NCBI GenBank assembly: GCA_963778795.1 | Contig: CAVZVU010000001.1 | Coordinates: forward strand, 1,777,574-1,841,573 | Direction: 5' to 3' | Source of the DNA: an uncultured Pseudomonadota bacterium | GTDB lineage: Bacteria; Myxococcota_A; Polyangia; Fen-1088 | Length of the DNA stretch: 64,000 bases | In this document: positions 1 through 64,000 of the stretch, one piece after another | How positions within the stretch are numbered: the stretch's first letter is position 1 | How the letters are laid out: each line of letters begins with the position of its first letter | Notes under the pieces: generated by a model | Databases searched by the model: none | Seen by the model: only the letters and a program-made list of their open reading frames with translations | What the model was told of the DNA's origin: nothing | Position numbers and translations under genes: made by a program

Positions 1-943
1 GCACGTTGTCGGTGGGACCACCGCTCTCGTAGCTGCCGGCCGGTCCCGGGGAGATGGGATCGCGGAGCGCGGCGTTCGCATAAAGCGGCAACGGATACTC
101 CGCCTTTCCTGCCGCGGCGATCTCGCCGATGTAGCGGGCCACGGCCCAGGCATGGAAGTACTCGTCGGCGTCGTTGCCGAACACCTCTTTCCAGCCGGCG
201 GTCGGGGCGCGGGGCTTCTTGTTCATCGCGGCCAGCACGTCGGCCGGCACCGGGCTGTCGAAGGCCTTCTGCGCCGCCGGCCAGTAGTCACGGATGGCGC
301 CCCAGGTGCCCGCTTCGTTCTCGACCTGCACCATGATGACGGTGTGTTGCGGGTCGATCGTCTTCAGGTGGCGCATCAGCGCGACGAAGGCGCGCTTGTC
401 GGCTTCGAGCATCTCCCTCGAGAACGGCGACGCCGAGTCGACCGGCCGCCCGTTCGCGCCGATCATCCTTCCGGGCGCATCGATCTTCGGATCCTGCTTG
501 ATCCACAGCGGCACATAGTGAGGACTGCCATTCTTCCAGGTCGCGAACCAGAGCAGGACCAGGCGGACGTCGTTCTTGCGGCACTGGTTGACGAGAGCAT
601 CCACCACCGCGTAATCGAACACCCCGGGCCGCGGCTCGAGTTGTTCCCAGTAGACCGGCATTTCAACGGTGTTGGCGTGGAGGGCTTTGACGGCCGGCCA
701 GACCTGCGGCATCACGCCTGGCCACGCGCTGGAATTGTTGATCTGCGCCCCCAGGATCAGAAACGGCGCACCGTCGACCAGCAGGGCGTGGCGTCCCTCC
801 TTGTGCACCAACCGCGGCAGGGCAGGGGGGGCCGCCCCGGCGTTTGTGCCCGCGGGCAATCCAAGCAGACAACCAATCAGCAGCGGGAGAGCGCGTGTTC
901 GCGAGAGGGACCATCGACGATTTGTACTACGGGCGGCCGCCAA
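1..943 (-). CDS. clan GH-A glycoside hydrolase (beta-galactosidase-like, GH35/GH42-like TIM barrel), N-terminal part; continues beyond left edge
   Basis: Hand translation of minus strand gives a signal peptide (SLSRTRALPLLIGCLLGLPAGTNA) then ...LILGAQINNSSAWPGVMPQVWPAVKALHANTVEMPVYWEQLEP...LLWFATWKNG...VIMVQVENEAGTWG...YIGEIAAAGKAEYPLPLYANAALRDPISPGPAGSYESGGPTDNV. The VENE acid/base motif is typical of clan GH-A. The long + strand ORF 152..949 is its antisense shadow. The start is uncertain (candidate TTG ~943; an ATG at 914 is in another frame). Confidence 0.6.
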   Translation of the reverse strand, partial: MAAARSTNRRWSLSRTRALPLLIGCLLGLPAGTNAGAAPPALPRLVHKEGRHALLVDGAPFLILGAQINNSSAWPGVMPQVWPAVKALHANTVEMPVYWEQLEPRPGVFDYAVVDALVNQCRKNDVRLVLLWFATWKNGSPHYVPLWIKQDPKIDAPGRMIGANGRPVDSASPFSREMLEADKRAFVALMRHLKTIDPQHTVIMVQVENEAGTWGAIRDYWPAAQKAFDSPVPADVLAAMNKKPRAPTAGWKEVFGNDADEYFHAWAVARYIGEIAAAGKAEYPLPLYANAALRDPISPGPAGSYESGGPTDNV

Positions 944-2441
944 CGGTGATCTCCGTGATCGCGGGGCTGCCGTTGGCGGCGCGGATCTCGAAGCGCACGT
1001 AGCGCGCGGGCGTGGGGCCAAAGGTGGTGACCTTCATTCGGCCGTCGGCCGGCCAGGTTCCCGCGGTGGCCTCGCTGAAGTTGCTGCCGTCGGTGCTGGT
1101 GAGAACCCGGTACGAGGTCACGTTTCCGTCCTTGCTGCTTTTCTCGTAGTGGTAGCGCGGCACGACGCCGAGCCAGCCGACGTCGGGCAGGGGTTGCACC
1201 GGGCCGAGATCGAGGGTGATCGACTGCGGCAGCGCGCCGGTGGGCTGCCACATGCTGATGAACTCCGTGTCGTTCTTGCCGTCGATCGCGGCGTTCGCGT
1301 CTCCGCTGCTGGCGGTGGCCGACACCGGCGTGTAGGGGTGCTCGTTCTGCGGCGGCTGCGGCGGCAGGGGCGGACGCGCGCCGTTCGGGGTCCAGGCCGC
1401 GCCCACGCCCCGCAGCAGGGTGACGATCGCCGGGGCCATGATGCCGTCGCGGTTGGGCGGGCAGTTGAGCAGGAAGTTGGTCCACTTCGGTTCCAGGTCT
1501 TCGCAGGTGCTTGGTGACCACGTCGGCGACCGTCATCAGGCCGCCGACGTCGGGCGCCCAGAACCAGTCGTTGCCGCCGGTGGCATTCACCTTTTGCTCC
1601 TGCTGGGCCGGGTAGGTGTTGCCGGCCGGCGCCCAGCCCCCCCGCGGCTCTTCGAAGTTGACGATGTCCATGTCCCAGGGATCGGCCAGATGCGCGTGAT
1701 CGGTCAGCAGGCAGTTCGGTTGCAACGATTTCACCAGACCGCGGATCTCCTGGTACGCCATCGGCGTTGTGGCCCATCTGCCAGGACCAGCCGTCGACGA
1801 TCAGGATGGGAATCGGACCGTAGTTGGTGAGCAGCTCGGTGATCTGGGTCTTGACGTACGCGAGCTTGGCGGGCGTGAGGTGTCCGGCGCTGACGTCCGC
1901 CGTGGTGTCCCAGATCGAGTAGTAGAGACCGGGGAGAAGGCCGCGGCTGCGGAACGCGTCCACGTACTCGCGCACGACGTCGCCCTTGCCGTTGCGCCAG
2001 GGAATGTGACCCACGTTGAAATCGCCGGCCTTGCTGGGCCACAGGGCGAAGCCGTCGTGGTGGCGGGTGGTGAGCACGCCGTACTTCATCTTGGCCGCCA
2101 CCGCGGCGTCGGCCCACTGGCCGGGATTGAGGCCGGTCGGGTTGAACAGCTTGATGTCCAGGTTCGGCTTCGACCACGAGCCGGTATAGGTGAGGATCCC
2201 GAAGTGCATGAACATGCCGAAGCGCAGGTCGACGAACTCGCGCTGAAGCTGTTCCAGCGGCTTGGCGGGGCCAAGGCTCGCGTGGGCTGTCGCGACAGCC
2301 TCATTTCCGTTGCGCGCGGTGGGACTCCCGTTGTCGGTCGCTGACGGCTGCGCGCGATGGGCACAACTCAAAGGCGCCAGCATTGCGCCAATTGCGAACC
2401 ACGCGGAGCCAGAACGGGCACGGGCGGCAGAACGAATCATT
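927..2441 (-). CDS. alpha-L-fucosidase (GH29) with C-terminal F5/8 type C (discoidin) domain; two internal frameshifts (~1505, ~1770)
   Basis: Signal peptide MIRSAARARSGSAWFAIGAMLAPLSCAHRA, then the GH29 hallmark FGMFMHFGILTYTGSW...HHDGFALWPS...YGPIPILIVDGWSWQMG. The frame switches to AYQEIRGLVKSLQPNCLLTDHAHL...DPWDMDIVNFEEP, then a third frame CEDLEPKWTNFLLNCPPNRDGIMAPAIV. The C-terminal discoidin domain reads NAAIDGKNDTEFISMWQ...YVRFEIRAANGSPAITEI. Confidence 0.85.
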
Positions 2442-2604
2442 GGGGGCCTCTCTGGGATCGAGGAGACGAGGCGCGCAGTGTACTCCCCAACTGAAGTCGC
2501 GCGCGTGGAACGTGCAACGTGCAACGTGCAATGTGGAAGTTGGGCTGGCAATCCGAGCTTCGCTCGTGGACAATCGCGCCACTTTTCTGGAGGCATCGCC
2601 CCGA

Positions 2605-5503
2605 ATGACGAAGTCACTCATCCCGATCGTTTTGCTCATTGCCGGCGCCGCATCCGCGGCCCCGCGCGCTCCAGCCCATCCGGCTGGCCATCCGGCTGCT
2701 GCCGCGCCCGCTCCCGGGACCGTTCAGCGGCTGTCGGACGGCGTGCTGGTTCACGTCGGCGACGGCTTCCTGAAGCTGGAGGTCTGCGCCAGCGACGTCG
2801 TCCGCGTGGCCTACGCCAAGGACCAGGCCTTCTTCGCCCGCAAGAGCCTGGCGGCGCAGCCGAAGCGCTGCGACGGCGCGAAGTTCGATGTGACCCAGGA
2901 CGCCGGCACGGCGACGCTGGCGACGTCGAAGCTGCGCGCCCGCGTCGACCTCGGCCACGGGCCGGGTGGCGTTCCTCGATGCGACCGGCGCTCCCGTGCT
3001 GGAGGAGAAGGACGGCGGCCGGACCATCATGCCGGCGATCGTCCAGGGCGAGAACACCCAGCACGTGCGACAGGAGTGGCTGCCCCAGGCCGACGAGGCG
3101 CTCTACGGCCTCGGCGAGAACCATCTCGGCCTGCTCAACCTGAAGGGATACGACCTCGACCTCTGGCAGCACAACGGCACCATCGTCATTCCCTTCCTGG
3201 TGTCGAGCCGCGGCTGGGGCGTCCTGTGGGACAACACCTCGTTCACGCGCTTCGGCGATCTGCGCGAGCTGGAGCCGATCCCGGCCGAGCGCCTGATCGA
3301 CGCCAACGGCAAGCGCGGCGGTCTCACCGGGTCGTACTACCGCGGTGCGCGACTTCGAGCAGCTGGTCGGCGAGCGCGTCGACCGCGTCATCGACATCGC
3401 GCTGTCGAGCAAAGAGAAGAAACCCAACCAGCTGATCTTCGCCGGCTTGCCCGAGGGCAACGCCAGCGTGCGCTGGGCCGGCGAGGTCGAGCCGGAGGTC
3501 ACCGGCGACTACCAGTTCCAGACCTTCTCGAACAGCGGCATCAAGCTGTGGATCGACGATCGGCTGGTGATCAACCACTGGCGCCAGGGCTGGCTGCCCT
3601 GGAAGGACGTGGCCAAGGTGCGGCTCGAGGGCAAGCGCCGCCACAAGCTGCGGCTCGAGTGGAGCAAGGATCAGGACATGGAGACGGTGCAGCTGCTGTG
3701 GAAGCCGCCGGCACGACGACTCGACGTCGAGCCCCGACGACCTCGCTCTGGTCGGAGGTCGGCGACGGCATCGACTACTACTTCGTCTACGGTCCCGATC
3801 TGGACAAGGTCGTCGCGGGCTACCGGCGCGTCACCGGGCCGGCGCCGATGATCCCGCGCTGGGCGCTGGGGCTGTGGCAAAGCCGGCAGCGCTACGAGAC
3901 GTCGCAGCAGAGCCTCGACGTCGTCGACGGTTTCCGCTCCCGCGGCATCCCGTTCGACAACATCGTCCAGGACTGGTTCTACTGGAAGGAAGACAGCTGG
4001 GGCTCGCACGAGTTCGATCCGGTCCGCTTCCCCGATCCCGACAAGTGGGTCCGCTCGGTCCACGACAAGCACGCGCGGCTCATGATCTCGGTGTGGGGCA
4101 AGTTCTATCCCGGCACGAAGAACTTCGAGGCCATGCGCTCGCAGGGTTTCCTCTATCACGCGCAACTTGAGCGAGGGGCTGCGCGACTGGGTCGGCGACG
4201 GCGGCTATCCGTACACGTTCTACGACGCCTTCAATCCCGCGGCGGGCAAGCTGTTCTGGTCGCAGATGGAGCGGACGCTGTTTCGCAAGAAGGTCGACGC
4301 CTGGTGGCTGGACGCGCCGGAGCCCGATCTGCTGCCGACGCCCACGCTCGACGGGCAGCGCACCCACATGCACCCGACGGCGCTCGGCTCCGGGTCGCGC
4401 ATGCTCAACGCGTACTCGCTGGTGAACAGCAAGACGGTGTACGAGGGGCAGCGGTCGGTGGCGCCGGACCAGCGGGTCTTCATCCTGACCCGCTCGGCGT
4501 TCGCGGGTCAGCAGCACTACGGGGCGGCGGTCTGGTCGGGCGACATCACGTCGACCTGGACGGCGCTGCGCGCGCAGATCCCGGCCGGGCTCGGCATGTC
4601 GGTCTCGGGCGTCCCGTACTGGAGCATGGACATCGGCGGATTCTCCGTGCCGGCGCGCTTCGCCGCGGAGCACCCGACAGCCGGAAGATGCGGAGGAGTG
4701 GCGCGAGCTGAACGCGCGCTGGTTCCAGTTCGGCACCTTCGTTCCGCTGTTGCGCGTGCACGGCGAAGCGCCGAAGCGCGAGATGTGGGAGCTCGGCGGC
4801 GAATCGCACCCCGCCTACCAGGCCGAGCTGAAGTTCGACCGGATTCGCTATCGCCTGCTCCCGTACCTGTACTCGCTCGCGGGCGCCGTCACGCACGAGG
4901 GCGGAACGATGATGCGGCCGCTGGTCATGGACTTCCGCGGCGACGCCAAGGCGCGGGACGTCAGCGACCAGTACCTCTTCGGGCCGGCGTTCCTCGTCAG
5001 CCCGGTGACCACGTACAAGGCGCGCAGCCGCGCCGTGTACCTGCCGGTCGGCGCCCGGCTGGTACGACTTCTGGTCCGGCGCGGCCGTCGCCGCCGGAAA
5101 GACCATCGACGTGCCGGCGCCGTACGACTCCATGCCCCTGCACGTCAAGGCCGGCTCCATCGTTCCGACCGGCCCCGAGATCCAGTACACCGACGAGAAG
5201 CCGGCCGACCCGATCGTGCTGTGGGTTTACGCGGGGGCGGACGGCGCGTTCACGCTGTACGAGGACGACGGCCTCACCTACGGCTACGAGAAGGGCGCGT
5301 TCGCGCGCATCCCGATCCGCTGGAACGACGCGACCCGCACGCTCACCATCGGCAAGCGGGAGGGCACCTTCCCCGGCATGCAGAAGCAGCGGACGTTCGA
5401 GGTGGTGCTGGTCGCGAAAGGGAAGCCGGTCGGCTTCACGTTCGCGCCCAAGGCCGACAAGAGCGTGCGCTACGAGGGCGGCGCGGTCGACGTGAAGCTG
5501 TAG
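2605..5503 (+). CDS. GH31 alpha-xylosidase/alpha-glucosidase-like enzyme with PA14 insertion; secreted; at least six frameshifts
   Basis: Signal peptide MTKSLIPIVLLIAGAASAAP. The PA14 segment reads VTGDYQFQTFSNSGIKLWIDDRLVINHWRQGW. GH31 catalytic-domain motifs present: DNIVQDWFYWKEDSWGSHEFDP, KKVDAWWLDAPEP, AAVWSGDITSTWTAL, GVPYWSMDIGGF. The C-terminal beta-sandwich ends MPLHVKAGSIVPTG...FTLYEDDGLTYGYEKG. Coding signal hops between the ORFs 2383.., 2966.., 3345.., 4167.., 4750.. and 5111.. Confidence 0.85.
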
Positions 5504-5520
5504 ACCGGTAGACCGACGGC

Positions 5521-5712
5521 GCGCGGCGCGTCCCGCGCTGTTCAGTTAAGGCGATGGCGAAGACTCTGGCCCCCTCTCCCGTCCCCGGGAGAGGGTTGGG
5601 GTGAGGGGAGGCCTTGCGAGAGCTCACGCGCGCACGTTGCCTTTGCAAGGCTTGCCCTCACCCTAGCCCTCTCCCGAGTACGGGAGAGGGGACCGGATTT
5701 GGGCGCCGCGGC
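5521..5712. repeat. palindromic MITE/REP-like element (GTTCAGTTAAG + paired ~47-bp inverted arms with GGGAGAGGG...GGGTGAGGG)
   Basis: Left arm cccctctcccgtccccgggagagggttggggtgaggggaggccttgc. The reverse complement of the right arm is cccctctcccgtactcgggagagggctagggtgagggcaagccttgc. The arms are ~90% identical; each carries its own small hairpin and they flank a ~30-bp centre. The element lies between the convergent GH31 and SGNH gene ends. Confidence 0.75.
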
Positions 5713-5751
5713 CAACCTAAACTGAGGAACAGTATTGGCGCTAAGAGCGAC

Positions 5752-6877
5752 GGCGGCGTGCGGCAGCGAGAAGATCGCGATCGTGGCGAGCAACAGGAGG
5801 CTGCCGCCGCCGGATTCACCCCGGTGACCGGCGGTCAGGCCGCACGCGCAGCCCTTTCCGGGGGAGGAGGTGGTGCCGGCGTCGGCGCCGGTTGAACCGC
5901 CCGCGCCCGCGCCACCCGTGCCGGCGCTCGTGCCACCCGTGCCGGCGCTCGTGCCGCCCGCGCCTGCGCTGGTGCCGCCCGCGCCCGTGCCGCCCGCGCC
6001 GCGCCCGCCCACGCCCGCGCCGCCCGCGCCGCGTGCATCCGCGCCCCCTCCGTCGACGCCCGCGCCGCCGGTTCCCCGGGCGTCGGATGCGCCGCCGTCG
6101 GTGGTTCCGCCTGTGAGCGGCCGCAGCAGTCCGTCGTGCATCACCTGCGCGATCAGCGCGTAGCCGGTGTCGTTGGGATGAACGCCGTCGGTAAGAAAAA
6201 CTCGGGATGCAGCGCGGTCGGCGTGTCGACATCGATCACCGGCAACCCCTTGGCCGCGGCCACCTGCCGCAGCAGCGGCAGCATCTGATCGTGGATGATC
6301 GCGCCGCTGATGCCGAAGGCGTTGTCGAAGGCCCGCGCCGGCAGCGCCAGGTAGACCAGCGGGTGGGTCGGCAGCGAGGCGAAGTGATCGACCATGGCGG
6401 TGCAGTCGGTCACGAATTGCGCGGCTCGCGTGGCCGGGGGGGCGGGCATCCAGTTGTAGGACTTCGAATCGTTGGTGCCGAGCATGATGATCACGTCGAC
6501 GACCGCCGTGGCCCCCGCGCCCGACACGAAGGTGGTGGCGTCCGTGTACGCTTGCTGATTCTGATAGGGGTTGTCGGCCACCGACATCATCGTGGTGCCG
6601 GAGACGCCGAAGTTCCTGACCTGCACCGACGACCCGAACAGCCCCTGCAAGACCGCCGGATACGAAGCGGTGGCGGGCGACGAGAGTCCGTAGCCGAAGG
6701 TGATGCTGTCGCCGACGCAAGCGACATGGGTCGGCGTCCGCACCTGCGCCGCGGCGCGAGATCCCGACAGCACCGCCGTCAACGCGAGCAGCAGCGCCAG
6801 CGCCCGCGCGCAACCCGTGACGGCGGTTGCTGGTCCGGAGTCCGAAGCCGGTCAAAATATGCTGGGTCGTGGACATG
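5752..6877 (-). CDS. SGNH/GDSL hydrolase (carbohydrate esterase) with Gly/Thr/Ala-rich linker and MYXO-CTERM-like sorting tail; frameshifted (~6781, ~6190, ~5765)
   Basis: GDSL block VACVGDSITFGYG, then LGTNDS, and DGVHPN near the C-terminus. 21-bp tandem DNA repeats at 5900-6000 encode GGTSAGAGGTSAGTGG. The tail reads GKGCACGLTAGHRGESGGGSLLLLATIAIFS; a -1 shift after it reads AAARRRRS then stop (Cys – Gly-rich – TM – basic tail). The ORF-track 487-aa ORF 5542..7005 is a composite artefact that reads through the palindromic element. Confidence 0.7.
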
Positions 6878-6971
6878 CGTCTCCTTCGTTCACAAGTTGC
6901 CCCCCGGAACATACCGCCGGATGGGCGCTTCGAGAACGACGACGTACGCACAGTAGGAGGGAGGTTCCGAG

Positions 6972-7535
6972 ATGATCCGTGCCTCATCGCACAAATGTCG
7001 GCCACCGATGACGCTCGCCGTCGCCACCGTTTTCGCCGTCTCCTTGTCGGCGCTGGTCCTCGGTTGCAGGCCCCCGGAAGGGCCTACGATTCCCCTGTAC
7101 CCGAACGCCCAGACGACCCGCCTGCCGCGCGACCAGATCGCCGAGGTCGCGGGTCCCATCGAGAGGATTGACGGCAATCAGGTCGCGGGCTGGCGCGGCT
7201 ACTTCGACCTGCTGCCGGGGTGTCACGTCGTCGAGCTGGAACACCGGTTGTCCTTCTTTGTCGTCGGACGCCCCGCTCGCGGCAATGGGTCGTACCTACT
7301 ACAACTTGGACCGCTTCCGACCGTGACCTACGCCCTTCGTATGAAGGCGGGCGCTCGCTACGTCATTCGGCAGGAGCCTCACCTTGGCGGGTTCTGGACG
7401 ATTAACGGCATCTACCGCTCCGCGCGCGAGGAGCAGCCAAACGGACCGGCAATCGAGCTCGCTCCGACCGAGTCCGCAGACGAGATCAGAGCCTGCAAAG
7501 AGTGGGAGGCCACGACGCTTCGCGGGGGAGCATGA
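6972..7535 (+). CDS. lipoprotein of unknown function (paralog A)
   Basis: Signal + lipobox (AVSLSALVLGC). Conserved core shared with the downstream paralog: PLYPN(A/G)(Q/E)TTRLPR.Q.A.V.GPI..ID.N.VAG..G.FDLLPGCH.VELE.RL and YA.RMK.GA.Y.IR.E. Confidence 0.55.
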   Translation: MIRASSHKCRPPMTLAVATVFAVSLSALVLGCRPPEGPTIPLYPNAQTTRLPRDQIAEVAGPIERIDGNQVAGWRGYFDLLPGCHVVELEHRLSFFVVGRPARGNGSYLLQLGPLPTVTYALRMKAGARYVIRQEPHLGGFWTINGIYRSAREEQPNGPAIELAPTESADEIRACKEWEATTLRGGA

Positions 7536-7589
7536 GGTCAACGCGATCTCGAGATTCGCCCTCGAGAACGACGCAGCTTACTATCCGGC

Positions 7590-8129
7590 ATGCCTGACAA
7601 CCGAACGCAGAGGCGGTCCGCTCGGCTGTGCGAGCGTTGGGGATCGCGGACACTCATCGTCCCCACGATCTTCGCCACGATCTTCGCCACGCTCACCCTG
7701 GCCTGTCACCCCGCGGATATGCCGGGTGTCCCGCTCTACCCCAACGGCGAGACGACGCGGCTGCCGCGCTTTCAGCTCGCCCAGGTCTCTGGTCCCATCT
7801 CGAAGATCGACAGCAACGAAGTGGCGGGCCAGGGTGGGCTGTTCGATCTGTTGCCGGGGTGTCACATCGTCGAACTGGAGCGGCGTCTGGGGGGAGAAAA
7901 CTTTTCCCTCTCGAGTGGCTCCTATTGGAGCGGACAGTTTCCGGTCATCATCTACGCCATTCGCATGAAGCCGGGGGCTTACTACGACATTCGCCGAGAG
8001 CTTCAATCGGACGGGCTGCCAGGCCGAGGCCGGATCCGCCTCTCCGCGCGCGAACAGACGGCACGCGGCGCGGTGACCGACCTGTTTCCCGTGAAATCCG
8101 CGCAGGACATCAAGGCCTGCCAGGAGTGA
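7590..8129 (+). CDS. lipoprotein of unknown function (paralog B)
   Basis: Lipobox LTLAC, with a 12-bp tandem duplication in the signal peptide (TIFATIFAT). About 45% identical to paralog A over the mature region, with the same conserved motifs. Confidence 0.55.
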   Translation: MPDNRTQRRSARLCERWGSRTLIVPTIFATIFATLTLACHPADMPGVPLYPNGETTRLPRFQLAQVSGPISKIDSNEVAGQGGLFDLLPGCHIVELERRLGGENFSLSSGSYWSGQFPVIIYAIRMKPGAYYDIRRELQSDGLPGRGRIRLSAREQTARGAVTDLFPVKSAQDIKACQE

Positions 8130-8720
8130 GACACCTGCCCTCACCCTAACCCAACCCTAACCCCAATCCCGTTCAGTTAAGCGGGGCACCGAGAAGCAAA
8201 GGGCGCGGGTCCTGCCCTGCGTGGGTCCTCCCAAATGGGATCGGACCGCGGGAGCAGCCTGGCTTGACGTGGCAACTCCCGATCGTGGCTCATCGGAATC
8301 GGTCGCGCAGGGCACGACACGCCGCGGTCCGCTCCCATTTGCGGTCCCCCCACTCCGGTCACCCGCGCCCTTCGCTTCTCGGTGCTCTCAACGAGATCGC
8401 TTGCGACACACTGGAACGATCCCGCCCCGGACGAGCCGAGAGCGTGCTCATTGAGAGCGGGGACCGATGAGGGCGCGGGTGGCACGGGGTGGGGGGGGCC
8501 CCCGATGCGGTCAGATGGCGGCGTGTCGTGCTCTGCGCGACCGATTCCGATGAATGGCGATCGGGAGTTGCCACAACAAGCCAGGCTGCTCCCGCCATCT
8601 GACCGCAGCGGGGAGGACCCCACCCCGTGACAGGACCCGCGCCCTCGTCGGTCCTCGCCCCGCTTTGAACCCGCGGCCCAAGCCTAAGGTTGGCCTAGCC
8701 CCGGGCTAGTCAGGGTGAGG
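8130..8720. repeat. ~590-bp nested palindromic MITE-like element of the same family (CCCTCACCCTAACCC / GTTCAGTTAAG termini; internal ~125-bp inverted repeat pair)
   Basis: IR-L ~8196-8325 and the reverse complement of IR-R ~8495-8625 align at ~85% identity (ggcgcgggtcctg...caactcccgatcg...catcggaatcggtcgcgcag.gcacgacacgccgc). A nested hairpin is present (caaatgggatcggaccgc / gcggtccgctcccatttg). The termini repeat motifs from the 5521-5712 element (ccctcaccctaaccc; gggctagtcagggtgaggg). ORFs predicted inside (e.g. 8177..8623) are treated as non-coding. Confidence 0.7.
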
Positions 8721-8744
8721 GTCAGCAAACCCGCGCAAGACCCG

Positions 8745-9768
8745 CTACCTGCGATGGCGAAACCGATCCAGCGCGACGGCGACGACGATGATGGCGCCGG
8801 TGACGATCTCCTGGACCCAGTTGGGCCAGCCCATCTGCGAGCATCCCGACTGGAGGACCTGCATGATGAACGCGCCGATCAGGGCGCCCAGGACCGAGCC
8901 TTCGCCGCCGGCCAGGCTGCCGCCGCCGATGACGACGGCGGCGATGACGTCGAGCTCGAGCCCGATGGCGCCGGTCGGATCGCCGACCGTCAGTCGGGAG
9001 AACTGCATCAGCCCGGCGATGCCGGCGAAGACCGCCGCCCAGGATGTAGACCGCCAGCTTGACCCGCGCCACGGGGACGCCGCACAGGCGCGCCGTCTGC
9101 TCGTTCGAGCCGATGGCGAAGACGTGCCGCCCGAAGCGGGTGTAGAGCAGCAGCGCTCCCACGGCGAAGGCCAGCAGGAACAGCATCCAGACGCCGGGCG
9201 GAAACAGCATCCACTCCCGATCGGCGGGCAGCCGCGCCAGCAGCTCGTTGAGCCAGGACGTGGGCGCGTCGATCTTCTGGTCGTGCGCCAGCCCCTTGGC
9301 GACGCCGCGCACGACCAGCATGGTCCCCAGGGTGACGATGAACGGCACCACCTTGAGCCGCGTGACCAGCAGGCCGTTGAGCGCGCCGCAGCCCACGCCG
9401 GCCGCGATGCCCGCCAGCGCCGCGATCACCGGCGGCGCGCCGGCGCGCAGGACGGCGGCGATCACCACGGTGGCCAGCGCGATGATCGCCCCGACCGAAA
9501 GGTCGATGCCGCCCGAGACGATCACGATCGTCATGCCGAGCGCGGCCACCGCCACGATGGTGGTCTGCCTGAAGATCGTCTCGAGGTTCGCGGGATCCGC
9601 AAAGCTGAGCCCGCGCGTGCCGCCGAGGAGCACCGAGAACAAGATGAAGACCGCGACCAGCCCCGCCGCCGCGCCCAGGTTCTTGCGCAGCACCGGCGAG
9701 GCCCAGAGGCGCAGCAGCAATCGCTGCGCCGTGCTCGCCTCGACTTCGCCTCCGGCTTTCACGCTCAT
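8745..9768 (-). CDS. ABC transporter permease (CUT2/RbsC-XylH-like monosaccharide permease); frameshift ~9010
   Basis: [12 protein letters not shown]...[14 protein letters not shown]...[23 protein letters not shown]...[21 protein letters not shown]..., C-terminal segment in another frame ([28 protein letters not shown]). The ATG overlaps the ATPase stop (ATGA). Confidence 0.8.
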
Positions 9769-11276
9769 GCCGCCTCGCTGCCCAGCGCCGCCTCGCGCAC
9801 CAGGGCCTGCTCGTCGAGCTCGCCCACCGGGCGCGCCGGGCCGAGTCGCCCGCGGCACATGACGGCGATGCGATCGCACACGCCGAGCAGCTCGGGCAGA
9901 TAGCTCGACACCATGATGACCGCCTTGCGGCGCAGGCTCGACGCGTTCGGCGACGATCTGCGACCAGCGCGTCGATGAGGTCGTAGATCTGCGCCTTCGA
10001 AGCCACGTCGATGCCGCGCGTCGGCTCGTCGAGCAGCAGCACGTCGACGTCGTGGTGGAGCAGCCGCGCGATGGCCACCTTCTGCTGGTTGCCGCCCGAC
10101 AGCTCGCCGACCGGCTGCTCCGGCCCCTGGCAGCGCACGTCGAGCCGCCGGATCCAGCGTTCGGCCAGCGGGCGGCGCGCGGACGGGCGCACCACCGCCG
10201 GCATCTTCGACAGGGTGAGGTTGTCGGCGATGCTGAGATCGAGCGCCAGCCCCTCTTCCTTGCGGTTCTCGCTGACCAGCGCCATGCCCTGCGCCCAGCG
10301 CTGTCGCGGGCGTGGCCGGCCCCGGAGTAGACGCCCAGCTTGACCTGGCCCGACACCACCGGGTCGAGGCCGACCAGCGCGCGCAGGAGCTCGGTGCGGC
10401 CCGCGCCGACCAGGCCGGCGATGCCCAGCACCTCGCCGCGGTGAAGGGTGAAGCTCGCGCGCTCGGGCTTGCCGACGCCCGCCAGCTCGGTCACGTCGAG
10501 CAGCGGCTCGCCGCGCGTCCGCGCGCTGCGCGGGTAGAGCTGCTCCACGCGCCGGCCCACCATCAGATCGACGATCGCGGGCACGGTGGTCTCCGCCATC
10601 GGCGCCGCCGCCCACGCGTCTGCCCGTCGCGCAGCACGGTGAAGCGATCGGCGACGCGCTTGCACCTCCTCGATGAAGTGGGAGATGTAGACGATGGCCT
10701 GGCCCTGCTGGCGCAGCCGAGCCACCAGCTCGAACAGCGCCTCGGCGTCGGCCTGGGCCAGGCTGCTGGTCGGCTCGTCCAGCACCAGCACGCGGCAGCC
10801 GACCGCCACCGCGCGCGCGATCTCGACGATCTGCTGGGCGGCGATCGGCAGCCCGCCCACCACCGCGTCGGGGCGGATGCGCGGATGGTGCAGCTCTTCC
10901 AGCGCGCGCAGCGCCTGCTGCCGCATCGCACGCGATCCAAGACGCCGCCGAGGCGTCCGACGACGCCCGGCCGCGCCGGCTCCATGCCGAGCAGGATGTT
11001 CTCGGCCACGGTCAGGTGCGGCGCCAGCGACAGCTCCTGGTAGATCATGGCGACGCCGGCGCGTCGCGCGTCCAGCGGCTCGGCCGGCGCGTAGCGGGCG
11101 CCGTCGATCTCCATCTCGCCCGCGTCCGGCTGGATGGCGCCCGACAGCACCTTCATGAGCGTGCTCTTGCCGGCGCCGTTCTGGCCCAGCAGCGCGTGCA
11201 CCTCGCCCGCCTGGACCACCAGATCGACGCCGCCCAGCGCCTGCGTGGCGCCGAAGCGCTTGCGCACGCCGCGCAT
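9765..11276 (-). CDS. sugar ABC transporter ATP-binding protein, two fused NBDs (RbsA/MglA/XylG-like); frameshifted
   Basis: NBD1 has Walker [10 protein letters not shown], signature and Walker [15 protein letters not shown]2 has [26 protein letters not shown] and [12 protein letters not shown]. Pieces are spread over ORFs 10563..11351, 8722..10926 and 9008..10615. Confidence 0.85.
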
Positions 11277-11335
11277 GATCAGCCGGGGAATGGACGCCGC
11301 CGGGCCGGGCCCGCCCGCGTCCACCCGATCGCGAC

Positions 11336-12317
11336 TCACTCCTTGAGCCATCTCTTGAAGTCGGGGTTCAGCAGCGCCTGCGCGAGCGGCGAGCTCATCG
11401 TGTCGCGCGTGATCAGCGTGGCGCCGGTGTCGATGCGCTTGTCGACCGGCTTGCCCGCGAGGCGATCGACCATCGTCTTGACCGCCAGGTAGCCCATCTT
11501 GATCGGATCCTGCACCACGGTGGCGTTCATGTTTCCCTTGGCCATGGCGTCCACCAGCTTGGGCGAGCTGTCGAAGCCGACGAAGTTGACCTTGCCGGCG
11601 AAGCCGTCGTCCTCCAGCGCGCGCAGCATGCCGAAGGCGGTCGACTCGTTGGGGCAGAAGATGCCCTGCACGGTCAGCCCGTTCGGCCCCTTGTGCGAGG
11701 TCAGGAGGTTCTCGCTCACCTTGAAGGCGCTCTCGGTGGTCACGCCGCCGTACTGGTTGGAGCTGACGACCTCGATCCCCTTGTGCGCGGCGATGGCGTC
11801 GAGGAAGCCCCGCTCGCGCTCAGCCGTGCTGGCCGAGCCCTCGGCGTAGCGGAGCATCATCACCTTGCCCTTGCCGCCCAGCAGCTGGCGCGAGGTGCTC
11901 GCCCGCCAGCTTGCCGCCCCGGTAGTTGTCGGTGGCGACGAAGCTGACGATCTCGTCGGTCTTGATGCTCGAGTCGAAGGCGATCACCGGGATGCCGGCG
12001 CGGACCGCGTCGGTCACCACCGGCACCAGCGCGGTGTCGTCCAGCGGCGCCAGCACGATCCCCTTGACCCGCATGTTGATGAAGTTCTCGACCACCTTGA
12101 TCTGGTCCTCGCGATCGTCCTCGCGCAGCGGGCCCTTCCAGATGATGTTCACGCCTAGCTCCTGGCCGGCCTTCTCCGCGCCGGCGTGCACCGACTTCCA
12201 GAACTCGTGGGTCGTCCCCTTGGGGATGACGGCGATGGCGTCAGTCGTTCGCTTCTTGCAGGCCGCTGCGTTGCAGAGGCCGAGCACCAGCATCACCCAC
12301 GCGAGGCCTCGTTTCAT
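11336..12317 (-). CDS. periplasmic sugar-binding lipoprotein (RbsB-like, CUT2 ABC substrate-binding protein); frameshift ~11865
   Basis: [20 protein letters not shown] (lipobox), then [36 protein letters not shown]...[16 protein letters not shown]...IPVIAFDS...[16 protein letters not shown]. The C-terminal half lies in frame 11336..11863 (...[26 protein letters not shown]). Confidence 0.8.
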
Positions 12318-12389
12318 CGGGCGGATAATAGGATGGCTCGGGTTCCCATGTTCAAACAAAGCGTGCAAGCGTGATAGACAGGACCGGCG

Positions 12390-13560
12390 GTGAACGGCCC
12401 TGCCTCCAGCTTCGGCGCTGACCTCGACTTTCTGCAGCGCCACACCGAGACGATCGTGCTGTCGGATTCCTCTGGCGCGGCGCGCCTGGTGCTGTGCCCG
12501 GCGCTGCAGGGGCGCGTGGCCACCAGCACGGTGTCCGGCGCCGCCGGGCCGAGCTTCGGCTGGCTGAACCGCGAGCTGATCGCGTCGGGGAAGCTGGCCC
12601 CGCACATGAACGCCTACGGGGGCGAGGACCGCTTCTGGCTGGGCCCCGAGGGCGGACAGTTCGCGCTCTTCTTCGCTCCCGGGGCGCCCCAGGATCTCGC
12701 GCACTGGTACACGCCGGCGCCGATCGACGCCGAGCCGTTCACGCTGGTCGAAAAGGCGCAGGACCGGGCGCTGCTGCGGCAAGACGATGCGGGTGACCAA
12801 CGCGGCGGGGACCGTGTTCGATCTCGAGGTCGAGCGCGAGGTGCGCCTCTACGACGCCGAGCGCACCTGGAAGGAAGCCGGCGCGGTGGCGAAGAGCCGG
12901 TGCAAGGTCGTCGGCTTCGAGTCGCGCAACCGCATCATCAACCGGGGCGCCGTGCCCTGGCGGCACGACACCGGGCTCGTCTCCATCTGGATCGCCGGCA
13001 CGTTCTCGCCGTCGCCGTCGACGATCATCGTGCTGCCGATCCGCGCCGGGCGCGAGGCCGAGCTTGGCCCCGCGGTCAACGACCAGTACTTCGGCCCGGT
13101 GCCGTCCGATCGATTGCGGGTCAAGGGCAACGCGATCTACTTCCGCGGCGACGGCCAGCAGCGCGGCAAGATCGGCGTCTCGCCCCGACGCGCGCGGCCG
13201 GTCCTCGGAAGCTACGATGCCGACCGCCAGGTGCTCACCCTGGTGACGTATTCGCTGCCCACTCTCGATCACGGGGCGCCCGAGTACGTGAACGCGCTGT
13301 GGGAGCATCAGCGCGAGCCCTACCGGGGCGACGTCCTCAACAGCTACAACGACGGCCCGCCCGCGCCGGGGCAAAAGCCCCTGGGCCCCTTCTACGAGCT
13401 GGAGTCGTCGTCGCCGGCCGCCGCGCTGGCGCCGGGCGAATCGGCCGAGCACGTGCACCGCACGATGCACTTCGTGGGCGCGCCCGCGGAGCTCGACGAG
13501 GTGGCGCGCGCGGCGCTCGGTGTCGGGCTGGCCGACATCACCTCGGCTTTTTCGCGGTGA
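12390..13560 (+). CDS. conserved hypothetical protein (family not recognised), frameshift ~12790
   Basis: Coherent codon usage across two frames: YGGEDRFWLGPEGGQFALFFAPGAPQDLAHWYTPAPIDAEPFTL then VFDLEVEREVRLYDAE...GLVSIWIAGTFSPSPSTIIVLPI...KGNAIYFRGDGQQRGKIG...QVLTLVTYSLP. Transcribed divergently from the binding-protein gene. Confidence 0.5.
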
Positions 13561-13741
13561 GCCGGCGCCGGGCCCGCTGCGCGAAGAACAGCATGGTCAC
13601 GCCGAACAGCAGCAGCACCAGCCCCCAGCCGAAGTTGACGTTGATGCCCAGCGAGTGCTCCTGGTAGATGCCGGGATCGGAGACCAGCCCGAAGCCGGCG
13701 AGCAACACGCCGAAGATCGAGAACATCAGGCCGATCGGCAA
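13538..13741 (-). CDS. small two-TM membrane protein (DUF3311-like partner of SSS transporters)
   Basis: 67 aa with two hydrophobic helices (MFSIFGVLLAGFGLV; WGLVLLLFGVTMLFF) and a basic tail. It sits immediately downstream of the symporter. Confidence 0.5.
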   Translation of the reverse strand: MPIGLMFSIFGVLLAGFGLVSDPGIYQEHSLGINVNFGWGLVLLLFGVTMLFFAQRARRRLTAKKPR

Positions 13742-13792
13742 GCGAACGTCGAGAATCCATCGCAGGCGCCTCCTCCCTTTTTCGCGGTCACT

Positions 13793-15511
13793 TCACCAGA
13801 AGACGATGTTCAAGACCAGCGCCAGCGCCAGCATGATCGCCCCCAGCGTGGCGGGGCGCTTGTACCAGACGGTGTGCTCGTTCTCTTCTTTCGCCCGGGG
13901 CGTCAGCGAGTAGACCAGGCCGGCCAGCTCCTGGTCCGACTTGCGCTGCTTGGTGGCCAGCGAAACCGCCACGGTCCAGATGAAGCAGACCGAGAACGCC
14001 CAGATCGCGGTCCAGAAGTTCTGCGCCATCTCGCTGGGATAGTGGTGCGACACCGCGAGCCAGCCGCCCTTGAGCCCCACCTCCGCCCCCTTCGGCAGCG
14101 ACAGACCGTGGTGGCCCGCGGCGGCCGCCGTGCCCGCCAGCAGGCCGAGGAAGGCGCCGTGGCCGGTGGTGCGCCGCCAGAACATCCCGAGCAGGAAGGT
14201 CGCGAACAGCGGCGCGTTCACGAACGCGAACACCAGCTGCAAGACGTCCATGATGTTGTTGAACTGCGCCGCCGCGTACGCGCACAGCCACGCTGGCGCC
14301 GATGCCCGCGATCGTGGCGGCGCGCCCGACGGCCAGGTAGTGGGCGTCGCTGGCGTTCTTGCGGATGTAGCTCTGGTAGATGTCGTAGGTCCAGACGGTG
14401 TTGAAGGCGGTGACGTTGCCCGCCATCCCGGACATGAACGAAGCGATCAGCGCCGTCAGCCCCAGCCCGAGCAGCCCGGTGGGAAAGTAGTGGGCGAGCA
14501 TGGCCGGCACGACCATGTCGTAGTTGAGGCTGCCGCCCTTGCTGGGCAGCGAGAGGTGCGCGTCGCCGCTCGCGTGCAGCGCGATGGCCAGCATGCCCGG
14601 CAGGATGACCAGGAACGGGAAACAACATCTTCGGGAACGCGGCGATGATCGGCGTTCGCCGGGCCGAGTTCATGTTCTTGGCCGCCATGGCGCGCTGGAT
14701 GACGAGAAAGTCGGTGCACCAGTAGCCGAACGACAGCACGAAGCCGAGGCCCATCGACGAGCCCGAACCACTCGACGCCCATCGGGTTCGACTCCGCCGA
14801 ACCGGTGAACTTCCACGAGTGCGACCAGGCGCCCTCGGCCATTCCGTTGCGCGTGGCGACCACCGCGAGCCGGCTGGTGAGGCCGGACCAGCCGCCGACC
14901 TGCTTGAGGCCGAGCAGCACCAGCGGCAGGAAGCCGAACACGATGAGAAAGAACTGCAGCACTTCGTTGTAGATGGCCGAGCGCAGCCCGCCCATGAAGA
15001 TGTAGACCAGCACGATCACGCCCGAGGCGACGATGCACAGATGGAAGTTCCAGCCGAGGATCGCGTGCAGCAGGGTCGCGAGCGCGTACATCGAGATGCC
15101 CGACGACATGACGGTCATGCACGCGAACGTCACGGCGTTGAACCCGCGGGTCTTCTCGTCGAAGCGCAGCTTGAGGTACTCCGGCACCGAGCGCGCCTTC
15201 GAGCCGTAGTAGAACGGCATCATGAAGACGGCCACGAACACCATCGCCGGGATCGCGCCCACCCAGTAAAAGTGGCTGGTCATGATCCCGTACTTCGCGC
15301 CCGAGGCCGCCATCCCCATCACCTCCTGCGCGCCGAGGTTCGCGCCGATGAAGCCCAGGGCACAGATCCAGGTCGGCAGCGCGCGCCCCGATTCGAAGAA
15401 GTCCTTCGTCCCGCTGACGCCCTTGCGCACCACGAAGCCGATGCCGAGGACGAACGCGAAGTAGACGACCAGCAAGCAGTAGTCGATGACGCCGAGGTGG
15501 ATGATCATCAG
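13793..15511 (-). CDS. sodium:solute symporter (SSS family, SGLT-like); multiple frameshifts
   Basis: MIIHLGVIDYCLLVVYFAFVLGIGFVV...DFFESGRALPTWICALGFIGANLGAQEVMGMAASGAKYGI...GLRSAIYNEVLQFFLIVFG... The sequence continues in the ORFs 14218..14754 and 13793..14251 (...LLGMFWRRTTGHGAFLGLLAG...). Confidence 0.8.
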
Positions 15512-15645
15512 GTTGCCGCCGCGCGTGGGAACGATGGGGACGATGGTGCCGAGCGTCGCGAGGCGCGAATTTACTACACCGGCTCGCGCGGAAGCGTATA
15601 GATTCGCCGCGCCAGCGAAGATAGAGTCGCGAGAAAGAGGGATCG

Positions 15646-16185
15646 ATGTCGTTTCGTTTTGCTTACTCACGCGCGTCGATGGTTGGTTGTTCGGTGATGC
15701 TTTGTGGCCTCGCCTGGCTCGGGTGCGCGACCACTCAGTCCGGCGCCACGCCTGAGGAGCTCGTGCGGGCGCGCGGCCAGGCCGACCAGGGCGCCACCAT
15801 CTACATGAACGAGTGCGCCAAGTGTCACGGCCAGCGGGGCGAGGGATTGGCGAGCTCTCCCGCGATCTTGGGCCCGGGCGCGCTGCCGGAGTTTCCGCGC
15901 ACCACGGGGAGCGCCACCGATCCGACGGTCCTCGACCCCCAGATGATCCAGATCCAGGCGCAGACGCGGCCCGCCGGCGCGGCATCCCGCGATCCGATTC
16001 GAAACGCCGCGGATCTGTTCAGTTACACGATGAGGCATATGCCCAAGAGCCACGCGGATGAGCTTCTCAAGGAAGGCGACTACTGGGCCGTCGTGGGCTT
16101 CCTGCTCGCAGCGCAGGGCGCGAGCCTGCCGCCGGGCGGCATCGGCCCTGCAAATGCAGTCTCGATCCCGATTCCGCGGCGTTAG
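15646..16185 (+). CDS. c-type cytochrome lipoprotein (single CxxCH)
   Basis: Lipoprotein signal (VMLCGLAWLGC) and heme-binding motif CAKCHG; 179 aa. Confidence 0.5.
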   Translation: MSFRFAYSRASMVGCSVMLCGLAWLGCATTQSGATPEELVRARGQADQGATIYMNECAKCHGQRGEGLASSPAILGPGALPEFPRTTGSATDPTVLDPQMIQIQAQTRPAGAASRDPIRNAADLFSYTMRHMPKSHADELLKEGDYWAVVGFLLAAQGASLPPGGIGPANAVSIPIPRR

Positions 16186-16345
16186 TCGGCCGCTGATCGA
16201 GGCGCGCGGATTTCATGAACCGTTCCGGACGCCGCACGCTACTGAGGAAACACTTGCCCCTTCACGCCCTGACATTTGAACGTTCGCGCACCGGCATTCG
16301 ATTCGGGCGGCAGGCCCGAGGAACGCGCCTCGTGGTCGAGCTTCG

Positions 16346-17924
16346 ATGATTCGTTTGAAAGATCGACGCTTGTTCTCCCGTCGCTTGTCCAGCTGCTTGT
16401 TCGTGTTGCCGCTCGCGCTGCTGATGCTGGCGGCTGGCGCGGCGCGTGCGGACCAGGCTGCGCCCGCCGCAGGCGCTGCGCCTCCCGCGCCAACCGATTC
16501 CTTGCCGGGATCGTCGGGCCCGCCCGGTCTGAGTTTGTCGCCGGAAGCGCCGCCCGTGCCGCCCGCGGCCGGCGGGAGGGCGCCTTCGTTTGGCGCGCCC
16601 AACCTCGAGAAGCCCTCGTCGTTTCGGATCGGCGGCCGGTTCTACGGGTGGGAAGCGGTCGGGGTTGGCAGCCGACCAAGCAATCCACCCGCGGGCTATT
16701 CCGGAAGTCCGCTGCACACGCCGCTGCTCTCGACGGGAAAGATCCCGTTCTGGGGCGGCGCGGGCGCGACGCTGAATCTGCAGTACGGCACCCGGTACGT
16801 GACCGCCTTCGCCAGCTACTACTTTCGCGTGAACCGCGCCGGAGTACAACGGCTACGTGAATCCGCAGCTCGGGCCGTCGTTCGGCCTCGCCTACCTGCT
16901 GTTCACGCCGCATCCCATCGGAACGCTGCGTTTGACATTCCGAGTCGGCTCGTTCGTCGAGGTGTACGCGGGACCTGGCCAGTGGGGCTGGGGCATCTTC
17001 GGGCCGCTGCTCGGCGCTGCGCGGCTACCGGCGAGACGACCAACGGCGAGTGGGACGTGACGCGCGACGTGCGCCTGACCTTCACGCACGGGCTGCTCGT
17101 CGTTCCGGGCGTGCCCGAGGACTTCGCCCGCGGCGACTACAACAGCTGGATCGAGACCGGCGTATCGAGCTACGTGCACCACGCCCACCTCGGGCTGGTT
17201 CTCAAGAATCAGTACATCTTCAGGCTGCACTACGCGGCGTCCTACGGAACCGACGAGCGTACGTACCTGAAGACGTTCCTGAACACCGCGCCGGCAGACG
17301 GCCAGTGGAACACCTATCTCGCCGAGGCGCGCTGGCAGGCCGACCCGTGGGGCCAGCTCGGGTTCACCGGCGGACGTCTACGATTTCAAACACGCCGCAT
17401 CGGTCGGCGACGGTACCTGGTGGGCCGTCGACTGGACGCAAGGCGCCCGCGAGATGATCAACAAGTTCCTCGGACCGGGCAGCAACGGAAACGGTAAAGT
17501 CGCCGTGATCGGAGCGGAGTACAATTTCAGCCTCTCGCGCATTCTCTGGTCGCCGCGCAGCTTCAACGGCGACGCGCCGGACCTGCGGGTCGCCATCGCC
17601 GCGATGCTCACGCGCACCGTGGCGACCGATGATCCGAACTACAAGAACATCAACGGATACTACGTCGGCGGCGAGACCGAGTACCGGATGACGTCGCTGT
17701 TCAGCCTGACTTTCCAGGCCTACGGCGAAAGCCGTTACAGCTACCTCGGAAACTGGAGCGTCTACAGCGTCAATCCCGGGATCGCATTCCACACCGACTG
17801 GTTCAGCACCGATCGCATTCAACTGATCTACGGCCGGCGCTTTTACAGCCGCGCCGCGGACCCCAACTCAGCCCAGCCGCTGGATCGCAACATGATTGCG
17901 CTCGGCGGTTACATCACCTTTTGA
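16346..17924 (+). CDS. outer-membrane beta-barrel protein (porin-like), paralog 1; frameshifted (~16850, ~17050, ~17450)
   Basis: Signal peptide (LFVLPLALLMLAAGAARA), Pro/Gly-rich linker, alternating amphipathic beta-strand pattern, and a C-terminal aromatic end (...IALGGYITF). Shares LGPGSNGNG...GAEYNFSLSR motifs with paralog 2. Confidence 0.65.
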
Positions 17925-17941
17925 ACCGAGAGCGTTTGACG

Positions 17942-19447
17942 ATGCAAAAAGTCCTTTCGATAACTCGAATCGTCGTCGCTTTGCTCGCCACGCCCGCGCT
18001 GGCCATGGCCGCGCAAGGTGACGACCTGGGGCCCCCGCGGCTTGGCCTCTCGCCCGGCGAGCCGCAAGTCCGCAGCGCGACTCCCGCGATCCCCTTCGGC
18101 GTTCAGCCGATCAACTCGAAGGAGTACGTGCTGGATTTCCACGGCTACTTTCTGCTGCCGGCCCGCCTCGGCCTGCACCAGCGCGAGAACCCGATGGTCG
18201 GACAGTCCAGCACGGTCCTTCACTCGCCGCCGCTCATTCCTCAGGACCTGCGGGACTTCGAGTACACCGGCGTCGTGCCCGGTCCCTGGCTGCAGCTCAA
18301 TTTCATCTACGGCAACTCGACGGTGTCTGCCACCGCGATCCTGGCCGGCACCTCCGCCTCGGATGCGGCCGGCTTCTACAACCCGGTGGAGCAGTTCGGC
18401 GTGAACGACGCGTTCCTCACCTTGAACCTGACCAAGAGGGTCGGCTTCCCGCTGCAGCTGAACGTCGGCGCCTTCACCGGCCGCTACGGCGCGATGGGAA
18501 CGTACGATGCCGGGCGCTACGGCACGCCGCTGATTGCGCGCACAAACACCATCGGGGAGACCATCACGGCGGCCTACAAGGTCGGCGAGGTGCTGTTGAT
18601 TCTGGAGCAGGGGCTGGGTGGCCAGATGGCGCGGCCCCCGGCCGGTCTGGTTTCGGCGGGCTGGAATGACTTTGCGAACGCCAACGTTGGTTCGACCTTC
18701 GTCAACCACGCCCATCTCGGCATCGCTTACAGTCCGGTCGGTCGGCTCGGCCTGCATTATTTGACGGCCTGGACGCAGGACGACCTCACCAATGGTGGTC
18801 GAATCCCGGATGGCCGGATCACCGTGCTGGGCGCCGACCTCAACCTCGCCCTCGGGCGCGCCGGTCACTGGTACGTCGGCACGGCCCGGACGACGGCCAC
18901 GAACGCGGCGCCGATCTCGGGCGCGATCGAGATCCTGAATGCGCGCGGCGGGCCCGAGCTCATGGAGCATTACCTCGGCCCGAACAGCAACGGCACCGGC
19001 ACGCTCACCACGGTCGGCGCGCAGTACGATCTCAGCCTCGCGAGGCTGGTGTTCGGCGACTGGTACACGGGCGTCAGTCCGGAAATCCTGATCAGCTTGT
19101 TCGGCGTCGCAACGGCCGTCACCAGCCGTGATCCTGACTACGACGGTGTCTTCAAGGTGAAGGGGGGCGCCGAGGTCACCTATCTGTTTGCGTCATGGAT
19201 GGGAGTCTCCGAGCGGGTCGATCACGTTCGCCAGGACGGCAGCGACTCGGCGAAAGCCTTCTCGAGTTATTCGTCGCGCCTGCTGTTCCACACCGGCTGG
19301 AAGAGCCGCGACGAGATCGCGCTGCAGTACTCCCACTTCGTGTACGGCAGTGCCGTGTACGTCAAGTCGGGGTATCCTCCGGTCCTGAATCCGGCCTTGA
19401 ATCCGGACCGAGACGTCTTCTCGTTGACCGGCACCTTCTGGTGGTAG
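17942..19447 (+). CDS. outer-membrane beta-barrel protein (porin-like), paralog 2 (intact)
   Basis: Signal peptide (VVALLATPALAMAAQG), ~500 aa with alternating hydrophobic pattern, C-terminal ...SLTGTFWW. Shares LGPNSNGTGTLTTVGAQYDLSLARL with paralog 1. Confidence 0.65.
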   Translation: MQKVLSITRIVVALLATPALAMAAQGDDLGPPRLGLSPGEPQVRSATPAIPFGVQPINSKEYVLDFHGYFLLPARLGLHQRENPMVGQSSTVLHSPPLIPQDLRDFEYTGVVPGPWLQLNFIYGNSTVSATAILAGTSASDAAGFYNPVEQFGVNDAFLTLNLTKRVGFPLQLNVGAFTGRYGAMGTYDAGRYGTPLIARTNTIGETITAAYKVGEVLLILEQGLGGQMARPPAGLVSAGWNDFANANVGSTFVNHAHLGIAYSPVGRLGLHYLTAWTQDDLTNGGRIPDGRITVLGADLNLALGRAGHWYVGTARTTATNAAPISGAIEILNARGGPELMEHYLGPNSNGTGTLTTVGAQYDLSLARLVFGDWYTGVSPEILISLFGVATAVTSRDPDYDGVFKVKGGAEVTYLFASWMGVSERVDHVRQDGSDSAKAFSSYSSRLLFHTGWKSRDEIALQYSHFVYGSAVYVKSGYPPVLNPALNPDRDVFSLTGTFWW

Positions 19448-19454
19448 GAGCCGT

Positions 19455-20372
19455 ATGGACATCAAGCGCGCATCGAGAACCGAGTTGCCGCCCGTCTCCG
19501 GGCTGTTGCTGTGGATTGCCGCGGGTTGCGCAGTCGGTTGCACCGCCTACCCGACGTTGAAGAACCTGCCGCTCGATTGCAGCGTCGAGGACAAGTACGA
19601 GTTTCAGTCCGTCGACATCTTCGAAACGGTCGGCCCGGGCAGCGGTGTCGGCATCTGGATGTCCGGTGACACGGCGACCCCGATTCAGAGCTCGGACGTG
19701 GAACCGCTGACCGACGGTGCTCGGTGCGGCAGCACGGCCGCCCTGGTGTTGCGGTCGGTCCACAACAACGATTGGGGCTCCCTGTTCGGCGACTACACTT
19801 TCGGTGGCCCCACCGGTCGGGATGAATCGATGTACGAGGGGATGTCGTTCTGGGCGCGCGCTCCCGGCAACACGACCAAGAGCTTCTCGATCCTGCTCGG
19901 CGACCCGAACACGACCTGCTTGAATACGGCCGACACGGTGACCGGAGCGTGCCCCCTCCCGGTTGGCGCCTACTGCAGGACTTACGCGACCGCCGACGGG
20001 GGGACCTCGCTTCCGATGGGGACGTATACCGATTCCAGCGGCAATATCATCTCGGGCACGACCACCTCGGCGCCGCCGGCCGATGCCTGTGGAAACGCCT
20101 ACAGCACCGTGGTCGTGGTGACGACCGACTGGCAGCTCTACCTCATTCCGTTCGGCAAGTTCCAGCAGGCCAACACGCCGAATAAAGTGCCCAACGATGT
20201 TCTCACCAAGACTGGGCCGCTGCCCGAAACGGCGCTCTTGACGTCCACGCTGGTGAATCTCACGCTGCGGATTCCCAAGGAAGCGAATCTGGAGCTGTGG
20301 ATCGATAACCTGGGTTTCTATCGAAAGAAGGGGCTGGCGTCCGGCAACGATGGGGGCGTCGATGCGCGGTAG
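19455..20372 (+). CDS. surface lipoprotein with CBM-like beta-sandwich domain (paralog 1)
   Basis: Lipobox LLWIAAGC. The C-terminal half ...WQLYLIPFGKFQQ...LVNLTLRIP...LELWIDNLGFY resembles carbohydrate-binding-module architecture (inference). No frameshift. Confidence 0.5.
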   Translation: MDIKRASRTELPPVSGLLLWIAAGCAVGCTAYPTLKNLPLDCSVEDKYEFQSVDIFETVGPGSGVGIWMSGDTATPIQSSDVEPLTDGARCGSTAALVLRSVHNNDWGSLFGDYTFGGPTGRDESMYEGMSFWARAPGNTTKSFSILLGDPNTTCLNTADTVTGACPLPVGAYCRTYATADGGTSLPMGTYTDSSGNIISGTTTSAPPADACGNAYSTVVVVTTDWQLYLIPFGKFQQANTPNKVPNDVLTKTGPLPETALLTSTLVNLTLRIPKEANLELWIDNLGFYRKKGLASGNDGGVDAR

Positions 20373-20474
20373 ATTGTCGCGGGATGGCCAACGGGCTGTG
20401 CTCGGCGGCGCTCGACCGCGGGGGATCCTGAGGACCGTTTGCCGGTCCGTTATATGTGAAAAGGGAGCGAGAAC

Positions 20475-21403
20475 ATGAACATGAATCATCGAACTTCGAC
20501 GTACGTCATCATCTTTTGCACTCCTTTTCCTCGCGTGCGGGCTGGTGGCCTGCACGACCCAGGAGGCGCCCAGCCGGAGGCACCGGCGGCAAGACGACGG
20601 GCGGCACCGGAGGCAAAATTGCCGGCACCACCGGTACGGGCGGCGGGGCCGGCTCGTACGCCACGAATGATGGCGTGCTCTGTCCGCTTCCGATGCAGGC
20701 TCTCATCACCGACTTCACCGTCGTTCCCCCGGACGCCGGCGCTCCCTCGGATGGCGGCGCCGCGGACGGCGGCGCTGCGGATGCCGCCCCGGTCGCGACG
20801 AATACCGTCCACTTCGGTGGTGGCGCGACGCTCGGCGGCAGCGAGTTCGTTTATCCCACCGGCGGAATGTGGCCGGTCACTTCGGACGTGTCCGGCGGCA
20901 GCTGGCACATGACCGGCACCCTCGGCGACTACTCGGGCTTCGGGCTCTACTTCGACAATTGCAGCCGCGTCGATGCTTCGGCCTACTCCGGGATCTCGTT
21001 CACCATCTCCGGTCGCCACCGGCTGCCACCGGGGGGGATCGTCACCATGGACATCGCGACCTTGGACGATCAGATCGCCGCGTCCTGGCTCTTGGCCCAC
21101 GGCGGCGGCACCCCCGCCGCTACCGACCCCGGCCGTTGCATTCCCGACGCCACGGCCACCAGCCAGTACAACCAGACCGATTGCGCCGATCCCACCAAGG
21201 TCATCACCGTCACCACGACGCCGACCAAGGTGACGATCCTGTGGACCGATTTCACTGGCGGAAAGCCGACAGCGGCGGTCACGCCGGGCGACATCATCGG
21301 CATCTATTGGTTCTTCCCGCCCCCGGTGGGAGCCGGCACCACGACCCCGACGACGTATCCGGTCGATATCACGATCGACGACCTCAGCTTCATCGCGCCG
21401 TGA
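20475..21403 (+). CDS. surface lipoprotein with CBM-like domain (paralog 2); two frameshifts in first 150 bp
   Basis: MNMNHRTS then a cryptic frame ALLFLACGLVACTTQEAP (lipobox), then Gly/Thr linker TGGKTTGGTGGK. The C-terminal domain ends ...ITVTTTPTKVTILWTDFTG...DIIGIYWFFPP...YPVDITIDDLSFIAP. Confidence 0.55.
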
Positions 21404-21436
21404 CGGACCGATCGGACCGGCCGGTTCACGCGGAGA

Positions 21437-22190
21437 ATGGATCCAATGACGCCCAACTCGCGTAGGTTTGACGCGCTCATCGCCTGTGCATCGCTCGCCG
21501 TCCTCGCTCTGGGGACGGCGGGTTGCCTCTGCCCCCCTTGCCCCGGGACCGCCGGAGCCGCGCCGGCCACGGCAGCGACGGGGATGACCGCCATGGGGGC
21601 GGCGAACCCTCCCATGGGCGCAGCCAGTGCCACGCCGGTCGCCGAGGGCGGCCGGCTGGTCGTCTGGGACGGAGATGGGGCGGGGCCGGGCGCGCAGGGA
21701 TGGGAGTCGTGTGACAAGGCGCCCAACTGCGTGGCGAAGGTCGGGCCGGATTCAGGCAGCGGCACCAATGGCAGCACCGGCCTCAAGCTGCACGGGCGAG
21801 GGGCCGGGGTTCATCGGCATGGGCTGGAACCTGTTCGGATGGTACCCGGAGACCGCGGGCGTCGACCTCACGCCCTACACCCATCTGACGTTCCAGATCC
21901 GCGTCGAGGCCAAGTCTCCCGAAGACGCGCCGGACCCTGGCTCCGTGGGGGTGTTGCTCGGGTGCAGCAAGAGCAAGAAGGACAGCGCCACGGCACTCGG
22001 TCGAGCGGTACGCGAAGGGATTCGAGGACGGCAAGTGGCACAAGGTCTCGATCCCGATCTCGACCTTCATCAAGGGGTCCGGCGCCCAGTTCGATCTGCA
22101 GTCGTTCTGGGAGTTCAGGATCGCCACCTGGAGCGCGGCGCCGCGCAACTTCGACCTCTACGTCGACGACATCGCCGCCGAAAAGCAGTG
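21437..22190 (+). CDS. surface lipoprotein with CBM-like domain (paralog 3); frameshifted
   Basis: Lipobox ALGTAGC. ...GFIGMGWNLFGWYPETAGVDLTPYTHLTFQIRVEAKSPED..., then in another frame ERYAKGFEDGKWHKVSIPISTFIKGSGAQFDLQSFWEFRIATWSAAPRNFDLYVDDIAAEKQ. Confidence 0.55.
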
Positions 22191-24595
22191 ACCGCGGTCG
22201 TTCACGTCAGTCGCACCGGGGCGGCGCTCGGCTTGGCGGGCGGGGGCCGTCGCGGGCCGGTCCGGTTCGCGGCTGATTTGGTCGCGGCTGGCGCGGTTGC
22301 GGCCGTCGCGGTCGCCTGCCTCAGCAGCTCCGCGGCCTGCGTCGATACCGGGCCGCGCATCAAGCCGGGGGGACCGACGGCACTGACTTGCCAGGTGGCG
22401 GCGCCCGTACCTTACGCGGGCCCGGCGGCGATCCCCTCCGCCGACACGGCGGCGGGAGGACCGTACATGTGGAAGAACGCCGTCATCAAGGGGGGCGGCT
22501 TCGTCACCGGCATCATCATGAGCTCGGCGCTTCCTGATCTCATCGTTCGCGCGCACCGACGTCGGCGGCGCCTACCGTTTCGATCCGGCCAACCGGCGCT
22601 GGAGAGCGATCACCGATTGGGCCGGCCACACCGACGGCAGCTTCGCCGGGATCGAGAGCATCGCCGCGGATCCGATCGATCCCAACAAGGTCTACCTGGC
22701 CGCCGGGCAGTACCTCACCGCCGGTAACGGGTCGATCCTGAGCTCGACCGACATGGGGCAGACCTGGACCAGGAGCAGCATCGGCGCGGCCATGGGCGGA
22801 AACGCGGACGGCCGATCGATGGGCGAGCGGCTCGCCGTCGATCCCAATCTGCCCAGCACCTTGTACTTTGGCTCGCGCAACGCGGGCTTGTGGAAGAGCA
22901 CCGACTCTGCGCAGACCTGGACTCGTGTCGGCTTCCCGACGCCCGGCGTGACCAATGACAGTGGGGGGTCGGGCTACGGATTGACGATCGTGGTCTTCGA
23001 TCCGACGAGTGGCTCGCCAGGCAGCCCTACACCGACGATCTACGTCGGTGTCGGCGTGAACCCCGGGAACGCGCTTTACCGCTCGCTCGACGCGGGCGCG
23101 ACCTGGGAGCCGGTCGCCGGATCGCCCCCGGGATGATGCCGCATCACGCGGTGCTCGATGGGTGCGGCAACCTCTACCTCGCGTACAACAACAATTCAGG
23201 CCCAGCAACGTCACCTTCGGCGCGGTTTGGCGATACAACACGGTGAGCGACGCCTGGACAGACGTGAGCCCGGGCCCTGAGGCGAAGTACCGGTCCGGGG
23301 GCTTCGGCGGAATTGCGGCCGACGCCGCCCATCCGGGGACGCTTGTCGTCACGACGCTCGACAACTGGAGTCCCGGCGGGATCTATCGGACCACCAACGG
23401 CGGAGCGAGCTGGGTGGCGGTGGTTCCACCGATGCAGCGGGATGTGGCGGGCGCGTCCTGGCTCTATTGGCACACCAGCAACCTGCCGGCGATGGGGTGG
23501 ATGGGCGACGTCGAGATCGATCCCTTCAATCCGTCGCGCGCTCTTTACGTCACGGGGCAAGGCATCTGGTCGAGCGATGACATCACCGCCGCCGACAGCA
23601 GCGCTCCGACGCACTGGACCTTCGACGACGACGGGCTCGAAGAGACCGTGGCGCTCGACATCGCCAGCCCGCCGTCGCCGACGGGTGCCACCGTGCTGAG
23701 CGGCGTCGGCGACATCGCCGGGTTCCGGCACGACGACCTCGACGTCTCTCCTCCCGGCGGCATGTTCGCCAACGCCGGTCTTCGGCAATACGCAGAGCCT
23801 CGATTTCGCCGAAGGCGCGCCGGACATCGTCGCGCGGGTGGGCACGAGCTCCTCGGGCGGGCGGACCGGCGCTTACTCGACCGACGGGGGCACGACCTGG
23901 ACCCCATTTGCCACCAGCCCGGCGGCAACCGGGACGATGGCAACGGCCCAGGGATCGATCGCGGTCTCGGCCGACGGCGCGACGTTCGTGTGGGCGCCAC
24001 CCGGGGGCACGACCCTGGGCGCCGGCGTGCCCTCCTACTCGCGGGATCGCGGCGCCACCTGGACCGCCAGCGTCGGGCTCACCGCGGGCGCGCGGGTTGC
24101 CGCCGACCGCGTCAACCCCGCCAAGTTCTACGCGGGCCGGGGCGCGCGGATGTACGTCAGCACCGACGGCGGGGCGACGTTCATGCAGGCCACGACGTCC
24201 CCGTCGGGCGGGCGGCCGCGTCCGGTGTTTGGAGTCGAGGGGGATGTTTGGGTCACGACGAACAACAGCCTGCTTCGCTCGCAGGACTCGGGCGCGACCT
24301 ACGCGGCCGTGCCGCAGGTGAACGGCGCGACCGCGGTCGGTTTCGGGATGCCCGCCCCGGGGCAGAGCTACCCGGCCGTGTACCTCGCGGGCTCCATCGG
24401 AGGGCGTCTGGGGCACGTACCGCTCCGATGACGTTGGCGATCACCCCGACGGCGTCGGCGTGACCTGGCAGCGAATCGATGACCCGCAGCACCAGTTCGG
24501 AATCATCAACTGCCTGACCGGCGACCCGCGCCGGTACGGCCGCGTTTATCTCGGCACAGATGGGAGAGGAATCGTCTATGGCGACCCGCAACCGC
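22188..24595 (+). CDS. GH74 xyloglucanase-like BNR/Asp-box glycoside hydrolase (copy 1); many frameshifts
   Basis: Lipoprotein-like start (VAAVAVAC), then YMWKNAVIKGGGFVTGII...ARTDVGGAYRFD...GIESIAADPIDPNKVYLAAGQY...STDMGQTWT (Asp-box)...YRTTNGGASW...STDGGTTWT...SRDRGATW...STDGGATF...GIVYGDP. The repeated S/T-x-D-G-G-x-T-W motifs define a tandem 7-bladed beta-propeller typical of GH74. Confidence 0.8.
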
Positions 24596-24638
24596 AACAG
24601 ATAAGAACGCGCGTACTCCCAAGAGTACGGCGACGACG

Positions 24639-26955
24639 GTGAAGATCTGGGCGATGTCGCTGGCGGGGATCGGCGCAGTCTTGCTGCAACCCGGCTGCAA
24701 ATCGGTGTGCACGTGCACCGTGCCACCCGAGACGCCCGGCACGGCCGTGGCGACGGCCGCCACGGCTCAGCCCGCCGCGGCCACGCCAACCCCGGCGGCG
24801 GCAGCCGGCGGCGGCGGCCTGGCCGGCAGCGTGAAATACAACTGGAAGAACGTCGTCATTCTCGGCGGCGGCTTCGTCAGCGGCGTCGTCTTCAGCCCGA
24901 TCGAGAAGGATCTCGTCTACGCCCGCACCGACGTTGGCGGCGCGTACCGGTGGAATCCGGCGGACAAGACCTGGATCCCGATCACCGACCACCTCGGACG
25001 CGACTCGAACTTTCTCGGCATCGAGAGCCTGGCGACCGATCCGGTCGACCCCAACAAGGTCTACCTGGCCGCGGGCACGTACACGGGATCGTGGGTTGGC
25101 AACGGCGCCATCCTGCGTTCGAACGATCGGGGCAACACCTGGCAGGTGACCGACATGCCGGTCAAGATGGGCGGCAACGAGAACGGCCGCTCGATGGGCG
25201 AGCGCCTGGTCATCGACCCCAATCTGCCGAGCATTCTCTACTTCGGCTCGCGCAAGGGCGGGCTATTGAAGAGCGCCGACGCGGGCGCGAGCTGGGAAAA
25301 GGTCGGCGGCTTCTCGGCCACCGACAACGACAAGGGGATCGGCATTCCGGTCGTCGTTTTCGACAAGGCGAGCGGCGCCAAGGGCAAGCCGACGCCGATC
25401 ATCTACGCCGCCGTCGCCAACAACCAGGGCTCGCCTCTACCGCAGCACCGATGGCGGCGCGACCTGGAAGCTGATGCCGGGCCAACCCACCGGCGTGATG
25501 GTCAGCCACGCGGCCTTCGACAGCACCGGCGCGCTGTACCTCAGCTACCAGAATGGCCCGGGCCCGAACGACGTGAGCGACGGAGCGGTCTGGACGTACC
25601 AACCAAAGCAGGAGAAGTTCATCGACATCACGCCGGCCGCCCCCAAGGGCGAGGACAAGTTCGGCTACGGCGGGCTGTCGCTGGACGCCGCGCACCCCGG
25701 GACCCTGATGGTCAGCACCATCGACCGATGGAGCCACGGCGACGAGGTTTATCGAACGACCGACGGCGGCAAGACCTGGAAGGCGCTGCTGCCGAAGGCC
25801 GTCCGCGACGACGCCGGCGCGAAGTACCTCTACTGGCACAAGAGCGAGCCGATCGGACGGGGCTGGATGGGCGACATCGACATCGACCCCTTCAATCCGG
25901 GGCGGGCGATGTACGTGACCGGCGCCGGGCTCTGGGCGACCGACGACGCGAACGCCGCCGATACGTCGGACAAGCCGACCCACTGGACGTTCTTGAACCG
26001 CGGGCTCGAGGAGACGGTCATCAAAGGCCTGGTCAGCCCACCTGCCGGACCGCCGTTGCTGAGCGCGATGGGCGATCTCTGCGGGTTCCGGCACGACGAT
26101 CTGAACGCGCCCTCCGCGGGCGGGATGTTCGACAACCCGCTGTGCGGCTCGGCGAGCGCAATCGATGTCGCCTGGGCCAAGCCGGACGCCGTCGCGCGGG
26201 TCGGCTGGGACGACAAGCAGCGATGGGGCGCCTCGTCGCTGGACGGGGGCAAGACCTGGACGCCGTTCAAGACCGTGCCCAAGGGCAAGGGCGCGGGCTC
26301 GATCGCGGTGTCGGCAGACGGTTCGGCCTTCGTGTGGGCCCCGCTGGAGGGGCCGGTGGTTTTCTCGAAGGACCAGGGCGCGACCTGGGCGCGCGCCGAG
26401 GGGCTTCCCAACGCGGAGGCCTCTCCGGATTGGGCGCCGGTTCCGTTCCGCCCGGCCGCCGACCGCGTGAACGCCAAGAAGTTCTACGTGCTCGACGCCC
26501 GGGGCGGGCAGGCGTACACCAGCGTCGACGGTGGGGCGCACTTCACCCCTTCGCCGACCGGGTTGCCCAACCTTCCCGAGTACCAGTTCAGCTCCGCGTC
26601 GGCGCAGGCCACGCCCGGCATCGAAGGCGACGTGTGGCTCACCAACTTCAGAGAGCTCAATCACTCGACCGATTCGGGCAAGAGCTATGAGTCCATCTCC
26701 GGCGTGAGCGAGGCGTACGCGCTCGGCTTTGGCAAGCCGGCCGCCGGCAAGACCTATCCGGCGCTGTATCTCATCGGCAAGATCGGCGACGTGACCGGCT
26801 TCTTCCGCTCCGATGACGCCGGCGCCAAGTGGGTCCGCATCAACGACGATCAGCACCAGTACGGCTTCTGCACCATCATCACCGGCGACCCGCGCGTGTA
26901 TGGCCGCGTCTACGTGGGAACCGGCGGCCGCGGGATCGTGTACGGCGAGCCGTAG
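24639..26955 (+). CDS. GH74 xyloglucanase-like glycoside hydrolase (copy 2); one frameshift ~25440
   Basis: MKIWAMSLAGIGAVLLQPGC then YNWKNVVILGGGFVSGVVFSP...RTDVGGAYRWNP...SNDRGNTWQ...SADAGASWE... (frame switch) ...RTTDGGKTW...SLDGGKTWT...SKDQGATW...SVDGGAHF...STDSGKSYE...SDDAGAKW...GIVYGEP. About 55% identical to copy 1. Confidence 0.85.
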
Positions 26956-26968
26956 CGCCAGGTTCGAA

Positions 26969-29279
26969 GTTGCAGCTCGTTCTCTCGGGAATCGCCCGGT
27001 GGCGCCGGGCGCTCCTGGGCGCGTTGGCTCTGGCCAGCACGGTCGGATTCGCGCTCGCGCGGGCCGGCAGCATCGCCGCGCAAACGCCGTCGCCGGTTCG
27101 GAATTTTCCGTACCTCGATCCGACCAAGCCTCTCGACGCGCGCGTCGAGGACCTGCTGGCCCGGCTCACGCTCGAGGAGAAGGTCGGCCTCGTCCACGCC
27201 AACGGCAAGTTCCGCGCGGGCGGCGTCGAGCGGCTCGGCGTGCCCTACCTGTGGACCGCCGACGGACCGCAGGGCGTGCGCGAGGAGCTGGGCGTCGACT
27301 CGTGGGAGCCGGCCGGCTGGACGAGCGACTTCGCGACCGCGATGCCGGTCGGCATCGCCCTCGCGTCGACCTGGAACACCGAGCTGGCGCGAGGCCTACG
27401 GCCGCACGGTCGGGCGACGAGGCCCGCGCGCGCGGCAAGCACGTGATCCTCGGCCCCGCGCTGAACATCCAGCGGACGCCGCTGTGCGGCCGCAACTACG
27501 ACTACTTCGGCGAGGACCCGTGGCTCGCCGGCCGCATCACGGTCGGCTACGTGAAGGGCATGCAGGCCGAGCAGACGATCGCCTGCCTCAAGCACTACGC
27601 CGCCAACAACCAGGAGCAGGACCGCGGCTCGATCGACGTGCAGGTGGACGAGCGGCCGCTGCGCGAGATCTACCTGCCGGCGTTCGAGGCGGGCGTGCGC
27701 GAGGGCGGGGCGCTCGCGGTGATGGGCGCCTACAACAAGGTCCGCGGCGAGCACGCCTGCCACAACGACTACCTGCTCAACCAGGTGCTCAAGCGCGAGT
27801 GGGGCTTCGCGGGCGGCGTCATCTCCGACTGGGGCGGCACCCACGACACGCGCGAGGCCGTGCTCAAGGGCCTCGACCTCGAGATGGGCACCGGCAAGCC
27901 CTACGAGCAGTACTTCCTCGCCGGCCCCTTCCTGGCCGGGCTGAAGGACGGCACGTTCCCGATCGTCGGTGCTCGACGACAAGGTGCGCCGCAACCTGCG
28001 CATGCTGATCGCGTCGGGCGCCCTCGACGGCCGCCGGCCCGGCACGATCAACACCAAGGCGCACCAGGACGTCGCGCGCCGCGTCGCGCAGGAGGGGATC
28101 GTCCTGCTCAAGAACGAGCCTCCGTCCGTGCTGCCGCTCGACCTCGCGAAGCTGAAGACGATCGCGGTGATCGGCGACAACGCCGTGCGCCGCTTCGCCG
28201 CGGGCGGCAACGCGGCCGGCGTGAAGGCCTTCCACGAGATCACGGCGCTCGACGGCATCCTGGCGCGCGTGGGCGGCCGGGCCGACGTCGTCTTCTCGCA
28301 GGGCTACCGGCAGCCGCGAGCCGCGCCGCGACGGCCCGCGCGACCTGGCCGGCGTGCGCACGAGCGAGCTGACCGCGGCGTCGCCCGAGGAGGCGAAGGA
28401 GCTGGCCGACCGCGCCGTCGAGACCGCGCGCCACGCCGACGCCGTGCTCTTCGTCGGCGGCCTCACCCACCAGGCGGGCGCCGACGACGAGGGCGTCGAC
28501 CGCCGCGACCTCTCGCTGCCCGCGCACCAGGACGAGCTCATCGCGCGCCTCGTCGAGGCGAACCCGCGCACCGCCGTGGTGCTGATCGCGGGCTCTCCGG
28601 TCGACATGACCGCGTGGCTCGCGAAGACGCCCGCCGTGCTGCAGGCCTGGTACGGCGGCTCGGAGGCCGGCCACGCGCTCGCCTCGGTCGTCTTCGGCGA
28701 CGTCAGCCCGTCGGGCAAGCTGCCCTGCACGTTCCCGAAGGCGCTCGCCGACTCGCCCGCCCACGCCGCCGGGCCTCGCCCGCCAGTTCCCCGGCGAGGG
28801 TGGCAAGGTCTGGTACGACGAGGGCCTGCTGGTCGGCTACCGCTGGAACGACGCGAAGGCGCGTCGAGCCGCTCTTCCCGTTCGGCCACGGTCTGAGCTA
28901 CACGCGCTTCCGTACGCGGAGCTGCAGTCGAAGCTGACCGCCGGTCGCCGACGGCCCGAGCGCCACGCTCTCGCTCCAGCTCACCAACACCGGCGAACGC
29001 GAGGGCGCCGAGGTCGTGCAGGCGTACGTGCGTCCGGTGAAGCCGCCGGTCGCGCGGCCCGAGAAGGAGCTGAAGGCCTTCGCGAAGGTCCTGCTCAAGC
29101 CGGGCGAGACGAAGACCGTCACCCTCGCCCTCGGTCCGCGCGCCTTCGCCTACTACGACCCCGACGCGAAGGCCTGGCGCGTCGCGAAGGGCCGCTACGA
29201 GCTGCTGGTCGGCGCCAGCTCGCGCGACATCCGTCTCACCGGCAGCGTCGAGGTGACGACCTCCACGCTGTTGAAGTAA
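26969..29279 (+). CDS. GH3 beta-glucosidase; several frameshifts
   Basis: Signal peptide (ARWRRALLGALALASTVGFALA). GH3 N-domain: LTLEEKVGLVHANGKF...GVPYLWTADGPQGV...HVILGPALNIQRTPLCGRNYDYFGEDPWLAG...ACLKHYAANNQE...AFEAG...GVISDWGGTHDT. alpha/beta domain: IAVIGDNA...VLFVGGLTHQAGADDEGVDRRDLSLPAHQDELI...GSPVDMTAW...AWYGGSEAG...LFPFGHGLSYT. C-terminal FnIII-like domain in ORF 29016..29279. Confidence 0.85.
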
Positions 29280-29280
29280 C

Positions 29281-29350
29281 CGCGCGCTCCCCCCGCGCTC
29301 CCCCCGCCTATCCCCGCCTATCCCCTCGCCCCGGGCCGCCGGGGAGAGGG
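29281..29350. terminator. direct repeats plus GC-rich hairpin between convergent GH3 and GH2 genes (putative bidirectional terminator / partial REP-like element)
   Basis: cgcgctcccccc x2 and gcctatcccc x2, then stem cccctcgccccgg-gcc-gccggggagaggg followed by gtgagggtgaggg. Related to the GGGAGAGGG/GGGTGAGGG arms of the 5521 and 8130 elements. No T-tract. Confidence 0.4.
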
Positions 29351-29413
29351 TGAGGGTGAGGGGGCCGTCGACGAAGGAGACGAGAATCCGAAGAAGAAGA
29401 ACATCCGACGACG

Positions 29414-32400
29414 TCAGTCGACGCTGGGGCGTGGGGTCGCGGGCGTGGTCGTCAGCCGGAGAGCGGCGGGGGCGAGGCCGGGGCCGCGGGCGGCAAGGTC
29501 GAGGGCGCCCGGTAGCTTCGTGGTCCGGACGATGATCTGGGCGAAGCCGTTGAAGGTGCTGCGGCTCCACCTGGGCGCCGGCGGCTCGTCGTAGAGCCGC
29601 AGCCCGACGCCTTGGTTCAGGCCGGCGGCGGCGCCGTAGTTGGCGATCGCGACCGCGACCGTGTTGGCGCCGGGGTGAAGGAGAGCTTTCGCGTCGTAGA
29701 CCGAGGGCGCCCGCGGGTCGCCGCCGGGCCCGATGAGCTTGCCGTTGATGAACACGCGGCCGTCGCCGTCGATCTTGCCGAAACGGAGCTCGACGGCGTA
29801 CGCCGCGAGGTCGGCGGAAGTGACGTTGAACGTGGCGCGGAAGAGCGCGCGCTCGCGCGGGCCGAGCGGGCCGCTCGCGCGGCCGACGTCGGTGGCCTGC
29901 CAGGTCGAGTCGTCGAAACCAGGGTTGGCCTCCGGGATCTTCTCGGCGTACGGGTCGGCGATCTTCCTCCAGCGCCATCCGTCGATCGGTCGAGCCCGTG
30001 CCGCCGGGGCGCCGACGAAGACGTCCGGTTCGTGGGAGGTGGGATCGCCGTTGCCGACACCGACGATGCGGCCGGGGCCGCTGAGCGTGAACTCGATCGG
30101 GACGTTGGCCGTGGGCACGACGCGACCCTGCGCGTCCACGGCGGCGACGGTGACGACGGCGACGTCCTCGCCGTCGGCCTGGAGCTCGGCGCGGTCGAGG
30201 GTTCCCGGCTGATACGTCAGACGGATCGCGGCGGGGGCACCCGTGGTCTCGACGCGGGTCTCGGCCACGACGGCGCCGTCGCGGAAGGCGCGGGCGGCGA
30301 GCGCGCCGGGCGCATACTTGACCTTCCACTTCAGTTCGGAGAAGGGCGCCACCTTCTGTCGGCCGAGGCTCTGGCCGTTGAGGAGCAGCTCGATCTCCTC
30401 GGCGTTGCTGTAGGCGCGAACGTCGATCTCCTGACCCTCACGACCTCGCCAGTTCCAGTGCGGCAGCAGGTGAACCATCGGCCGCTCGGTCCACCACGAC
30501 TGATAAAGCCAGAAGTTGTCCTTGGGAAAGCCGCAGGTGTCGAGGATGCCGAAGTGGGAGTTGATGCACGGCCATTGATAGGGCGTGGGCTCGCCGCGGT
30601 AGTCGAAGCCGGTCCAGACGAAGCCGCCCGAAAGCCACGGGCGCGTGCCGAAGAAGCTGGCCCACTGCTTGGCGGTGTTGGACCAGTCGGTCTGGTTGTC
30701 GTCGTACGCGCTCATGTAGCAGCGAGCGGCGTCGGTGGCGTAGATGCCGCGGGTGGTGATCGTGCTGCCCTGCTCGCTGCCGACGTTCGGTTGGTCGGGG
30801 TGGGCGGCGTGGTAGGCGTCCATGCGATCGACGCCGATGCGGTAGCTCCAGCCGCGCACCTCGATCACCTCGTTGATGCCCGCCTGTTCGTTGCCGGCGG
30901 TCGAGTTGTAGGTGACGGGGCGCGTGGGATCGAGGCGCTTGATGAGGGCCTGCATGGTGGCGGCGGTGCGCTTGCCGCTGGGCGTGCCCTGGGTCGTGAA
31001 CTCCTCGTTGGCGAGCGACCAGATGGCGACGCTGGCGTGGTTGCGATCGCGGCGCACCAGGCGCTCGAGGCGATCCAGGTTCACACCGTCGCTTCCCAGC
31101 AGGCGGCTTTCGTCCATCACCAGAAGGCCGATGCGGTCGGCGGCGTCGAGGAGCTCGGGCGTGGGAGGATTGTGGGCGGTGCGGTAGGCGTTGCTGCCCA
31201 TCTCCTTGAGCCGCTCGAGGCGGAACGCTTGCAGGCGGTCGGGCAGGGCGACGCCGACCCCCGCGTGGTCCTGGTGGTTGCAGGTGCCGCGGATGACGTA
31301 AGGGCGGCCGTTGAGCAGGAAACCCCGCTTGGCGTCGAAGGCGAACGTACGCAAGCCGAACGTGGTGGCGACGCGATCGACGACTCGACCCCCGACCTCG
31401 ACGGTGGTGATCAGCTGGTAGAGGCGGGGGCTCTCCGGCGACCAGAGGGCGGGGACCGCGACGGGGGCGGATTGGGTGACGTCGGCGGTCGCGGCGGCGG
31501 CCACCCGGGCCGGGCGCCGCGCGGTGGCGACCGACTGGCCGTCGGGGCCGACGATGGTCCAGCTCACCTGGGCGTCGGCGGGGACGGCCGCGGCGTTGGC
31601 GAGGCGGGTCTCCATCCAGACCTTGGCGGGACCACCGGGCGTGTTGTTCTTGAAGGCGCGTGGGGCGGAGGCGGCTCCGCCGCCGGAGCCCATCGCGGGA
31701 GGGCCTGGGAACCCTCTCAGGGTTCCCGGATTAACGATCCGTGGACGAACACGCCGTCGGGGGCGATGGCCAGCGGGCCGGTCTTGACCAGCCAGGTATG
31801 GCGGTAGATTCCGGCGCCCTCGTAGAACCAGCCCTCGTTCTCGGTGGCGTCGACCCGCACCGCCACGACGTTGCGCCCGCCGGGCTCGGCGACGTCGGTG
31901 ATGTCATAGCGGAACGAGCTGTAGCCGCTCTCCTGGTGGCCGACGAACCAGCCGTTGACGAAGATGGTGGCGTCGCGGTACGCGCCGTCGAGCTCTAGCC
32001 AGAGGCGCCGGCCGGCGTCGGTGGCGGGCAAGGTGAAGGTGCGCCGGTACCAGGCGACGCTGTTCTTGGGAAATTCGGCGCCCAGCGCCTTGAAACCGTG
32101 CCCCGCGTCGGCGTGCGGATCGAATGGCAGCTCGACCGCCCAATCGTGCGGGAGGTCGACGCGGCGCCAGCTCGCGTCGCTGAACACGACGCTGGCGGGA
32201 CCCATGCCGGTGCCGGACTTCGCGAGGTTCTGGCCGATGCCCCATTCATTGCCGAGGTGGAATTTCCAGCCGAAATCGAGGAGCAAACGCTCGCGGGGGG
32301 CGGGGGCGTTCGTGTCCGGCGCGGCCAGCGCCAGCGCTTCCGGGATCTGCGGGACAATCGGGGCCAAGAAGAATAAGAAGAAGAATAAGAGGAAGGGCGA

Positions 32401-32442
32401 GCGGAAGCGGAGGACGAAGCGAGCGCGGAAAGAGTTGTTCAT
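29414..32442 (-). CDS. GH2 beta-galactosidase-family glycoside hydrolase; frameshift ~31700
   Basis: N-terminus MNNSFRARFVLRF...LLDFGWKFHLG...WRRVDLPHDWAVE...YDITDV (sugar-binding domain, ORF 31717..32616). Catalytic part in 29414..31693: NAYRTAHNPPTPELLDAADRIGLLVMDE...ASVAIWSLANEE...MSAYDDNQTDW...GGFVWTGFDYRGEPTPYQWPCINSHFGILDTCGFPKD, with further C-terminal beta-sandwich domains. Confidence 0.85.
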
Positions 32443-32589
32443 GCGGTAGCTCCGGCGTTGAGTCGCCGCACTATATCGAAATGAGCTGATTTGTCGTTTC
32501 GTCGCTGCTGCAGTGGGTGCCGAGGATCGCCTGCACGGCCGGGGAACAACGGGAAGAGCCGTCATCTCCACGAGCGATTCGACCAAGGT

Positions 32590-32810
32590 CATGAAGCTGG
32601 ATCCCGATCCGGACACCGACAGCTACTACGCGGTGAACGTCAATCGCGCCCGCACCGAGATTTATGCGGTCTCTGGCGGGTCGACCACCGCCTACGTCTA
32701 TCGCGGCACGCCCCCGGCCCCCGTTCCGGCCCTGTCGTCGGCGGGCGTGGCGTTGCTGGTGCTCGCCCTCGCGCTGGCGGGCGGACGGCTCGCGCGCACC
32801 CGGCGCGCCT
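32590..32810 (+). CDS. small ORF ending in a PEP-CTERM/IPTL-CTERM-like sorting motif (speculative)
   Basis: ...TAYVYRGTPPAPVPALSSAGVALLVLALALAGGRLARTRRA is VP-x-L + hydrophobic helix + basic cluster. No N-terminal signal peptide is recognisable, and the ORF runs on into the antisense of the kinase gene (missed stop?). Low confidence. Confidence 0.25.
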
Positions 32811-32827
32811 CGATTTCGTCATCACCA

Positions 32828-35800
32828 TCAGGGGGCGGGCTTGGCCCCGCCGGGCCGCGCCTCCCCCGCAGGCGTCGAGGCCGGCGCGCCGGCGTGTCTA
32901 GCGCCGCCGGGGCCCGTCTCGGCCGCGCCCAGCGCGGCCATCATCCGCCGGAACAGGCTTCTGAAGCGCCGACGCCGTAGAAATCCCACCGGGAGCAGCG
33001 ACGAAACGATCAGCCAGCCGTTGCGCCGAACGAAATCCAGTGCAGCCAGCACCGGACTTGCCTCCAGGCGAATCGCGCCGATCGCGCCGTCGGCCCGCAA
33101 CAGCGACAGCTCCGCGCCACCGGGAGCGCTGTGAATCATGAAGTCGACGCGCGCCAGGCAGATCGGATCGCGGCAGGAAAAGCGCAGCGGGATCTCGCTG
33201 GCGATCGCCCCGTGCAGATCGACCTGAGTCTCTGTCGATGGTAGCAACCGGATGTCTTCCGGTCCGCTGCGGCCCGCGCAGGAGGTTCTCGTCGCTAGCA
33301 ACGTCACCGGCGCCCCATCGAAGATCGCCGCGGGGAGATCCAGCCGGTACGAGCAAGCGACGTCGTCGATGGTGATCGACCTACGCGCCACGCGTGCCAT
33401 CAGCTGGGTCGGCACCCGCCAAATTACGATCGCCGCCGCGACGACACAGGCCCAGATGAGGGCGTCGGGGACGGCGCGCCGTGGTGACTCCGGCGGCGGC
33501 TCGACGTTGCGCAGGATCCAGCGGCGCGCCAACGGGACGGCGATCCGTTCCCGCCCCCGGTCGCGTTCGATCAGCTGCAGCTGCTGGCAGCGCAGGAACG
33601 CGCGTTCCAGCTCTCCCGGTGGCGTGGTCGCTTCCCGCGGGACGCCGCGCATCGCGTGCACGGGGTTCCGAGGGGCGTCGCGCGCCACGATCGCCAGCAG
33701 CTTACGCTCGACCAGCGTCAGCCAGGCGAATCCGTCGAAGAGGCGCTGATCGGACGCCAGGGTGTCGAGCGCACTTTCGATGTCGGCGCGGGCGCCACTC
33801 ATAGCTCGCCGCCCCGCCGACTCGGTCGCCGCTGCGTGGTACCGGGCGGCGATCAGGCTGCAGAGCTTGCGAACCAGATCGATGTTGCCGTGGCACTCGC
33901 GTAGGATCCGTCGCATCATCCGCCGCGAGAACGCGAAATTGAGCTGCGTGCCGATCTGATTGACCAGTTCCTCGCCGAAGAGTGCATCGATTCCCCCGAT
34001 GCGCACCAGCGTGACCTTGTCGTAGAGGGGGTTTCTCCAGCCGTCGATCTCGGGCAGTTTCAGCAGGTAGGTGTGGACACCCGAGAGGAGCAGCCGCGCA
34101 CGCTTCGCGGCCAGAACCTCGGCCAGGAAGTCGAGAAACGCGCGGCAGGGCTCCGACTGGCGCTGCCCGTCAGCGCAACCGGCGATGATCCAGTCGACGT
34201 CCTCCAGCACCAGAACGACGCGGTGGTTCACCTCGTGCGGCTCGGGGCCGCGGAAGGACACGTCGCCCGCACGAATGGCGCGCCACCGGTCGGTCTTGGG
34301 CAGTCCCGCCAGCGGTATCGCCTTGGCCAGCTGGGTCGCGAAGGCTCCGAGGCGGCCGCTGAAGGCTCGGCCGCTTATCGTCTCGAAGACGGTGTCCTCG
34401 ACGCTGTACTCGGCTTGAGCGATCAGGCTGGTCTTTCCCGCGCCCGGCAACCCCGACAACAGCACTCCCGACCCCGGCTGGGCCAGCGCGCGGACGATGT
34501 CGCGCTGCTCGGCGCCCATGCCGATGTAGCGCTCCGGTTCGACGACGCCGCCCTTGTGGGTCGAATGAAATTCAATGAACCGGCTCTCGAACCATTTCCT
34601 CTCGCGGCGCTCGCCCAAGGCCCGCCGGATGTCGACGACCCAGCAGGGGACCACCAGCGCGTTGAACGCGCGTTCGAGATGAATCAGGCGTTCGCGCGCC
34701 CCTTTGCCCAGCGTGTCGAAGTCGGCTATGGCGAGCACGATCTTGCGCCGTTCCCGATCGAACCGGCGCAGCTTGGCGACCAGCGGCGACGCGCACGAGA
34801 GGAACGTCCTGGTCCCTAGCGGCGCGCCCTCGCCGATCTGGTTGCTTTCCGAGAGAAACACCGCCAGGAACTGATCGCTCGTGTGCTGCGAGAACTGGGG
34901 ATCGCTCAGCTCGACGACCCCGTCGCCGCCGGAGAGGACCCTCCCGAACAGGGAGGTCAGGAAGCGCGTGATGTCGGCGGTGTAGCTACTCAGGTGGTTG
35001 GGCACCGGGCCGATGACCGGCGCGGCAGGGCGGGGAGCCGCCTTCGCGCTCTCTACGTCGACCAGGTTCGCGCCCGGGATCACCATCGTCGCGCCCAGCG
35101 GGCGCCGCGCGAGGTCGGGACCCGAAGGTGAGGGGAGGGCGCGGCCGACCGGTGACGCCGCCGACGACGAGGCGAGCGGGGCGAAGAACCGCGGCTCACC
35201 CTTGCCCCAGGCCTCGCGCGTCGCGGACGAGGCAAAGGGCAACAGCGCGTCGGCGAAATCGGAGACCCGGGCGTAGCGACGTTGCGGTTCGTATTCCAGC
35301 GCACACAGGAGCCGGTTCTCGAGCTCTGCCGAGATCTCTTTCCGGTACAGCGTTGGGGGATCGATCGCACGGGACGCGATCCGCCGCAGGATCTCGTCGC
35401 CGCTGGTTCCACCGTGGACCGGCCGCCCCGTGAGGCATTCGATAGCGACCAGCGCCAGGTTGTACTGGTCGGTGCGCTCATCGATGTGTGGTGATCCGGC
35501 GGCCTGCTCGGGTGACATGTACGCGAGCGTGCCCATCGCGTCCATGCGCATGGTGCGCTCGACGCCCGCCGGTTGAGCCTCCCGCACCTTCGAGATCCCG
35601 AAGTCCAGCACCTTGGGCACCAGCACGCCGTCGCGCTGGACCACGACGATGTTGCCCGGCTTGATGTCCCGGTGAATGACCCCGACGGCGTGGCCCGCCA
35701 TGACAGCGGAGAAGACCGGCAGCAGAAGGTCGATCGTGAATTCGATCGACTTCAGGCCGTCCTGGACGAAGATCCGGTCGAGCGTCCGGCCCAGAAGCAG

Positions 35801-36136
35801 CTCCATCGCGATGAAGTGGTTGCCGTGCTCGTGGCCGGCGTCGTAAATCTCGACAACGTTGGGGTGCTTGATGCGCGAGGCGGCGACCCCCTCCAGCCGG
35901 AACCGGTCGATTGCTTGCGGCTGGATCAGGGATGGCGACAGCACCTTCAGCGCGACGTCGCGGTCCAGCTGGCGATGATGCGCCCGGTACACCGACCCCA
36001 TGCCGCCGGTGCCGATGTGGCCCAGGATCTCGTACGCCCCGAAGATGGTTCCGGGCTCGAATGCCGAAGGCCACCCCGGACCAGTATCGCCAGCCTCCAC
36101 GCACCCGATGCAATCGCAGGAGACTCGACGTGTCAA
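32828..36136 (-). CDS. Ser/Thr protein kinase fused to P-loop NTPase (AAA/STAND-like) regulatory region, PknK-type architecture; intact 1102-aa ORF
   Basis: Hanks kinase motifs GTGGMGSVYRA...ALKVL, HRDIKPGNIVV, DFGISK, AYMSPEQ. Then Walker A LLSGLPGAGKTSLIAQ and Walker B-like RVVLVLEDVDWI, a long helical C-terminus with a hydrophobic segment (LIWACVVAAAIVIW) and an Arg-rich tail. No frameshift, in contrast to neighbouring genes. Confidence 0.85.
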   Translation of the reverse strand: MTRRVSCDCIGCVEAGDTGPGWPSAFEPGTIFGAYEILGHIGTGGMGSVYRAHHRQLDRDVALKVLSPSLIQPQAIDRFRLEGVAASRIKHPNVVEIYDAGHEHGNHFIAMELLLGRTLDRIFVQDGLKSIEFTIDLLLPVFSAVMAGHAVGVIHRDIKPGNIVVVQRDGVLVPKVLDFGISKVREAQPAGVERTMRMDAMGTLAYMSPEQAAGSPHIDERTDQYNLALVAIECLTGRPVHGGTSGDEILRRIASRAIDPPTLYRKEISAELENRLLCALEYEPQRRYARVSDFADALLPFASSATREAWGKGEPRFFAPLASSSAASPVGRALPSPSGPDLARRPLGATMVIPGANLVDVESAKAAPRPAAPVIGPVPNHLSSYTADITRFLTSLFGRVLSGGDGVVELSDPQFSQHTSDQFLAVFLSESNQIGEGAPLGTRTFLSCASPLVAKLRRFDRERRKIVLAIADFDTLGKGARERLIHLERAFNALVVPCWVVDIRRALGERRERKWFESRFIEFHSTHKGGVVEPERYIGMGAEQRDIVRALAQPGSGVLLSGLPGAGKTSLIAQAEYSVEDTVFETISGRAFSGRLGAFATQLAKAIPLAGLPKTDRWRAIRAGDVSFRGPEPHEVNHRVVLVLEDVDWIIAGCADGQRQSEPCRAFLDFLAEVLAAKRARLLLSGVHTYLLKLPEIDGWRNPLYDKVTLVRIGGIDALFGEELVNQIGTQLNFAFSRRMMRRILRECHGNIDLVRKLCSLIAARYHAAATESAGRRAMSGARADIESALDTLASDQRLFDGFAWLTLVERKLLAIVARDAPRNPVHAMRGVPREATTPPGELERAFLRCQQLQLIERDRGRERIAVPLARRWILRNVEPPPESPRRAVPDALIWACVVAAAIVIWRVPTQLMARVARRSITIDDVACSYRLDLPAAIFDGAPVTLLATRTSCAGRSGPEDIRLLPSTETQVDLHGAIASEIPLRFSCRDPICLARVDFMIHSAPGGAELSLLRADGAIGAIRLEASPVLAALDFVRRNGWLIVSSLLPVGFLRRRRFRSLFRRMMAALGAAETGPGGARHAGAPASTPAGEARPGGAKPAP

Positions 36137-36161
36137 CCAGCGCGCGTCGAGCCCCCGGACG

Positions 36162-36452
36162 CTCCCGACACCGCTCCCAGGTTGATCTCCGGTCCCGACA
36201 CCGCACCCAGGTTGATCTCCGAGGCGGTCGCACGAAAGAACCGTCCGTCCGGACGGCCACTGTCCCGAATCCGGTCGGGCAGCGACGAGGAATCAACCGC
36301 TTAGGTGGATTCGTTCGTCCACTGGTCCAGACACGATCCGTGCCATACCTCGGAGCGACCTGGCTCGGAAATCAACCTGGGAGCGGCCGCACGAGCGGAA
36401 ATCAACCTGGGAGCGGCCGCACGCGCTGAAATCAACCTGGGAGCGGCGCACG
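36162..36452. repeat. inverted arrays of direct repeats: 2 x 29-bp (36162-36220) and 3 x 30-bp (36367-36452) sharing an inverted 20-bp core CCGCTCCCAGGTTGAT(C/T)TCC
   Basis: Left copies: tcccgacaccgctcccaggttgatctcc and ggtcccgacaccgcacccaggttgatctcc. Right copies: ggaaatcaacctgggagcggccgcacgagc x3. The reverse complement of the right core equals the left core. ~145-bp unique spacer. Located between the MFS gene stop (36480) and the kinase gene start (36136). Confidence 0.8.
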
Positions 36453-36479
36453 GGATCAAGAACCGGTGGCCGCAGGCGC

Positions 36480-37685
36480 CTAGTGAACACCGTCCTCGCG
36501 GGTCCTCACCGCTCGGAATTGGAACAGCAGCAGGAGATCGTAGACCGCTTTGAGCGCTCCCCCGATGACCAGGGGCCAACCGAAGGTCGTCTTCTCGAGA
36601 AGCACGCCGGTGATGAGGGGGGCGAGCCCGGCCGCCAGGCTGCGGGGCACGTTCGTCACGCTCGATGCGGCCGCGCGTTCTTCGGGCGGTACGACTGCCA
36701 TCACGAACGCCTGCCGGGCCGGGACGTCCATCTGGGAGACTGCCATCCGGAGGAGGAGGCAGGCGATGCTGAGTGGCGCGTTCGGCATCAGCGCCGCGAG
36801 GATCAGGAACAGGTTGGCGGGCAAGTGCGTGTAGACCATCGTCCGGATGAGGCCGATTCGGGCCGCCACGCGCGGCGACAGCACCTGGGAGAACGCGCTC
36901 AGGGTGCCGGCGACGAAGAACACCGCCGCGGTCGTCCGCTCGTCGAGGTGGAACCGGCGGTAGAGCCAGAGGACGAGCAGCGACTGGACGACGAAACCGC
37001 CGCCGAAGGAGTCGAGGCTGAACAGCGCCGCCAGGCGCAGCACGATGGCGCGTGACTCCGCCAGCGGACGCCCGGCCCGCTTCGCCGGATGGACCTCCAG
37101 CGCGGGCGAGAGCTGGGCGTAGATGATCGCTGCGACGATCGCGCACAGGGCGTAGAACACGAACACGCCTCGCTGCGCCCTGAGGAGCGCCACACCCCAG
37201 TGAGAGGCGACGAACGCCGGCACCCCGCTGGCAAGCGCGCCCACCGCCCCCGCCAGCGAGCCGACCAAGTTGTACCAGGCGAAGGCCATCGTCCGCGCGG
37301 GGCCGCTGACCGTGTGGGCGAGCGCAGCCTGCTCCGTTGGTAGGAACAGGCTGACGTCGCCGGAGGAAGGGTTCAGGGTTCCAGCGACCGCCACGACCAT
37401 CAGCGGCCAGAACGTCGTGAGCCCGGCAAAGCCGATCCCCGTGAGGAGCATCAGCGCCGCGGCGCCGAGCAGGATTCGCCGGCGCGAGAGACGGTAGCCG
37501 AGCAGCCCGACGCCGAGCGTGACGGCCGCCGAGCCCAGCAGGGTTCCGGTGACCAGCGCACCAACCTGGATCGCGCCGAACCCGAGCCCGGTCAAGTATG
37601 TGGCGAGAGCTATGCTGACGACGCCGTCGGCCAAGCCGCGGATGCCCCGCGTGAGGAAGACCTTGCGCGCGTCGGTCAACGCCAC
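36480..37685 (-). CDS. MFS transporter (12 TM)
   Basis: 401 aa with MFS-like hydrophobic periodicity (GIRGLADGVVSIALATYL...; ...FLILAALMPNAPLSIACLLLRMAVSQMDVPARQAFV). Intact ORF. Confidence 0.75.
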   Translation of the reverse strand: MALTDARKVFLTRGIRGLADGVVSIALATYLTGLGFGAIQVGALVTGTLLGSAAVTLGVGLLGYRLSRRRILLGAAALMLLTGIGFAGLTTFWPLMVVAVAGTLNPSSGDVSLFLPTEQAALAHTVSGPARTMAFAWYNLVGSLAGAVGALASGVPAFVASHWGVALLRAQRGVFVFYALCAIVAAIIYAQLSPALEVHPAKRAGRPLAESRAIVLRLAALFSLDSFGGGFVVQSLLVLWLYRRFHLDERTTAAVFFVAGTLSAFSQVLSPRVAARIGLIRTMVYTHLPANLFLILAALMPNAPLSIACLLLRMAVSQMDVPARQAFVMAVVPPEERAAASSVTNVPRSLAAGLAPLITGVLLEKTTFGWPLVIGGALKAVYDLLLLFQFRAVRTREDGVH

Positions 37686-37837
37686 CTCGACAGCTTACTT
37701 GCCCCCAAGACACCGCCGCGACACATCGCGGCCTTGCGGTCGCCACCCCGTTGAAGATTCGTCACTTTGGCAGGCGTATCCCCGGACTCTGCGCGCAAAG
37801 CCGGCACTTCGTGCGATGGCATGATCGTCGCAAAAAG

Positions 37838-38498
37838 ACCGGGTGACATGAAAACCATCACGCCCCGGCGCATCCGCCTCGCGTGCGCAGTGCTCATGAC
37901 CCTCATCGCGCTGCCTGCGCAGGCCCAAGAGGCCATCGCCGCCCCGCCCGACCCCGCCCTATCTGTTCGTCTGCGCGCGATGTTGCCGGTGACCAGTTTC
38001 ATGAACATCAACGCGGGCGGAACCGGCAGCCAGATTGGAGTCGGCGTCGCTGGGTTGTCGTTCGGTGCCGAGCTCTGGCACCTCTGGGCGGTCGAGGCGG
38101 GAGCGGGCGCGTGGTTCACGTCAATCTACGGGTTGGATACCGACCTCTTTGTGCGCTCCGGGGTTGCCCCGAGGATCGCCGATTGGCGGGGCCCGGATGG
38201 TCACGGATGGACGCTGCAATGCGATGCGCTCGCCGGATTCCGGCAGCAGAGCCGTTTCTTGTCGCCGGACGGACACGATGGCACCGAGGAGACCGAAGGC
38301 GTCACCGGCAACGTCGGCTTCGAGTGGGCGCGCTTCTCCTCTTCCCGGGGGGCATTGGTCCTTCGCCTGTTGACCGGGGTGACGGTGCCGGTGACGCAGA
38401 CGAGAACTGGCTACTGGGCGTCCCACAACTACATCGATCCCGCCGCCGACCTGCGATACCTGGTCGATCTGACGTTCACCGTCGGCGTCGCGTTCTGA
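37838..38498 (+). CDS. small outer-membrane beta-barrel protein (OmpA/OmpW-like barrel)
   Basis: Signal peptide MKTITPRRIRLACAVLMTLIALPAQAQEA, amphipathic strands, C-terminal ...DLTFTVGVAF. Confidence 0.6.
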
Positions 38499-38697
38499 GA
38501 CCGCCGCCACCCTCGGTTTCCCCCGGAACCGGGCCGACCCGAGTCCCCGCCTGAGCCGGGCCTCCGGCGCAGGACGCCAGGTAGCTCGAAATGCTGGGGC
38601 ATCTCACGCCGCATCGCATATCAAGCGACGTGCAGGTGACCTCGCAGGCCTGTCTTAAAAGGCGCCAGTGTGGTAACAACCTGAAGGGTTAAACGTC

Positions 38698-40569
<1,872 letters not shown>

Positions 40570-40593
40570 CCGACGACCGGGCCGCGCGCGGCG

Positions 40594-41626
40594 GTGCGCA
40601 CAGGCATGTCGCGGCGTGGTCGCGCTGCTGGTCGTGGCGGCGCTGGTCGTGTCGCGCGTCGGCCACGCCGCGCCGGAGTCCAAGAAGGATCAGAAGACGG
40701 CGGCGAAGAGGATGCTGCTCGAAGGGGCCGAGCTGGTGAAGCGCGGCGACTACGAGGGAGCCCTGGTGCGCTTCAAAGCAGCCTACGATCTCGTCCCCAG
40801 CCCCAAGATCCAGTACAACCTGGGCATCGCCTACATGGGCCTCGAGCGCAACGACGAGGCCTTCGAGGCCTTCCAGACGTTCCTGGGTGATGCGAGCGAA
40901 GCCAGCACGGAGACGATCACCAAGGCGCGCCTTTACAAGGAAAGCCTGCTGCTCAAGGTCTGCCGCCTCACCGTCCGCTCGGACGTGCCCGGAGCGACGA
41001 TCACCCTGGACGGACGCCAGCGTGGCTCCACCCCGCGGGTCGGGGAGATCCTGATCAACGCCGGGACCCACTCGTTGGTGGTTGCCAAGGACGGCGTGGG
41101 CACCGCGTTCACGAAATGGTTCGACGCCAACGCCGGGAGCCTGCTGACGATCGATGCGAACCTTCTGCCGCCGCAGGCGGCTCCGCCACCCCTCGCCCCG
41201 GCGCTCACCGTGGCCAAGGATCCCGACCTGGCCGCCAGCGCCGCCCCGCCGGCACCCTCGCCCCACCGATGGGTCAAGGGTGCGGGATTCGCCACCGGCG
41301 CCCTGGCAGTGGTGGCGCTCGGCTTCGGAACGGTCGAGTGGGTGATCAAGGAGCTGCGTTTTCGGGACTTCAACAGCCGCCACTGCGACAAGTCGATGGA
41401 CAATTTCGGCGGCGATGGGTGCACGCCGCTCTACAACGAAGGCACCAGCGCGAAGAAACTCGGCTACGTCGGCTTCGCCGCGGCGGGTGTCCTCGGCGCG
41501 GCCTCGACCGTCTTCTTCGTCGTCAGCAGCCACCCCAGCGCCGCCGCCCCCGAAGAGCGCTCACTCTCGTTCGCCTGCGCGCCCAGCCTGACCATGCCGG
41601 GCGCCGCCTGTCGCCTCACCTTCTGA
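40594..41626 (+). CDS. TPR + PEGA domain protein (secreted/membrane); N-terminal frameshift ~40603
   Basis: ATG at 40594, then after a 1-nt shift a signal peptide RRVVALLVVAALVVSRVGHA. TPR-like region (AAKRMLLEGAELVKRGDYEGALVRFKAAYDLVPSPKIQYNLGIAYMGLERNDEAFEAF), PEGA (LTVRSDVPGATITLDGRQRGSTPRV...SLVVAKDG) and a C-terminal TM. Confidence 0.65.
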
Positions 41627-41647
41627 GCACCGCCGGGCGCCCGGCCC

Positions 41648-44600
41648 CTATTGCCCCAGACCGGTGAGCATGATCGAAGGGAATCCGCCGGCGGTGGCGC
41701 TCACCTCCAGCGACGCCGTGCTCTGGACAGCGAGGCTGGGCAGGAACTGAACGTGAATCAGGCAGGTTTCGTTCTGGGCCAGCGCGGTCACCCCACCCAC
41801 GCAGTCGCCGTCATGGGGCACGATGGTGAAGTCGGCGTTGGGCGAGGCGAGGGTCACCGCGATCGGGGTGCTGGTCTGCTGGCCCGTGTTGGTGACGATG
41901 AACGCCTGCTCCACGGTCATCCCGATGGGAACCATGCCGAAGTCGATCGAGGACCCCGTATTGGGCGCCAACGTCAGCGCTGCTGGCGTCAGCGCGTTCG
42001 CTGACGCCGTGAAGGTCACCGATCCGCCCGTCGTCGCGGCCAGCGTCAGCATTCCGCTGCGCGCGCCCGCCGCCGATGGAGTGAACGAGACCTGAATCGT
42101 GCAGCTCGCGCCGCCCGGGAGCCCTACGGTGCAGTTGTTCTGACTGAAGGAAATCTCCCCAGGATCTCCGTTGGACAGCACGGGCGCGCTCGTTGCCAGG
42201 TCGCCCATGTTGATGACGGTCCAGGTCACCGGCATGCTGGGCGTGCCGACGACCGGCGTCAAGAAGTCGTGGCTGGTCGTGCCGGTCAGCAGCGCGGGGC
42301 GTTGGCCGGTGCCCGACAAGGACAGCGCTATCGCGTCGGTCCCGATGGCGGCGCTCGCGTTCAATGATGTGGTCTGCAGCCCCGAGCCCGGCGCCGTGAA
42401 GCTGACCTGAATCGTGCAGCTCAAGCCGCCCCCGAGCGAGCTGGGGGCGGTGGGACAATCCCCTGGGCCCGGCGTGACCAGCGCAAAGCCGAAGCCCGCC
42501 GCGGCCGACAGCGACACGGTCACCGCCGTGGCGGTCTGCTGGCCCGTGTTGGTGAGGACGAACGTCTGCGTCACCGTCGACGCGACCGGCACGTTGCCGA
42601 AGCTGGCCGAGGATCCGGTCGCGGGCGCCAGCGCCAGCGCCGCCGGCGTCTGGCCGGTCGCATTCGCGGTGAAGGTCAATGATCCGCCCGGTGACGCGGC
42701 CAGCGTTAGCGTGCCGCTGCGCGCCCCTGCCTGGGCCGGGCTGAACGACACGACGATGGCGCAGCTCGCCCCGCCCGCCAGCGCCACTGTGCAGTTGTTC
42801 GAGGCGACCAGCACCTCCCCAGGATCCCCGTTGGTCAGCGTCGGCATCCCGGTGGGAACGTCGCCGCCGTTGGTCACGGTCCAGGTCAGGCTGTCGCTGG
42901 TCGCGCCGACGACCAGCGTCCCGAAGTTGTTGCTGGTCATCCCGGTCAGCACCGCCGGGCGCTGGCCGGTGCCCGAGAGCGACAGCGGGGCGGCGGTGCC
43001 GCCGACCGCGGCGCTCGCGCCCAGCGCCGCCATCTGCAGGCCCGGCCCCGGCGCGGTGAACCTCACATGGATGGTGCAGCTCGCGCCGCCCGCCAGCGGG
43101 GCGGGCGTCGCGGGGCAATCCCCCGTGACCGGCGGGACCAGCGCAAACCCCGAAGTCGCGGCCGTGGTCAGCGTGACTGTCGCCACCCCCGTCGCCTGCT
43201 GGCCAGTGTTGGTGAGCACGAAGGCCTGCGTCACCGCCGCACCCACCAGCACGTTGCCAAACCCGGTCGAGGATCCGGCCGCGGGCGCCAAGGCGAGACC
43301 GGCCGCCGTCTGTCCGGTCGCGCTCGCGGTGAAGGTGACTGAGCCGCCCGGCGTCGCGGCCAGCGTCAGCATCCCGCTGCGTGCGCCCGCCGCCGCCGCG
43401 CTGAACGAGACCGCGATGGTGCAGCTGGCCCCGGGCGCAAGCGCCGCTGTGCAGGTGTTCCCGCTGACCAGCACCTCGCCCGGATCCCCGTTGGCCAGCG
43501 CCGGCACGCCCGTCGGAACGTCGCCGCCGTTGGTCACGGTCCAGGGCACACTCCCGCTGGTCGCGCCGACGACCACCGTTCCGAAGTTGTTGCTGCTGGT
43601 GGTGGCGGTCAGCAGCGCGGGGCGCTGGCCATTGCCGGAGAGCGACAAGCCGGGAGCGGTCCCGCCGACGCTGGCGGACGCGCCCAGCGTCGCCGTCTGC
43701 AGTCCCGCGCCCGGCGCGGTGAACTGCACATGGATGGTGCAACTGGCGCCGCCCGCCAGCGGCGCGGGAGTCGAGGGGCAATCCCCCGCGATCGGCGCCG
43801 CCAGCACGAAGCCAGAGGTCGCGGCGGTGGTCAGCGACACGGTCACCGCCGTCGTCGCCTGCTGGCCGGCGTTCGTCAGCACGTAGGCCTGCGTCGCCGT
43901 CGATCCGACCAGCACGTTGCCGAAGCTGGTCGAAGACCCGACCGCGGGCGCCAGGACCAACCCCGCGGCGGTCTGTCCCGTGGCGCTGGCGGTCAGGGTC
44001 ACCGTGCCGCCTGGAGATGCCGTCAGGGACAAGGTCCCGCTGCGCGCTCCCGCCGCCGACGGACGGAAGGAGACGCTGATCGTGCACTGACCGCCGCCGG
44101 GAATCGCCACGGTGCAGTTGTTCGCTCCGACGATGAGCTCGGGCTGGTTGCCATTGGTCAGCGCCGGTATGCCGGTCGCGGCGTCGCCGGCGTTGCTGAT
44201 CGTCCAGGTGAAGGCGCCGCTGGTCGCGCCGACGACAACCGTGCCGAAGTTGTTGGTGGTGGTGCCCGAGAGCGCCGCCGGGCGCTGGCCGTTGCCCGAC
44301 AGAGACAGCGGCGGGGCGGTGCCGCCGACGGTGGCGCTTGCACCGAGGGTCGCGGTTTGCAGTCCCGCGCCCGGCGCGGTGAACCTCACGTGGATGGTGC
44401 AGCTGGCGCCGCCCGCGAGCGTCGTGGTCGTGGTGCAGTCGCCGGTGACCGGCGCGACCACCGCGAAGCCGGAGGTTGCGGCGGTGGTCAACGTCACCGT
44501 CACCGCCGTCGTCGCCTGTTGGCCGGTGTTGGTGAGGACGAATGTCTGCGTGCCGGTGGCCCCCACCAGCACGTTACCGAAGCTGGCCGACGAGCCGGTC

Positions 44601-47600
44601 GCGGGCGCCAGCGCCAGCCCCGCCCCGGTCTGCCCGGTGGCGCTGGCGGTCAGGGTCACCGAGCCGCCGGGGGTAGCGGCGAGGGTCAGCGTCCCGGTGC
44701 GCGCCCCGGCGGCCGAGGGACGGAACGAAGCGCCGATGATGCACGTACCGCCGCCGGCGACCGCCACGGTGCAGGTGTTGGTGCCGACGATCAGCTCGGT
44801 CTGGTTGCTGTTGGTCAGCGCGGGCACGCCGGTGGCGACGTCGCCGGTATTGGTGATCGTCCAGGTGAAGGTGCTGCTGGTCGCGTTGACGACGAGGGTC
44901 CCGAAGTTGTTCGTCGTCGTGCCCGAGAGCAGCGCTGGGCGCTGGCCCCTGGCGGTCAGCGGCAGCGGTGTCGGCGTGCCGCCGGTGGCTGCACTGGCGG
45001 CCAGCGTGGCGGTCTGGCGCGCCTGCCGCCGCGGCGGTGAACCTGACCCGGATCGTGCAGCTCGCGCCTCCGGCCAAGATGGTGGTGCCGGTGACGCACT
45101 CGCCGGTGGTCGGGGCCACCAACGCAAATCCGGAGCCGGTGGCGGTGGTCAGCGTCACCGTCACCGGCGTCGTCGCTTGCTGTCCGCTGTTGGTGAGCAG
45201 GTAGGTCTCGACCACGTTGCCGGCGACCAGCACGTTGCCGAAGTTGGTCGACGAACCGGTGGCCGGCGCCAGCCCCAGACCGGCGGCCAACTGTCCGTCG
45301 GCGGTCGCGGTGAACGTGACCGATCCACCGGGCGACGCCGTCACCGTGAGCGTACCGGTGCGCGAGTTCATGCCCGACGGACGGAACGCCACGCCAATCA
45401 TGCAGCTCCCGCCGCCGGCGATGGGCCCGGTGCAGCTGTTCGAGGTGACGAGGACCTCGACCGTGTTGCTGTTGGTCAGCATCGGCTGGCCGGTCATGAC
45501 GTCGCCGCTATTGAAGATGGTCCAGTTGGCGGTGCCGGTGGTGTTGCCGATGACCACCGTGCCGTAGTTGTTGCTGTTCGTGCCGGTGAGCGCGGACACC
45601 CGCTGCCCGCCGCCGGTCAACCCCAGCGTGGCGGTTCCGCCGGTGGTCGCGCTCGCGCCCAGCGTCGCGCTCTGCGTCCCCGCCACGGTCGGCGCGAAGC
45701 GGACGCGCACGCTGCAGCTGCCACCGCCGGGCAGCGTGGTCACGCCGTTCATGCACTCGCCGGTGACCGGCGCGCAGCAGCGTGAACCCCGAGCCCGCGG
45801 CGGAGCTCAGCGTCAGCCCGATCGCCGACGTGGTCTGGTCGCCGGTGTTGTTCACGACGAAGGTCTTGTCGGAGGTCGAGCCGACCAGCACGTTACCGAA
45901 CGCCGTCGACGAGCCGCTGGCCACCGTCACGGCGAGCCGGGCGATGTTCTGTGCGGCGCCGGAGAACGCGGCGACCGCCGCGCCGCCGGGCGTGGCGCTG
46001 ACGCTCAGGCTGGCGGTCTTGTTGCCCGCCGACTTGGGCGCGAACGCCACGACGACCATGCAGGTGCTGCCGCCGGGCAGCGCGCCCGCGCAGTTGCTGG
46101 TCACGATCGTGAAGTCGCTGGCGTTGGCGCCGCCAAGGGCCGCGGCCAGCGCGGTGCCGCTGCCCGCCGGCACGCCGCCGGTGTTGGTCACCGTGATGGT
46201 CTGGTTGGCGCTGGTCGCGCCGACCAGCGTGCTGGGGAAGGTGAAGGCGGTCGGATTGGCGACCAGCGACGCCGAGGCGAGGCCGGTTCCGGTCAGCGAG
46301 ACCGTCGTCGTGCTGCCCCCGCGTCGCCGCGAACTGCAGCGTGCCGCTCATGGGACCGGGCGCCGTCGGCGCGAAGCGGACGGTCACCGAGCAGGAGGTG
46401 GAGGGCGCCAGCATCATCGTGTTGCAGCCGTTGGTGACGATCGCAAACACCGTCGAGCCGACGATGCTCGCGGTGACCGGTCCGGTCGTCGACTGCCCGG
46501 AGTTGCTGACGGTGAAGGTGGCCACCTGGCTGACCGTGCCCTGCTCGACGCCGCGGAAGTCGAATGACGGCACATTCGGCGTCAGGACCCCGGGGGTGAG
46601 CCCGATGCCCGAGAGGCTCGCGGTGGTCATGCCGCCAGCCGTGGCGCTCACGGTGAGCGTCGCCGCCTTTGCCCCCATCGACGTCGGCGCGAAGCGGACG
46701 AGGATCATGCAGCTCCCTTTGCCCGGGATGGCCGCGGTGCAGCCGTTGCCGCCCGCCGGGATCGAGAACTGCGCGCTGTCGGCGCCGCCGATGGTCACGC
46801 TGGGCACCGAGCTGGGGATGTCACCGTCGTTCGTAGACCTGGAACGGGACGGTGGGGCTCGCACCAACCGTCACGGAGTTGAAGTTGTTCGTGGCGGGCG
46901 ACAGCCGCAGCGCGGGATTTGCCAGCGACGTCCCCAAGAGCTGGGCCGTCGCCGTCCCCCTCCCAACTCCGTCAGCGAGAGCGTCGCCAGTTTTGTCCCC
47001 GGCGTCGTGGGCACGAACTGAACCGTCAGCGTGCAGGTGGCATTGGCGACCAGCGTCTTGCCCGTACAGGTGTCGCCGGTGAGGATGGTGAAGTCGGGGG
47101 TCGACATCGCCGGAAGCAACGTCGCGGTTGGCGCCTGACCGCTGTTCGTCGCCGTGAACTGCTTCGAGCTCCCGGGCAGGCCTTGTTGCACCGATCCAAA
47201 ATCCCACGGGCTGGGCGTCAGGACGACCAAGCTCTTGGTGACGGACGAGCCCGAGAGCTGGGCGACGGCGCTGCCGCCGGGGTCGGCGGAGACCTGGAGC
47301 GACACCGATTTGTTGCCCAGGCTGGTGGGCACGAAGCGCGCGGTGATCTGACAGGTCTGCATAGAGGCGAGGATCTGGCCCTTGCACCCGTCAGCGGTGA
47401 TCCCGAAGTTGGGCGCGTCGGCGCCGACCAGCGACGCCGCCGCGATCATGCCGCTGATGCCCTCGCCGGTGTTCTTCACCGTGAATGTCCGGTCGATGCT
47501 GTTCGCCGGCATGACCACCAATCCGAAGCTCTGCGTGAGCGGATCGATCGTCAGCGTTCCGGGCGTGATCCCCTCGCCCAGCAGCGACGCCACCGCATCG

Positions 47601-48127
47601 AAGCCGGTGGCATGGAAGGCGACCGAGCCCTGCTGCTTGCCGACAACGGTGGGCGAGAAGACGACGAACACGCGACAGCTCGTGCCGGCGGGGAGAGGAT
47701 TGCCGCCGCACTCGTCGGTGATCGAAAACCCGGCGCCGGCGCTGGCGGCGTCGAGCACCACGCTGACCCCGTCGCTGGTGCTACCGCCGTCGTTGCTGAC
47801 GGTGAACGTCGCGCTCATGCTGGCGGTGCCGACCGGTACGAGACTGAAGTCGTGCGAGGTGCTGTCGACGACCAGGTGCGCGGGCGCGGGCCGGTCGGTG
47901 GACCCGTCGCCGTCGGCGTGGCCGTCGGTGCGGTCGATTGTCGCGTCGCGGTCGAGCGACGCGCCGTCGCCCGTGCCGATCTGGCTCGCGTCCTCGTTGA
48001 GCCTCCCGCCGCTGTCCATCGGTTCGGTGCACGACGAAGCTGTCAGCAGGACGGACAGGCAAACCAAGATCGCTCGACTAAGAGATCGATATGCTTTGCC
48101 CGCCGCCAGTCCCCCTCCAATAAACAT
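41648..48127 (-). CDS. giant (~2,150 aa) cell-surface lipoprotein built from tandem choice-of-anchor-D-like repeat domains; many frameshifts
   Basis: N-terminus MFIGGGLAAGKAYRSLSRAILVCLSVLLTASSC. About seven ~235-aa units each contain two ~110-aa domains with the recurring pattern FG.V.VG...TQTFVLTNTGQQAT..V.VTLT....GFA.V....GDC......LAGGASCTIHV.FTAPG.G...A.L.....G and GQRPA.L.G.T..NFGT.VVGATS...TWT..N.GD..TG.P.L.N....E..V..N.CT...AGG..C.I.VSF.P....GAR.G.L.L.A.PGG. Signal is spread over ORFs 41648.., 41811.., 44574.., 45508.., 45893.., 46821.. and 46871..48127. Confidence 0.75.
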
Positions 48128-48506
48128 GGCGGAATATTAGGCCTGGAGAACCGTGAGGCTCAAGACGTTTCCCATGGTATGTGATCCACCGTCGGGGCCC
48201 CCCCGAACCGGATCGTCGGTTAGTAACGCGACTGGCTACCGATCTTCCCGGCCATCACCGCGGTCCCTGCGGGGTAGTGAGACGCGGACGCTCCTTCCTC
48301 TGGGCTGTCCCTGACCAACGCACCCGGTACGCGAGTCGTGACGGCCACGTCCGACCAGGCCGGCATTGGTCGCGCGGCCGATCGGTCGCCGCGGTCGGGA
48401 TTCCAGGAAAGCCGGGATCGACGCCAGGATCGACGCAGCCGCCGGCCCCGCCCCGACCTGCGTCGGTTCGGTGGGCCGTGGGCGAAGCCGGAGCCCGTAG
48501 TACGGG

Positions 48507-48861
48507 CTACCGCCTGACTTGCTCCTCGAGGCGCTTGTGCATCTCGTTCGCTTCCTCGCCCGCCTCGGGGAAATCGCCGACATCGATGAGCCGGCGGATC
48601 TCGAGCTCACTGCCGTCGTGGTGCAGCGTCGGGCAGCGCTTCATCCACTCCATCACTTCGTCGAACGACTTCGCCTGCATCATCCAGTAGCCCCCGATGA
48701 GCTCCTTGGTCTCGGCGAAGGGACCGTCGATGATCTGGCGGGTCGTGCCCTCCACGCGGATGCGCTTGCCCTGGCTGCTCGGCCAGAGGCCGCCCGCGTC
48801 GAGAAGCACGCCCGCTTTCACCATTTCCTCGTTGAACCGCATCGTCTCCATGATGACTTTC
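48507..48861 (-). CDS. YciI-like / DGPF-domain protein
   Basis: METMRFNEEMVKAGVLLDAGGLWPSS...IIDGPFAETKELIGGYWMMQAKSFDEVMEWMKRCP. The ATG follows the stop of the upstream oxidoreductase gene by 8 bp. Confidence 0.7.
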
Positions 48862-48871
48862 TGAGGGCGGC

Positions 48872-49900
48872 TCAGCAGATCGCGATCGCGATCTTGCCGC
48901 GCACGCGGCCGTCCTCGAGGTCCCGGATCGCGTCGACGACGCCCTCGAGCGGGATCACGCGATCGATCGATGGCGAGACGCGTCCCGCCTCGACGAGCTC
49001 CTTCACGCGCTCGAGATCGACCGCGGTCTCCTTCGTCGCGTGCATCGCGAAGCGCTGCTTCACGAAGAGGCCGAGCAGGAGCGCGCCCAGCGGGCGGCCG
49101 AAGCCCGCCGTCCAGTCGCCGCCCTGCTCGCCGCCGACGAAGACCAGGCGTCCGGTCGGCGTCATCGCGCGCCGCAGCCGCGCGAGCGGCGTGTTGCCGC
49201 CGGCGTCGAGGATCAGATCCCACTGCCGCGAGCCGTCCGCGAACTCGGCGCTCCGGTAGTCGATCGCCTCGGCGCCGAGCGAGCGCACGAGATCGAGCTT
49301 CGCCGCGCTGCACACGCCGGTCACGTCCGCGCCGAGCGCTCTCGCGATCTGGAGCGCGTACGTGCCGACGCCGCCCGAGGCGCCGACGACGAGGACGCGC
49401 TCGCCCGCGGCGAGCCGTCCCGCGTCGCGCAGCGCCTGGAGCGCGGTGATCGCCGAGACGCCGAGCACCGCGGCCTGCTCGAAGCCGACGCCCGCCGGCT
49501 TCCGCGCCAGCTTGTCCGCGCGCGCGACCGCGAGCTCGGCGAAAGAGCCGCGCGCGATGCCGAAGACCTCGTCGCCGACCGCGAGCCTCGTCACGTTCGC
49601 GCCGATCTCCACGACGGTCCCGGCGACGTCGAGCCCCGGGACCGGCGCGTTCGGCGCCGAGAAGCCGAAGCCCATCAGCCGCATCAGGTAGGGACGGCCG
49701 GTCATGAGGTGCCAGGTGCCCCGGTCGAGGCCGGCGGCGTGCACGCGGACGAGGACCTCGCCGTCGCCGGGCGCCGGTCGCGCCGCACGGCCGAGGCGCA
49801 GCACCTCGGGCCCACCGTAGCCCGACTGAACGATGGCCTTCATCGTCTCGGCTGAATCGCCCACCATTGCGCTCGCCGGAACCGTGGAATTCGCTTGCAT
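48872..49900 (-). CDS. zinc-type alcohol dehydrogenase / NADPH:quinone oxidoreductase (MDR superfamily)
   Basis: MKAIVQSGYGGPEVLRLG...GEVLVRVHAAGLDRGTWHLMTG..., Rossmann motif VLVVGASGGVGTYALQIARALGADV. 342 aa, intact. Confidence 0.8.
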   Translation of the reverse strand: MQANSTVPASAMVGDSAETMKAIVQSGYGGPEVLRLGRAARPAPGDGEVLVRVHAAGLDRGTWHLMTGRPYLMRLMGFGFSAPNAPVPGLDVAGTVVEIGANVTRLAVGDEVFGIARGSFAELAVARADKLARKPAGVGFEQAAVLGVSAITALQALRDAGRLAAGERVLVVGASGGVGTYALQIARALGADVTGVCSAAKLDLVRSLGAEAIDYRSAEFADGSRQWDLILDAGGNTPLARLRRAMTPTGRLVFVGGEQGGDWTAGFGRPLGALLLGLFVKQRFAMHATKETAVDLERVKELVEAGRVSPSIDRVIPLEGVVDAIRDLEDGRVRGKIAIAIC

Positions 49901-49917
49901 CGTCGTCTCCTCGCTAG

Positions 49918-49964
49918 CCTTACGATGTAAGGTGCTGGACGATGTGTAGCCTTACGTTGTAAGG
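49918..49964. promoter_or_regulatory. two 15-bp palindromic TetR-type operators (CCTTACGATGTAAGG at 49918-49932; CCTTACGTTGTAAGG at 49950-49964) in the divergent intergenic region
   Basis: Perfect inverted repeats CCTTAC-N3-GTAAGG, centres 32 bp apart, directly between the divergent oxidoreductase (start 49900) and TetR (start 49979) genes. Confidence 0.75.
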
Positions 49965-49978
49965 TAGTCAAGCACGAC

Positions 49979-50650
49979 ATGGCCGGTCGCAAGAAGAAGC
50001 GCGAGCCGCTCACCCGCGAGCGCGCCCTCCGCGTCGCGATCGAGCTCGCGGACGCCGGCGGCCTCGCGGAGCTGACGATGCGGCGCCTCGCGCAGGAACT
50101 CGGCGTCGAGGCGATGTCGCTCTACCACCACGTCCCGAGCAAGGACGCGATCCTCGACGGCATGATCGACCTCGTGTTCCGCGAGATCGAGCTGCCCTCG
50201 CCGTCGCTCGACTGGAAGACCGCTCTCGCGCGCCGATCGCGGTCCGCGCGCGCCGCGCTCGTCCGTCATCCGTGGGCGATCGGGCTCATGGAGTCGCGCG
50301 CGGCGCCCGGGCCCGCGAACCTCGAGCACCACGACGCCGTCCTCGGCAGCCTCCGCCGCGCGGGCTTCTCGATCCCGCTGACGGCGCACGCGTACGCGGT
50401 GCTCGACGCGTTCGTCTACGGCTTCGCGCACACCGAGATCCAGCTCCCGTTCCACGACGCCGAGGAGACCCACGAGGTCGCGCAGGCGATCTTCGAGCGA
50501 TTCCCGGCCGGCGCGTACCCGCACCTCGCGGAGCTCGCGACCGAGCACGTGCTGAAGCCGGGCTACTCGTACGGCGACGAGTTCGAGTACGGCCTCGCGC
50601 TCGTCCTCGACGGGCTCGAGCGCGCGCTCGAGCGGAAGCGCGCGCGGTGA
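49979..50650 (+). CDS. TetR/AcrR family transcriptional regulator
   Basis: N-terminal [52 protein letters not shown], with a TetR C-terminal ligand domain. 223 aa. Confidence 0.85.
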
Positions 50651-50671
50651 GCGCGTCGCTGTGTCTTCGTG

Positions 50672-50719
50672 ACTTGCTTTTCGCAAGTCGCTCTGGCAGC
50701 ATACTTGTTAAAAGCAAGT
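50672..50719. promoter_or_regulatory. paired inverted repeats ACTTGCTTTTCGCAAGT (50672-50688) and ACTTGTTAAAAGCAAGT (50703-50719) upstream of hxlR-like gene; conserved again at 63479-63525
   Basis: Half-sites ACTTG / CAAGT with a 7-nt spacer, two copies 31 bp apart, ending 15 bp before the ATG. The same arrangement (CTTGCTTTTCGCAAG; ACTTGTGAAACGCAAGT) precedes the paralogous gene at 63535. Confidence 0.6.
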
Positions 50720-50733
50720 CCACAAGTGGAGCC

Positions 50734-51189
50734 ATGAGACGCCGCCATCGAAAATCGGACTGCCCGGTTCACTTCGCGCTCGAGGTGTTTGGTGACCCGT
50801 GGACGCTGCTGATTATCCGCGACCTCATGTTCAAGGACCGCCGGACCTATTCGGACTTCCTCCGGGCCGAGGAGGGGATCGCCACGAACGTCCTCGCGGA
50901 TCGACTGACGCGGCTGGAGCAGGACGGGATCATCGTGAAGGACGAGACGCCCAGCGGGGGCGGCTACCGCCTGACGCCGAAGGGGATCGATCTCCTCCCG
51001 ATCATGATGGAGATCATCGGATGGAGCGCCAAGCATGACCCGCGCACGGCTGCCGACCCCGGATTCGTTCGGCGGCTTCGGGCCGACAGGGACGGTTTCA
51101 CGAAAGAGCTTCGCGGCATCTTGCGCGCGGGGCCCGGCGGCCGGCGACCACTCGAGCGCGGGCCCAAGCGAACGGAGGTGACCTCATGA
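50734..51189 (+). CDS. HxlR-family (MarR-like winged-helix) transcriptional regulator, copy 1
   Basis: CPVHFALEVFGDPWTLLIIRDLMFKDRRTYSDFLRAEEGIATNVLADRLTRLEQDGII matches the HxlR signature (CP.. ...G.KW.L.IL..L). Confidence 0.8.
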   Translation: MRRRHRKSDCPVHFALEVFGDPWTLLIIRDLMFKDRRTYSDFLRAEEGIATNVLADRLTRLEQDGIIVKDETPSGGGYRLTPKGIDLLPIMMEIIGWSAKHDPRTAADPGFVRRLRADRDGFTKELRGILRAGPGGRRPLERGPKRTEVTS

Positions 51190-51650
51190 CCGTGCTGGAG
51201 AATTCGATTCGTATTGACGCCCCGCCTGAGAAAGTCTGGTCCGTCCTGGCCGCACTCGACGCGCTCGAGAAGTACGATCCTGGCGTCTTGAAGTCCGAGA
51301 TGGTCTCGGCGGCGAAGGAGGGGCCGGGGGCCGCGCGGAGGTGCGACCTGGCACCGGGCGGCTGGTTCAAAGAACGGGTCGCTGACTGGCAGCCGAACGA
51401 GGCGCTTTCCTTCGAGCTGTACGAGTGCACGCTGCCCGTGCGCCGCCTCCGCCACAGCTACACGCTCGTGCGAGAGGGGGAGGGCACCATCGTCCGCCAG
51501 CGGATGGAGTACGAGCTGAAGTTCGGCCCGCTCGGCAAGCTTCTCGACGCCGTGATGGTCCGGCGGAAATGGATCGCGGGCATCAAGGGCTTTCTTTCGG
51601 GCCTCAAACGCTACACAGAGGCCGAACAGCGATCGGCGGACGCAGCTTGA
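51186..51650 (+). CDS. SRPBCC (polyketide cyclase/dehydrase-like, Bet v1 fold) protein, copy 1
   Basis: MTVLENSIRIDAPPEKVWSVLAALDALEKYDPGV... start overlaps the HxlR stop (ATGA). 154 aa. Confidence 0.7.
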   Translation: MTVLENSIRIDAPPEKVWSVLAALDALEKYDPGVLKSEMVSAAKEGPGAARRCDLAPGGWFKERVADWQPNEALSFELYECTLPVRRLRHSYTLVREGEGTIVRQRMEYELKFGPLGKLLDAVMVRRKWIAGIKGFLSGLKRYTEAEQRSADAA

Positions 51651-51703
51651 CTCGGACAGCGGATCCGTTGCGCGCGTATCGTTAGGAGCGGTAGCGTTCA
51701 GGG

Positions 51704-51976
51704 GTGGGGGGAAAGAAGACCTTTCGAGCGACACTGTTCCGGTACCCAGGCCCCGGAGGATGGACGTTCGCGCGCGTGCCCGAGGCGCACGCGCCGCCCG
51801 CCACGCACGCGTGGGGTCGGACGCCCGTGAAGGCCACGGTGAACGGGCAATCATGGGATACGAGCGTCTGGCGAGACAAGAAGCACGGAACGCTCCTGCC
51901 TGTCCCCAAGCGGCTGCTCGGCGAGAAGGGAGACGGCGACGTGGTCTCCGTCGAGCTCCGCCCGCGCGACGCCTGA
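51704..51976 (+). CDS. DUF1905-like small protein
   Basis: KTFRATLFRYPGPGGWTFARVP...GRTPVKATVNGQSWDTSVWRDKKHGTLLPVPKRL. 90 aa. Confidence 0.55.
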   Translation: MGGKKTFRATLFRYPGPGGWTFARVPEAHAPPATHAWGRTPVKATVNGQSWDTSVWRDKKHGTLLPVPKRLLGEKGDGDVVSVELRPRDA

Positions 51977-52069
51977 AGGCTCGCGCAGAAACTGCGCGCT
52001 CGGGCGCTTGTTTGGTCCTGTCCTTCAAGGCCGATCTGGCCGGACGCTTGCTTCTAGGGCACGGTAGAC

Positions 52070-54830
52070 GTGTTCCGAAATCGCCGACCACCCATGCCAG
52101 CGCCACCACTTCGTAAGTTCGAGCCCGTGCCCGTGTGGGCCCTCCCGGCGGATGAGGTGTTCACGCGCATTGACAGCCGCCGCGTCGGGCTCGATGGCGC
52201 AGAGCAGGCGCGGCGACTCGGGACGGTGGGACCCAACCGCTTGCCGGACAAGCCGCCGAAATCCCCGTGGGTCGTACTGATCTCGCAGTTCAAGGGGTTC
52301 CTCAACCTGTTGCTGTTGGTCGCGGCGGCGATTGCGTGGGCTGTAGGTGATCTCAAGGACGCGCTGATGATCGGCGCCGTCACCATCTTCAACGCGATCC
52401 TGGGGTTCGTCCAAGAGCATCGTGCCGAGCGCGCCCTGATGGCGCTGAAGCACATGGTGGCCTTCCGCGCGCGCGTCCGCCGTGGCGGGCAAGTGTTCGA
52501 TGTGGCCGCGGAGAACCTCGTTCCGGGAGACGTGGTGCTCCTGGAGGCAGGGGATCGCGTTCCCGCGGATGGACGGCTGTTCTTCAGTCATTCCTTCGAG
52601 GTCGACGAGTCGGCGCTCACGGGAGAATCGGTCCCCGTCCAGAAGAGGGCTGAAGCTGTGGTCCCGCTGACGGCGCCGCTTGCCGAGCGGGTCAACGTCG
52701 TCTTCATGAACTCGGTGATCACGCGCGGCCGCGCCGAGTTGGTGGTCTTCGCCACCGGGCGCTCGACCGAGATGGGGCGTATCGCCGGCATGCTCGAGGC
52801 GACCATCCCGGCGCCGACACCGCTGCAAGTACAGTTGCAGCACCTGGCGAAGCGCCTCGCGCTCATCGCGATGGTGGTCGTCGCCGTGATCTCGGCCGTC
52901 GAGCTACTGCGGGGCGACTCGCTGGCGCAGATGGCGATCGAAGCCGTCGCGCTAGCGGTTGCGGCTGTGCCGGAGGGCCTCCCGACAGTCGTGACGGTGA
53001 CGCTTGCCCTCGGTCTTCATCGCATGGCGCGCCGTCAGGCAATCGTGAAGCGGCTCGCTGCTGTCGAGACGCTGGGGTGCACGACCGTCATCTGCTCGGA
53101 CAAGACAGGCACGCTGACGATGAACCAGATGACCGTTCGAGGCCTCTGGTTTGCGGGCCGGAGGTACACGGTCTCTGGCGAGGGCTACCGGGGAGAAGGC
53201 GAGATCGCCTCGGAGGCTCCAGTGAATCCCCCAGCCGACCTGGCGCCGTTACTCCGTCCCATCGCCGTCTGCAATGACAGCAGGGTGGAGGAGGGTGTCC
53301 TGATCGGGGATCCCACCGAGGGAGCATTGGTAACGCTCGTGATGAAGGCGCGCGTTGACGTGGAGCGGTTGCGCGCGGAGCTACCACGTCTCGCGGAGGT
53401 GCCTTTCGAGTCCGAGCGCAGGTTCATGGCGACGTTTCACCGCGAAGGTGACGCCATCCGCGTCTTCGTGAAAGGCGCGCCCGGGGTCTTGCTGGAGCGT
53501 AGCGCCGCCGTCCTCACGCCGGAAGGCGGTCGCCCTCTGGATGATGGCCAGCGGGAAATCATCAAGAACGAGAATGATCGGCTCGCCGCGAGCGGCCTCC
53601 GCGTCCTCGCGGTCGCCACGCGCGATCTGCCCAGCGCCGATTTCGACCCGACTGGGGACCTTGTCGGGCTCGTCGGCAACCTCACGTTCGTGGGTCTGGT
53701 CGGGATGATGGATCCGCCCCGAGCCGAGGCGCGCGAGGCGATCGGGCTCTGCAAGAGCGCCGGGATCTCCGTGAAGATGATCACCGGCGACCAGCGCGCC
53801 ACCGCTGCCGCGATCGCGGCGGCGCTGGGCCTCGAAGGGGACGCCGTCACTGGGGCTGATCTCGACGGGATGGACGATGTCGACGCTGGCCTCCGCCTTG
53901 CCGACCATCGCGGTCTTCGCCCGTGTCGCGCCCGAGCACAAGCTTCGGATCGTCACCGCGCTACAGGGGCAGCGGCACGTCGTCGCCATGACGGGCGATG
54001 GCGTGAACGACGCTCCCGCGCTTCGAAAAGCCGACATTGGCATCGCGATGGGCTCGGGGACCGAGGTCGCAAAGGAGGCGGCCAGCATGGTCCTCACGGA
54101 CGACAACTTCGCGACCATCGTCAGGGCTGTGCAGGAAGGCCGCACCATCTATGACAACATCGTCAAGTTCGTGCGTTTTCAGCTCTCCACGAACATGGGT
54201 GCGCTTCTCACCGTGTTCGTCGCCCCATTCCTCGGGATGGTGTCCCCGCTTGGCGCCGCGCAGATCCTTTGGGTGGCCATGATCTCCGACGGCCCGCCCG
54301 CCATCGCGCTCGGAGTCGACGTCGCTCGTCCGGGCATCATGAGCGAGCCGCCGCGAGATCCAGCCGCGCGGATCCTGACCTGGCGGAGGTTTCTCAGACT
54401 GCTCTTCCTTGGCGCGGTCATGGCCGGTGGGACCCTCGGCGTGCTGCGCATCGCTGCGGACGGCGTGGCCCCCGCGCGCGCGTCAACCCTCGCATTCACG
54501 ACTTTCGTGCTCTTCCAGGTCTTCAATGTCTTCAACATACGCGCCGAGAACGGAACCGCTCTCAACCGCCAACTGGTGACCAACTTGCGGCTCTTGGTGA
54601 CCCTCGGAATCGTGGTCCTGCTGCAAGTGGCGGTGGTCTACTGGCCGCCGCTGCAGCGCCTGTTCGGGGCCCAGGCGCTCAGCCTCACCGACTGGGCCAT
54701 CTGCTTTGGCGTCGCCTCGAGCGTGGTCGTGGCCGAAGAGATCCGCAAGCTAGGGGCGCGCGGTATCCGGAAGGTGTCTCACGGCAGGGAGGGGATCGGG
54801 CTTCCGCGGATGGCGCCTCGGATCCGATGA
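52070..54830 (+). CDS. P-type ATPase (P2-type cation transporter, Ca2+/Mg2+-ATPase-like); frameshift ~53860
   Basis: TGES, phosphorylation site ICSDKTGTLT, KGAPGVLLER, MITGD, MTGDGVNDAPAL, and C-terminal TM helices. Spans ORFs 52070..54154 and 53877..54830. Confidence 0.85.
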
Positions 54831-54901
54831 GCGTAGGCGAGTCGGCCGCGGCATTCGATTCCCGCGGGGACGGCTCCTCAAGTAATCTGTAGGGCGATGG
54901 C

Positions 54902-55121
54902 TTACGATACGAAGCTCGCCGAGCGGCTTCGCCGCGCGGTTGCGACCCGTCGAGGCGTGACCGAGATAGGCGATGTTCGGTGGTCTGGCATTCTTGCTCG
55001 ACGCAGGGCCCCTCGATGAGGGGGTGAAAAAACATCGCGGTGAAGTGTCCAACTGGCCGGCTCTCGCGCGTCGTTTAGGTGCCGGCCAGGTGGCCGGCGT
55101 AAAAAACCACAGGAGACCATG
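54902..55121 (+). pseudogene. TfoX N-terminal-domain-like fragment (frameshifted)
   Basis: MAYDTKLAERLRRAVATRRGVTE then, after a 1-nt shift, MFGGLAFLLD... This matches the TfoX_N opening (M.YDE.LA.R.R..L....GV.E..MFGG.AF), but it is too short and shifted to be functional as written. Confidence 0.4.
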
Positions 55122-55463
55122 ATGCCGACGCAAAAATACCTGTTCATCCAGCGCCGCGGCCCTGGAAAGCAGGAACCACCTTCCCCAGCCCAGATGCAGG
55201 AAATGTACGCCGCCTTCAATGCCTGGAAGGAGAAGTTCAAAGAAAATATCGTGGACATGGGAGGCAAGCTCAAGCCCGGCGGTAAAATCCTGACCGCGTC
55301 AGGTGTGACGGACGGGCCCTTCGTCGAGGTCAAGGAGATCGTCGGCGGTTTCATGATTGTCTCCGCCGAGAGCTACGAGCGCGCGCTCGAGGTCGCGCGG
55401 GAGAGTCCGGGGTTGACGAGTCCGGGATCGAGCATCGAGATCCGGGAGATGGCGGGCCCCTGA
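55119..55463 (+). CDS. YciI-like / DGPF-domain protein (second copy in window)
   Basis: MMPTQKYLFIQRRG...SGVTDGPFVEVKEIVGGFMIVSAESYERALEVARESPGL. 114 aa. Confidence 0.7.
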   Translation: MMPTQKYLFIQRRGPGKQEPPSPAQMQEMYAAFNAWKEKFKENIVDMGGKLKPGGKILTASGVTDGPFVEVKEIVGGFMIVSAESYERALEVARESPGLTSPGSSIEIREMAGP

Positions 55464-55465
55464 CA

Positions 55466-56737
55466 GCGCGAGGCCTGGTTGAGCATTTTTTCCGGCACGA
55501 ATACGGCCGGCTGGTGGCCATGCTCACGCGTAGGGCTGGCGCGCAGCATGTCGAGCTCGTGGAGGACGCGGTCCAGAGTGCGCTCATGGCAGCGCTCACG
55601 GCCTGGACGGAGCACGGTCTTCCCGAGGATGCCAGCGCCTGGCTGTTTCGGGTCGCCCACAATCAGCTGATCGGAGATCTGCGTCAGAAAGCCGGACGCC
55701 TTCGGCTCCTAGAGCAGGAAGCCGGCGATCTTGCCCTCGATCTTGCTCCCGATCTTGCCGGGGAGGGTGGCCGTTCGTCGGGCCCGTATTTCGCAGACGA
55801 GGTGCGGGACGACATGCTGCGGATGCTCTTCGTTTGCTGCGACGACGCCATTCCCCAGGAATCCCGCCTGGTGCTGGCCCTGAAAACGCTGTGCGGATTC
55901 AGCACGGGGGAAATCGCGCTGCGGCTATTCACCACGGAAGCGAATGTCCACAAACGCCTCGGCCGCGCGCGCGACCGACTGCGCGAGGCCCCGCCCCCGT
56001 CCGACATGGAGACACCGCCGCTTGAAAAGCTGCGGTCCCGACTGCCCAGCGTGCATGCTGTGCTCTACCTCCTCTTCAACGAGGGATACCTTTCTGCGCA
56101 CGCGGAGGAGGCGATCCGGCGCGAGCTGTGCGAAGAGGCCATCCGGCTCGGCACGCTGCTGGCCGAGCATCCTGTCGGCGCGGTTCCCGAGACCTTCGCT
56201 CTTCTCGCCCTCATGCATCTCCACGCGGCCCGACTGGGGGCGCGCCTCGACGAGATGGGGGGCATGCTTCTCCTGGAAGAGCAGGATCGATCGCTTTGGG
56301 ATCGGGAAAGCATGCGCCTCGGGGCGGAATGGTTGGCCCGAGCGGCCAGTGGGGAGGTGTTCTCAAGGTTTCACGCGGAAGCGGGAATCGCCGCCGAGCA
56401 CTGCTTTGCGCCCTCGTTCCGGCAAACCCGATGGAAGGAGATCGCCGACCTCTACTCGCTCCTCGAACGTGTCGCCCCGTCCCCCTTAAACACGCTGAAC
56501 ACGGCGGTAGCGGTCGCCGAGTGGCAGGGGCCAGAGGCAGGGCTCGCCGTACTCCGGGGACTCGCGCCGCCCGCCTGGTTGGTCGGGTCCTATCTCTGGG
56601 ACGCGGTTTTGGGTGACCTTCATCGGCGCTCGGGAAATCTCGAACTTGCCGAGCAACACGGGGAGCGAGCGCTGAGCTCGGCACCGACGGCGGCGGTGCG
56701 GGAGCTTCTTCGGCGCCGACTGGCGATGCCGACGTAG
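55466..56737 (+). CDS. ECF-type RNA polymerase sigma factor with long C-terminal extension (YciI/DGPF-associated type)
   Basis: GLVEHFFRHEYGRLVAMLTRRAGAQHVELVEDAVQSALMAAL...AWLFRVAHNQLIDLRQKA (region 2), ...LKTLCGFSTGEIALRLFTTEANVHKRLGRARDRL (region 4 HTH), then a ~200-aa helical C-terminal domain. The start is uncertain: the frame is open back into the YciI gene, with GTG at 55514 as one option. Confidence 0.7.
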   Translation, partial: ARGLVEHFFRHEYGRLVAMLTRRAGAQHVELVEDAVQSALMAALTAWTEHGLPEDASAWLFRVAHNQLIGDLRQKAGRLRLLEQEAGDLALDLAPDLAGEGGRSSGPYFADEVRDDMLRMLFVCCDDAIPQESRLVLALKTLCGFSTGEIALRLFTTEANVHKRLGRARDRLREAPPPSDMETPPLEKLRSRLPSVHAVLYLLFNEGYLSAHAEEAIRRELCEEAIRLGTLLAEHPVGAVPETFALLALMHLHAARLGARLDEMGGMLLLEEQDRSLWDRESMRLGAEWLARAASGEVFSRFHAEAGIAAEHCFAPSFRQTRWKEIADLYSLLERVAPSPLNTLNTAVAVAEWQGPEAGLAVLRGLAPPAWLVGSYLWDAVLGDLHRRSGNLELAEQHGERALSSAPTAAVRELLRRRLAMPT

Positions 56738-56739
56738 GT

Positions 56740-56884
56740 CGGCGATCTGCTCGTGGCCCAGGCGTACGGAGTTCACCAGCGTGAGCTCACCGTCGCGGCG
56801 CAGAACGGTCATGTTTCGTGGGAAGGCGATGAGCCCGAACGGATCCAGGTGAAACGTTCCGGTCACGACGAACACGTCGGGCAT
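56740..56884 (-). pseudogene. short ORF / gene remnant (first ~48 codons protein-like, then runs into antisense of sigma gene)
   Basis: MPDVFVVTGTFHLDPFGLIAFPRNMTVLRRDGELTLVNSVRLGHEQIADL has protein-like composition; no in-frame stop before overlapping the convergent sigma gene. Confidence 0.25.
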
Positions 56885-56924
56885 GACCTCGATGAGAGGC
56901 CCGTGCGGCAGGGCCGGGGCTAGC

Positions 56925-57746
56925 TTACTGCTTCATGTCGGCGTACTCGCCCATCGCTCGGATGGCGTGTTCGGCGTCGTCACCCGAGAGGCGGCGCTGG
57001 GGGCCGGGCTCGGCGGTGAGAACGGCGTCCCAAACCGAGGGCGCGTCGTCGGCGAGCACGACTTGGGCGTGGTTGACCAAAGCCTCCGCGAGGCGAGGCG
57101 CGTAGCCCTTGCCGGCACGCGCGCGGACCATGGCGACGGCGGCGTCGATGCCGCCCATGTCGCGCATCACGTGCGCGTCGGTGGCGACGTGGGCGGTGGA
57201 CACGGCCAGATCCATCGCGTCGTGCTTGAGGCCGTTCGGCTGGCCGCCGCCGTCCCAGCGCTCGAACATCTGGGTCAGGCCACGCGCGACACCGGGGCCG
57301 AGGTCGAAGCGCTCGGCCAGTTTCTTGCCCACCTCGCAGTGGGTAGGGGTGGCCGAGAAGACCCGGGGGAGATTGGCGAATGCGCGCGCGACGGTTGCGA
57401 CGCGGCGAAGCGGGCGCTGCTTGCGTCCAACCTGCGCGAGCAGCGCGCCCAGGAAGGCGAGGGGAGACCCGTTCGGGAGGTGCGTCAGCCAGGTGCCCGC
57501 ATCCTCGCCAAGCATCAGCCGGCCGACGTCGCCGTCGCCCGTACAACCGACGGTGCGGAGCATCGTGAGGTAGTAGGCGTCCCGGGCTTGCTCCTCTGGT
57601 AGGCCGGCGGCATTGGCCAGGCGCACGGCTACGACGGCCGAGGCGAGGGACTGCTCGAAGGGGGCGCCGTTAGTGAGATCGCTCGCCAGGGACAGGGTTG
57701 CCATGAGCTCGGCGAGACGCGGACCAGGGGTGGGCATGTGAGCGGG
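56925..57746 (-). CDS. HD-GYP-like (degenerate) metal-dependent phosphohydrolase domain protein
   Basis: ...LRTVGCTGDGDVGR...THCEVGKKLAERFDLGPGVARGLTQMFERWDGGGQPNGL resembles the HD-GYP block HHERWDGSGYP, with GQP in place of GYP. Probable start MPAHMPTPGPRLAELMATLSLA. Confidence 0.55.
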   Translation of the reverse strand, partial: PAHMPTPGPRLAELMATLSLASDLTNGAPFEQSLASAVVAVRLANAAGLPEEQARDAYYLTMLRTVGCTGDGDVGRLMLGEDAGTWLTHLPNGSPLAFLGALLAQVGRKQRPLRRVATVARAFANLPRVFSATPTHCEVGKKLAERFDLGPGVARGLTQMFERWDGGGQPNGLKHDAMDLAVSTAHVATDAHVMRDMGGIDAAVAMVRARAGKGYAPRLAEALVNHAQVVLADDAPSVWDAVLTAEPGPQRRLSGDDAEHAIRAMGEYADMKQ

Positions 57747-57804
57747 CATTTCAACACAGAAGGCCCTCCGCACCGAGTGGGAGGGGAGACTCGGGCGGCG
57801 CGTT

Positions 57805-58227
57805 TCAGAGCTGCGTGAGCGACAGCGTGTTGCCGTCCGGGTCCTTGAACCAGGCCACGTGTGCTCCACTTGGGGAACGCCAAATTCCGCGAGCGTCCTG
57901 GCCCATCCCGGGAAACCTCTCGAACTGGATGCCGCGTTCGCTGAGCTCCTCTACCGTCGGGCCGATGTCAGGAATCTCCCAGCCCAGAGCCGTGAACGAG
58001 TGCGGCGTGAACTCTGCGACCTTTTGAATGCGAAGCATCGTTCCGTTCGCATCGACAGCGATCGCATAGTCGTCCTCCGAGATGACCCTCAAACCGAGGA
58101 TCTTCTCGTAGAATTCACGAGCGCGTGCTCCGTCCCGAGTGGCTATGAACGCCATGAGCCTGTTTGTCCTGAACATGGAGACTCCGTCGTTTGCTCTGCG
58201 TACGATCGACATCGCCGCGAGAGTCAC
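57805..58227 (-). CDS. VOC/glyoxalase-family protein
   Basis: MFRTNRLMAFIATRDGARAREFYEKILGL...FKDPDGNTLSLTQL. 4-nt overlap with the upstream phosphoesterase gene. Confidence 0.7.
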   Translation of the reverse strand: MTLAAMSIVRRANDGVSMFRTNRLMAFIATRDGARAREFYEKILGLRVISEDDYAIAVDANGTMLRIQKVAEFTPHSFTALGWEIPDIGPTVEELSERGIQFERFPGMGQDARGIWRSPSGAHVAWFKDPDGNTLSLTQL

Positions 58228-58952
58228 GATTTGTACTGCTGGAGCAAGTACCCCTGAAGCGGGTTATCCCAGCCCTCGACTTCTGCGATCAACCTCTCGC
58301 GGTCAACTGGCACGCGGTGGAGCGTCACATCGACTGATCCCCTCACCGTCTCGACGGTCGCGTATTCGGCATGCGCCAGAATCCGCGGCGGCCCTCCCAA
58401 CACGTACGTTTCGAACGGAAGTCCCAAGCTGCCGGGGTTCACCAGGAGAGTGCCGCGATGTTGCCGGAGCATCTGAATGTGCGTGTGCCCTCCAGCCATC
58501 ACCGTCGCGCGGTGCTCGCCAAGCGCCTGATCGAGAGCGTCCGCGCCTGTCGTCGCCAGTAGATCCTCCATGTGCGAGCGCGGCGATCCGTGGAAGAGGC
58601 CTAGCGTCGCTCCGTCCATCTCGAGGTCCAGGGTGGCCTGGAACGTCTGCAGGAAATCCAGCTCCGCCGACCCGAGAGCGGCCCGACAGGCAGCGACGGC
58701 CGCCACGATGACCGGAGTCTCCGTGTATCGATGGATCAGATCCGGGTCCAACAGGAAGGCATCGTGGTTGCCGAGAATGCAAGCGCATCCGAGTTCCGCG
58801 AGCGTCTCTATGACTTGTTTTGGGGCCGGACCCAGCGTCGCGACGTCGCCGAGACAGACGATCCGATCAACGCGCGCCTGGCCTATGTGATCCAGAACCG
58901 CGCGTAGCGCCACGATGTTGCCGTGGAGATCGGAGATCAGAGCGGTCCGCAT
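58224..58952 (-). CDS. metallophosphoesterase (YfcE/MPP family)
   Basis: MRTALISDLHGNIVALRAVLDHI...RIVCLGDVATLGP...ILGNHD...GGHTHIQ. 242 aa, intact. Confidence 0.8.
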   Translation of the reverse strand: MRTALISDLHGNIVALRAVLDHIGQARVDRIVCLGDVATLGPAPKQVIETLAELGCACILGNHDAFLLDPDLIHRYTETPVIVAAVAACRAALGSAELDFLQTFQATLDLEMDGATLGLFHGSPRSHMEDLLATTGADALDQALGEHRATVMAGGHTHIQMLRQHRGTLLVNPGSLGLPFETYVLGGPPRILAHAEYATVETVRGSVDVTLHRVPVDRERLIAEVEGWDNPLQGYLLQQYKS

Positions 58953-58963
58953 CGAGGCCGACC

Positions 58964-59062
58964 TCAGCAGGCGGAGGGGACCGGCAGGAACTCGAGATCG
59001 GACAGCACCTGCCAGACCTTCGACGCGGAGGCATCGATACAGACGGACCGTGAGGTCGTGAA
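58964..59062 (-). pseudogene. SRPBCC N-terminal fragment (33 codons then stop)
   Basis: MFTTSRSVCIDASASKVWQVLSDLEFLPVPSAC mirrors the N-terminus of SRPBCC copy 1 (..IRIDAPPEKVWSVLAALD) and terminates at 58964. Confidence 0.45.
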
Positions 59063-59116
59063 CATGGTCTCCGTTCGCTCCGAGGTTTCGCGGGAGTCTG
59101 TCAGATATCGATCCTT

Positions 59117-59340
59117 TTGCACACGGGGCACGGGGCCGGCCACCGATCGGTGGCCGGGCGCCGTTTCGATCCGTTGAAGCGCGCGATCACCGCTTCGCCC
59201 TCGGAGCTCGTCTTCCCGGACGAGGACGGGAACATGCGCCCGAAGCACACCGCGCTCGAGGACGTTCTCCGGCGCGCGATGCGCAGAGCTGGGATCGTCA
59301 CCGGCTACGTCCACAAGTGCCGGCGTCAAGGCTGCCACCG
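59117..59340 (+). pseudogene. tyrosine recombinase / phage-integrase C-terminal fragment
   Basis: FDPLKRAITASPSELVFPDEDGNMRPKHTALEDVLRRAMRRAGIVTGYVHKCRRQG. The block LVFP....G......L......A...AGI is the conserved pattern preceding the catalytic region of tyrosine recombinases. There is no upstream catalytic core and the ORF decays afterwards. Confidence 0.45.
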
Positions 59341-59435
59341 TAGACAACCCTGCGCAGTCCTTACATGCCGATGGTGCCCGACGCGCAACATGAAGCTCTT
59401 GACGGCTCGCACGAGGAACGCAGGTTTGAGCACCA

Positions 59436-60773
59436 CATGACGACGAGGATGGCGGTGGGGGCATGGGGAGGCTGCTTCGCGGCTATCGTTCTGGCTGCGG
59501 GCTGCGGGCGAGCCGCGGTGGGCGGCGAGACTCCAAGGGCTCCGGACAGGGCCGCGCCCGGCTTTTCGTTCGCCGTGTACGGCGACTCGCGCACGATGAT
59601 GGTCCTTCCCGACAAAGCGGATCAGGAAGCCGAGGCGCGCAAGCTGATGGTGGATGTGTTCACGATTTCGCTTCCCGAGAAGGCCGCCGGAGAGATGGTC
59701 AAGAAGCACGTCAAGCTCACCTATGACCCGGCGACGAAGGAGCTGGCCGGGATGGTCATGCCGTACATGACGGCCAGCGAGGTGACCACGTTGACGTTCG
59801 ACAAGGGCTGGGTTACGCAGGCCTCGGTCGAGGACATCAAGCTCCTGCCAGGAGTGCATCGCACGATGTACCGCTCGGAAGGCGGCGCGTGGGTCGCGCG
59901 CGAAGTGGTGAAGGAGGTTCAGCGAGGACGAGCCGAGTTCGTGCTCCACACCGGGGACCTGGTGTGGTGGGGCAAGCAGGGCGCAACGCCGTCAGAGAAT
60001 CCGTACTGGAAGAAAGTGAGCGACGAGGTCCTCAAGCAGTTACCGCCGCCCGACGCCCAGATGCGAGCTGCCGGGTTGCCGGGCCGCATGTTCCCGGCGG
60101 CTGGAAATCACGAGGTCTGGGACGACGCCGGCGCCCAGGGCTTTCTCGCCGCCTTCCCCTATTTGAAGGCGCTCGGGATCTCGGCCGAAAGGCTCATCTA
60201 CAAGTTCGACTATCGCGGCGCCCGCTTCATCTTCTTGTGGACCGGAAAGTACCAGGAGAAGGCGCCCACAGGGTGGACCGCCGCTGAGCCGAACTACGAA
60301 GAACAAATGAAGCAATTGCGGCAGTGGCTGAATGAAGCCAGGGCCGAGGGGACGCGAAAGGTCTTCGTCACCTTCCACACGGCCGTTTTTTCGCGATCTG
60401 GCATGGGCGGCATCCCGGAGTCCCAGAATCCCCACAAGCTTCTCGCTTCGTACGCGAAGGACCTGGATATCGTCGTTTTGAACGGGCACGTGCACACGAC
60501 CGAGCTCTACGACGTCGACGGCGTGAAGTACATGGTGCTGGGTGGCGGCGGCGCGGAGCAGGACCCGATCCTCCCGGGTCGCACGCAGCTCGACCTCCCT
60601 GCGGAATACCCGCGGAACCAGTACTGGAAGGGCGAGAACCCGCGCGAGGAGTACAACTACGTCCTCGTCGACGTTCAGCCCCGACAACCGAGCAGAAGTT
60701 CACACTCAACCGCTTCCGGCCACAGACCGCCGAGCCGTTCACGACGTTGGAGCTCAAAAGCTCGACGAAGTGA
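59436..60773 (+). CDS. calcineurin-like metallophosphoesterase lipoprotein; frameshift near 60690
   Basis: MTTRMAVGAWGGCFAAIVLAAGC (lipobox), FAVYGDSR, HTGDLVWWG, AAGNHEVWDD, VTFHTAVF, LNGHVHTTE, VLGGGGAE. Confidence 0.7.
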
Positions 60774-61354
60774 GTGAGCCCCATCGGGAAATCGAGGCGG
60801 GTCGGCGCCGGGTCGCTCAGTCAGACGACTCGGCGGTGGCCCGATACTTCATGACGGCCACCAACCTGGGACACGCGTCCTGGAGCTCGCGGGATTCGAA
60901 GAGCCGCGGGGGTAACGAGCTGCGGAGGACGCGCTCGAACCCGAACCCGGGAAAGGTACCTGCGCTGGCGACAATCCGACTACCGTCATCAACCACGAAG
61001 AACGAATGGAAGTGATCGGCAACTCCTTCGGTTGGGAGCTTCGCCTCCGACAGGCCGACGCCCTACTTGGTGGTACGGAACGACGTCCGACAAATGGAGC
61101 CAGGGGCGCGCCGCGGAATCGAGGAGGCCGACGGGTGACGCCTCATGAGGGGCCGACCTGAAACGCGCGTCCTGGGAGCCCCACCTCGACCAGCCGGTTG
61201 CGGGCGACTGGACGAGCATTTGCAGCCTAATTGGGAGATCCGATGCCCGCGGTGCCGGCCAACATGATGGGGACCGGTAATCGATGATTCGCGCGGGCCG
61301 TTTGTGTTGCGTCGCCGGCGCCGCAGGCGCGTTGACCTGATAGAAGGAAGCGCA

Positions 61355-62878
61355 TGGAGGGTCTTCTCAACGAGCCCGACCGTCGGGAGCGGCCGAGCGA
61401 ACGAGCGATGGACGCTGCGCTCAGCGGTTCGCGTCGCGATGGACGCGGCCGGCATGGGGATCTTCGAGCTCCGTGATGATCAGAGCGAACTTCAGTGGTC
61501 CGATCGCACGAGGGCCCTGTTTGGCTACGCTCCCGGAACCCAGGTGACGCGCGAGCTCTGGCTCGCGCGTATTCATCCAGAGGATCGCTCGCGGGCGGAC
61601 GAGCTCGCGCGGCAGTGCATCGCCGATGGCGGCGAGTATCGGGACGAGTACCGGATTGTCGATCCGGCCGGCGGGGTACGCTGGGTGAGCGCGCGAGGCC
61701 GGGCGCGTCATCGCAGACGCGGATGGAGAGCGGCGTATCACGCTCACGGGTATCGCGTGGGAGGTCACCGAGCGGCGCGAAAGCGAGGCGCCGTTCCGGC
61801 TCCTCGCGGACACCGCGCCGGTGATGGTGTGGAGAGCGAGCACCGATCTGCTCGTGCGACTTCTTCAACAAGCCCTGGCTCGAGTTCACGGGCCGCTCTC
61901 TGGATCAGGAGCTGGGCAATGGATGGACCGAAGGTGTTCATCCGGAGGACTTCCAGCGATGCCTCGACACCTATCTGTCCGCCGCCCGCGCCCGCCAGCG
62001 CTTCACGATGGAATACCGTCTCCGGCGCGCCGACGGCGAGTATCGCTGGATCCTCGACAACGGCGTTCCCATTGCACGGCGCCGACGGCACATTTTCGGG
62101 CTATGTCGGCTCGTGCATCGACATCACCGCGCTCAAGGGCGCCGAGGCCGAGCACCTGGCGCTCGCCAGGGCCGAAGCCGGCGTCGAGGCGCGCGATGAT
62201 TTCCTGGGTATCGTGACGCACGACATCCGCGGACCACTGAGCGCAGCCAGCCTAGGCGCCACGACCATCGACCTTTTGGCGCCGCAGGGGGAGGAAGGCG
62301 CGGCGTTGCGGCAGGCGGCCGGCCGAATCCAGCGCGCGTGCGCGAGCATCAGCGCTCTCGTCAACGACCTGCTCGATAGCGCGTCGATCCAGGCGGGCAA
62401 GGTGTCGTTGAGCCTCCAGCCGCTGGACGCCACGACACTGGTAGACGAAGCGGTGGAGATGTTTCGGCCCATCGCCGCGGAGAAGTCGATCGCGCTCACC
62501 GGCGACGTGGTCGCGCAGGCGATCGTGCGGTGCGACCGGAATCGCCTCGCCCAGGTCTTTTCGAACCTGATCTCGAATGCCTTGAAGTTCACGGCTGCGG
62601 GCGGAGCGATTCGCGTGCAGGCGTCGTCGCCTGAGCAGTCTGGCCGCGACGAGATCTGTTTTTCGGTGAGCGACACCGGTTCCGGCATCCCCGCGGACCA
62701 CCTCGGTCGGGTCTTCGATCGGTTCTTTCAAGGCGCAGCACTTGGACGCGCCGGCGCGGGCCTCGGCCTCTACATCGCACGCGGGATCGTCGAAGCGCAC
62801 GGAGGGCGCATCTGGGTCGAGAGCGAGGTGGGACGGGGAACGACCTTCTCCTTCGCGCTCCCCGTCGACGATAGTTGA
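61355..62878 (+). CDS. sensor histidine kinase with two PAS domains; frameshifted (~61400, ~61700, ~61900)
   Basis: PAS1 [28 protein letters not shown]...IHPEDR...[20 protein letters not shown]2 (other frame) [14 protein letters not shown]...[34 protein letters not shown]...[22 protein letters not shown]. HisKA H-box [11 protein letters not shown]. HATPase ...[10 protein letters not shown]...SDTGSGI...[32 protein letters not shown]. Confidence 0.8.
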
Positions 62879-62895
62879 GCACAGAGGGCTCTGCT

Positions 62896-63357
62896 CTAGC
62901 CCTCAATCTCGGCGCGGTTCGCCGAGAGCAAGCGCGCAATGAAGTCGGTCACGGCGCGAACGCGGGGCGTCTTGGTGGTCTCCGAGTGCGTGACCAAGAA
63001 GGAATCGCATCGCGAGAATCCCAAGCTGGTAACCCGGGCTAGCGCCTTCTCAGATCCCCAGCAAGCACAAGGTGCGGCGCACAGTCCGAGCCCTGCCGTC
63101 GCCGCACCCGCGAGCGCCTCGGGATCGTTGGCCCGGAACGCGATGCGCCCCCCGTGCGATGCGTCCCGCATCCACTCGAAGCCTGGCATCCCTCCGAGGG
63201 TCTCGTACACGAGGACGTCGTGTCCTTCGAGGGCATCGCGAGAGCGAGGCAGGCGTCCCGCCGGAGCGCCGGCCCCAGCCGCCTCGAGGCGCCGCAGGAC
63301 CTCCGCGTACTTCTGGTCGTTCATGCCTGTGGGAGCGAAGTGGACGATGAGTGCCAT
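62896..63357 (-). pseudogene. LysR-family substrate-binding-domain C-terminal fragment (no HTH)
   Basis: Hand translation: ...GGRIAFRANDPEALAGAATAGLGLCAAPCACWGSEKALARVTSLGFSRCDSFLVTHSETTKTPRVRAVTDFIARLLSANRAEIEG matches the LysR C-terminal pattern (G.R.AFR.ND..AL..A...GLG...LP......G.LV.V......F.V.H......P.VRA..DFI..L). The 154-aa ORF cannot extend further because the HxlR gene begins at 63535. Confidence 0.5.
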
Positions 63358-63534
63358 GGGTCTTTTCCTTTCGGGAAGCGCCGTGCTTCCACCTGAAAGG
63401 AATACGCGCGTCCGGCGCGTCGGCAGACACCGAATGCGAGACCCGAGGGGTACGAAAATCGTAACGGTGTGGAAGGTGCTTGCTTTTCGCAAGTCGCCCG
63501 GACAGTCTACTTGTGAAACGCAAGTGGAGAGAGC

Positions 63535-63990
63535 ATGAGACCCCGTCATCGGAGATCGGACTGTCCCGTTCACTTCGCGCTCGAGGTCTTCGGCGACCCG
63601 TGGACGCTGCTCATCGTTCGTGACCTCATGTTCAAAGACCGGACCACGTACACCGAGTTCCTGCGCGCGGAGGAGGGGATCGCGACCAACATCCTCGCCG
63701 ACCGCCTGGTGCGGTTGGAACAGGACGGGATCGTCGCCAAGGATGCGGCAATAGCCGGCGGTGGATATCGCCTGACCGCAAAGGGGATCGATCTGCTCCC
63801 GATCCTTCTCGAGATCATTTCCTGGAGCGCGAAGCACGACCAGCGGACGGCCGCCGATCGCGCATTCGTCCGCCGGTTTCGCTCCGCCGAGGAGGCCTTC
63901 GCCCGGAAGCTGCGGGCGGAGCTGGAAGGCCGCCACCTGCGGCCGGGATCGGCCCGGCGCGGCGAGAAGCGAATGGAGGTGCCGTCATGA
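63535..63990 (+). CDS. HxlR-family transcriptional regulator, copy 2 (~75% aa identity to copy 1)
   Basis: MRPRHRRSDCPVHFALEVFGDPWTLLIVRDLMFKDRTTYTEFLRAEEGIATNILADRLVRLEQDGIVAKD... preceded by the same paired ACTTG..CAAGT inverted repeats. Confidence 0.8.
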   Translation: MRPRHRRSDCPVHFALEVFGDPWTLLIVRDLMFKDRTTYTEFLRAEEGIATNILADRLVRLEQDGIVAKDAAIAGGGYRLTAKGIDLLPILLEIISWSAKHDQRTAADRAFVRRFRSAEEAFARKLRAELEGRHLRPGSARRGEKRMEVPS

Positions 63991-64000
63991 CCGTGCTCGA
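63987..64000 (+). CDS. SRPBCC protein copy 2, first codons only (MTVLE...) at the window edge
   Basis: ATGACCGTGCTCGA overlaps the HxlR stop exactly as at 51186 (ATGA), encoding MTVLE. Confidence 0.5.

What the first reader, a model, noticed from the sequence alone, without database searches (positions are those of the whole stretch)
5521..5712. Family of palindromic MITE/REP-like elements marked by GTTCAGTTAAG and GGGAGAGGG…GGGTGAGGG arms, sitting between convergent genes
The 5521-5712 element has two ~47-bp inverted arms (~90% identical) around a short centre, each arm itself a small hairpin. The same sequence words recur at 8130-8720 (termini CCCTCACCCTAACCC, GTTCAGTTAAG, GGGCTAGTCAGGGTGAGGG) and partially at 29281-29350. 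All three copies lie exactly at convergent gene ends, so they may act as bidirectional terminators or mRNA stabilisers, or be miniature mobile elements.
Basis: seen in the sequence. Interest (0 to 1): 0.6.

Follow-up and report, generated by a model that had tools for sequence, protein, structure and literature searches.

The report
BoxC pair carried by IS4-type MITE
The 5521-5712 palindrome is a roughly 200-bp non-coding mobile element with insertion-sequence IS4-type ends, carrying a pair of the long-known, very widespread 'BoxC' hairpin/triplex repeats; it sits just after a stop codon between two converging genes and is absent from a 91-94% identical relative.

Summary

The two marks are different things:
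- **Arms.** Each arm is an exact copy of the known BoxC / PIT / TMECO motif (CCCTCNCCC-N3-6-GGGNGAGGG-N3-GGGNGAGGG), described in E. coli in the 1990s and present from 36% to 73% GC hosts.
- **GTTCAGTTAAG.** This is the inner part of an IS4-subgroup terminal inverted repeat, (C/T)AATRCNGTTCAGTTAAG. Autonomous 1.43-kb IS4-like elements in Ralstonia and Burkholderia carry the same ends.

Short elements with these ends and BoxC-type cargo occur in Pseudomonas, Pseudothauera, Methylococcaceae, Planctomycetota and metagenomes. They carry 10-14-bp target duplications and usually sit at the apex of terminator hairpins.

In this window:
- **Element A (5540-5737)** and **element B (8164-8677)**, which has the same ends but different cargo, are both missing from a syntenic relative. 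They are insertions.
- **Site C (29323-29362)** is a solo BoxC with no IS4-type ends.

The MITE reading is therefore supported. The REP and terminator readings are not.

Caveats: copy A has a truncated left end and only a 5-6-bp duplication. Most BoxC copies elsewhere lack IS4 ends. No transposase lies in the window.

The parts
5540..5737 (.). Element A: about 198-bp palindromic non-autonomous element (MITE) with IS4-type ends and a BoxC pair as cargo
   Evidence: Window 5540-5736 is absent from syntenic relative L164 at 91-94% flank identity. Strong hairpin fold. Aligns along its length with TIR-bounded elements from other phyla.
5540..5551 (+). Left terminal repeat of A, inner part only (GTTCAGTTAAGG). 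The outer CAATAC is missing; 5533-5539 (ccgcgct) is flanking DNA.
   Evidence: The empty site in L164 shows that 5533-5539 belongs to the flank.
5572..5607 (+). BoxC/TMECO motif, + orientation: CCCTCTCCC-GTCCCC-GGGAGAGGG-TTG-GGGTGAGGG
   Evidence: Strict published pattern matched (pattern).
5608..5654 (.). Spacer between the two BoxC motifs. Contains GCGCGCACGTT (5628-5638), also present in the spacer of the E. coli hrpB-mrcB BoxC pair.
5655..5690 (-). BoxC/TMECO motif, - orientation: CCCTCTCCC-GTACTC-GGGAGAGGG-CTA-GGGTGAGGG
5716..5737 (-). Right terminal repeat of A; reverse complement CAATACTGTTCCTCAGTTTAGG, an IS4-type end with small indels
   Evidence: The insertion boundary relative to L164 falls exactly after ...AGTATTG.
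5535..5539 (.). Left copy of the duplicated target GCGCT
   Evidence: L164 5527-5532 (GGCGCT) aligns to both window 5534-5539 and 5737-5742.
5738..5742 (.). Right copy of the duplicated target GCGCT; overlaps the stop codon (CTA, 5741-5743) of the minus-strand esterase gene with a MYXO-CTERM-like tail
8164..8677 (.). Element B: about 514-bp element with the same IS4-type ends but different cargo, two about 200-nt hairpin units
   Evidence: Absent from relatives L164 and L161 at the orthologous site. With its flanks (8130-8725) it folds as a giant hairpin, z -17.9.
8164..8182 (+). Left terminal repeat of B: CAATCCCGTTCAGTTAAGC, 1 mismatch to the family consensus
   Evidence: 88% identity to the L126 end.
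8186..8385 (.). Hairpin unit H1 of element B
8457..8658 (.). Hairpin unit H2 of element B, related to H1. An 85.6% identical copy lies at another locus of a related genome (L166 3129-3339).
8662..8677 (-). Right terminal repeat of B, decayed; reverse complement GCCGCGGGTTCAAAGC, with a 3-nt deletion in GTTCAGTTAAG
8135..8163 (-). Left flank of B: decayed BoxC-type sequence (CCCTCACCC-TAA-CCCAACCC...). This is target DNA, not part of B.
   Evidence: Relative L161 has an intact BoxC in - orientation at this position.
8678..8721 (+). Right flank of B: BoxC-like remnant CTAGCCC-C-GGGCTAG-TCA-GGGTGAGGG, abutting the permease stop codon (8722-8724)
29323..29362 (+). Site C: solo BoxC motif, mismatch type with a longer first loop (CCCTCGCCC-N10-GGGAGAGGG-TGA-GGGTGAGGG); no IS4-type ends
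   Evidence: Fold not significant.

Best explanation
Element A is a miniature, non-coding transposable element (MITE) of the IS4 family, IS4 subgroup. Its ends are the roughly 18-bp terminal inverted repeat (C/T)AATRCNGTTCAGTTAAG. Its cargo is an inverted pair of the known BoxC/PIT/TMECO motif, so the whole element is a long palindrome. Such elements encode nothing and are moved in trans by an IS4-subgroup DDE transposase that recognises the ends. By analogy with the Tn5/Tn10 relatives, the move is probably cut-and-paste, with staggered target cuts giving 10-13-bp duplications; this step is inferred. Both the autonomous IS4-like elements and the short elements insert at the apex of small hairpins, typically intrinsic terminators. 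That explains why copies sit just after stop codons and between convergent genes. Element B is a second MITE with the same ends and different cargo, inserted into the loop of an older BoxC-derived palindrome. Site C is a solo BoxC with no such ends. Shown: motif identity, end identity with autonomous ISs, target duplications in relatives, presence/absence against a close relative, and hairpin targets. Inferred: the transposase source in this genome, the chemistry of the move, and any effect on transcription.
For: - **Arms are BoxC.** Both arms match the published TMECO/BoxC pattern exactly. They lie in the same +/- paired arrangement as the five E. coli K-12 pairs.
- **Ends are IS4-type.** E. 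coli IS4 ends are TAATGCCGATCAGTTAAGG and TAATGCCAGTCAGTTAAGC. A Ralstonia 1431-bp IS has TAATGCCGTTCAGTTAAG at both ends with a 12-bp duplication. Burkholderia, Klebsiella, Cupriavidus and an E. coli plasmid IS are similar. The published IS4-subgroup end consensus -AATR--------WTW---- and its 10-13-bp duplication length fit.
- **The combination recurs.** GTTCAGTTAAG within 10-40 nt of a BoxC hairpin gave 10 genome loci in Pseudomonas, Pseudothauera, Methylococcaceae, Planctomycetota and a deltaproteobacterial MAG, plus 19 metagenome loci. My rough chance expectation is below 1.
- **Target duplications.** Of 12 distinct complete elements (91-271 bp; 11 of them 91-191 bp), 7 have perfect 10-14-bp flanking duplications and 4 near-perfect ones. 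One 153-bp element sits at three different sites, each with its own 10-bp duplication.
- **Presence/absence.** Syntenic relative L164 (91-94% nucleotide identity) lacks window 5540-5736 and 8164-8677. Relative L161 also lacks B.
- **Hairpin targets.** Reconstructed target sites of both MITEs and autonomous ISs are apices of A-tract/stem/T-tract hairpins.
- **No coding capacity.** No transposase lies in the window and neither element has a convincing ORF.
Against: - Copy A has only a 5-6-bp duplication (GCGCT), not 10-13 bp. Its left end lacks the outer 7 nt and its right end carries indels.
- B's putative 12-bp duplication is only 8/12 identical.
- No IS4-subgroup transposase was found in the window, and the rest of the source genome could not be read.
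- Most BoxC copies have no IS4-type ends: 0 of 94 in viral contigs. E. coli pairs align only to the interior of a MITE. Variovorax, Methylobacterium and Azospirillum pairs lack the ends. IS4-type transposition therefore cannot yet explain the BoxC family as a whole.
- Holder et al. 2015 reported no association of the motif with mobile elements.
- No transposition was observed experimentally.
Confidence: 0.75

Rival explanations
1. A REP/REPIN-type element: paired short palindromes spread by a REP-associated tyrosine transposase (RAYT), with no classical ends or target duplications.
For: The architecture looks like a REPIN: two inverted short hairpins around a spacer forming a long hairpin. It is intergenic and the motif is multicopy in many genomes.
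Against: No GTAG-type 5' tag is present in the arms. Family members carry 10-14-bp target duplications and IS4-type ends, which REPINs do not. The motif is shared across phyla rather than being specific to one genome or one RAYT. No RAYT link was seen, though none was searched for genome-wide.
Confidence: 0.04
2. A host-selected structural RNA/DNA element, acting as a bidirectional terminator or 3'-end stabiliser at convergent gene ends, rather than a mobile element.
For: Very stable hairpin on both strands. It lies 36 nt and 3 nt from the two converging stop codons. The family inserts into terminator hairpins, and a palindromic insert could re-form the stem (the re-forming is inference). Kaplan et al. 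2016 noted that these motifs lie near 3' UTRs, several between convergent genes.
Against: It is absent from a 91-94% identical relative with the same gene pair. No T-tract terminator is predicted at the site. PIT/BoxC elements were reported to show no promoter or terminator activity in E. coli. No Rfam family matches. This reading is compatible with the MITE explanation as a secondary effect.
Confidence: 0.1
3. The meaningful unit is only the BoxC motif, acting as a non-B DNA structure (intrastrand triplex, or a G-quadruplex/hairpin switch) that promotes local genome instability. On this reading the IS4-type ends are incidental neighbours.
For: The motif forms a stable triplex in vitro, and E. 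coli loci carrying it are more rearranged than controls. G3-N3-G3-N3-G3-N3-G3 is a canonical quadruplex pattern. The B site changes quickly between close relatives. Most BoxC copies lack IS4 ends.
Against: No triplex was detected in vivo or in duplex DNA. In the composites the ends sit outside the BoxC pair in the orientation of an IS, the duplications lie outside the ends, and the empty site lacks ends and BoxC together. The BoxC pair is therefore cargo, not a neighbour.
Confidence: 0.1
4. Chance similarity or an assembly artefact of an error-prone long-read assembly.
For: Many genes in the window are frameshifted. Short-read contigs of a relative break at the repeat.
Against: Word counts are far above shuffles. 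The same composite architecture is found in independent isolates and metagenomes.
Confidence: 0.01

Closest known systems
BoxC / PIT element / TMECO intrastrand-triplex motif (Holder et al. 2015, PMC4666352, which traces it to 1990s E. coli BoxC reports and to the Maher group's PIT elements)
   Same: Both arms of A fit 5'-CCCTCNCCC N3-6 GGGNGAGGG N3 GGGNGAGGG-3' exactly. They are intergenic and arranged as a + then - inverted pair, as in five E. coli K-12 loci. Pair-level details are shared too...GGGAGAGGGGAC after the right motif, and GCGCGCACGTT in the spacer of one E. coli pair.
   Different: The pair here lies inside IS4-type terminal repeats and behaves as an insertion. The E. coli pairs examined lack such ends, and the literature reported no link to mobile elements. 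The host is a high-GC Polyangia-like myxobacterium. The only myxobacterial genus, of six searched, found in the paper's held supplements (one file cut) was Myxococcus xanthus, with 1 copy.
IS4 and IS4-subgroup insertion sequences (De Palmenaer et al. 2008, PMC2266710)
   Same: The terminal repeat (C/T)AATRCNGTTCAGTTAAG matches E. coli IS4 and is 17/18 identical (L142) to the Ralstonia IS ends. The 10-14-bp duplications and insertion at hairpin or terminator apices are shared. I also recall a published IS4 target consensus AAA-N20-TTT (Mayaux et al. 1984), but could not retrieve it here.
   Different: There is no transposase gene. The element is 90-500 bp rather than 1.4-1.65 kb, and its interior is a palindromic BoxC module or, in B, other hairpin units.
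MIC231 / IS231-derived mobile insertion cassettes of Bacillus cereus (IS4 family, IS231 subgroup)
   Same: Non-autonomous derivatives with IS4-family ends, moved in trans. They are cited in the reference list retrieved.
   Different: A different subgroup and host. MIC231 elements carry passenger genes, whereas these elements carry only structured repeats.
REP / REPIN elements with RAYT transposases
   Same: Paired short palindromes forming a long hairpin, intergenic and multicopy.
   Different: No GTAG tag is present. Classical terminal repeats and target duplications are present. The motif is not genome-specific.
Highly putative G-quadruplex groups HPG1/HPG2 of E. coli (Kaplan et al. 2016, PMC5100583)
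   Same: This is the same sequence, GGGAGAGGG-TTA/CCG-GGGTGAGGG with a C-rich 5' flank. It is intergenic, near 3' ends, and several copies lie between convergent genes.
   Different: That work interprets the motif as a quadruplex-hairpin-duplex switch and does not address mobility.

Membership tests
BoxC / PIT / TMECO motif | Sequence pattern CCCTCNCCC N3-6 GGGNGAGGG N3 GGGNGAGGG | tested here: met
   5572-5607 (+) and 5655-5690 (-) match strictly. 29323-29362 matches only with loop 1 relaxed to 10 nt (pattern).
BoxC / PIT / TMECO motif | Intergenic location, often as + / - inverted pairs | tested here: met
   All three sites are intergenic. A is a + then - pair, like E. coli pairs 1+2, 10+11 and 12+13.
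BoxC / PIT / TMECO motif | Single strand folds into an intrastrand purine-motif triplex in vitro | not testable with these tools
   Only Watson-Crick folding could be computed. Triplex formation is from Holder et al..
IS4-family (IS4 subgroup) non-autonomous element / MITE | Terminal inverted repeats fitting the IS4-subgroup end consensus (-AATR--------WTW----) and matching the ends of autonomous members | tested here: met
   A's right end (CAATACTGTTC..) and B's left end (CAATCCCGTTCAGTTAAGC) fit. A's left end and B's right end are partial.
IS4-family (IS4 subgroup) non-autonomous element / MITE | Target-site duplication of 10-13 bp | tested here: inconclusive
   Met in related elements: 7 perfect and 4 near-perfect duplications of 10-14 bp. 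Not met by window copy A (5-6 bp). B shows 8/12.
IS4-family (IS4 subgroup) non-autonomous element / MITE | Small size and no coding capacity | tested here: met
   A is 198 bp and B is 514 bp. There is no similarity to IS4 transposases, and the ORF across B has no family match.
IS4-family (IS4 subgroup) non-autonomous element / MITE | Presence/absence polymorphism with a recognisable empty site | tested here: met
   L164 lacks window 5540-5736 and 8164-8677 within 91-94% identical flanks.
IS4-family (IS4 subgroup) non-autonomous element / MITE | Several copies per genome, plus a cognate transposase in the same genome | not testable with these tools
   The source contig (1.84 Mb, P0103) could not be fetched. 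The only multi-site evidence is one 153-bp element at three sites in contigs from two samples of one groundwater series.
REP / REPIN (RAYT-dependent) | Conserved 5' GTAG-type tag on each REP and a RAYT gene flanked by the same REPs | tested here: not met
   No GTAG tag is present in the arms. A RAYT gene was not searched for genome-wide.
Intrinsic (Rho-independent) terminator | G+C-rich hairpin directly followed by a T-run | tested here: not met
   No terminator-like site is predicted at 5504-5745 or 8130-8725.
Any Rfam RNA family | Match at the gathering score | tested here: not met
   No matches in the window or in ten related loci. Only generic long-hairpin microRNA matches far below threshold.

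The most novel reading that the evidence does not exclude
BoxC/TMECO repeats have had no known origin or means of spread since the 1990s and were reported as unlinked to mobile DNA. On this reading they are, or descend from, the cargo of IS4-subgroup miniature elements that home to terminator hairpins. The palindromic cargo re-forms the split stem, so insertions are tolerated at gene 3' ends. The many end-less BoxC copies in E. coli, cyanobacteria and other hosts would then be decayed or internally propagated remnants.
Probability: 0.15. Interest if true: 0.7.

Novelty: new member of a known kind. Interest (0 to 1): 0.45.

Why it matters
The arm motif is old news. What I did not find described is its packaging. 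In at least five bacterial lineages and in metagenomes, BoxC-type modules (inverted pairs, single hairpins or variants) travel inside IS4-type ends, carry target duplications, and land in terminator hairpins.

That gives a concrete, testable route for how at least part of this very widespread and puzzling repeat family spreads. It also explains why copies collect between convergent genes.

For annotation, it shows that such palindromes in high-GC genomes are insertions that vary between close relatives, break short-read assemblies and generate spurious ORFs. It does not yet explain the majority of BoxC copies, which lack these ends.

Tried and rejected
- **Rfam.** Gathering-score scans of the window and of ten related loci found nothing. 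A permissive scan gave only generic long-hairpin microRNA matches.
- **E. coli genomes.** A megablast with an enterobacterial copy found nothing. The distant mode found the motif but no annotation.
- **Literature.** Searching for GTTCAGTTAAG gave only unrelated primers and viral sequences. Searches linking BoxC to IS4 or MITEs gave nothing. I could not retrieve a source for the IS4 target consensus I recall.
- **Source genome.** Three exact-protein look-ups failed. The 100%-identical fragment P0103 has no retrievable DNA, so no genome-wide census was possible.
- **Other relatives.** P0003 and P0097 had no DNA available. L163 and L165 are not syntenic downstream of the GH31 gene.
- **Element B.** Its interior has no match in plasmids or in the loci fetched earlier. 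Only one other copy was found, through a spurious ORF.
- **Viral contigs.** They contain no element with IS4 ends plus BoxC. None of their 94 BoxC copies has an IS4-like end nearby.
- **Pattern syntax.** Three scans failed on pattern syntax.
- **Rejected: BoxC as the insertion target.** I considered that the IS4 ends had inserted into a pre-existing BoxC pair. The ends lie outside the pair in IS orientation, the duplications lie outside the ends, and the empty site lacks both together.
- **Empty-site fold.** The empty site of A puts the insertion point at a hairpin apex, but the fold is not better than shuffles (z -0.53), so it carries no weight.

Full report
**1. Observation**

- Arms 5565-5617 and 5645-5697 are 53 nt long, 85% complementary, and separated by 27 nt.
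- Each arm contains a perfect mini-hairpin, CCCTCTCCCG-N4-CGGGAGAGGG.
- The intergenic stretch 5504-5745 folds at -153 kcal/mol (z -10.4) on the + strand and -142 kcal/mol (z -8.5) on the - strand.
- GTTCAGTTAAG is found only at 5540 and 8171, against 0.12 expected.
- GGGTGAGGG is found six times, all at the three named sites, against 0.72 expected.
- All three sites lie between convergent stop codons.

The window is about 68% G+C. It has no tRNA genes and no Rfam family at the gathering score.

**2. The arms are the known BoxC / PIT / TMECO motif**

It returned 141 matches in contigs of 36-73% G+C, and most of them (94 of those with full flanks) are preceded by CCCTC(T/G)CCC and a short loop. 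This cannot be a genome-specific REP.

A full-text search for the two words led to Holder et al. 2015. That paper defines 5'-CCCTCNCCC N3-6 GGGNGAGGG N3 GGGNGAGGG-3' (TMECO). The motif was earlier called BoxC, and later PIT. The paper reports:
- 23 copies in E. coli K-12, always intergenic, five of them as +/- inverted pairs;
- 3610 copies in 262 genomes;
- no promoter or terminator activity;
- more rearrangement at loci that carry the motif;
- no association with mobile elements.

Kaplan et al. 2016 describe the same sequence as a possible quadruplex-hairpin-duplex switch near 3' ends.

Both arms of A fit the strict pattern (5572-5607 + and 5655-5690 -). Site C (29323-29362) fits with a longer first loop. 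The hairpin part of the motif appears in none of 100 simulated windows.

**3. GTTCAGTTAAG is an IS4-type terminal repeat**

A scan of one genome per species for GTTCAGTTAAG, 10-40 nt, then the first two BoxC blocks gave ten loci. By my rough estimate the chance expectation is well below 1. The loci come from Pseudomonas (3), Pseudothauera (2), a Methylococcaceae MAG (2), Planctomycetota (2) and a deltaproteobacterial MAG (1).

About half of them show the same plan. It reads (C/T)AATRC-N-GTTCAGTTAAG, then about 15-25 nt, the cargo (a BoxC + / spacer / BoxC - pair in five loci, a single BoxC-type hairpin in the two 91-bp Methylococcaceae copies), another 15-25 nt, and the reverse complement of the end.

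The ends match those of autonomous insertion sequences:
- E. coli IS4 ends read TAATGCCGATCAGTTAAGG and TAATGCCAGTCAGTTAAGC.
- The published IS4-subgroup end consensus is -AATR--------WTW----, with 10-13-bp duplications.
- A tblastn with the IS4 transposase found IS4-like elements on plasmids and chromids.
- The Ralstonia solanacearum element is 1431 bp, with TAATGCCGTTCAGTTAAG at both ends and a 12-bp duplication.
- Burkholderia, Klebsiella, Cupriavidus and an E. coli plasmid IS are close variants.

**4. The short elements move**

The same pattern found 19 metagenome loci. After removing duplicates, 12 elements of 91-271 bp (11 of them 91-191 bp) have both ends.
- Seven have perfect flanking direct repeats of 10-14 bp. 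Examples: L126 CGCCGTGGGGAG, L142 CGCTCAGTGGCG, L155 14 bp, L128 10 bp.
- Four have near-perfect repeats.
- One 153-bp element occurs at three different sites, each with its own perfect 10-bp repeat (L145, L150, L158).

Removing the element and one repeat copy reconstructs the target. For most copies, and for the autonomous ISs, the target is the apex of an A-tract / stem / loop / stem / T-tract hairpin, that is, an intrinsic terminator. One example is CAATAAAAATCC[CGCTCAGTGGCG]GGATTTTTATTG. This agrees with my recollection of the IS4 target consensus AAA-N20-TTT, which I could not retrieve from the library. It accounts for the position at gene 3' ends.

**5. The window's own copies are insertions**

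Homologues of the flanking proteins place the source among uncultured Polyangia-like myxobacteria. A 109-kb contig from a relative (L164) is collinear with the window at 91-94% nucleotide identity. It lacks two segments: window 5540-5736 and the stretch containing 8164-8677.

- **Site A.** The relative reads ...CCCGGCGCT|AGGAGCGACGG..., while the window reads ...CCCGCGCT[GTTCAG...AGTATTG]GCGCTAAGAGCGACGG.... The right boundary is therefore exactly the end of the IS4-type repeat. GCGCT is duplicated, and the element lies 3 nt from the stop codon of the esterase gene. That gene's ...RRRRS tail is intact in the relative.
- **Site B.** One relative has 70 nt of decayed BoxC-like sequence. Another has an intact BoxC in - orientation. 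B is bounded by CAATCCCGTTCAGTTAAGC and a decayed partner. It was inserted into the loop of an older BoxC-derived palindrome.

B's cargo is two related hairpin units of about 200 nt. One further copy of this unit, next to a decayed end, lies at another locus of a related genome.

**6. What does not fit**

- Copy A has only a 5-6-bp duplication and no outer left end. A 14-nt secondary deletion at a CT microhomology would explain both, but that is speculation.
- No IS4-type transposase is in the window, and the rest of the source genome could not be read.
- Most BoxC copies have no such ends. None of 94 in viral contigs has one. E. coli pairs align only to the interior of a MITE. Pairs on Variovorax, Methylobacterium and Azospirillum replicons lack them.

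IS4-type transposition is therefore one vehicle for BoxC, not a demonstrated explanation for the whole family.

**7. Mechanism and function**

Shown:
- the motif identity;
- the identity of the ends with those of autonomous ISs;
- the target duplications;
- the hairpin targets;
- the presence/absence difference.

Inferred:
- trans-mobilisation by an IS4-subgroup DDE transposase;
- the cut-and-paste chemistry, by analogy with Tn5/Tn10;
- the idea that a palindromic cargo lets the split terminator stem re-form, making insertions tolerable.

A terminator or stabiliser role for A is neither shown nor excluded. No T-run terminator is predicted, and published tests of the motif in E. coli were negative.

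**8. Verdict**

The finding is real. Its arms are already known. Its MITE nature is supported, with a corrected anatomy. The link between BoxC and IS4-type ends appears not to be described in the literature I could search.

I rate it a new member of a known kind, of moderate interest.

Noticed in passing
window 36160-36446: Two copies of CCCAGGTTGATCTCCG face three copies of GAAATCAACCTGGGAGCGGCCGCACG (32-nt period) in inverted orientation across a spacer of about 140 nt, in an intergenic gap. It looks like an array of regulator binding sites.
   Followed up: no
window 41790-47800: Tandem repeats of about 660 nt and 330 nt, 60-85% identical, lie inside very long minus-strand ORFs. This is probably a repeat-domain surface protein.
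   Followed up: no
window 2966-5503, 8722-10926, 26813-29279: The GH31, ABC transporter and GH3 genes switch reading frame repeatedly. Related ENA contigs show the same fragmentary gene calls, which suggests indel errors of a long-read assembly rather than pseudogenes.
   Followed up: partly
window 5741-5800: The esterase gene (acetylxylan-esterase-like SGNH domain) ends in a MYXO-CTERM-like tail. The window has a 1-nt deletion relative to L164, so the ORF reads through element A to a TGA inside the left terminal repeat.
   Followed up: partly
window 29280-29325: Two short tandem repeats (CGCGCTCCCCC x2.3 and CCCCGCCTAT x2.4) lie directly 5' of the solo BoxC motif.
   Followed up: no
window 6972-7535 and 7590-8129: Tandem paralogous genes for lipoprotein-like proteins of about 180 aa with no family match. 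Relative L164 has only one copy.
   Followed up: partly
L159-L162 (short-read contigs of a 91% identical relative): All four contigs end 5-140 nt after the lipoprotein-like gene, at the BoxC motif or the adjacent 19-nt repeats (TCCCCTCTCCCAGTTCCGG). These repeats break short-read assemblies.
   Followed up: partly
L135-L139 and L121-L158: Autonomous IS4-subgroup elements and their miniature derivatives both insert at the apex of intrinsic-terminator hairpins, duplicating the loop and upper stem.
   Followed up: yes
L131 (E. coli K-12 164547-164631) versus window 5628-5638: The spacer of the hrpB-mrcB BoxC pair and the spacer of element A share the 11-mer GCGCGCACGTT. Both have ...GGGAGAGGGGACCG after the right motif, which hints at common descent of whole pairs across phyla.
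   Followed up: partly

Follow-up and report, generated by a model that had tools for sequence, protein, structure and literature searches.

A putative TonB-independent porin and lipoprotein module encoded beside GH74 xyloglucanase genes in an uncultured soil myxobacterium

By what route could fragments of plant fibre cross the outer membrane of a bacterium in which the genes placed where Bacteroidota have SusC/SusD encode proteins of another kind? The question is raised by a 64-kb window (the whole stretch of DNA analysed, 64,000 nt) from an uncultured soil myxobacterium of the Polyangia (Myxococcota), in which two beta-barrel genes and then three lipoprotein genes (16346-22191, + strand) lie directly 5′ of two GH74 genes (Table 1). 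This placement suggests TonB-free capture and import of such fragments, and we regard it as somewhat probable that the region 15646-29279 (+ strand) forms, within a locus for xyloglucan/beta-glucan utilisation, the operon for the outer-membrane proteins and endo-enzymes; a GDSL esterase gene is also present in the window. The gap between barrel 2 and LipA is 7 nt, and in an intact orthologous locus (L001) the genes from barrel 1 through GH74b are spaced by gaps of 1-16 nt. Frameshifts, which are probably long-read assembly errors, are abundant across the window, and barrel 1, LipB and LipC are each broken by two to three of them (near 16843, 17025 and 17375 in barrel 1, two within the first ~100 nt of LipB, and near 21808 and 21997 in LipC). 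An earlier, sequence-only reading of this DNA had silently joined the pieces of these three genes.

Table 1. Coordinates of the genes of the locus within the window
Feature	Position	Strand	Description
GH31 (alpha-xylosidase-type) enzyme	2719..5500	+	frameshifted; tblastn to L001 GH31
Inner-membrane sugar importers	8722..15511	-	Pfam domains; locus context
ABC ATPase/permease	8722-10926	-	Pfam BPD_transp_2, ABC_tran
Periplasmic sugar-binding protein	~11339-11983	-	Peripla_BP_4
Sodium:solute symporter	13796-15511	-	Pfam SSF
Cytochrome c lipoprotein gene	15646..16185	+	179 aa, monohaem; first gene of operon; Pfam Cytochrom_C
Barrel 1	16346..17924	+	~520 aa, outer-membrane beta-barrel; three-frame translation
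Barrel 2	17942..19447	+	intact, 501 aa, outer-membrane beta-barrel; maltoporin/ScrY-like predicted fold
LipA	19455..20372	+	305-aa lipoprotein; predicted CBM11/CBM30-like beta-sandwich
LipB	20475..21403	+	lipoprotein; Gly/Thr-rich linker, C-terminal beta-rich domain
LipC	21437..22191	+	lipoprotein; galactose-binding-like / SGBP-B-XBD-like domain
GH74a xyloglucanase	22250..24642 (start approximate)	+	probable lipoprotein; several frame changes; tblastn to L001
GH74b xyloglucanase	24639..26955	+	lipoprotein (LQPGC-K); at least one frame change near 25430; tblastn to L001
GH3 beta-glucosidase	26990..29279 (start approximate)	+	downstream end of cluster; frameshifted; Pfam Glyco_hydro_3 and Glyco_hydro_3_C on two ORF fragments
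GH2 beta-galactosidase-type enzyme	29414..32616	-	Pfam Glyco_hydro_2_C, _2, _2_N, DUF4982

Judged by sequence, both downstream genes encode genuine GH74 xyloglucanases, a family whose characterised members consist of two seven-bladed propellers. When translated, GH74a aligned in five pieces with its L001 orthologue at 50-66% identity, and GH74b with its own at 66-79% (tblastn). These orthologues in turn match solved GH74 xyloglucanases at E 1e-169 to 1e-182 (5.9e-169 for GH74a and 2.4e-182 for GH74b), with 6p2m, 2cn2, 6mgj and 5fkq matched over their full length (E 1e-146 to 1e-182), so that the barrels and lipoproteins do lie directly upstream of a GH74 pair, as had been claimed. The GH31 gene likewise aligned in seven pieces (65-87% identity, tblastn) with an L001 protein carrying Pfam GH31 domains.

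The two barrels have cleavable signal peptides with an Ala-X-Ala site and end in aromatic residues (...GGYITF in barrel 1 and ...GTFWW in barrel 2). Comparison of intact orthologues gave 26% identity over ~480 residues (E 6e-23), bearing out the earlier description of two tandem paralogues of ~500 aa; barrel 1 itself is 56-80% identical to its L001 orthologue (tblastn). That they are not 22-strand TonB-dependent transporters had also been proposed, correctly as it appears. That is, a TonB-dependent transporter such as SusC has an N-terminal plug (PF07715) with a TonB box and a 22-strand barrel (PF00593), in a protein of ~700-1100 aa, whereas here neither a plug domain, nor a TonB box, nor a TonB-dependent-receptor Pfam match was found, and a moderate-confidence structure model of barrel 2 predicts 18 antiparallel strands and no plug; a SusC identity was therefore rejected. 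In geometry this model best matches LamB and ScrY, two oligosaccharide porins that share the predicted 18-strand plug-less architecture, but there is no detectable sequence similarity to them: neither barrel has a Pfam or NCBIfam match at E ≤1, the LamB profile (PF02264) included, and a profile of 32 barrel homologues found no PDB sequence at E ≤10. Barrels of 16 to 18 strands also export polysaccharides (the AlgE, Wzi or PgaA type), a role that is hardly credible here since LamB and ScrY match clearly better and annotation of the neighbours gave hydrolases and importers but no glycosyltransferase, Wzx/Wzy, OPX or PCP gene.

The loops of the barrel are nearly as conserved as its strands (0.77 versus 0.81), and the highest segment of all is loop L3 (residues 190-205; 0.94), the pattern expected of a specific channel rather than of a general porin. 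In the sugar porin family the pore is lined by an L3 constriction and an aromatic 'greasy slide', of which the conservation of L3 is here an indirect sign at most. Both barrels, moreover, have an N-terminal extension that is conserved yet predicted to be disordered. Barrels 1 and 2 probably form either a hetero-oligomer or two channels differing in specificity; their obligatory occurrence as tandem paralogues suggests the hetero-oligomer instead of a homotrimer such as that of sugar porins.

The three proteins that follow were said to be paralogous lipoproteins with Gly/Thr linkers and CBM-like C-terminal domains, a description that holds in part. All three are lipoproteins: in alignments of orthologues the lipobox cysteine is invariant in LipA (C29) and LipC (C24) and at least 90% conserved in LipB (C33), for which a three-frame reading recovered the signal peptide ...LFLACGLVAC at 20524-20553. 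Clear paralogy was not obtained, as hhalign gave 85% probability for LipA-LipB over just 65 C-terminal columns, 23% for LipA-LipC and 36% for LipB-LipC. Only LipB has the Gly/Thr-rich linker, while in LipC (motif GC-LCPPCP) the linker after CPPCP is composed of Ala/Pro/Gly/Met and LipA has essentially none. The CBM-like character is suggested by several observations, with all Pfam scores below the gathering thresholds. The model of LipA is an all-beta sandwich predicted to be closest to CBM11 and CBM30, and its invariant W107, W133, W226, Y229 and Y289 are candidates for the aromatics that in CBM11 line a cleft on the concave face, where beta-glucan chains bind; the CBM11 profile (PF03425) does not match LipA of the window but matches 4 of 42 homologues at E ≤0.1 (best 5.9e-5). 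In locus L005, a protein with GH29 and F5/8-type-C (CBM32-type) domains carries a LipB-like domain at its C terminus, and lipoprotein GH44 enzymes of L045 and L074 carry a LipC-like domain at their N terminus. Seven of 12 LipC members match SGBP_B_XBD (PF18329), the xyloglucan-binding domain of SGBP-B from the Bacteroides ovatus-type system, weakly (best E 1.3e-4, all under the 26.4-bit cut-off; E 0.09 for LipC of the window); three database homologues carry a precomputed match to it, and LipC members also match CBM30 and CBM_11. The domains differ from CBM11, CBM30 and the SGBP-B domain in being free-standing lipoproteins. A SusD-like identity, which implies an alpha-helical lipoprotein with TPRs, was rejected for all three, given that none matches the SusD families (PF07980/PF12771/PF14322) and that the LipA model is all-beta.

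The arrangement was then followed through 75 related loci; every one comes from a Polyangia MAG, and they were retrieved with two barrel-2 peptide motifs, which biases the sample toward close relatives. Next to barrel 2, barrel 1 was found in 67 of 68 loci and LipA in 67 of 69. Glycoside hydrolases are syntenic with the module in most of the genomes, with GH74 no more than 10 kb away in 26 of the 37 full-length loci and GH44, GH9, GH5, GH3 or GH2 taking its place in more distant ones. The same order in dozens of related genomes means that the arrangement is not due to chance, and the likeness of the order barrel, glycan-binding lipoproteins, endo-enzyme to Sus-like systems, pointed out before, is upheld. 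Nevertheless, four to five loci have the barrel 1-barrel 2-LipA core but no CAZyme in the vicinity, so that the core is not strictly a xyloglucan device nor exclusive to glycan loci. In L047, for example, Pfam found no CAZyme among the neighbours tested, namely a phosphatidylserine decarboxylase, a methyltransferase, FtsX-type permeases and an M28-like protein, and this gene layout recurs in L048, L054 and L051.

Such loci would fit a barrel pair that, with LipA, is the general housekeeping porin complex of the lineage and merely tends to adjoin beta-glucan genes, as would the high rank of general 16- and 18-strand porins by Foldseek E-value. The high conservation of barrel 2 (65-91% identity over the best 120 matches), which exceeds that of the flanking lipoproteins (~70% versus ~42% for LipA), fits a housekeeping porin equally well and speaks against the uptake model. 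We nonetheless consider this explanation unlikely, if a genuine contender, because in most loci the barrel genes are closely packed and co-directional with those of CBM-like lipoproteins and GH74 in one operon, sugar-specific porins match the model best in geometry, and the surface loops are conserved instead of hypervariable. Furthermore, several MAGs hold two diverged copies of the module whose GH partners differ (GH74 versus GH44/GH5/GH9), which is unusual for a housekeeping porin and is a feature shared with PULs.

On balance, we lean toward a module that is a TonB-independent, glycoporin-based analogue of the Sus system. GH74 lipoproteins would cleave xyloglucan to oligosaccharides at the cell envelope, where LipA, LipB and LipC, if exposed at the surface, would keep polymer or oligosaccharide near the membrane. 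The two LamB/ScrY-like barrels would form the channel through which oligosaccharides diffuse inward to the periplasm without TonB energy, there to be debranched by GH31, GH2, GH3 and the fucosidase/esterase enzymes of the locus, and monosaccharides would be taken up by the adjoining ABC and sodium:solute transporters. Xyloglucan oligosaccharides are branched and of ~1.1-1.4 kDa, large for a LamB-type pore, and this size counts against the model.

The constant presence of LipA beside the barrels could also indicate that the barrels serve to expose or anchor LipA, LipB, LipC and the GH74 enzymes at the surface, in the manner of Slam-type translocators or of the passage of RcsF through OmpA/C/F. 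All neighbours from the cytochrome through GH74b are predicted lipoproteins, and the N-terminal extension of the barrels resembles a partner-binding peptide. This role seems quite improbable, however, in view of a fold nearest LamB and ScrY and not the 14-strand DUF560 Slam barrel, the absence of a periplasmic TPR domain and the lack of any sequence match to known translocators.

The Bacteroides ovatus xyloglucan locus has SusC/SusD, SGBP-B, surface GH5/GH9 and periplasmic GH31/GH2/GH3 enzymes; an endo-xyloglucanase lipoprotein, glycan-binding lipoproteins, an outer-membrane transporter and GH31/GH2/GH3 are common to both, whereas the locus described here lies in the Myxococcota, has no alpha-helical SusD and employs GH74 (GH44 in sister loci) instead of GH5_4. 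Sugar-specific porins such as LamB, ScrY and ChiP are a long-known route for oligosaccharide import, which means that the module is not the entirely independent solution that had been envisaged. ChiP (Vibrio/E. coli) and CymA (Klebsiella) are oligosaccharide-specific porins in catabolic operons, but these systems pair a single porin with a soluble periplasmic binding protein, and no CBM-type lipoprotein genes adjoin the porin. Unlike LamB and ScrY, the barrels are two diverged paralogues always in tandem, with a CBM-like lipoprotein always next, and their substrate would be branched beta-glucan oligosaccharides. The new element is the operonic pairing of sugar porins with CBM-type lipoproteins and lipoprotein glycoside hydrolases.

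More tentatively, the components might assemble into a TonB-independent 'utilisome', that is, a hetero-oligomer of the two LamB-like barrels capped by LipA and surrounded by the other CBM lipoproteins and the lipoprotein endo-glucanases, with the haem lipoprotein as a subunit, in which the barrel-LipA cassette is reused with GH74, GH44 or GH9/GH5. If so, it would be a previously undescribed functional counterpart of SusC/SusD that evolved independently outside the Bacteroidota.

The cytochrome c lipoprotein gene, missed by the sequence-only reading, belongs to the barrel-lipoprotein operon. It lies 5′ of barrel 1 in 43 of the 62 loci with sufficient flank, and such a frequent haem-binding partner is unexplained by the glycoporin uptake model and counts against it. 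The lipobox cysteine (C27) and the CxxCH motif (C57, C60, H61) are invariant in 18 orthologues. The invariant CxxCH and the place of the gene at the head of the operon could point to an outer-membrane redox unit defined by the cytochrome, whether of the porin-cytochrome type or supplying electrons for oxidative polysaccharide cleavage. This is very unlikely, however, as there is a single haem, the gene is missing from ~30% of the loci, an LPMO or multihaem partner was not seen among the annotated neighbours, and a barrel of 18 strands lacks the width to enclose a cytochrome in the manner of MtrB. The gene product scores 30.5 bits against Pfam Cytochrom_C (PF00034; cut-off 21.3). No single residue is conserved as the sixth ligand, and the PDB profile matches of the protein span the regions that bind haem in class I cytochromes.

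The module lies in a co-directional run of genes on the plus strand (15646-29279) of a window with a G+C content of ~68%, and the state of its genes is summarised in the table. Frame changes occur every ~300-800 nt across positions 2719-29279, in nearly all genes and at similar density, within otherwise well-conserved coding sequence; the GH31 gene is thereby split into seven pieces. The stitched reading frames are 50-87% identical to intact orthologues, no in-frame stops were found within the stitched segments of the window genes, and the nearest relatives come from soil MAGs assembled from long reads. Taken together, the even break density, the identity to intact orthologues and the long-read origin of the relatives suggest that the breaks are indel errors of long-read MAG assembly and not gene decay, and a pseudogene reading was rejected as the main one on the grounds of that even density and of the conserved, stop-free coding sequence. 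A 71%-identical related locus, L001, served as the intact reference. There, the intergenic gaps from barrel 1 to GH74b measure 1-16 nt, with the exception of LipA-LipB (47 nt). The corresponding gap of the window is 100 nt long and contains a stem-loop that could act as a transcription attenuator beyond the conserved core, i.e. barrel 1, barrel 2 and LipA, in a scan whose terminator-like sites (14 observed versus 9.0 ± 3.3 in shuffled controls) were as a whole not clearly above expectation. No promoter-like sites were found in the same promoter/terminator scan.

Features of the module and its surroundings (window coordinates unless a related locus is named)
Feature	Position	Strand	Observation
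CBM32-like (F5/8 type C) domain fragment	930-1532	-	
Cytochrome lipoprotein (179 aa)	15646-16185	+	first gene of operon
Barrel 1	16346-17924	+	frame changes near 16843, 17025, 17375; 4 pieces
Barrel 1 N-terminal extension	~16500-16600		
Barrel 2	17942-19447	+	intact
Barrel 2 N-terminal extension	~18050-18155		residues 37-71
LipA	19455-20372	+	intact
Stem-loop in LipA-LipB gap	20432-20448	+	weak, GC-rich, with T-rich tail
LipB	20475-21403	+	two frame changes within first 100 nt
LipC	21437-22191	+	frame changes near 21808, 21997
LipC L-C-P-P-C-P motif	~21500-21540		
GH74a	about 22250-24642	+	at least 4 frame changes; 5 pieces
GH74a lipobox region	22281-22340		+2 Val
GH74b	about 24639-26955	+	
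GH74b lipobox region	24639-24700		LQPGC-K, +2 Lys
GH3 gene	end at 29279	+	last of the run
Ser/Thr protein kinase	32831-36292	-	
Ser/Thr protein kinase	38677-40566	+	
GH74 lipobox regions of L001	14019 and 16382		
GH44 lipoprotein gene of L045	5276-7648	-	
GH44 lipoprotein gene of L074	5229-7724	-	

Both barrels carry cleavable signal peptides of the Ala-X-Ala type and end in aromatic residues (GGYITF in barrel 1, GTFWW in barrel 2). The intact orthologues share 26% identity over ~480 residues (E 6e-23), and by this measure barrel 1 and barrel 2 are true paralogues. A database protein (P0001) matches barrel 2 at 100% identity. With E ≤1 as the limit, neither barrel hit a model of Pfam or NCBIfam, and a profile of 32 barrel homologues found no PDB sequence at E ≤10. 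For barrel 2, AlphaFold2 modelling on that same 32-homologue alignment gave a structure of moderate confidence (pLDDT 71, pTM 0.74) with 18 long strands in which turns of 2-3 residues alternate with long loops; the best Foldseek TM-scores were obtained with the sugar porins ScrY (0.55/0.66) and LamB (0.49/0.58). On the strength of the model, the TM-scores and the failed profile matches, the barrels are predicted to be plug-less, 18-stranded, LamB/ScrY-like channels that make up a family without a described relative. The sequence-only reading, which had held them not to be TonB-dependent transporters, is thus borne out by the plug-less model and by the lack of sequence membership in the SusC family. 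Conservation over the 32 homologues is only slightly lower in loops than in strands (0.77 versus 0.81), and loop L3 (residues 190-205, GAMGTYDAGRYGTPLI) reaches the top value of barrel 2 (0.94). Both barrels also possess a Pro/Gly-rich N-terminal extension (LGLSPGEPQVRS...PFGVQP); that of barrel 2, 35 residues long, is predicted to be disordered while having a conservation of 0.80, and by analogy with the N-terminal extension of ScrY it may represent a periplasmic docking peptide.

LipA, LipB and LipC each have a signal peptide with a lipobox at its end. In the orthologue alignments the lipobox Cys does not vary in LipA and LipC, and at least 90% of the LipB sequences have it. In LipB there is a 45-residue Gly/Thr linker, and LipC starts with GC-LCPPCP followed by an Ala/Pro-rich linker. 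The SGBP-B xyloglucan-binding domain was matched by 7 of 12 LipC sequences (best E 1.3e-4) and CBM30 and CBM_11 by others, all below gathering scores; Pfam, NCBIfam and PDB profile searches with LipA and LipB, as with the barrels, returned nothing significant. Domain fusions seen in related genomes independently favour a CBM role: in loci L045 and L074, lipoprotein GH44 enzymes carry a LipC-like domain as their N-terminal module, and in locus L005 a fucosidase with GH29 and F5/8 type C domains has a LipB-like domain as its C-terminal module. A device for displaying lipoproteins is a distinctly unlikely reading of the module. The three lipoproteins had been regarded as paralogous, a claim we rejected as unproven because hhalign gave only a partial match between LipA and LipB (85% probability over only 65 columns; LipA-LipC 23%, LipB-LipC 36%). 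As a separate observation, the L-C-P-P-C-P motif conserved among LipC orthologues directly follows the lipidated Cys and is identical to the core hinge of IgG1, an analogy that suggests a disulfide-linked LipC dimer beside the membrane anchor.

Barrel 2 has more than 755 homologues in the database, all of them without a name except for a single source label, 'hypothetical protein [Polyangia bacterium]'; a set clustered at 50% identity yielded 625 representatives out of 1.84 billion. Scanning species-representative genomes with two barrel-2 peptide motifs retrieved 75 related loci, a procedure that under-samples the diversity; all are from MAGs labelled Polyangia, Polyangiaceae, Myxococcales or similar. 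Neighbours were counted by tblastn with the intact L001 proteins, and gene calls in the loci were crude (GC3 thresholds above 62% GC, plain longest-ORF calling in low-GC loci). Barrel 1 lies directly upstream of barrel 2 in 67 of 68 loci, and LipA directly downstream in 67 of 69. Among the 37 loci with full flanks, a LipC-like domain is found nearby in 32 and GH74 within 10 kb in 26; in more distant loci GH74 is replaced by a GH44-LipC fusion, GH9, GH5, GH3 pairs, or GH2 with a LacI regulator. That the barrels simply belong to a housekeeping porin complex is unlikely, if less so than lipoprotein display. Several MAGs carry two diverged cassettes with different GH sets (e.g. L023/L064, L034/L074, L046/L068 and L042/L051). 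The GH44 enzymes with the N-terminal LipC-like module (~800 aa; L045, L074, also L046 and L064) are encoded divergently from cytochrome-barrel-LipA cassettes and constitute a second, GH44-based locus type.

The first gene of the operon encodes a monohaem cytochrome c lipoprotein. Its score with Pfam Cytochrom_C exceeds the cut-off, and its haem region matches class I cytochromes. Its CxxCH motif is invariant, and the presumed sixth ligand is a His or Met in a T-H-M/L-P-K motif, the two never being missing together. The gene is present upstream in 43 of 62 loci; a redox module centred on this cytochrome is very improbable.

Orthologues of GH74a and GH74b match solved GH74 structures (E 1e-169 to 1e-182), which confirms that the pair noted downstream of the barrels are both genuine xyloglucanases. 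Around the operon lie genes for GH31, a GDSL esterase, an ABC sugar importer with its binding protein, a sodium:solute symporter, GH3 and GH2, along with a CBM32-like fragment; the enzyme set is that of a xyloglucan utilisation locus, and the ORFs examined included no TonB-dependent receptor. The best-supported reading, which we consider somewhat probable, is TonB-independent capture and import of xyloglucan. That is, the GH74 lipoproteins would nick xyloglucan at the envelope, the CBM-like lipoproteins would hold the polymer and its fragments, oligosaccharides would diffuse to the periplasm through the two glycoporin paralogues without TonB, and breakdown and uptake would be completed by exo-enzymes and inner-membrane importers encoded at the locus. 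Predicted folds, signals, gene order and conservation are observed here; the direction of transport, the substrate, surface exposure and complex formation are inferences. Transport in the opposite direction, by a polysaccharide exporter, is the least credible alternative.

Selfish glycan capture coupled to the cell surface counts as a hallmark of the Bacteroidota, where it relies on TonB-powered SusC/SusD pairs; for other Gram-negative degraders, either TonB-dependent receptors or stand-alone porins are assumed. The order of barrel, lipoprotein and endo-enzyme does mirror Sus-like systems, the locus logic matching that of the Bacteroides ovatus xyloglucan PUL, but by sequence the module does not belong to the SusC/SusD families. 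Likewise, its mode of action would be that of a specific porin of the LamB, ScrY or ChiP type located in a catabolic operon, although the barrels are not members of the LamB family by sequence. In the literature, which was incompletely covered and included one recent review, we found neither an account of a module of this kind nor any counterpart of its combination of tandem glycoporin paralogues, an obligatory CBM11-like lipoprotein, further CBM lipoproteins, lipoprotein endo-glucanases and a frequent haem lipoprotein. If TonB-independent capture and import is correct, the module would be a third architecture linking polymer capture to import, in abundant, uncultured Myxococcota from soil and peat, and the toolkit for plant cell-wall turnover would gain four families without a Pfam or PDB relative (the two barrels, LipA and LipB). 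The cassette would also be a genomic marker for PUL-like loci in Myxococcota, where to our knowledge none have been defined.

Some cassettes lie away from CAZymes. The core of locus L047 neighbours genes for a phosphatidylserine decarboxylase, a methyltransferase, FtsX-type permeases and an M28-like protein (~1500-aa M28/FtsX), with no CAZyme Pfam match among the neighbours tested. By comparison of ORFs L048 and L054 have a layout like that of L047, the locus covered by the Pfam scan, and L051, partly Pfam-tested, has an FtsX-type permease, a sugar kinase and a xylose-isomerase-like gene. The core is diverged in all four (regions of about 4-21 kb), and, with no CAZyme nearby, it appears from these gene neighbourhoods to have been recruited to another function in the FtsX-type loci. 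Two L047 proteins encoded downstream of LipA were tested as LipB/LipC relatives, and no relationship was found.

The residue at position +2 after the lipobox Cys is Lys in GH74b, also in L001, whereas it is Val in GH74a. In Myxococcus xanthus a +2 Lys keeps lipoproteins in the inner membrane, and by analogy the two enzymes may be active in different compartments. The CBM32-like fragment at the left probably represents the C-terminal portion of a GH29 fucosidase similar to that of L005, in which case the xyloglucan locus would reach further left. Just right of GH2, two Ser/Thr protein kinases, one of them with an AAA/STAND-like domain, flank an MFS transporter; the kinases may regulate the locus, a role filled in Bacteroidota by a hybrid two-component sensor.

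What the first reader, a model, noticed from the sequence alone, without database searches (positions are those of the whole stretch)
36162..36452. Inverted arrays of 20–30-bp repeats (2 copies / ~145-bp spacer / 3 inverted copies) upstream of the kinase–NTPase gene
Core CCGC(T/A)CCCAGGTTGAT(C/T)TCC occurs twice in direct orientation, then three times in the opposite orientation as contiguous 30-bp units without spacers. This is not CRISPR-like; the layout resembles multi-site transposon ends (Tn7/Mu-type left/right end repeats) or a tiny non-autonomous element. Alternatively it could be a high-order operator for an oligomeric regulator controlling the adjacent kinase.
Basis: seen in the sequence. 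Interest (0 to 1): 0.65.

Follow-up and report, generated by a model that had tools for sequence, protein, structure and literature searches.

The report
Gene-less mini transposon with reiterated ends
The inverted repeat arrays are the duplicated ends of a small, gene-less mobile-type element found in many soil bacteria, and the same end sequence flanks genes for an apparently unclassified branch of single-strand-DNA (HUH/tyrosine) transposases, so it is not a dedicated switch for the neighbouring kinase.

Summary
Five copies of (G/A)ATCAACCTGGG(A/T)GCGG sit in exact 30-bp units: two at 36160-36219 and three inverted at 36366-36455, around a 146-bp core. Chance expectation is 0.18 copies.

The feature is not unique to this site. 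The same 11-18-nt core occurs in arrays in 40 or more loci, mainly from Myxococcota, Acidobacteria and Planctomycetota assemblies.

In 11 motif-selected loci, and in 4 of 4 loci chosen by protein alone, the core flanks a ~300-aa gene. It lies antisense upstream and sense downstream, which is the layout seen in the window.

The encoded protein has the HUH and Y---NP motifs. It is weakly RAYT-like by NCBIfam, and its best fold match is the E. coli RAYT structure 4ER8.

The window element lacks the gene. Its 146-bp core is conserved in 21 other copies from other genomes and metagenomes, beside unrelated genes.

The 30-bp units do not fold as hairpins, so they are not REPs. The closest described kind is the TIRtron/TIRYT.

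Verdict: a non-autonomous, REPIN/MITE-like element of a Y1-transposase family that is missing from the classifications I could read. Mobilisation in trans is inferred, not shown. No empty site, target-site duplication or in-genome transposase could be checked.

The parts
36160..36219 (-). Kinase-proximal end: two 30-bp units, each carrying the core GATCAACCTGGG(A/T)GCGG on the minus strand.
36220..36365 (-). 146-bp internal module. Its forward strand is the minus strand of the window. It is conserved in 21 other copies from other genomes and metagenomes.
   Evidence: nhmmer E-values 1e-36 to 1e-39. Alignments. Metagenome copies. The window copy is 78% identical to the L071 and L064 copies.
36330..36344 (-). 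Conserved box/hairpin 1, GGCACG-gat-CGTGTC. Preceded by T it reads TGGCACG, which resembles a sigma-54 -24 box.
   Evidence: It is paired in 19-21 of 21 copies but through sequence conservation only. The -12 position reads GTGT rather than TTGC.
36289..36298 (-). Internal degenerate half-core GGTTGATTCC, preceded by a conserved CTAAC.
   Evidence: Consensus of 21 copies.
36242..36277 (-). Conserved bipartite hairpin 2: CGaCCG...GGACaG-TGG-CCGTCC-GGACGGACG. It contains the 12-bp palindrome CCGTCCGGACGG at 36245-36256.
   Evidence: There are no compensatory changes.
36366..36455 (+). MFS-proximal end: three contiguous 30-bp units, each with the core AATCAACCTGGGAGCGG on the plus strand. The third unit has a 1-bp deletion.
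32828..36100 (-). Neighbouring gene, not part of the element: Ser/Thr kinase with a P-loop NTPase region. The called start is GTG at 36100.
   Evidence: Pfam Pkinase E 1e-35 and AAA_16 E 6e-6, the latter below the curated cut-off. P0249 is 1090 aa at 100% identity, and no other full-length homologue was found.
36480..37685 (-). Neighbouring gene, not part of the element: MFS transporter. Its stop codon lies 25 bp from the element.
   Evidence: Pfam MFS_1 E 6e-28. Homologues are listed.

Best explanation
Window 36160-36455 is a 296-bp non-autonomous element comparable to a MITE or REPIN. It has terminal inverted repeats of about 22-30 bp built around the core AAATCAACCTGGGWGSGG, and a conserved 146-bp internal module with two potential hairpins. 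In this copy the terminal unit has been tandemly duplicated, three times on one side and twice on the other, at a 30-bp period.

The same core flanks genes for a ~300-aa HUH/Y1 tyrosine transposase related to RAYT/TnpA-REP. It has the same inverted orientation there and is often reiterated, from 1 to 14 or more copies.

The most likely mechanism has three steps. A Y1 enzyme of this clade, encoded elsewhere in the genome, recognises the core. It cleaves and rejoins one DNA strand there through a covalent tyrosine intermediate, as IS200/IS605 and RAYT enzymes do, and so disperses gene-less copies without a target-site duplication. Strand transfer or slippage between neighbouring cores produces the tandem reiteration.

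Shown here: the repeat anatomy, the family-wide link between core and gene, the conservation and dispersal of the mini-element, and the HUH/Y fold and motifs of the protein. Inferred: catalysis at the core, mobilisation in trans, the origin of the tandem copies, and any effect on kinase expression.
For: 1. The motif is real and local, with 5 copies against 0.18 expected.
2. A genome scan for two cores 27-33 bp apart found 49 loci, where I estimate fewer than 1 expected by chance for 22 fixed bases. Forty of these carry the core followed by A/T, and the extended consensus is rAAATCAACCTGGGWGsGG.
3. Eleven of the 49 loci have a homologous ~300-aa ORF directly next to the arrays. The core is always antisense upstream and sense downstream of the gene.
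4. Independent test: in 4 of 4 loci chosen by protein homology alone, core copies lie on the minus strand upstream and the plus strand downstream of the gene. Three of the four include exact 11-mers; in L052 the copies carry two mismatches.
5. Protein: NCBIfam REP_Tyr_transpos at E 1e-7 to 8e-15. hhalign against E. coli RAYT aligns HHH with HMH and Y120 with the catalytic Tyr, E 2.6e-4. The AF2 model has pLDDT 76.6, and its best Foldseek PDB match is 4ER8 (RAYT-REP complex, E 4.7e-5), followed by the ISDra2 and IS608 TnpA structures.
6. The gene-less element with the same 146-bp module occurs in 21 further copies. These lie beside unrelated genes, and pairs on the same contig are 87% identical with different flanks.
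7. Many family proteins sit on 1-2-kb contigs, as expected if assemblies break at repeats.
8. There is no duplication of 5 bp or more at the ends, which fits HUH chemistry.
Against: - No Y1 gene lies in the 64-kb window, and the rest of the source genome could not be read. A cognate enzyme in this organism is therefore unproven.
- No empty site was found. The closest relative shares only the MFS gene, and the kinase has no orthologue.
- The 146-bp module was never seen next to a Y1 gene.
- Copies are only 57-88% alike, so recent movement is not shown.
- The units are not hairpins, whereas characterised Y1 enzymes recognise hairpins. The hairpins in the module show no covariation.
- The protein scores below the curated RAYT cut-off, and the Pfam Y1_Tnp match is only E 0.05.
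Confidence: 0.75

Rival explanations
1. The arrays form a high-order operator or enhancer for an oligomeric regulator that controls the adjacent kinase-NTPase gene. The 30-bp spacing would place the sites on one face of the helix.
For: The element lies 59 bp upstream of the kinase start codon and fills most of the intergenic space. The 30-bp period is close to three helical turns. The module contains a TGGCACG box resembling a sigma-54 -24 element.
Against: The same element occurs beside PBP, NUDIX, ADH, FG-GAP, beta-helix, AurF and Lcl_C genes and never beside another kinase. Orientation relative to neighbouring genes is about random, 11 against 8. The -12 position reads GTGT rather than TTGC. 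No sigma-70-type promoter or terminator was found. In the family, copy number varies from 1 to 3 per side.
Confidence: 0.05
2. It is a MITE derived from a DDE transposon with multi-site ends (Tn7/Mu/Tn402/IS21 type). The repeats would be transposase-binding sites on double-stranded DNA.
For: There are several directly repeated sites per end in inverted arrangement, with unequal numbers at the two ends (2 against 3), as in Tn7, Mu and IS21 (my own knowledge of those elements).
Against: Clustering of ORFs within 2.5 kb of the arrays recovered only the Y1 family as a recurrent neighbour. The ends do not read TG...CA. There is no 5-bp duplication. One locus (L054) has a weak DDE_Tnp_1 fragment nearby, but it lies outside the repeat-flanked unit.
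Confidence: 0.04
3. It is a fossil or host-maintained repeat that no longer moves. It would persist because it serves a structural or RNA-level role such as transcript punctuation, mRNA stability or nucleoid binding, as proposed for REPs, and the Y1 enzyme would be domesticated.
For: Copies are diverged (57-88%). All copies seen are intergenic. Blocks of the module are conserved across genomes at the sequence level. The whole intergenic region would fold strongly if transcribed, with z = -9. RAYT systems are argued to be domesticated (PMC5581495, abstract).
Against: There is no Rfam match and no covariation. No terminator-like site was found. Core arrays also invade a coding region in L002, which looks more like selfish behaviour than a host function.
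Confidence: 0.12
4. The 146-bp module is the functional cargo, either a small RNA gene or a portable promoter, and the repeats only delimit it.
For: Conserved blocks include a perfect TGGCACG box, and G-T pairs kept in hairpin 1 would be G-U pairs in RNA. In the window the module points toward the kinase.
Against: There is no Rfam hit, no compensatory changes, no orientation bias, and no canonical -12 GC.
Confidence: 0.04

Closest known systems
TIRtrons / TIRYT (TIR-associated tyrosine transposases; Di Nocera et al. 2013, PMC3733652; subclass 2.1 of Quentin et al. 2018, PMC6006769)
   Same: A Y1 HUH gene is flanked by non-palindromic terminal inverted repeats. Copies of those repeats are dispersed in the genome as singles, dimers or clusters. 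The Y-motif has the class-2 form Y---NP.
   Different: The published TIR consensus is GGGGWSAS, whereas here the core is AAATCAACCTGGGWGSGG. Published TIRYTs carry HTH or DnaA_C-like tails and NHVH or NH[YF]H motifs; here the motif is NHHH, with a ~160-aa tail that has no Pfam match. The ends here are tandemly reiterated up to 14 or more times. The mini-element carries a conserved 146-bp module.
REP/REPIN-RAYT systems (REPtrons)
   Same: The transposase-like gene is flanked by inverted copies of the repeat. Gene-less inverted doublets are dispersed in intergenic DNA. The protein's best fold match is E. coli RAYT 4ER8, and tandem clustering occurs as in BIMEs.
   Different: The units are not palindromic, with DNA folding z-scores from -1.8 to +1.2 and +0.7 for the window units. 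There is no GTAG or CGTC tag. The element is about 215-300 bp rather than about 100 bp. The protein is twice as long and scores below the NCBIfam RAYT cut-off.
IS200/IS605 insertion sequences
   Same: The protein has the HUH/Y1 fold. No target duplication is seen. On one strand the module has one potential hairpin near each end, which recalls the subterminal LE and RE hairpins.
   Different: The Y-motif is Y---NP rather than Y---Q. The protein is about 300 aa rather than about 150 aa. There is no tnpB partner. True terminal inverted repeats are present, which IS200/IS605 elements lack.
Tn7/Mu/IS21-type multi-site transposon ends
   Same: Several direct repeats per end, inverted between the two ends, with unequal numbers.
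   Different: No DDE transposase is associated, the termini are not TG/CA, and there is no 5-bp duplication.

Membership tests
REP / REPIN (RAYT-associated) | The unit is a 20-40-nt imperfect palindrome that folds as a hairpin. | tested here: not met
   18 unit types were folded as ssDNA, giving z-scores from -1.8 to +1.2. The window units gave z = +0.7.
REP / REPIN (RAYT-associated) | A conserved GTAG (or CGTC) tetranucleotide at one end of the unit. | tested here: not met
   The unit sequences contain neither tag.
REP / REPIN (RAYT-associated) | The same repeats flank a single Y1 gene in inverted orientation (the REPtron layout). | tested here: met
   Met for the family: 11 motif-selected loci and 4 of 4 protein-selected loci. 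Not testable for the source genome itself.
REP / REPIN (RAYT-associated) | The protein reaches the curated RAYT model score. | tested here: not met
   NF047646 scores 31.5 and 55.1 bits against a cut-off of 80. The fold and motifs do agree.
TIRtron / TIRYT | A Y1 gene bracketed by non-palindromic terminal inverted repeats, with dispersed extra copies of those repeats. | tested here: met
TIRtron / TIRYT | TIR motif GGGGWSAS and an HTH-type C-terminal tail (subclass 2.1). | tested here: not met
   The core differs. There is no Pfam HTH or DnaA_C hit. None of the published TIRYT sequences shares the NHHH or FPAGTYW motifs.
TnpA-Y1 class 2 (Quentin et al. 2018) | An HuH motif plus the Y---NP motif. 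| tested here: met
   H60-H61-H62 and Y120-x3-N124-P125 are invariant in 26 sequences. They align to the E. coli RAYT motifs.
IS200/IS605 | A core-only TnpA of about 150 aa with the Y---Q motif, subterminal hairpins and no TIRs. | tested here: not met
   The protein is about 300 aa with Y---NP, and TIRs are present.
Tn7/Mu-type multi-site ends | An associated DDE (TnsB/MuA-like) transposase, TG...CA termini and a 5-bp target duplication. | tested here: not met
   The only recurrent neighbouring gene is the Y1 family. Termini are shown, and there is no duplication of 5 bp or more.
MITE (generic) | A short, gene-less, multi-copy element with TIRs, whose TIRs are shared with an autonomous element. 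| tested here: met
   22 copies, with the TIR core shared with Y1-bearing units. The usual target duplication is absent.
Known RNA families (Rfam 15) | A match to a covariance model. | tested here: not met
   No hit at E<=1 across 35000-38000 on either strand.
Mobility of this copy | Presence/absence polymorphism at an orthologous site. | not testable with these tools
   The relative L050 is not syntenic beyond the MFS gene. The kinase has no orthologue. The source contig could not be retrieved.

The most novel reading that the evidence does not exclude
This would be the first recognised member of a large, unclassified clade of Y1/HUH enzymes (more than 4,500 homologues, HuH = NHHH, a novel ~160-aa tail). 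The clade would differ from every characterised Y1 transposase in recognising a sequence-specific, non-hairpin core of 12-18 nt. That core is conserved across phyla, it amplifies in tandem at element ends, and it even occurs inside coding regions. The associated mini-element would carry a conserved two-hairpin module that supplies either the single-strand recognition structure or a portable regulatory signal.
Probability: 0.3. Interest if true: 0.65.

Novelty: new variant of a known kind. Interest (0 to 1): 0.55.

Why it matters
**What changes for this locus.** The feature is a dispersed, probably selfish or semi-domesticated repeat, not kinase-specific regulation. Annotation pipelines should mask such repeats in high-GC soil bacteria. 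They evidently break metagenome assemblies, because many of the associated genes sit on 1-2-kb contigs.

**Why it could matter more widely.** It points to a large set of HUH tyrosine enzymes with a strictly conserved DNA core and no hairpin in the repeat unit. If the enzyme does cut that core, it would extend the known recognition modes of Y1 transposases. It would also add a compact, sequence-specific single-strand nicking and joining enzyme, the type already used for covalent protein-DNA tagging.

**The tandem ends.** Tandem growth of the ends, and their occurrence in frame inside a CHAT-domain gene, suggest a route by which such elements reshape intergenic and coding DNA.

Tried and rejected
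- **Known RNA families.** An Rfam scan of 35000-38000 at E<=1 found nothing.
- **Promoters and terminators.** The sigma-70 promoter and intrinsic terminator scans found none.
- **RNA fold of the intergenic region.** The z-score of -9 only reflects the inverted arrays.
- **REP-like units.** Rejected, because the units do not fold better than shuffles.
- **Covariation in the module hairpins.** There is none; the pairs are kept by sequence identity and substitutions often break them.
- **Sigma-54 promoter.** The -24 box is perfect but the -12 reads GTGT, and there is no orientation bias. Left as a minor possibility.
- **Coding repeats.** The ORFs that cross the arrays (for example 36301..37746) are read-throughs typical of high-GC DNA. 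A real MFS gene ends at 36480.
- **Empty site.** The closest MFS relative is not syntenic. The kinase has no orthologue. Window proteins are not on record for contig look-up.
- **Source organism.** The cluster look-up returned no names.
- **Origin of the 146-bp module.** It was not found in the flanks of Y1 genes.
- **Literature.** A string search for the core returned only unrelated primer matches. No paper in the held library describes this family.

Full report
**1. The observation**

The repeats are present as described.
- Tandem Repeats Finder reports two arrays of period 30: 36163-36221 (2.0 copies, 96% match) and 36366-36452 (2.9 copies, 94% match).
- The repeat finder places the units at 36160-36219 and 36366-36455. 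It reports the arrays as inverted arms of 53 nt, 83% complementary and 140 nt apart.
- The 17-mer AATCAACCTGGGAGCGG, allowing up to 3 mismatches, occurs five times in the 64-kb window, all in this feature. The chance expectation is 0.18, and no shuffle out of 100 reached five.
- About 21 bp of each unit, CCGC(T/A)CCCAGGTTGAT(C/T)TCCG, are shared between the two arrays. The other 9 bp are specific to each array.

**2. Setting**

The window is high-GC DNA at about 64-72% GC. The element lies between two genes on the minus strand.
- An MFS_1 transporter occupies 36480..37685.
- A protein with a Pkinase domain and a weak AAA_16 region starts at GTG 36100, according to the identical database protein P0249 of 1090 aa.
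- MFS homologues that carry names are from Polyangia, and the closest mini-element relatives come from Polyangia and Myxococcota assemblies. The source is therefore probably a myxobacterial MAG. The organism could not be named.

**3. The motif is not unique to this site**

A scan of one genome per species for two cores 27-33 bp apart (22 fixed bases; I estimate fewer than one chance hit) returned 49 loci.
- Aligning 200 exact cores gives the extended consensus rAAATCAACCTGGGWGsGG, with variable sequence between cores.
- Forty loci have at least two copies of the core followed by A or T.
- Nine loci look like unrelated coding or microsatellite repeats.
- Periods vary from 25 to 46 bp, and copy numbers reach 20 or more per 8 kb.

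**4. The associated gene**

I clustered all ORFs within 2.5 kb of the arrays. One family of about 300 aa recurred across loci; the second cluster is its antisense shadow. tblastn finds this family in 11 loci: L004, L006, L009, L012, L019, L020, L027, L032, L036, L046 and L047.

In every case the core is antisense upstream of the gene and sense downstream, giving [CCCAGGTTGAT]n - gene - [ATCAACCTGGG]n. The window's plus strand shows the same layout with 146 bp in place of the gene.

As an independent test I picked four family members by protein similarity alone and fetched their contigs. All four have core copies on the minus strand upstream and on the plus strand downstream of the gene. Three of the four include exact 11-mers; in L052 the copies carry two mismatches. 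Two of these elements, L054 and L006, carry the same 17-mer as the window.

**5. What the protein is**

- Pfam finds nothing above noise; the Y1_Tnp match is E 0.05.
- NCBIfam's REP-associated tyrosine transposase model matches residues 5-138 at E 1e-7 to 8e-15, which is below the curated cut-off.
- Twenty-six family members share an invariant H60-H61-H62 and Y120-x3-N124-P125.
- hhalign against E. coli RAYT aligns these residues with its HMH motif and its catalytic tyrosine (E 2.6e-4).
- An AlphaFold model with pLDDT 76.6 has as its best PDB match 4ER8, the E. coli RAYT-REP complex (E 4.7e-5). The next matches are the ISDra2, IS608 and IS200 transposases.
- The family is large, with more than 4,598 hits at E<=1e-5. 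Sources name it only 'putative transposase' or 'RayT', and many members sit on 1-2-kb contigs.

The Y---NP motif places the family in class 2 of the TnpA-Y1 classification (PMC6006769). Three features match none of the listed subclasses or the published TIRYT sequences: the NHHH motif, the length, and the ~160-aa tail ending in FPAGTYWLRRF.

**6. The gene-less element is a family of its own**

The 146-bp interior of the window element is conserved in six further genome loci: L007, L010, L024, L025, L033 and L048 (nhmmer E 1e-36 to 1e-39). These come from at least three other assemblies. It is also conserved in 16 metagenome contigs found with an independent pattern.

The 22 copies share these blocks:
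- a left inverted repeat;
- TGGCACGgATyGTGTC;
- CTAAC..GTTGATTCCTCGTCG;
- a bipartite hairpin, CCGTCCG...GGACGGTGGCCGTCCGGACGGACGG;
- a right inverted repeat.

Other properties of the copies:
- The inverted repeat extends about 10 nt outward and about 9 nt inward of the core.
- Each side has one to three units, so the basic element is about 215 bp. The window copy is an expanded one.
- Flanking genes are unrelated to one another: PBP, NUDIX, ADH, FG-GAP, beta-helix, AurF and Lcl_C.
- Two copies on the same contig or in the same genome are 87% identical with different flanks. The window copy is 78% identical to its nearest relatives.
- None of these copies is next to a Y1 gene, and the module is absent from the flanks of Y1 genes.

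**7. What it is not**

- The 30-bp units and 16 other unit types do not fold as hairpins better than shuffled sequence, and they lack GTAG. They are therefore not REPs.
- The module's two hairpins are possible, but they are kept by sequence identity and show no compensatory changes.
- There is no Rfam match and no sigma-70-type promoter or terminator.
- The TGGCACG box lacks a -12 GC, and the module shows no orientation preference toward neighbouring genes (11 against 8).
- No DDE transposase recurs near the arrays.
- The window copy has no flanking duplication of 5 bp or more.

**8. Mechanism**

The best-supported reading is a non-autonomous element. Its ends are the recognition, and presumably cleavage, sites of a Y1/HUH enzyme of this clade that acts in trans.

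Established knowledge of IS200/IS605 TnpA and E. coli RAYT is that they cut and rejoin single-stranded DNA through a 5'-phosphotyrosine link and make no target duplication (PMC3333891, PMC3479197). The absence of a duplication here fits that chemistry.

In single-stranded DNA the two ends of the mini-element can pair with each other, with 53-nt arms, as the two REPs of a REPIN do. This could supply the structure that the individual units lack.

Three observations fit repeated strand transfer or slippage between neighbouring cores:
- each tandem unit contains exactly one core;
- unit length varies between loci;
- duplications can include adjacent sequence, such as the 66-bp unit in L048 and the 116-bp unit in L053 that includes the start of the gene.

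All of these mechanistic steps are inferred, not shown.

**9. Limits**

No empty site could be found, because the closest relative shares only the MFS gene, with DNA homology stopping 10 bp past its stop codon, and the kinase has no orthologue. Mobility of this copy, and its effect on the kinase, therefore remain open.

**10. Comparison and novelty**

The closest described kind is the TIRtron/TIRYT of Di Nocera et al. (PMC3733652), followed by REPtron/REPIN systems. The concept is known: a Y1 gene bracketed by repeats that also occur as dispersed gene-less doublets. Four things appear new relative to the papers I could read:
- this protein clade;
- its long, sequence-specific core that is conserved across phyla;
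- the tandem reiteration of the ends;
- the conserved 146-bp module of the mini-element.

I rate it a new variant of a known kind, of moderate interest.

Noticed in passing
L002:502-600 and L002:1759-2005: In an Acidobacteria MAG, core copies lie inside a 957-aa ORF whose sequence looks like a TPR plus CHAT-domain protein (domains not checked against Pfam). They are read in frame as (A/T)NQPGSS repeats with 30- and 108-bp periods. Four more copies straddle the 3' end of that ORF. The motif therefore also occurs within coding sequence.
   Followed up: partly
L027:1721-2243: At least 14 tandem copies of the variant unit AAATCAACCTCGGTGCGGTGCACGG lie downstream of a Y1 gene. The variant reads CCTCGG in place of CCTGGG. 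The mini-elements in the same genome use a different subtype, so several subfamilies coexist in one genome.
   Followed up: partly
L053:2836-3060: A 116-bp tandem duplication contains the upstream core, the 5' leader and the first ~50 nt of the Y1 gene. Similarly, L048 has a 66-bp duplicated unit that includes hairpin 1.
   Followed up: no
window 32828-36100: The kinase-NTPase protein has no full-length homologue among 5.8 billion proteins other than its own record. All other hits cover only the kinase domain, about 25% of the protein. Its C-terminal 800 aa are lineage-specific.
   Followed up: partly
window 36470-37686 compared with L050: The closest relative (MFS protein 94% identical, DNA 90%) shares only the MFS gene. 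Homology ends 10 bp after the stop codon and at the start codon. The gene therefore sits in a different context, next to TamB/Omp85 in the relative.
   Followed up: partly
window 36329-36345 (minus strand): A TGGCACG box is invariant or nearly so in 21 copies of the mini-element. It matches the sigma-54 -24 element, but the -12 position reads GTGT.
   Followed up: partly
window 41648-45127 and 38698-40569: A 1159-aa protein is built of about 100-aa repeats resembling Ig or CARDB domains. A second Ser/Thr kinase gene lies close by. This gene content is typical of myxobacteria.
   Followed up: no
L008, L026, L029, L031: The same 11-mer occurs as short-period tandem arrays of 11, 14 or 15 bp in Actinomycetes and Alphaproteobacteria assemblies, with no Y1 gene in view. 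These may be unrelated microsatellites or collapsed versions of the same repeat.
   Followed up: no
L054:4206-4715: A PhdYeFM/YoeB toxin-antitoxin pair and a DDE_Tnp_1 fragment lie immediately downstream of one Y1 unit, which suggests a mobile-DNA hotspot.
   Followed up: no
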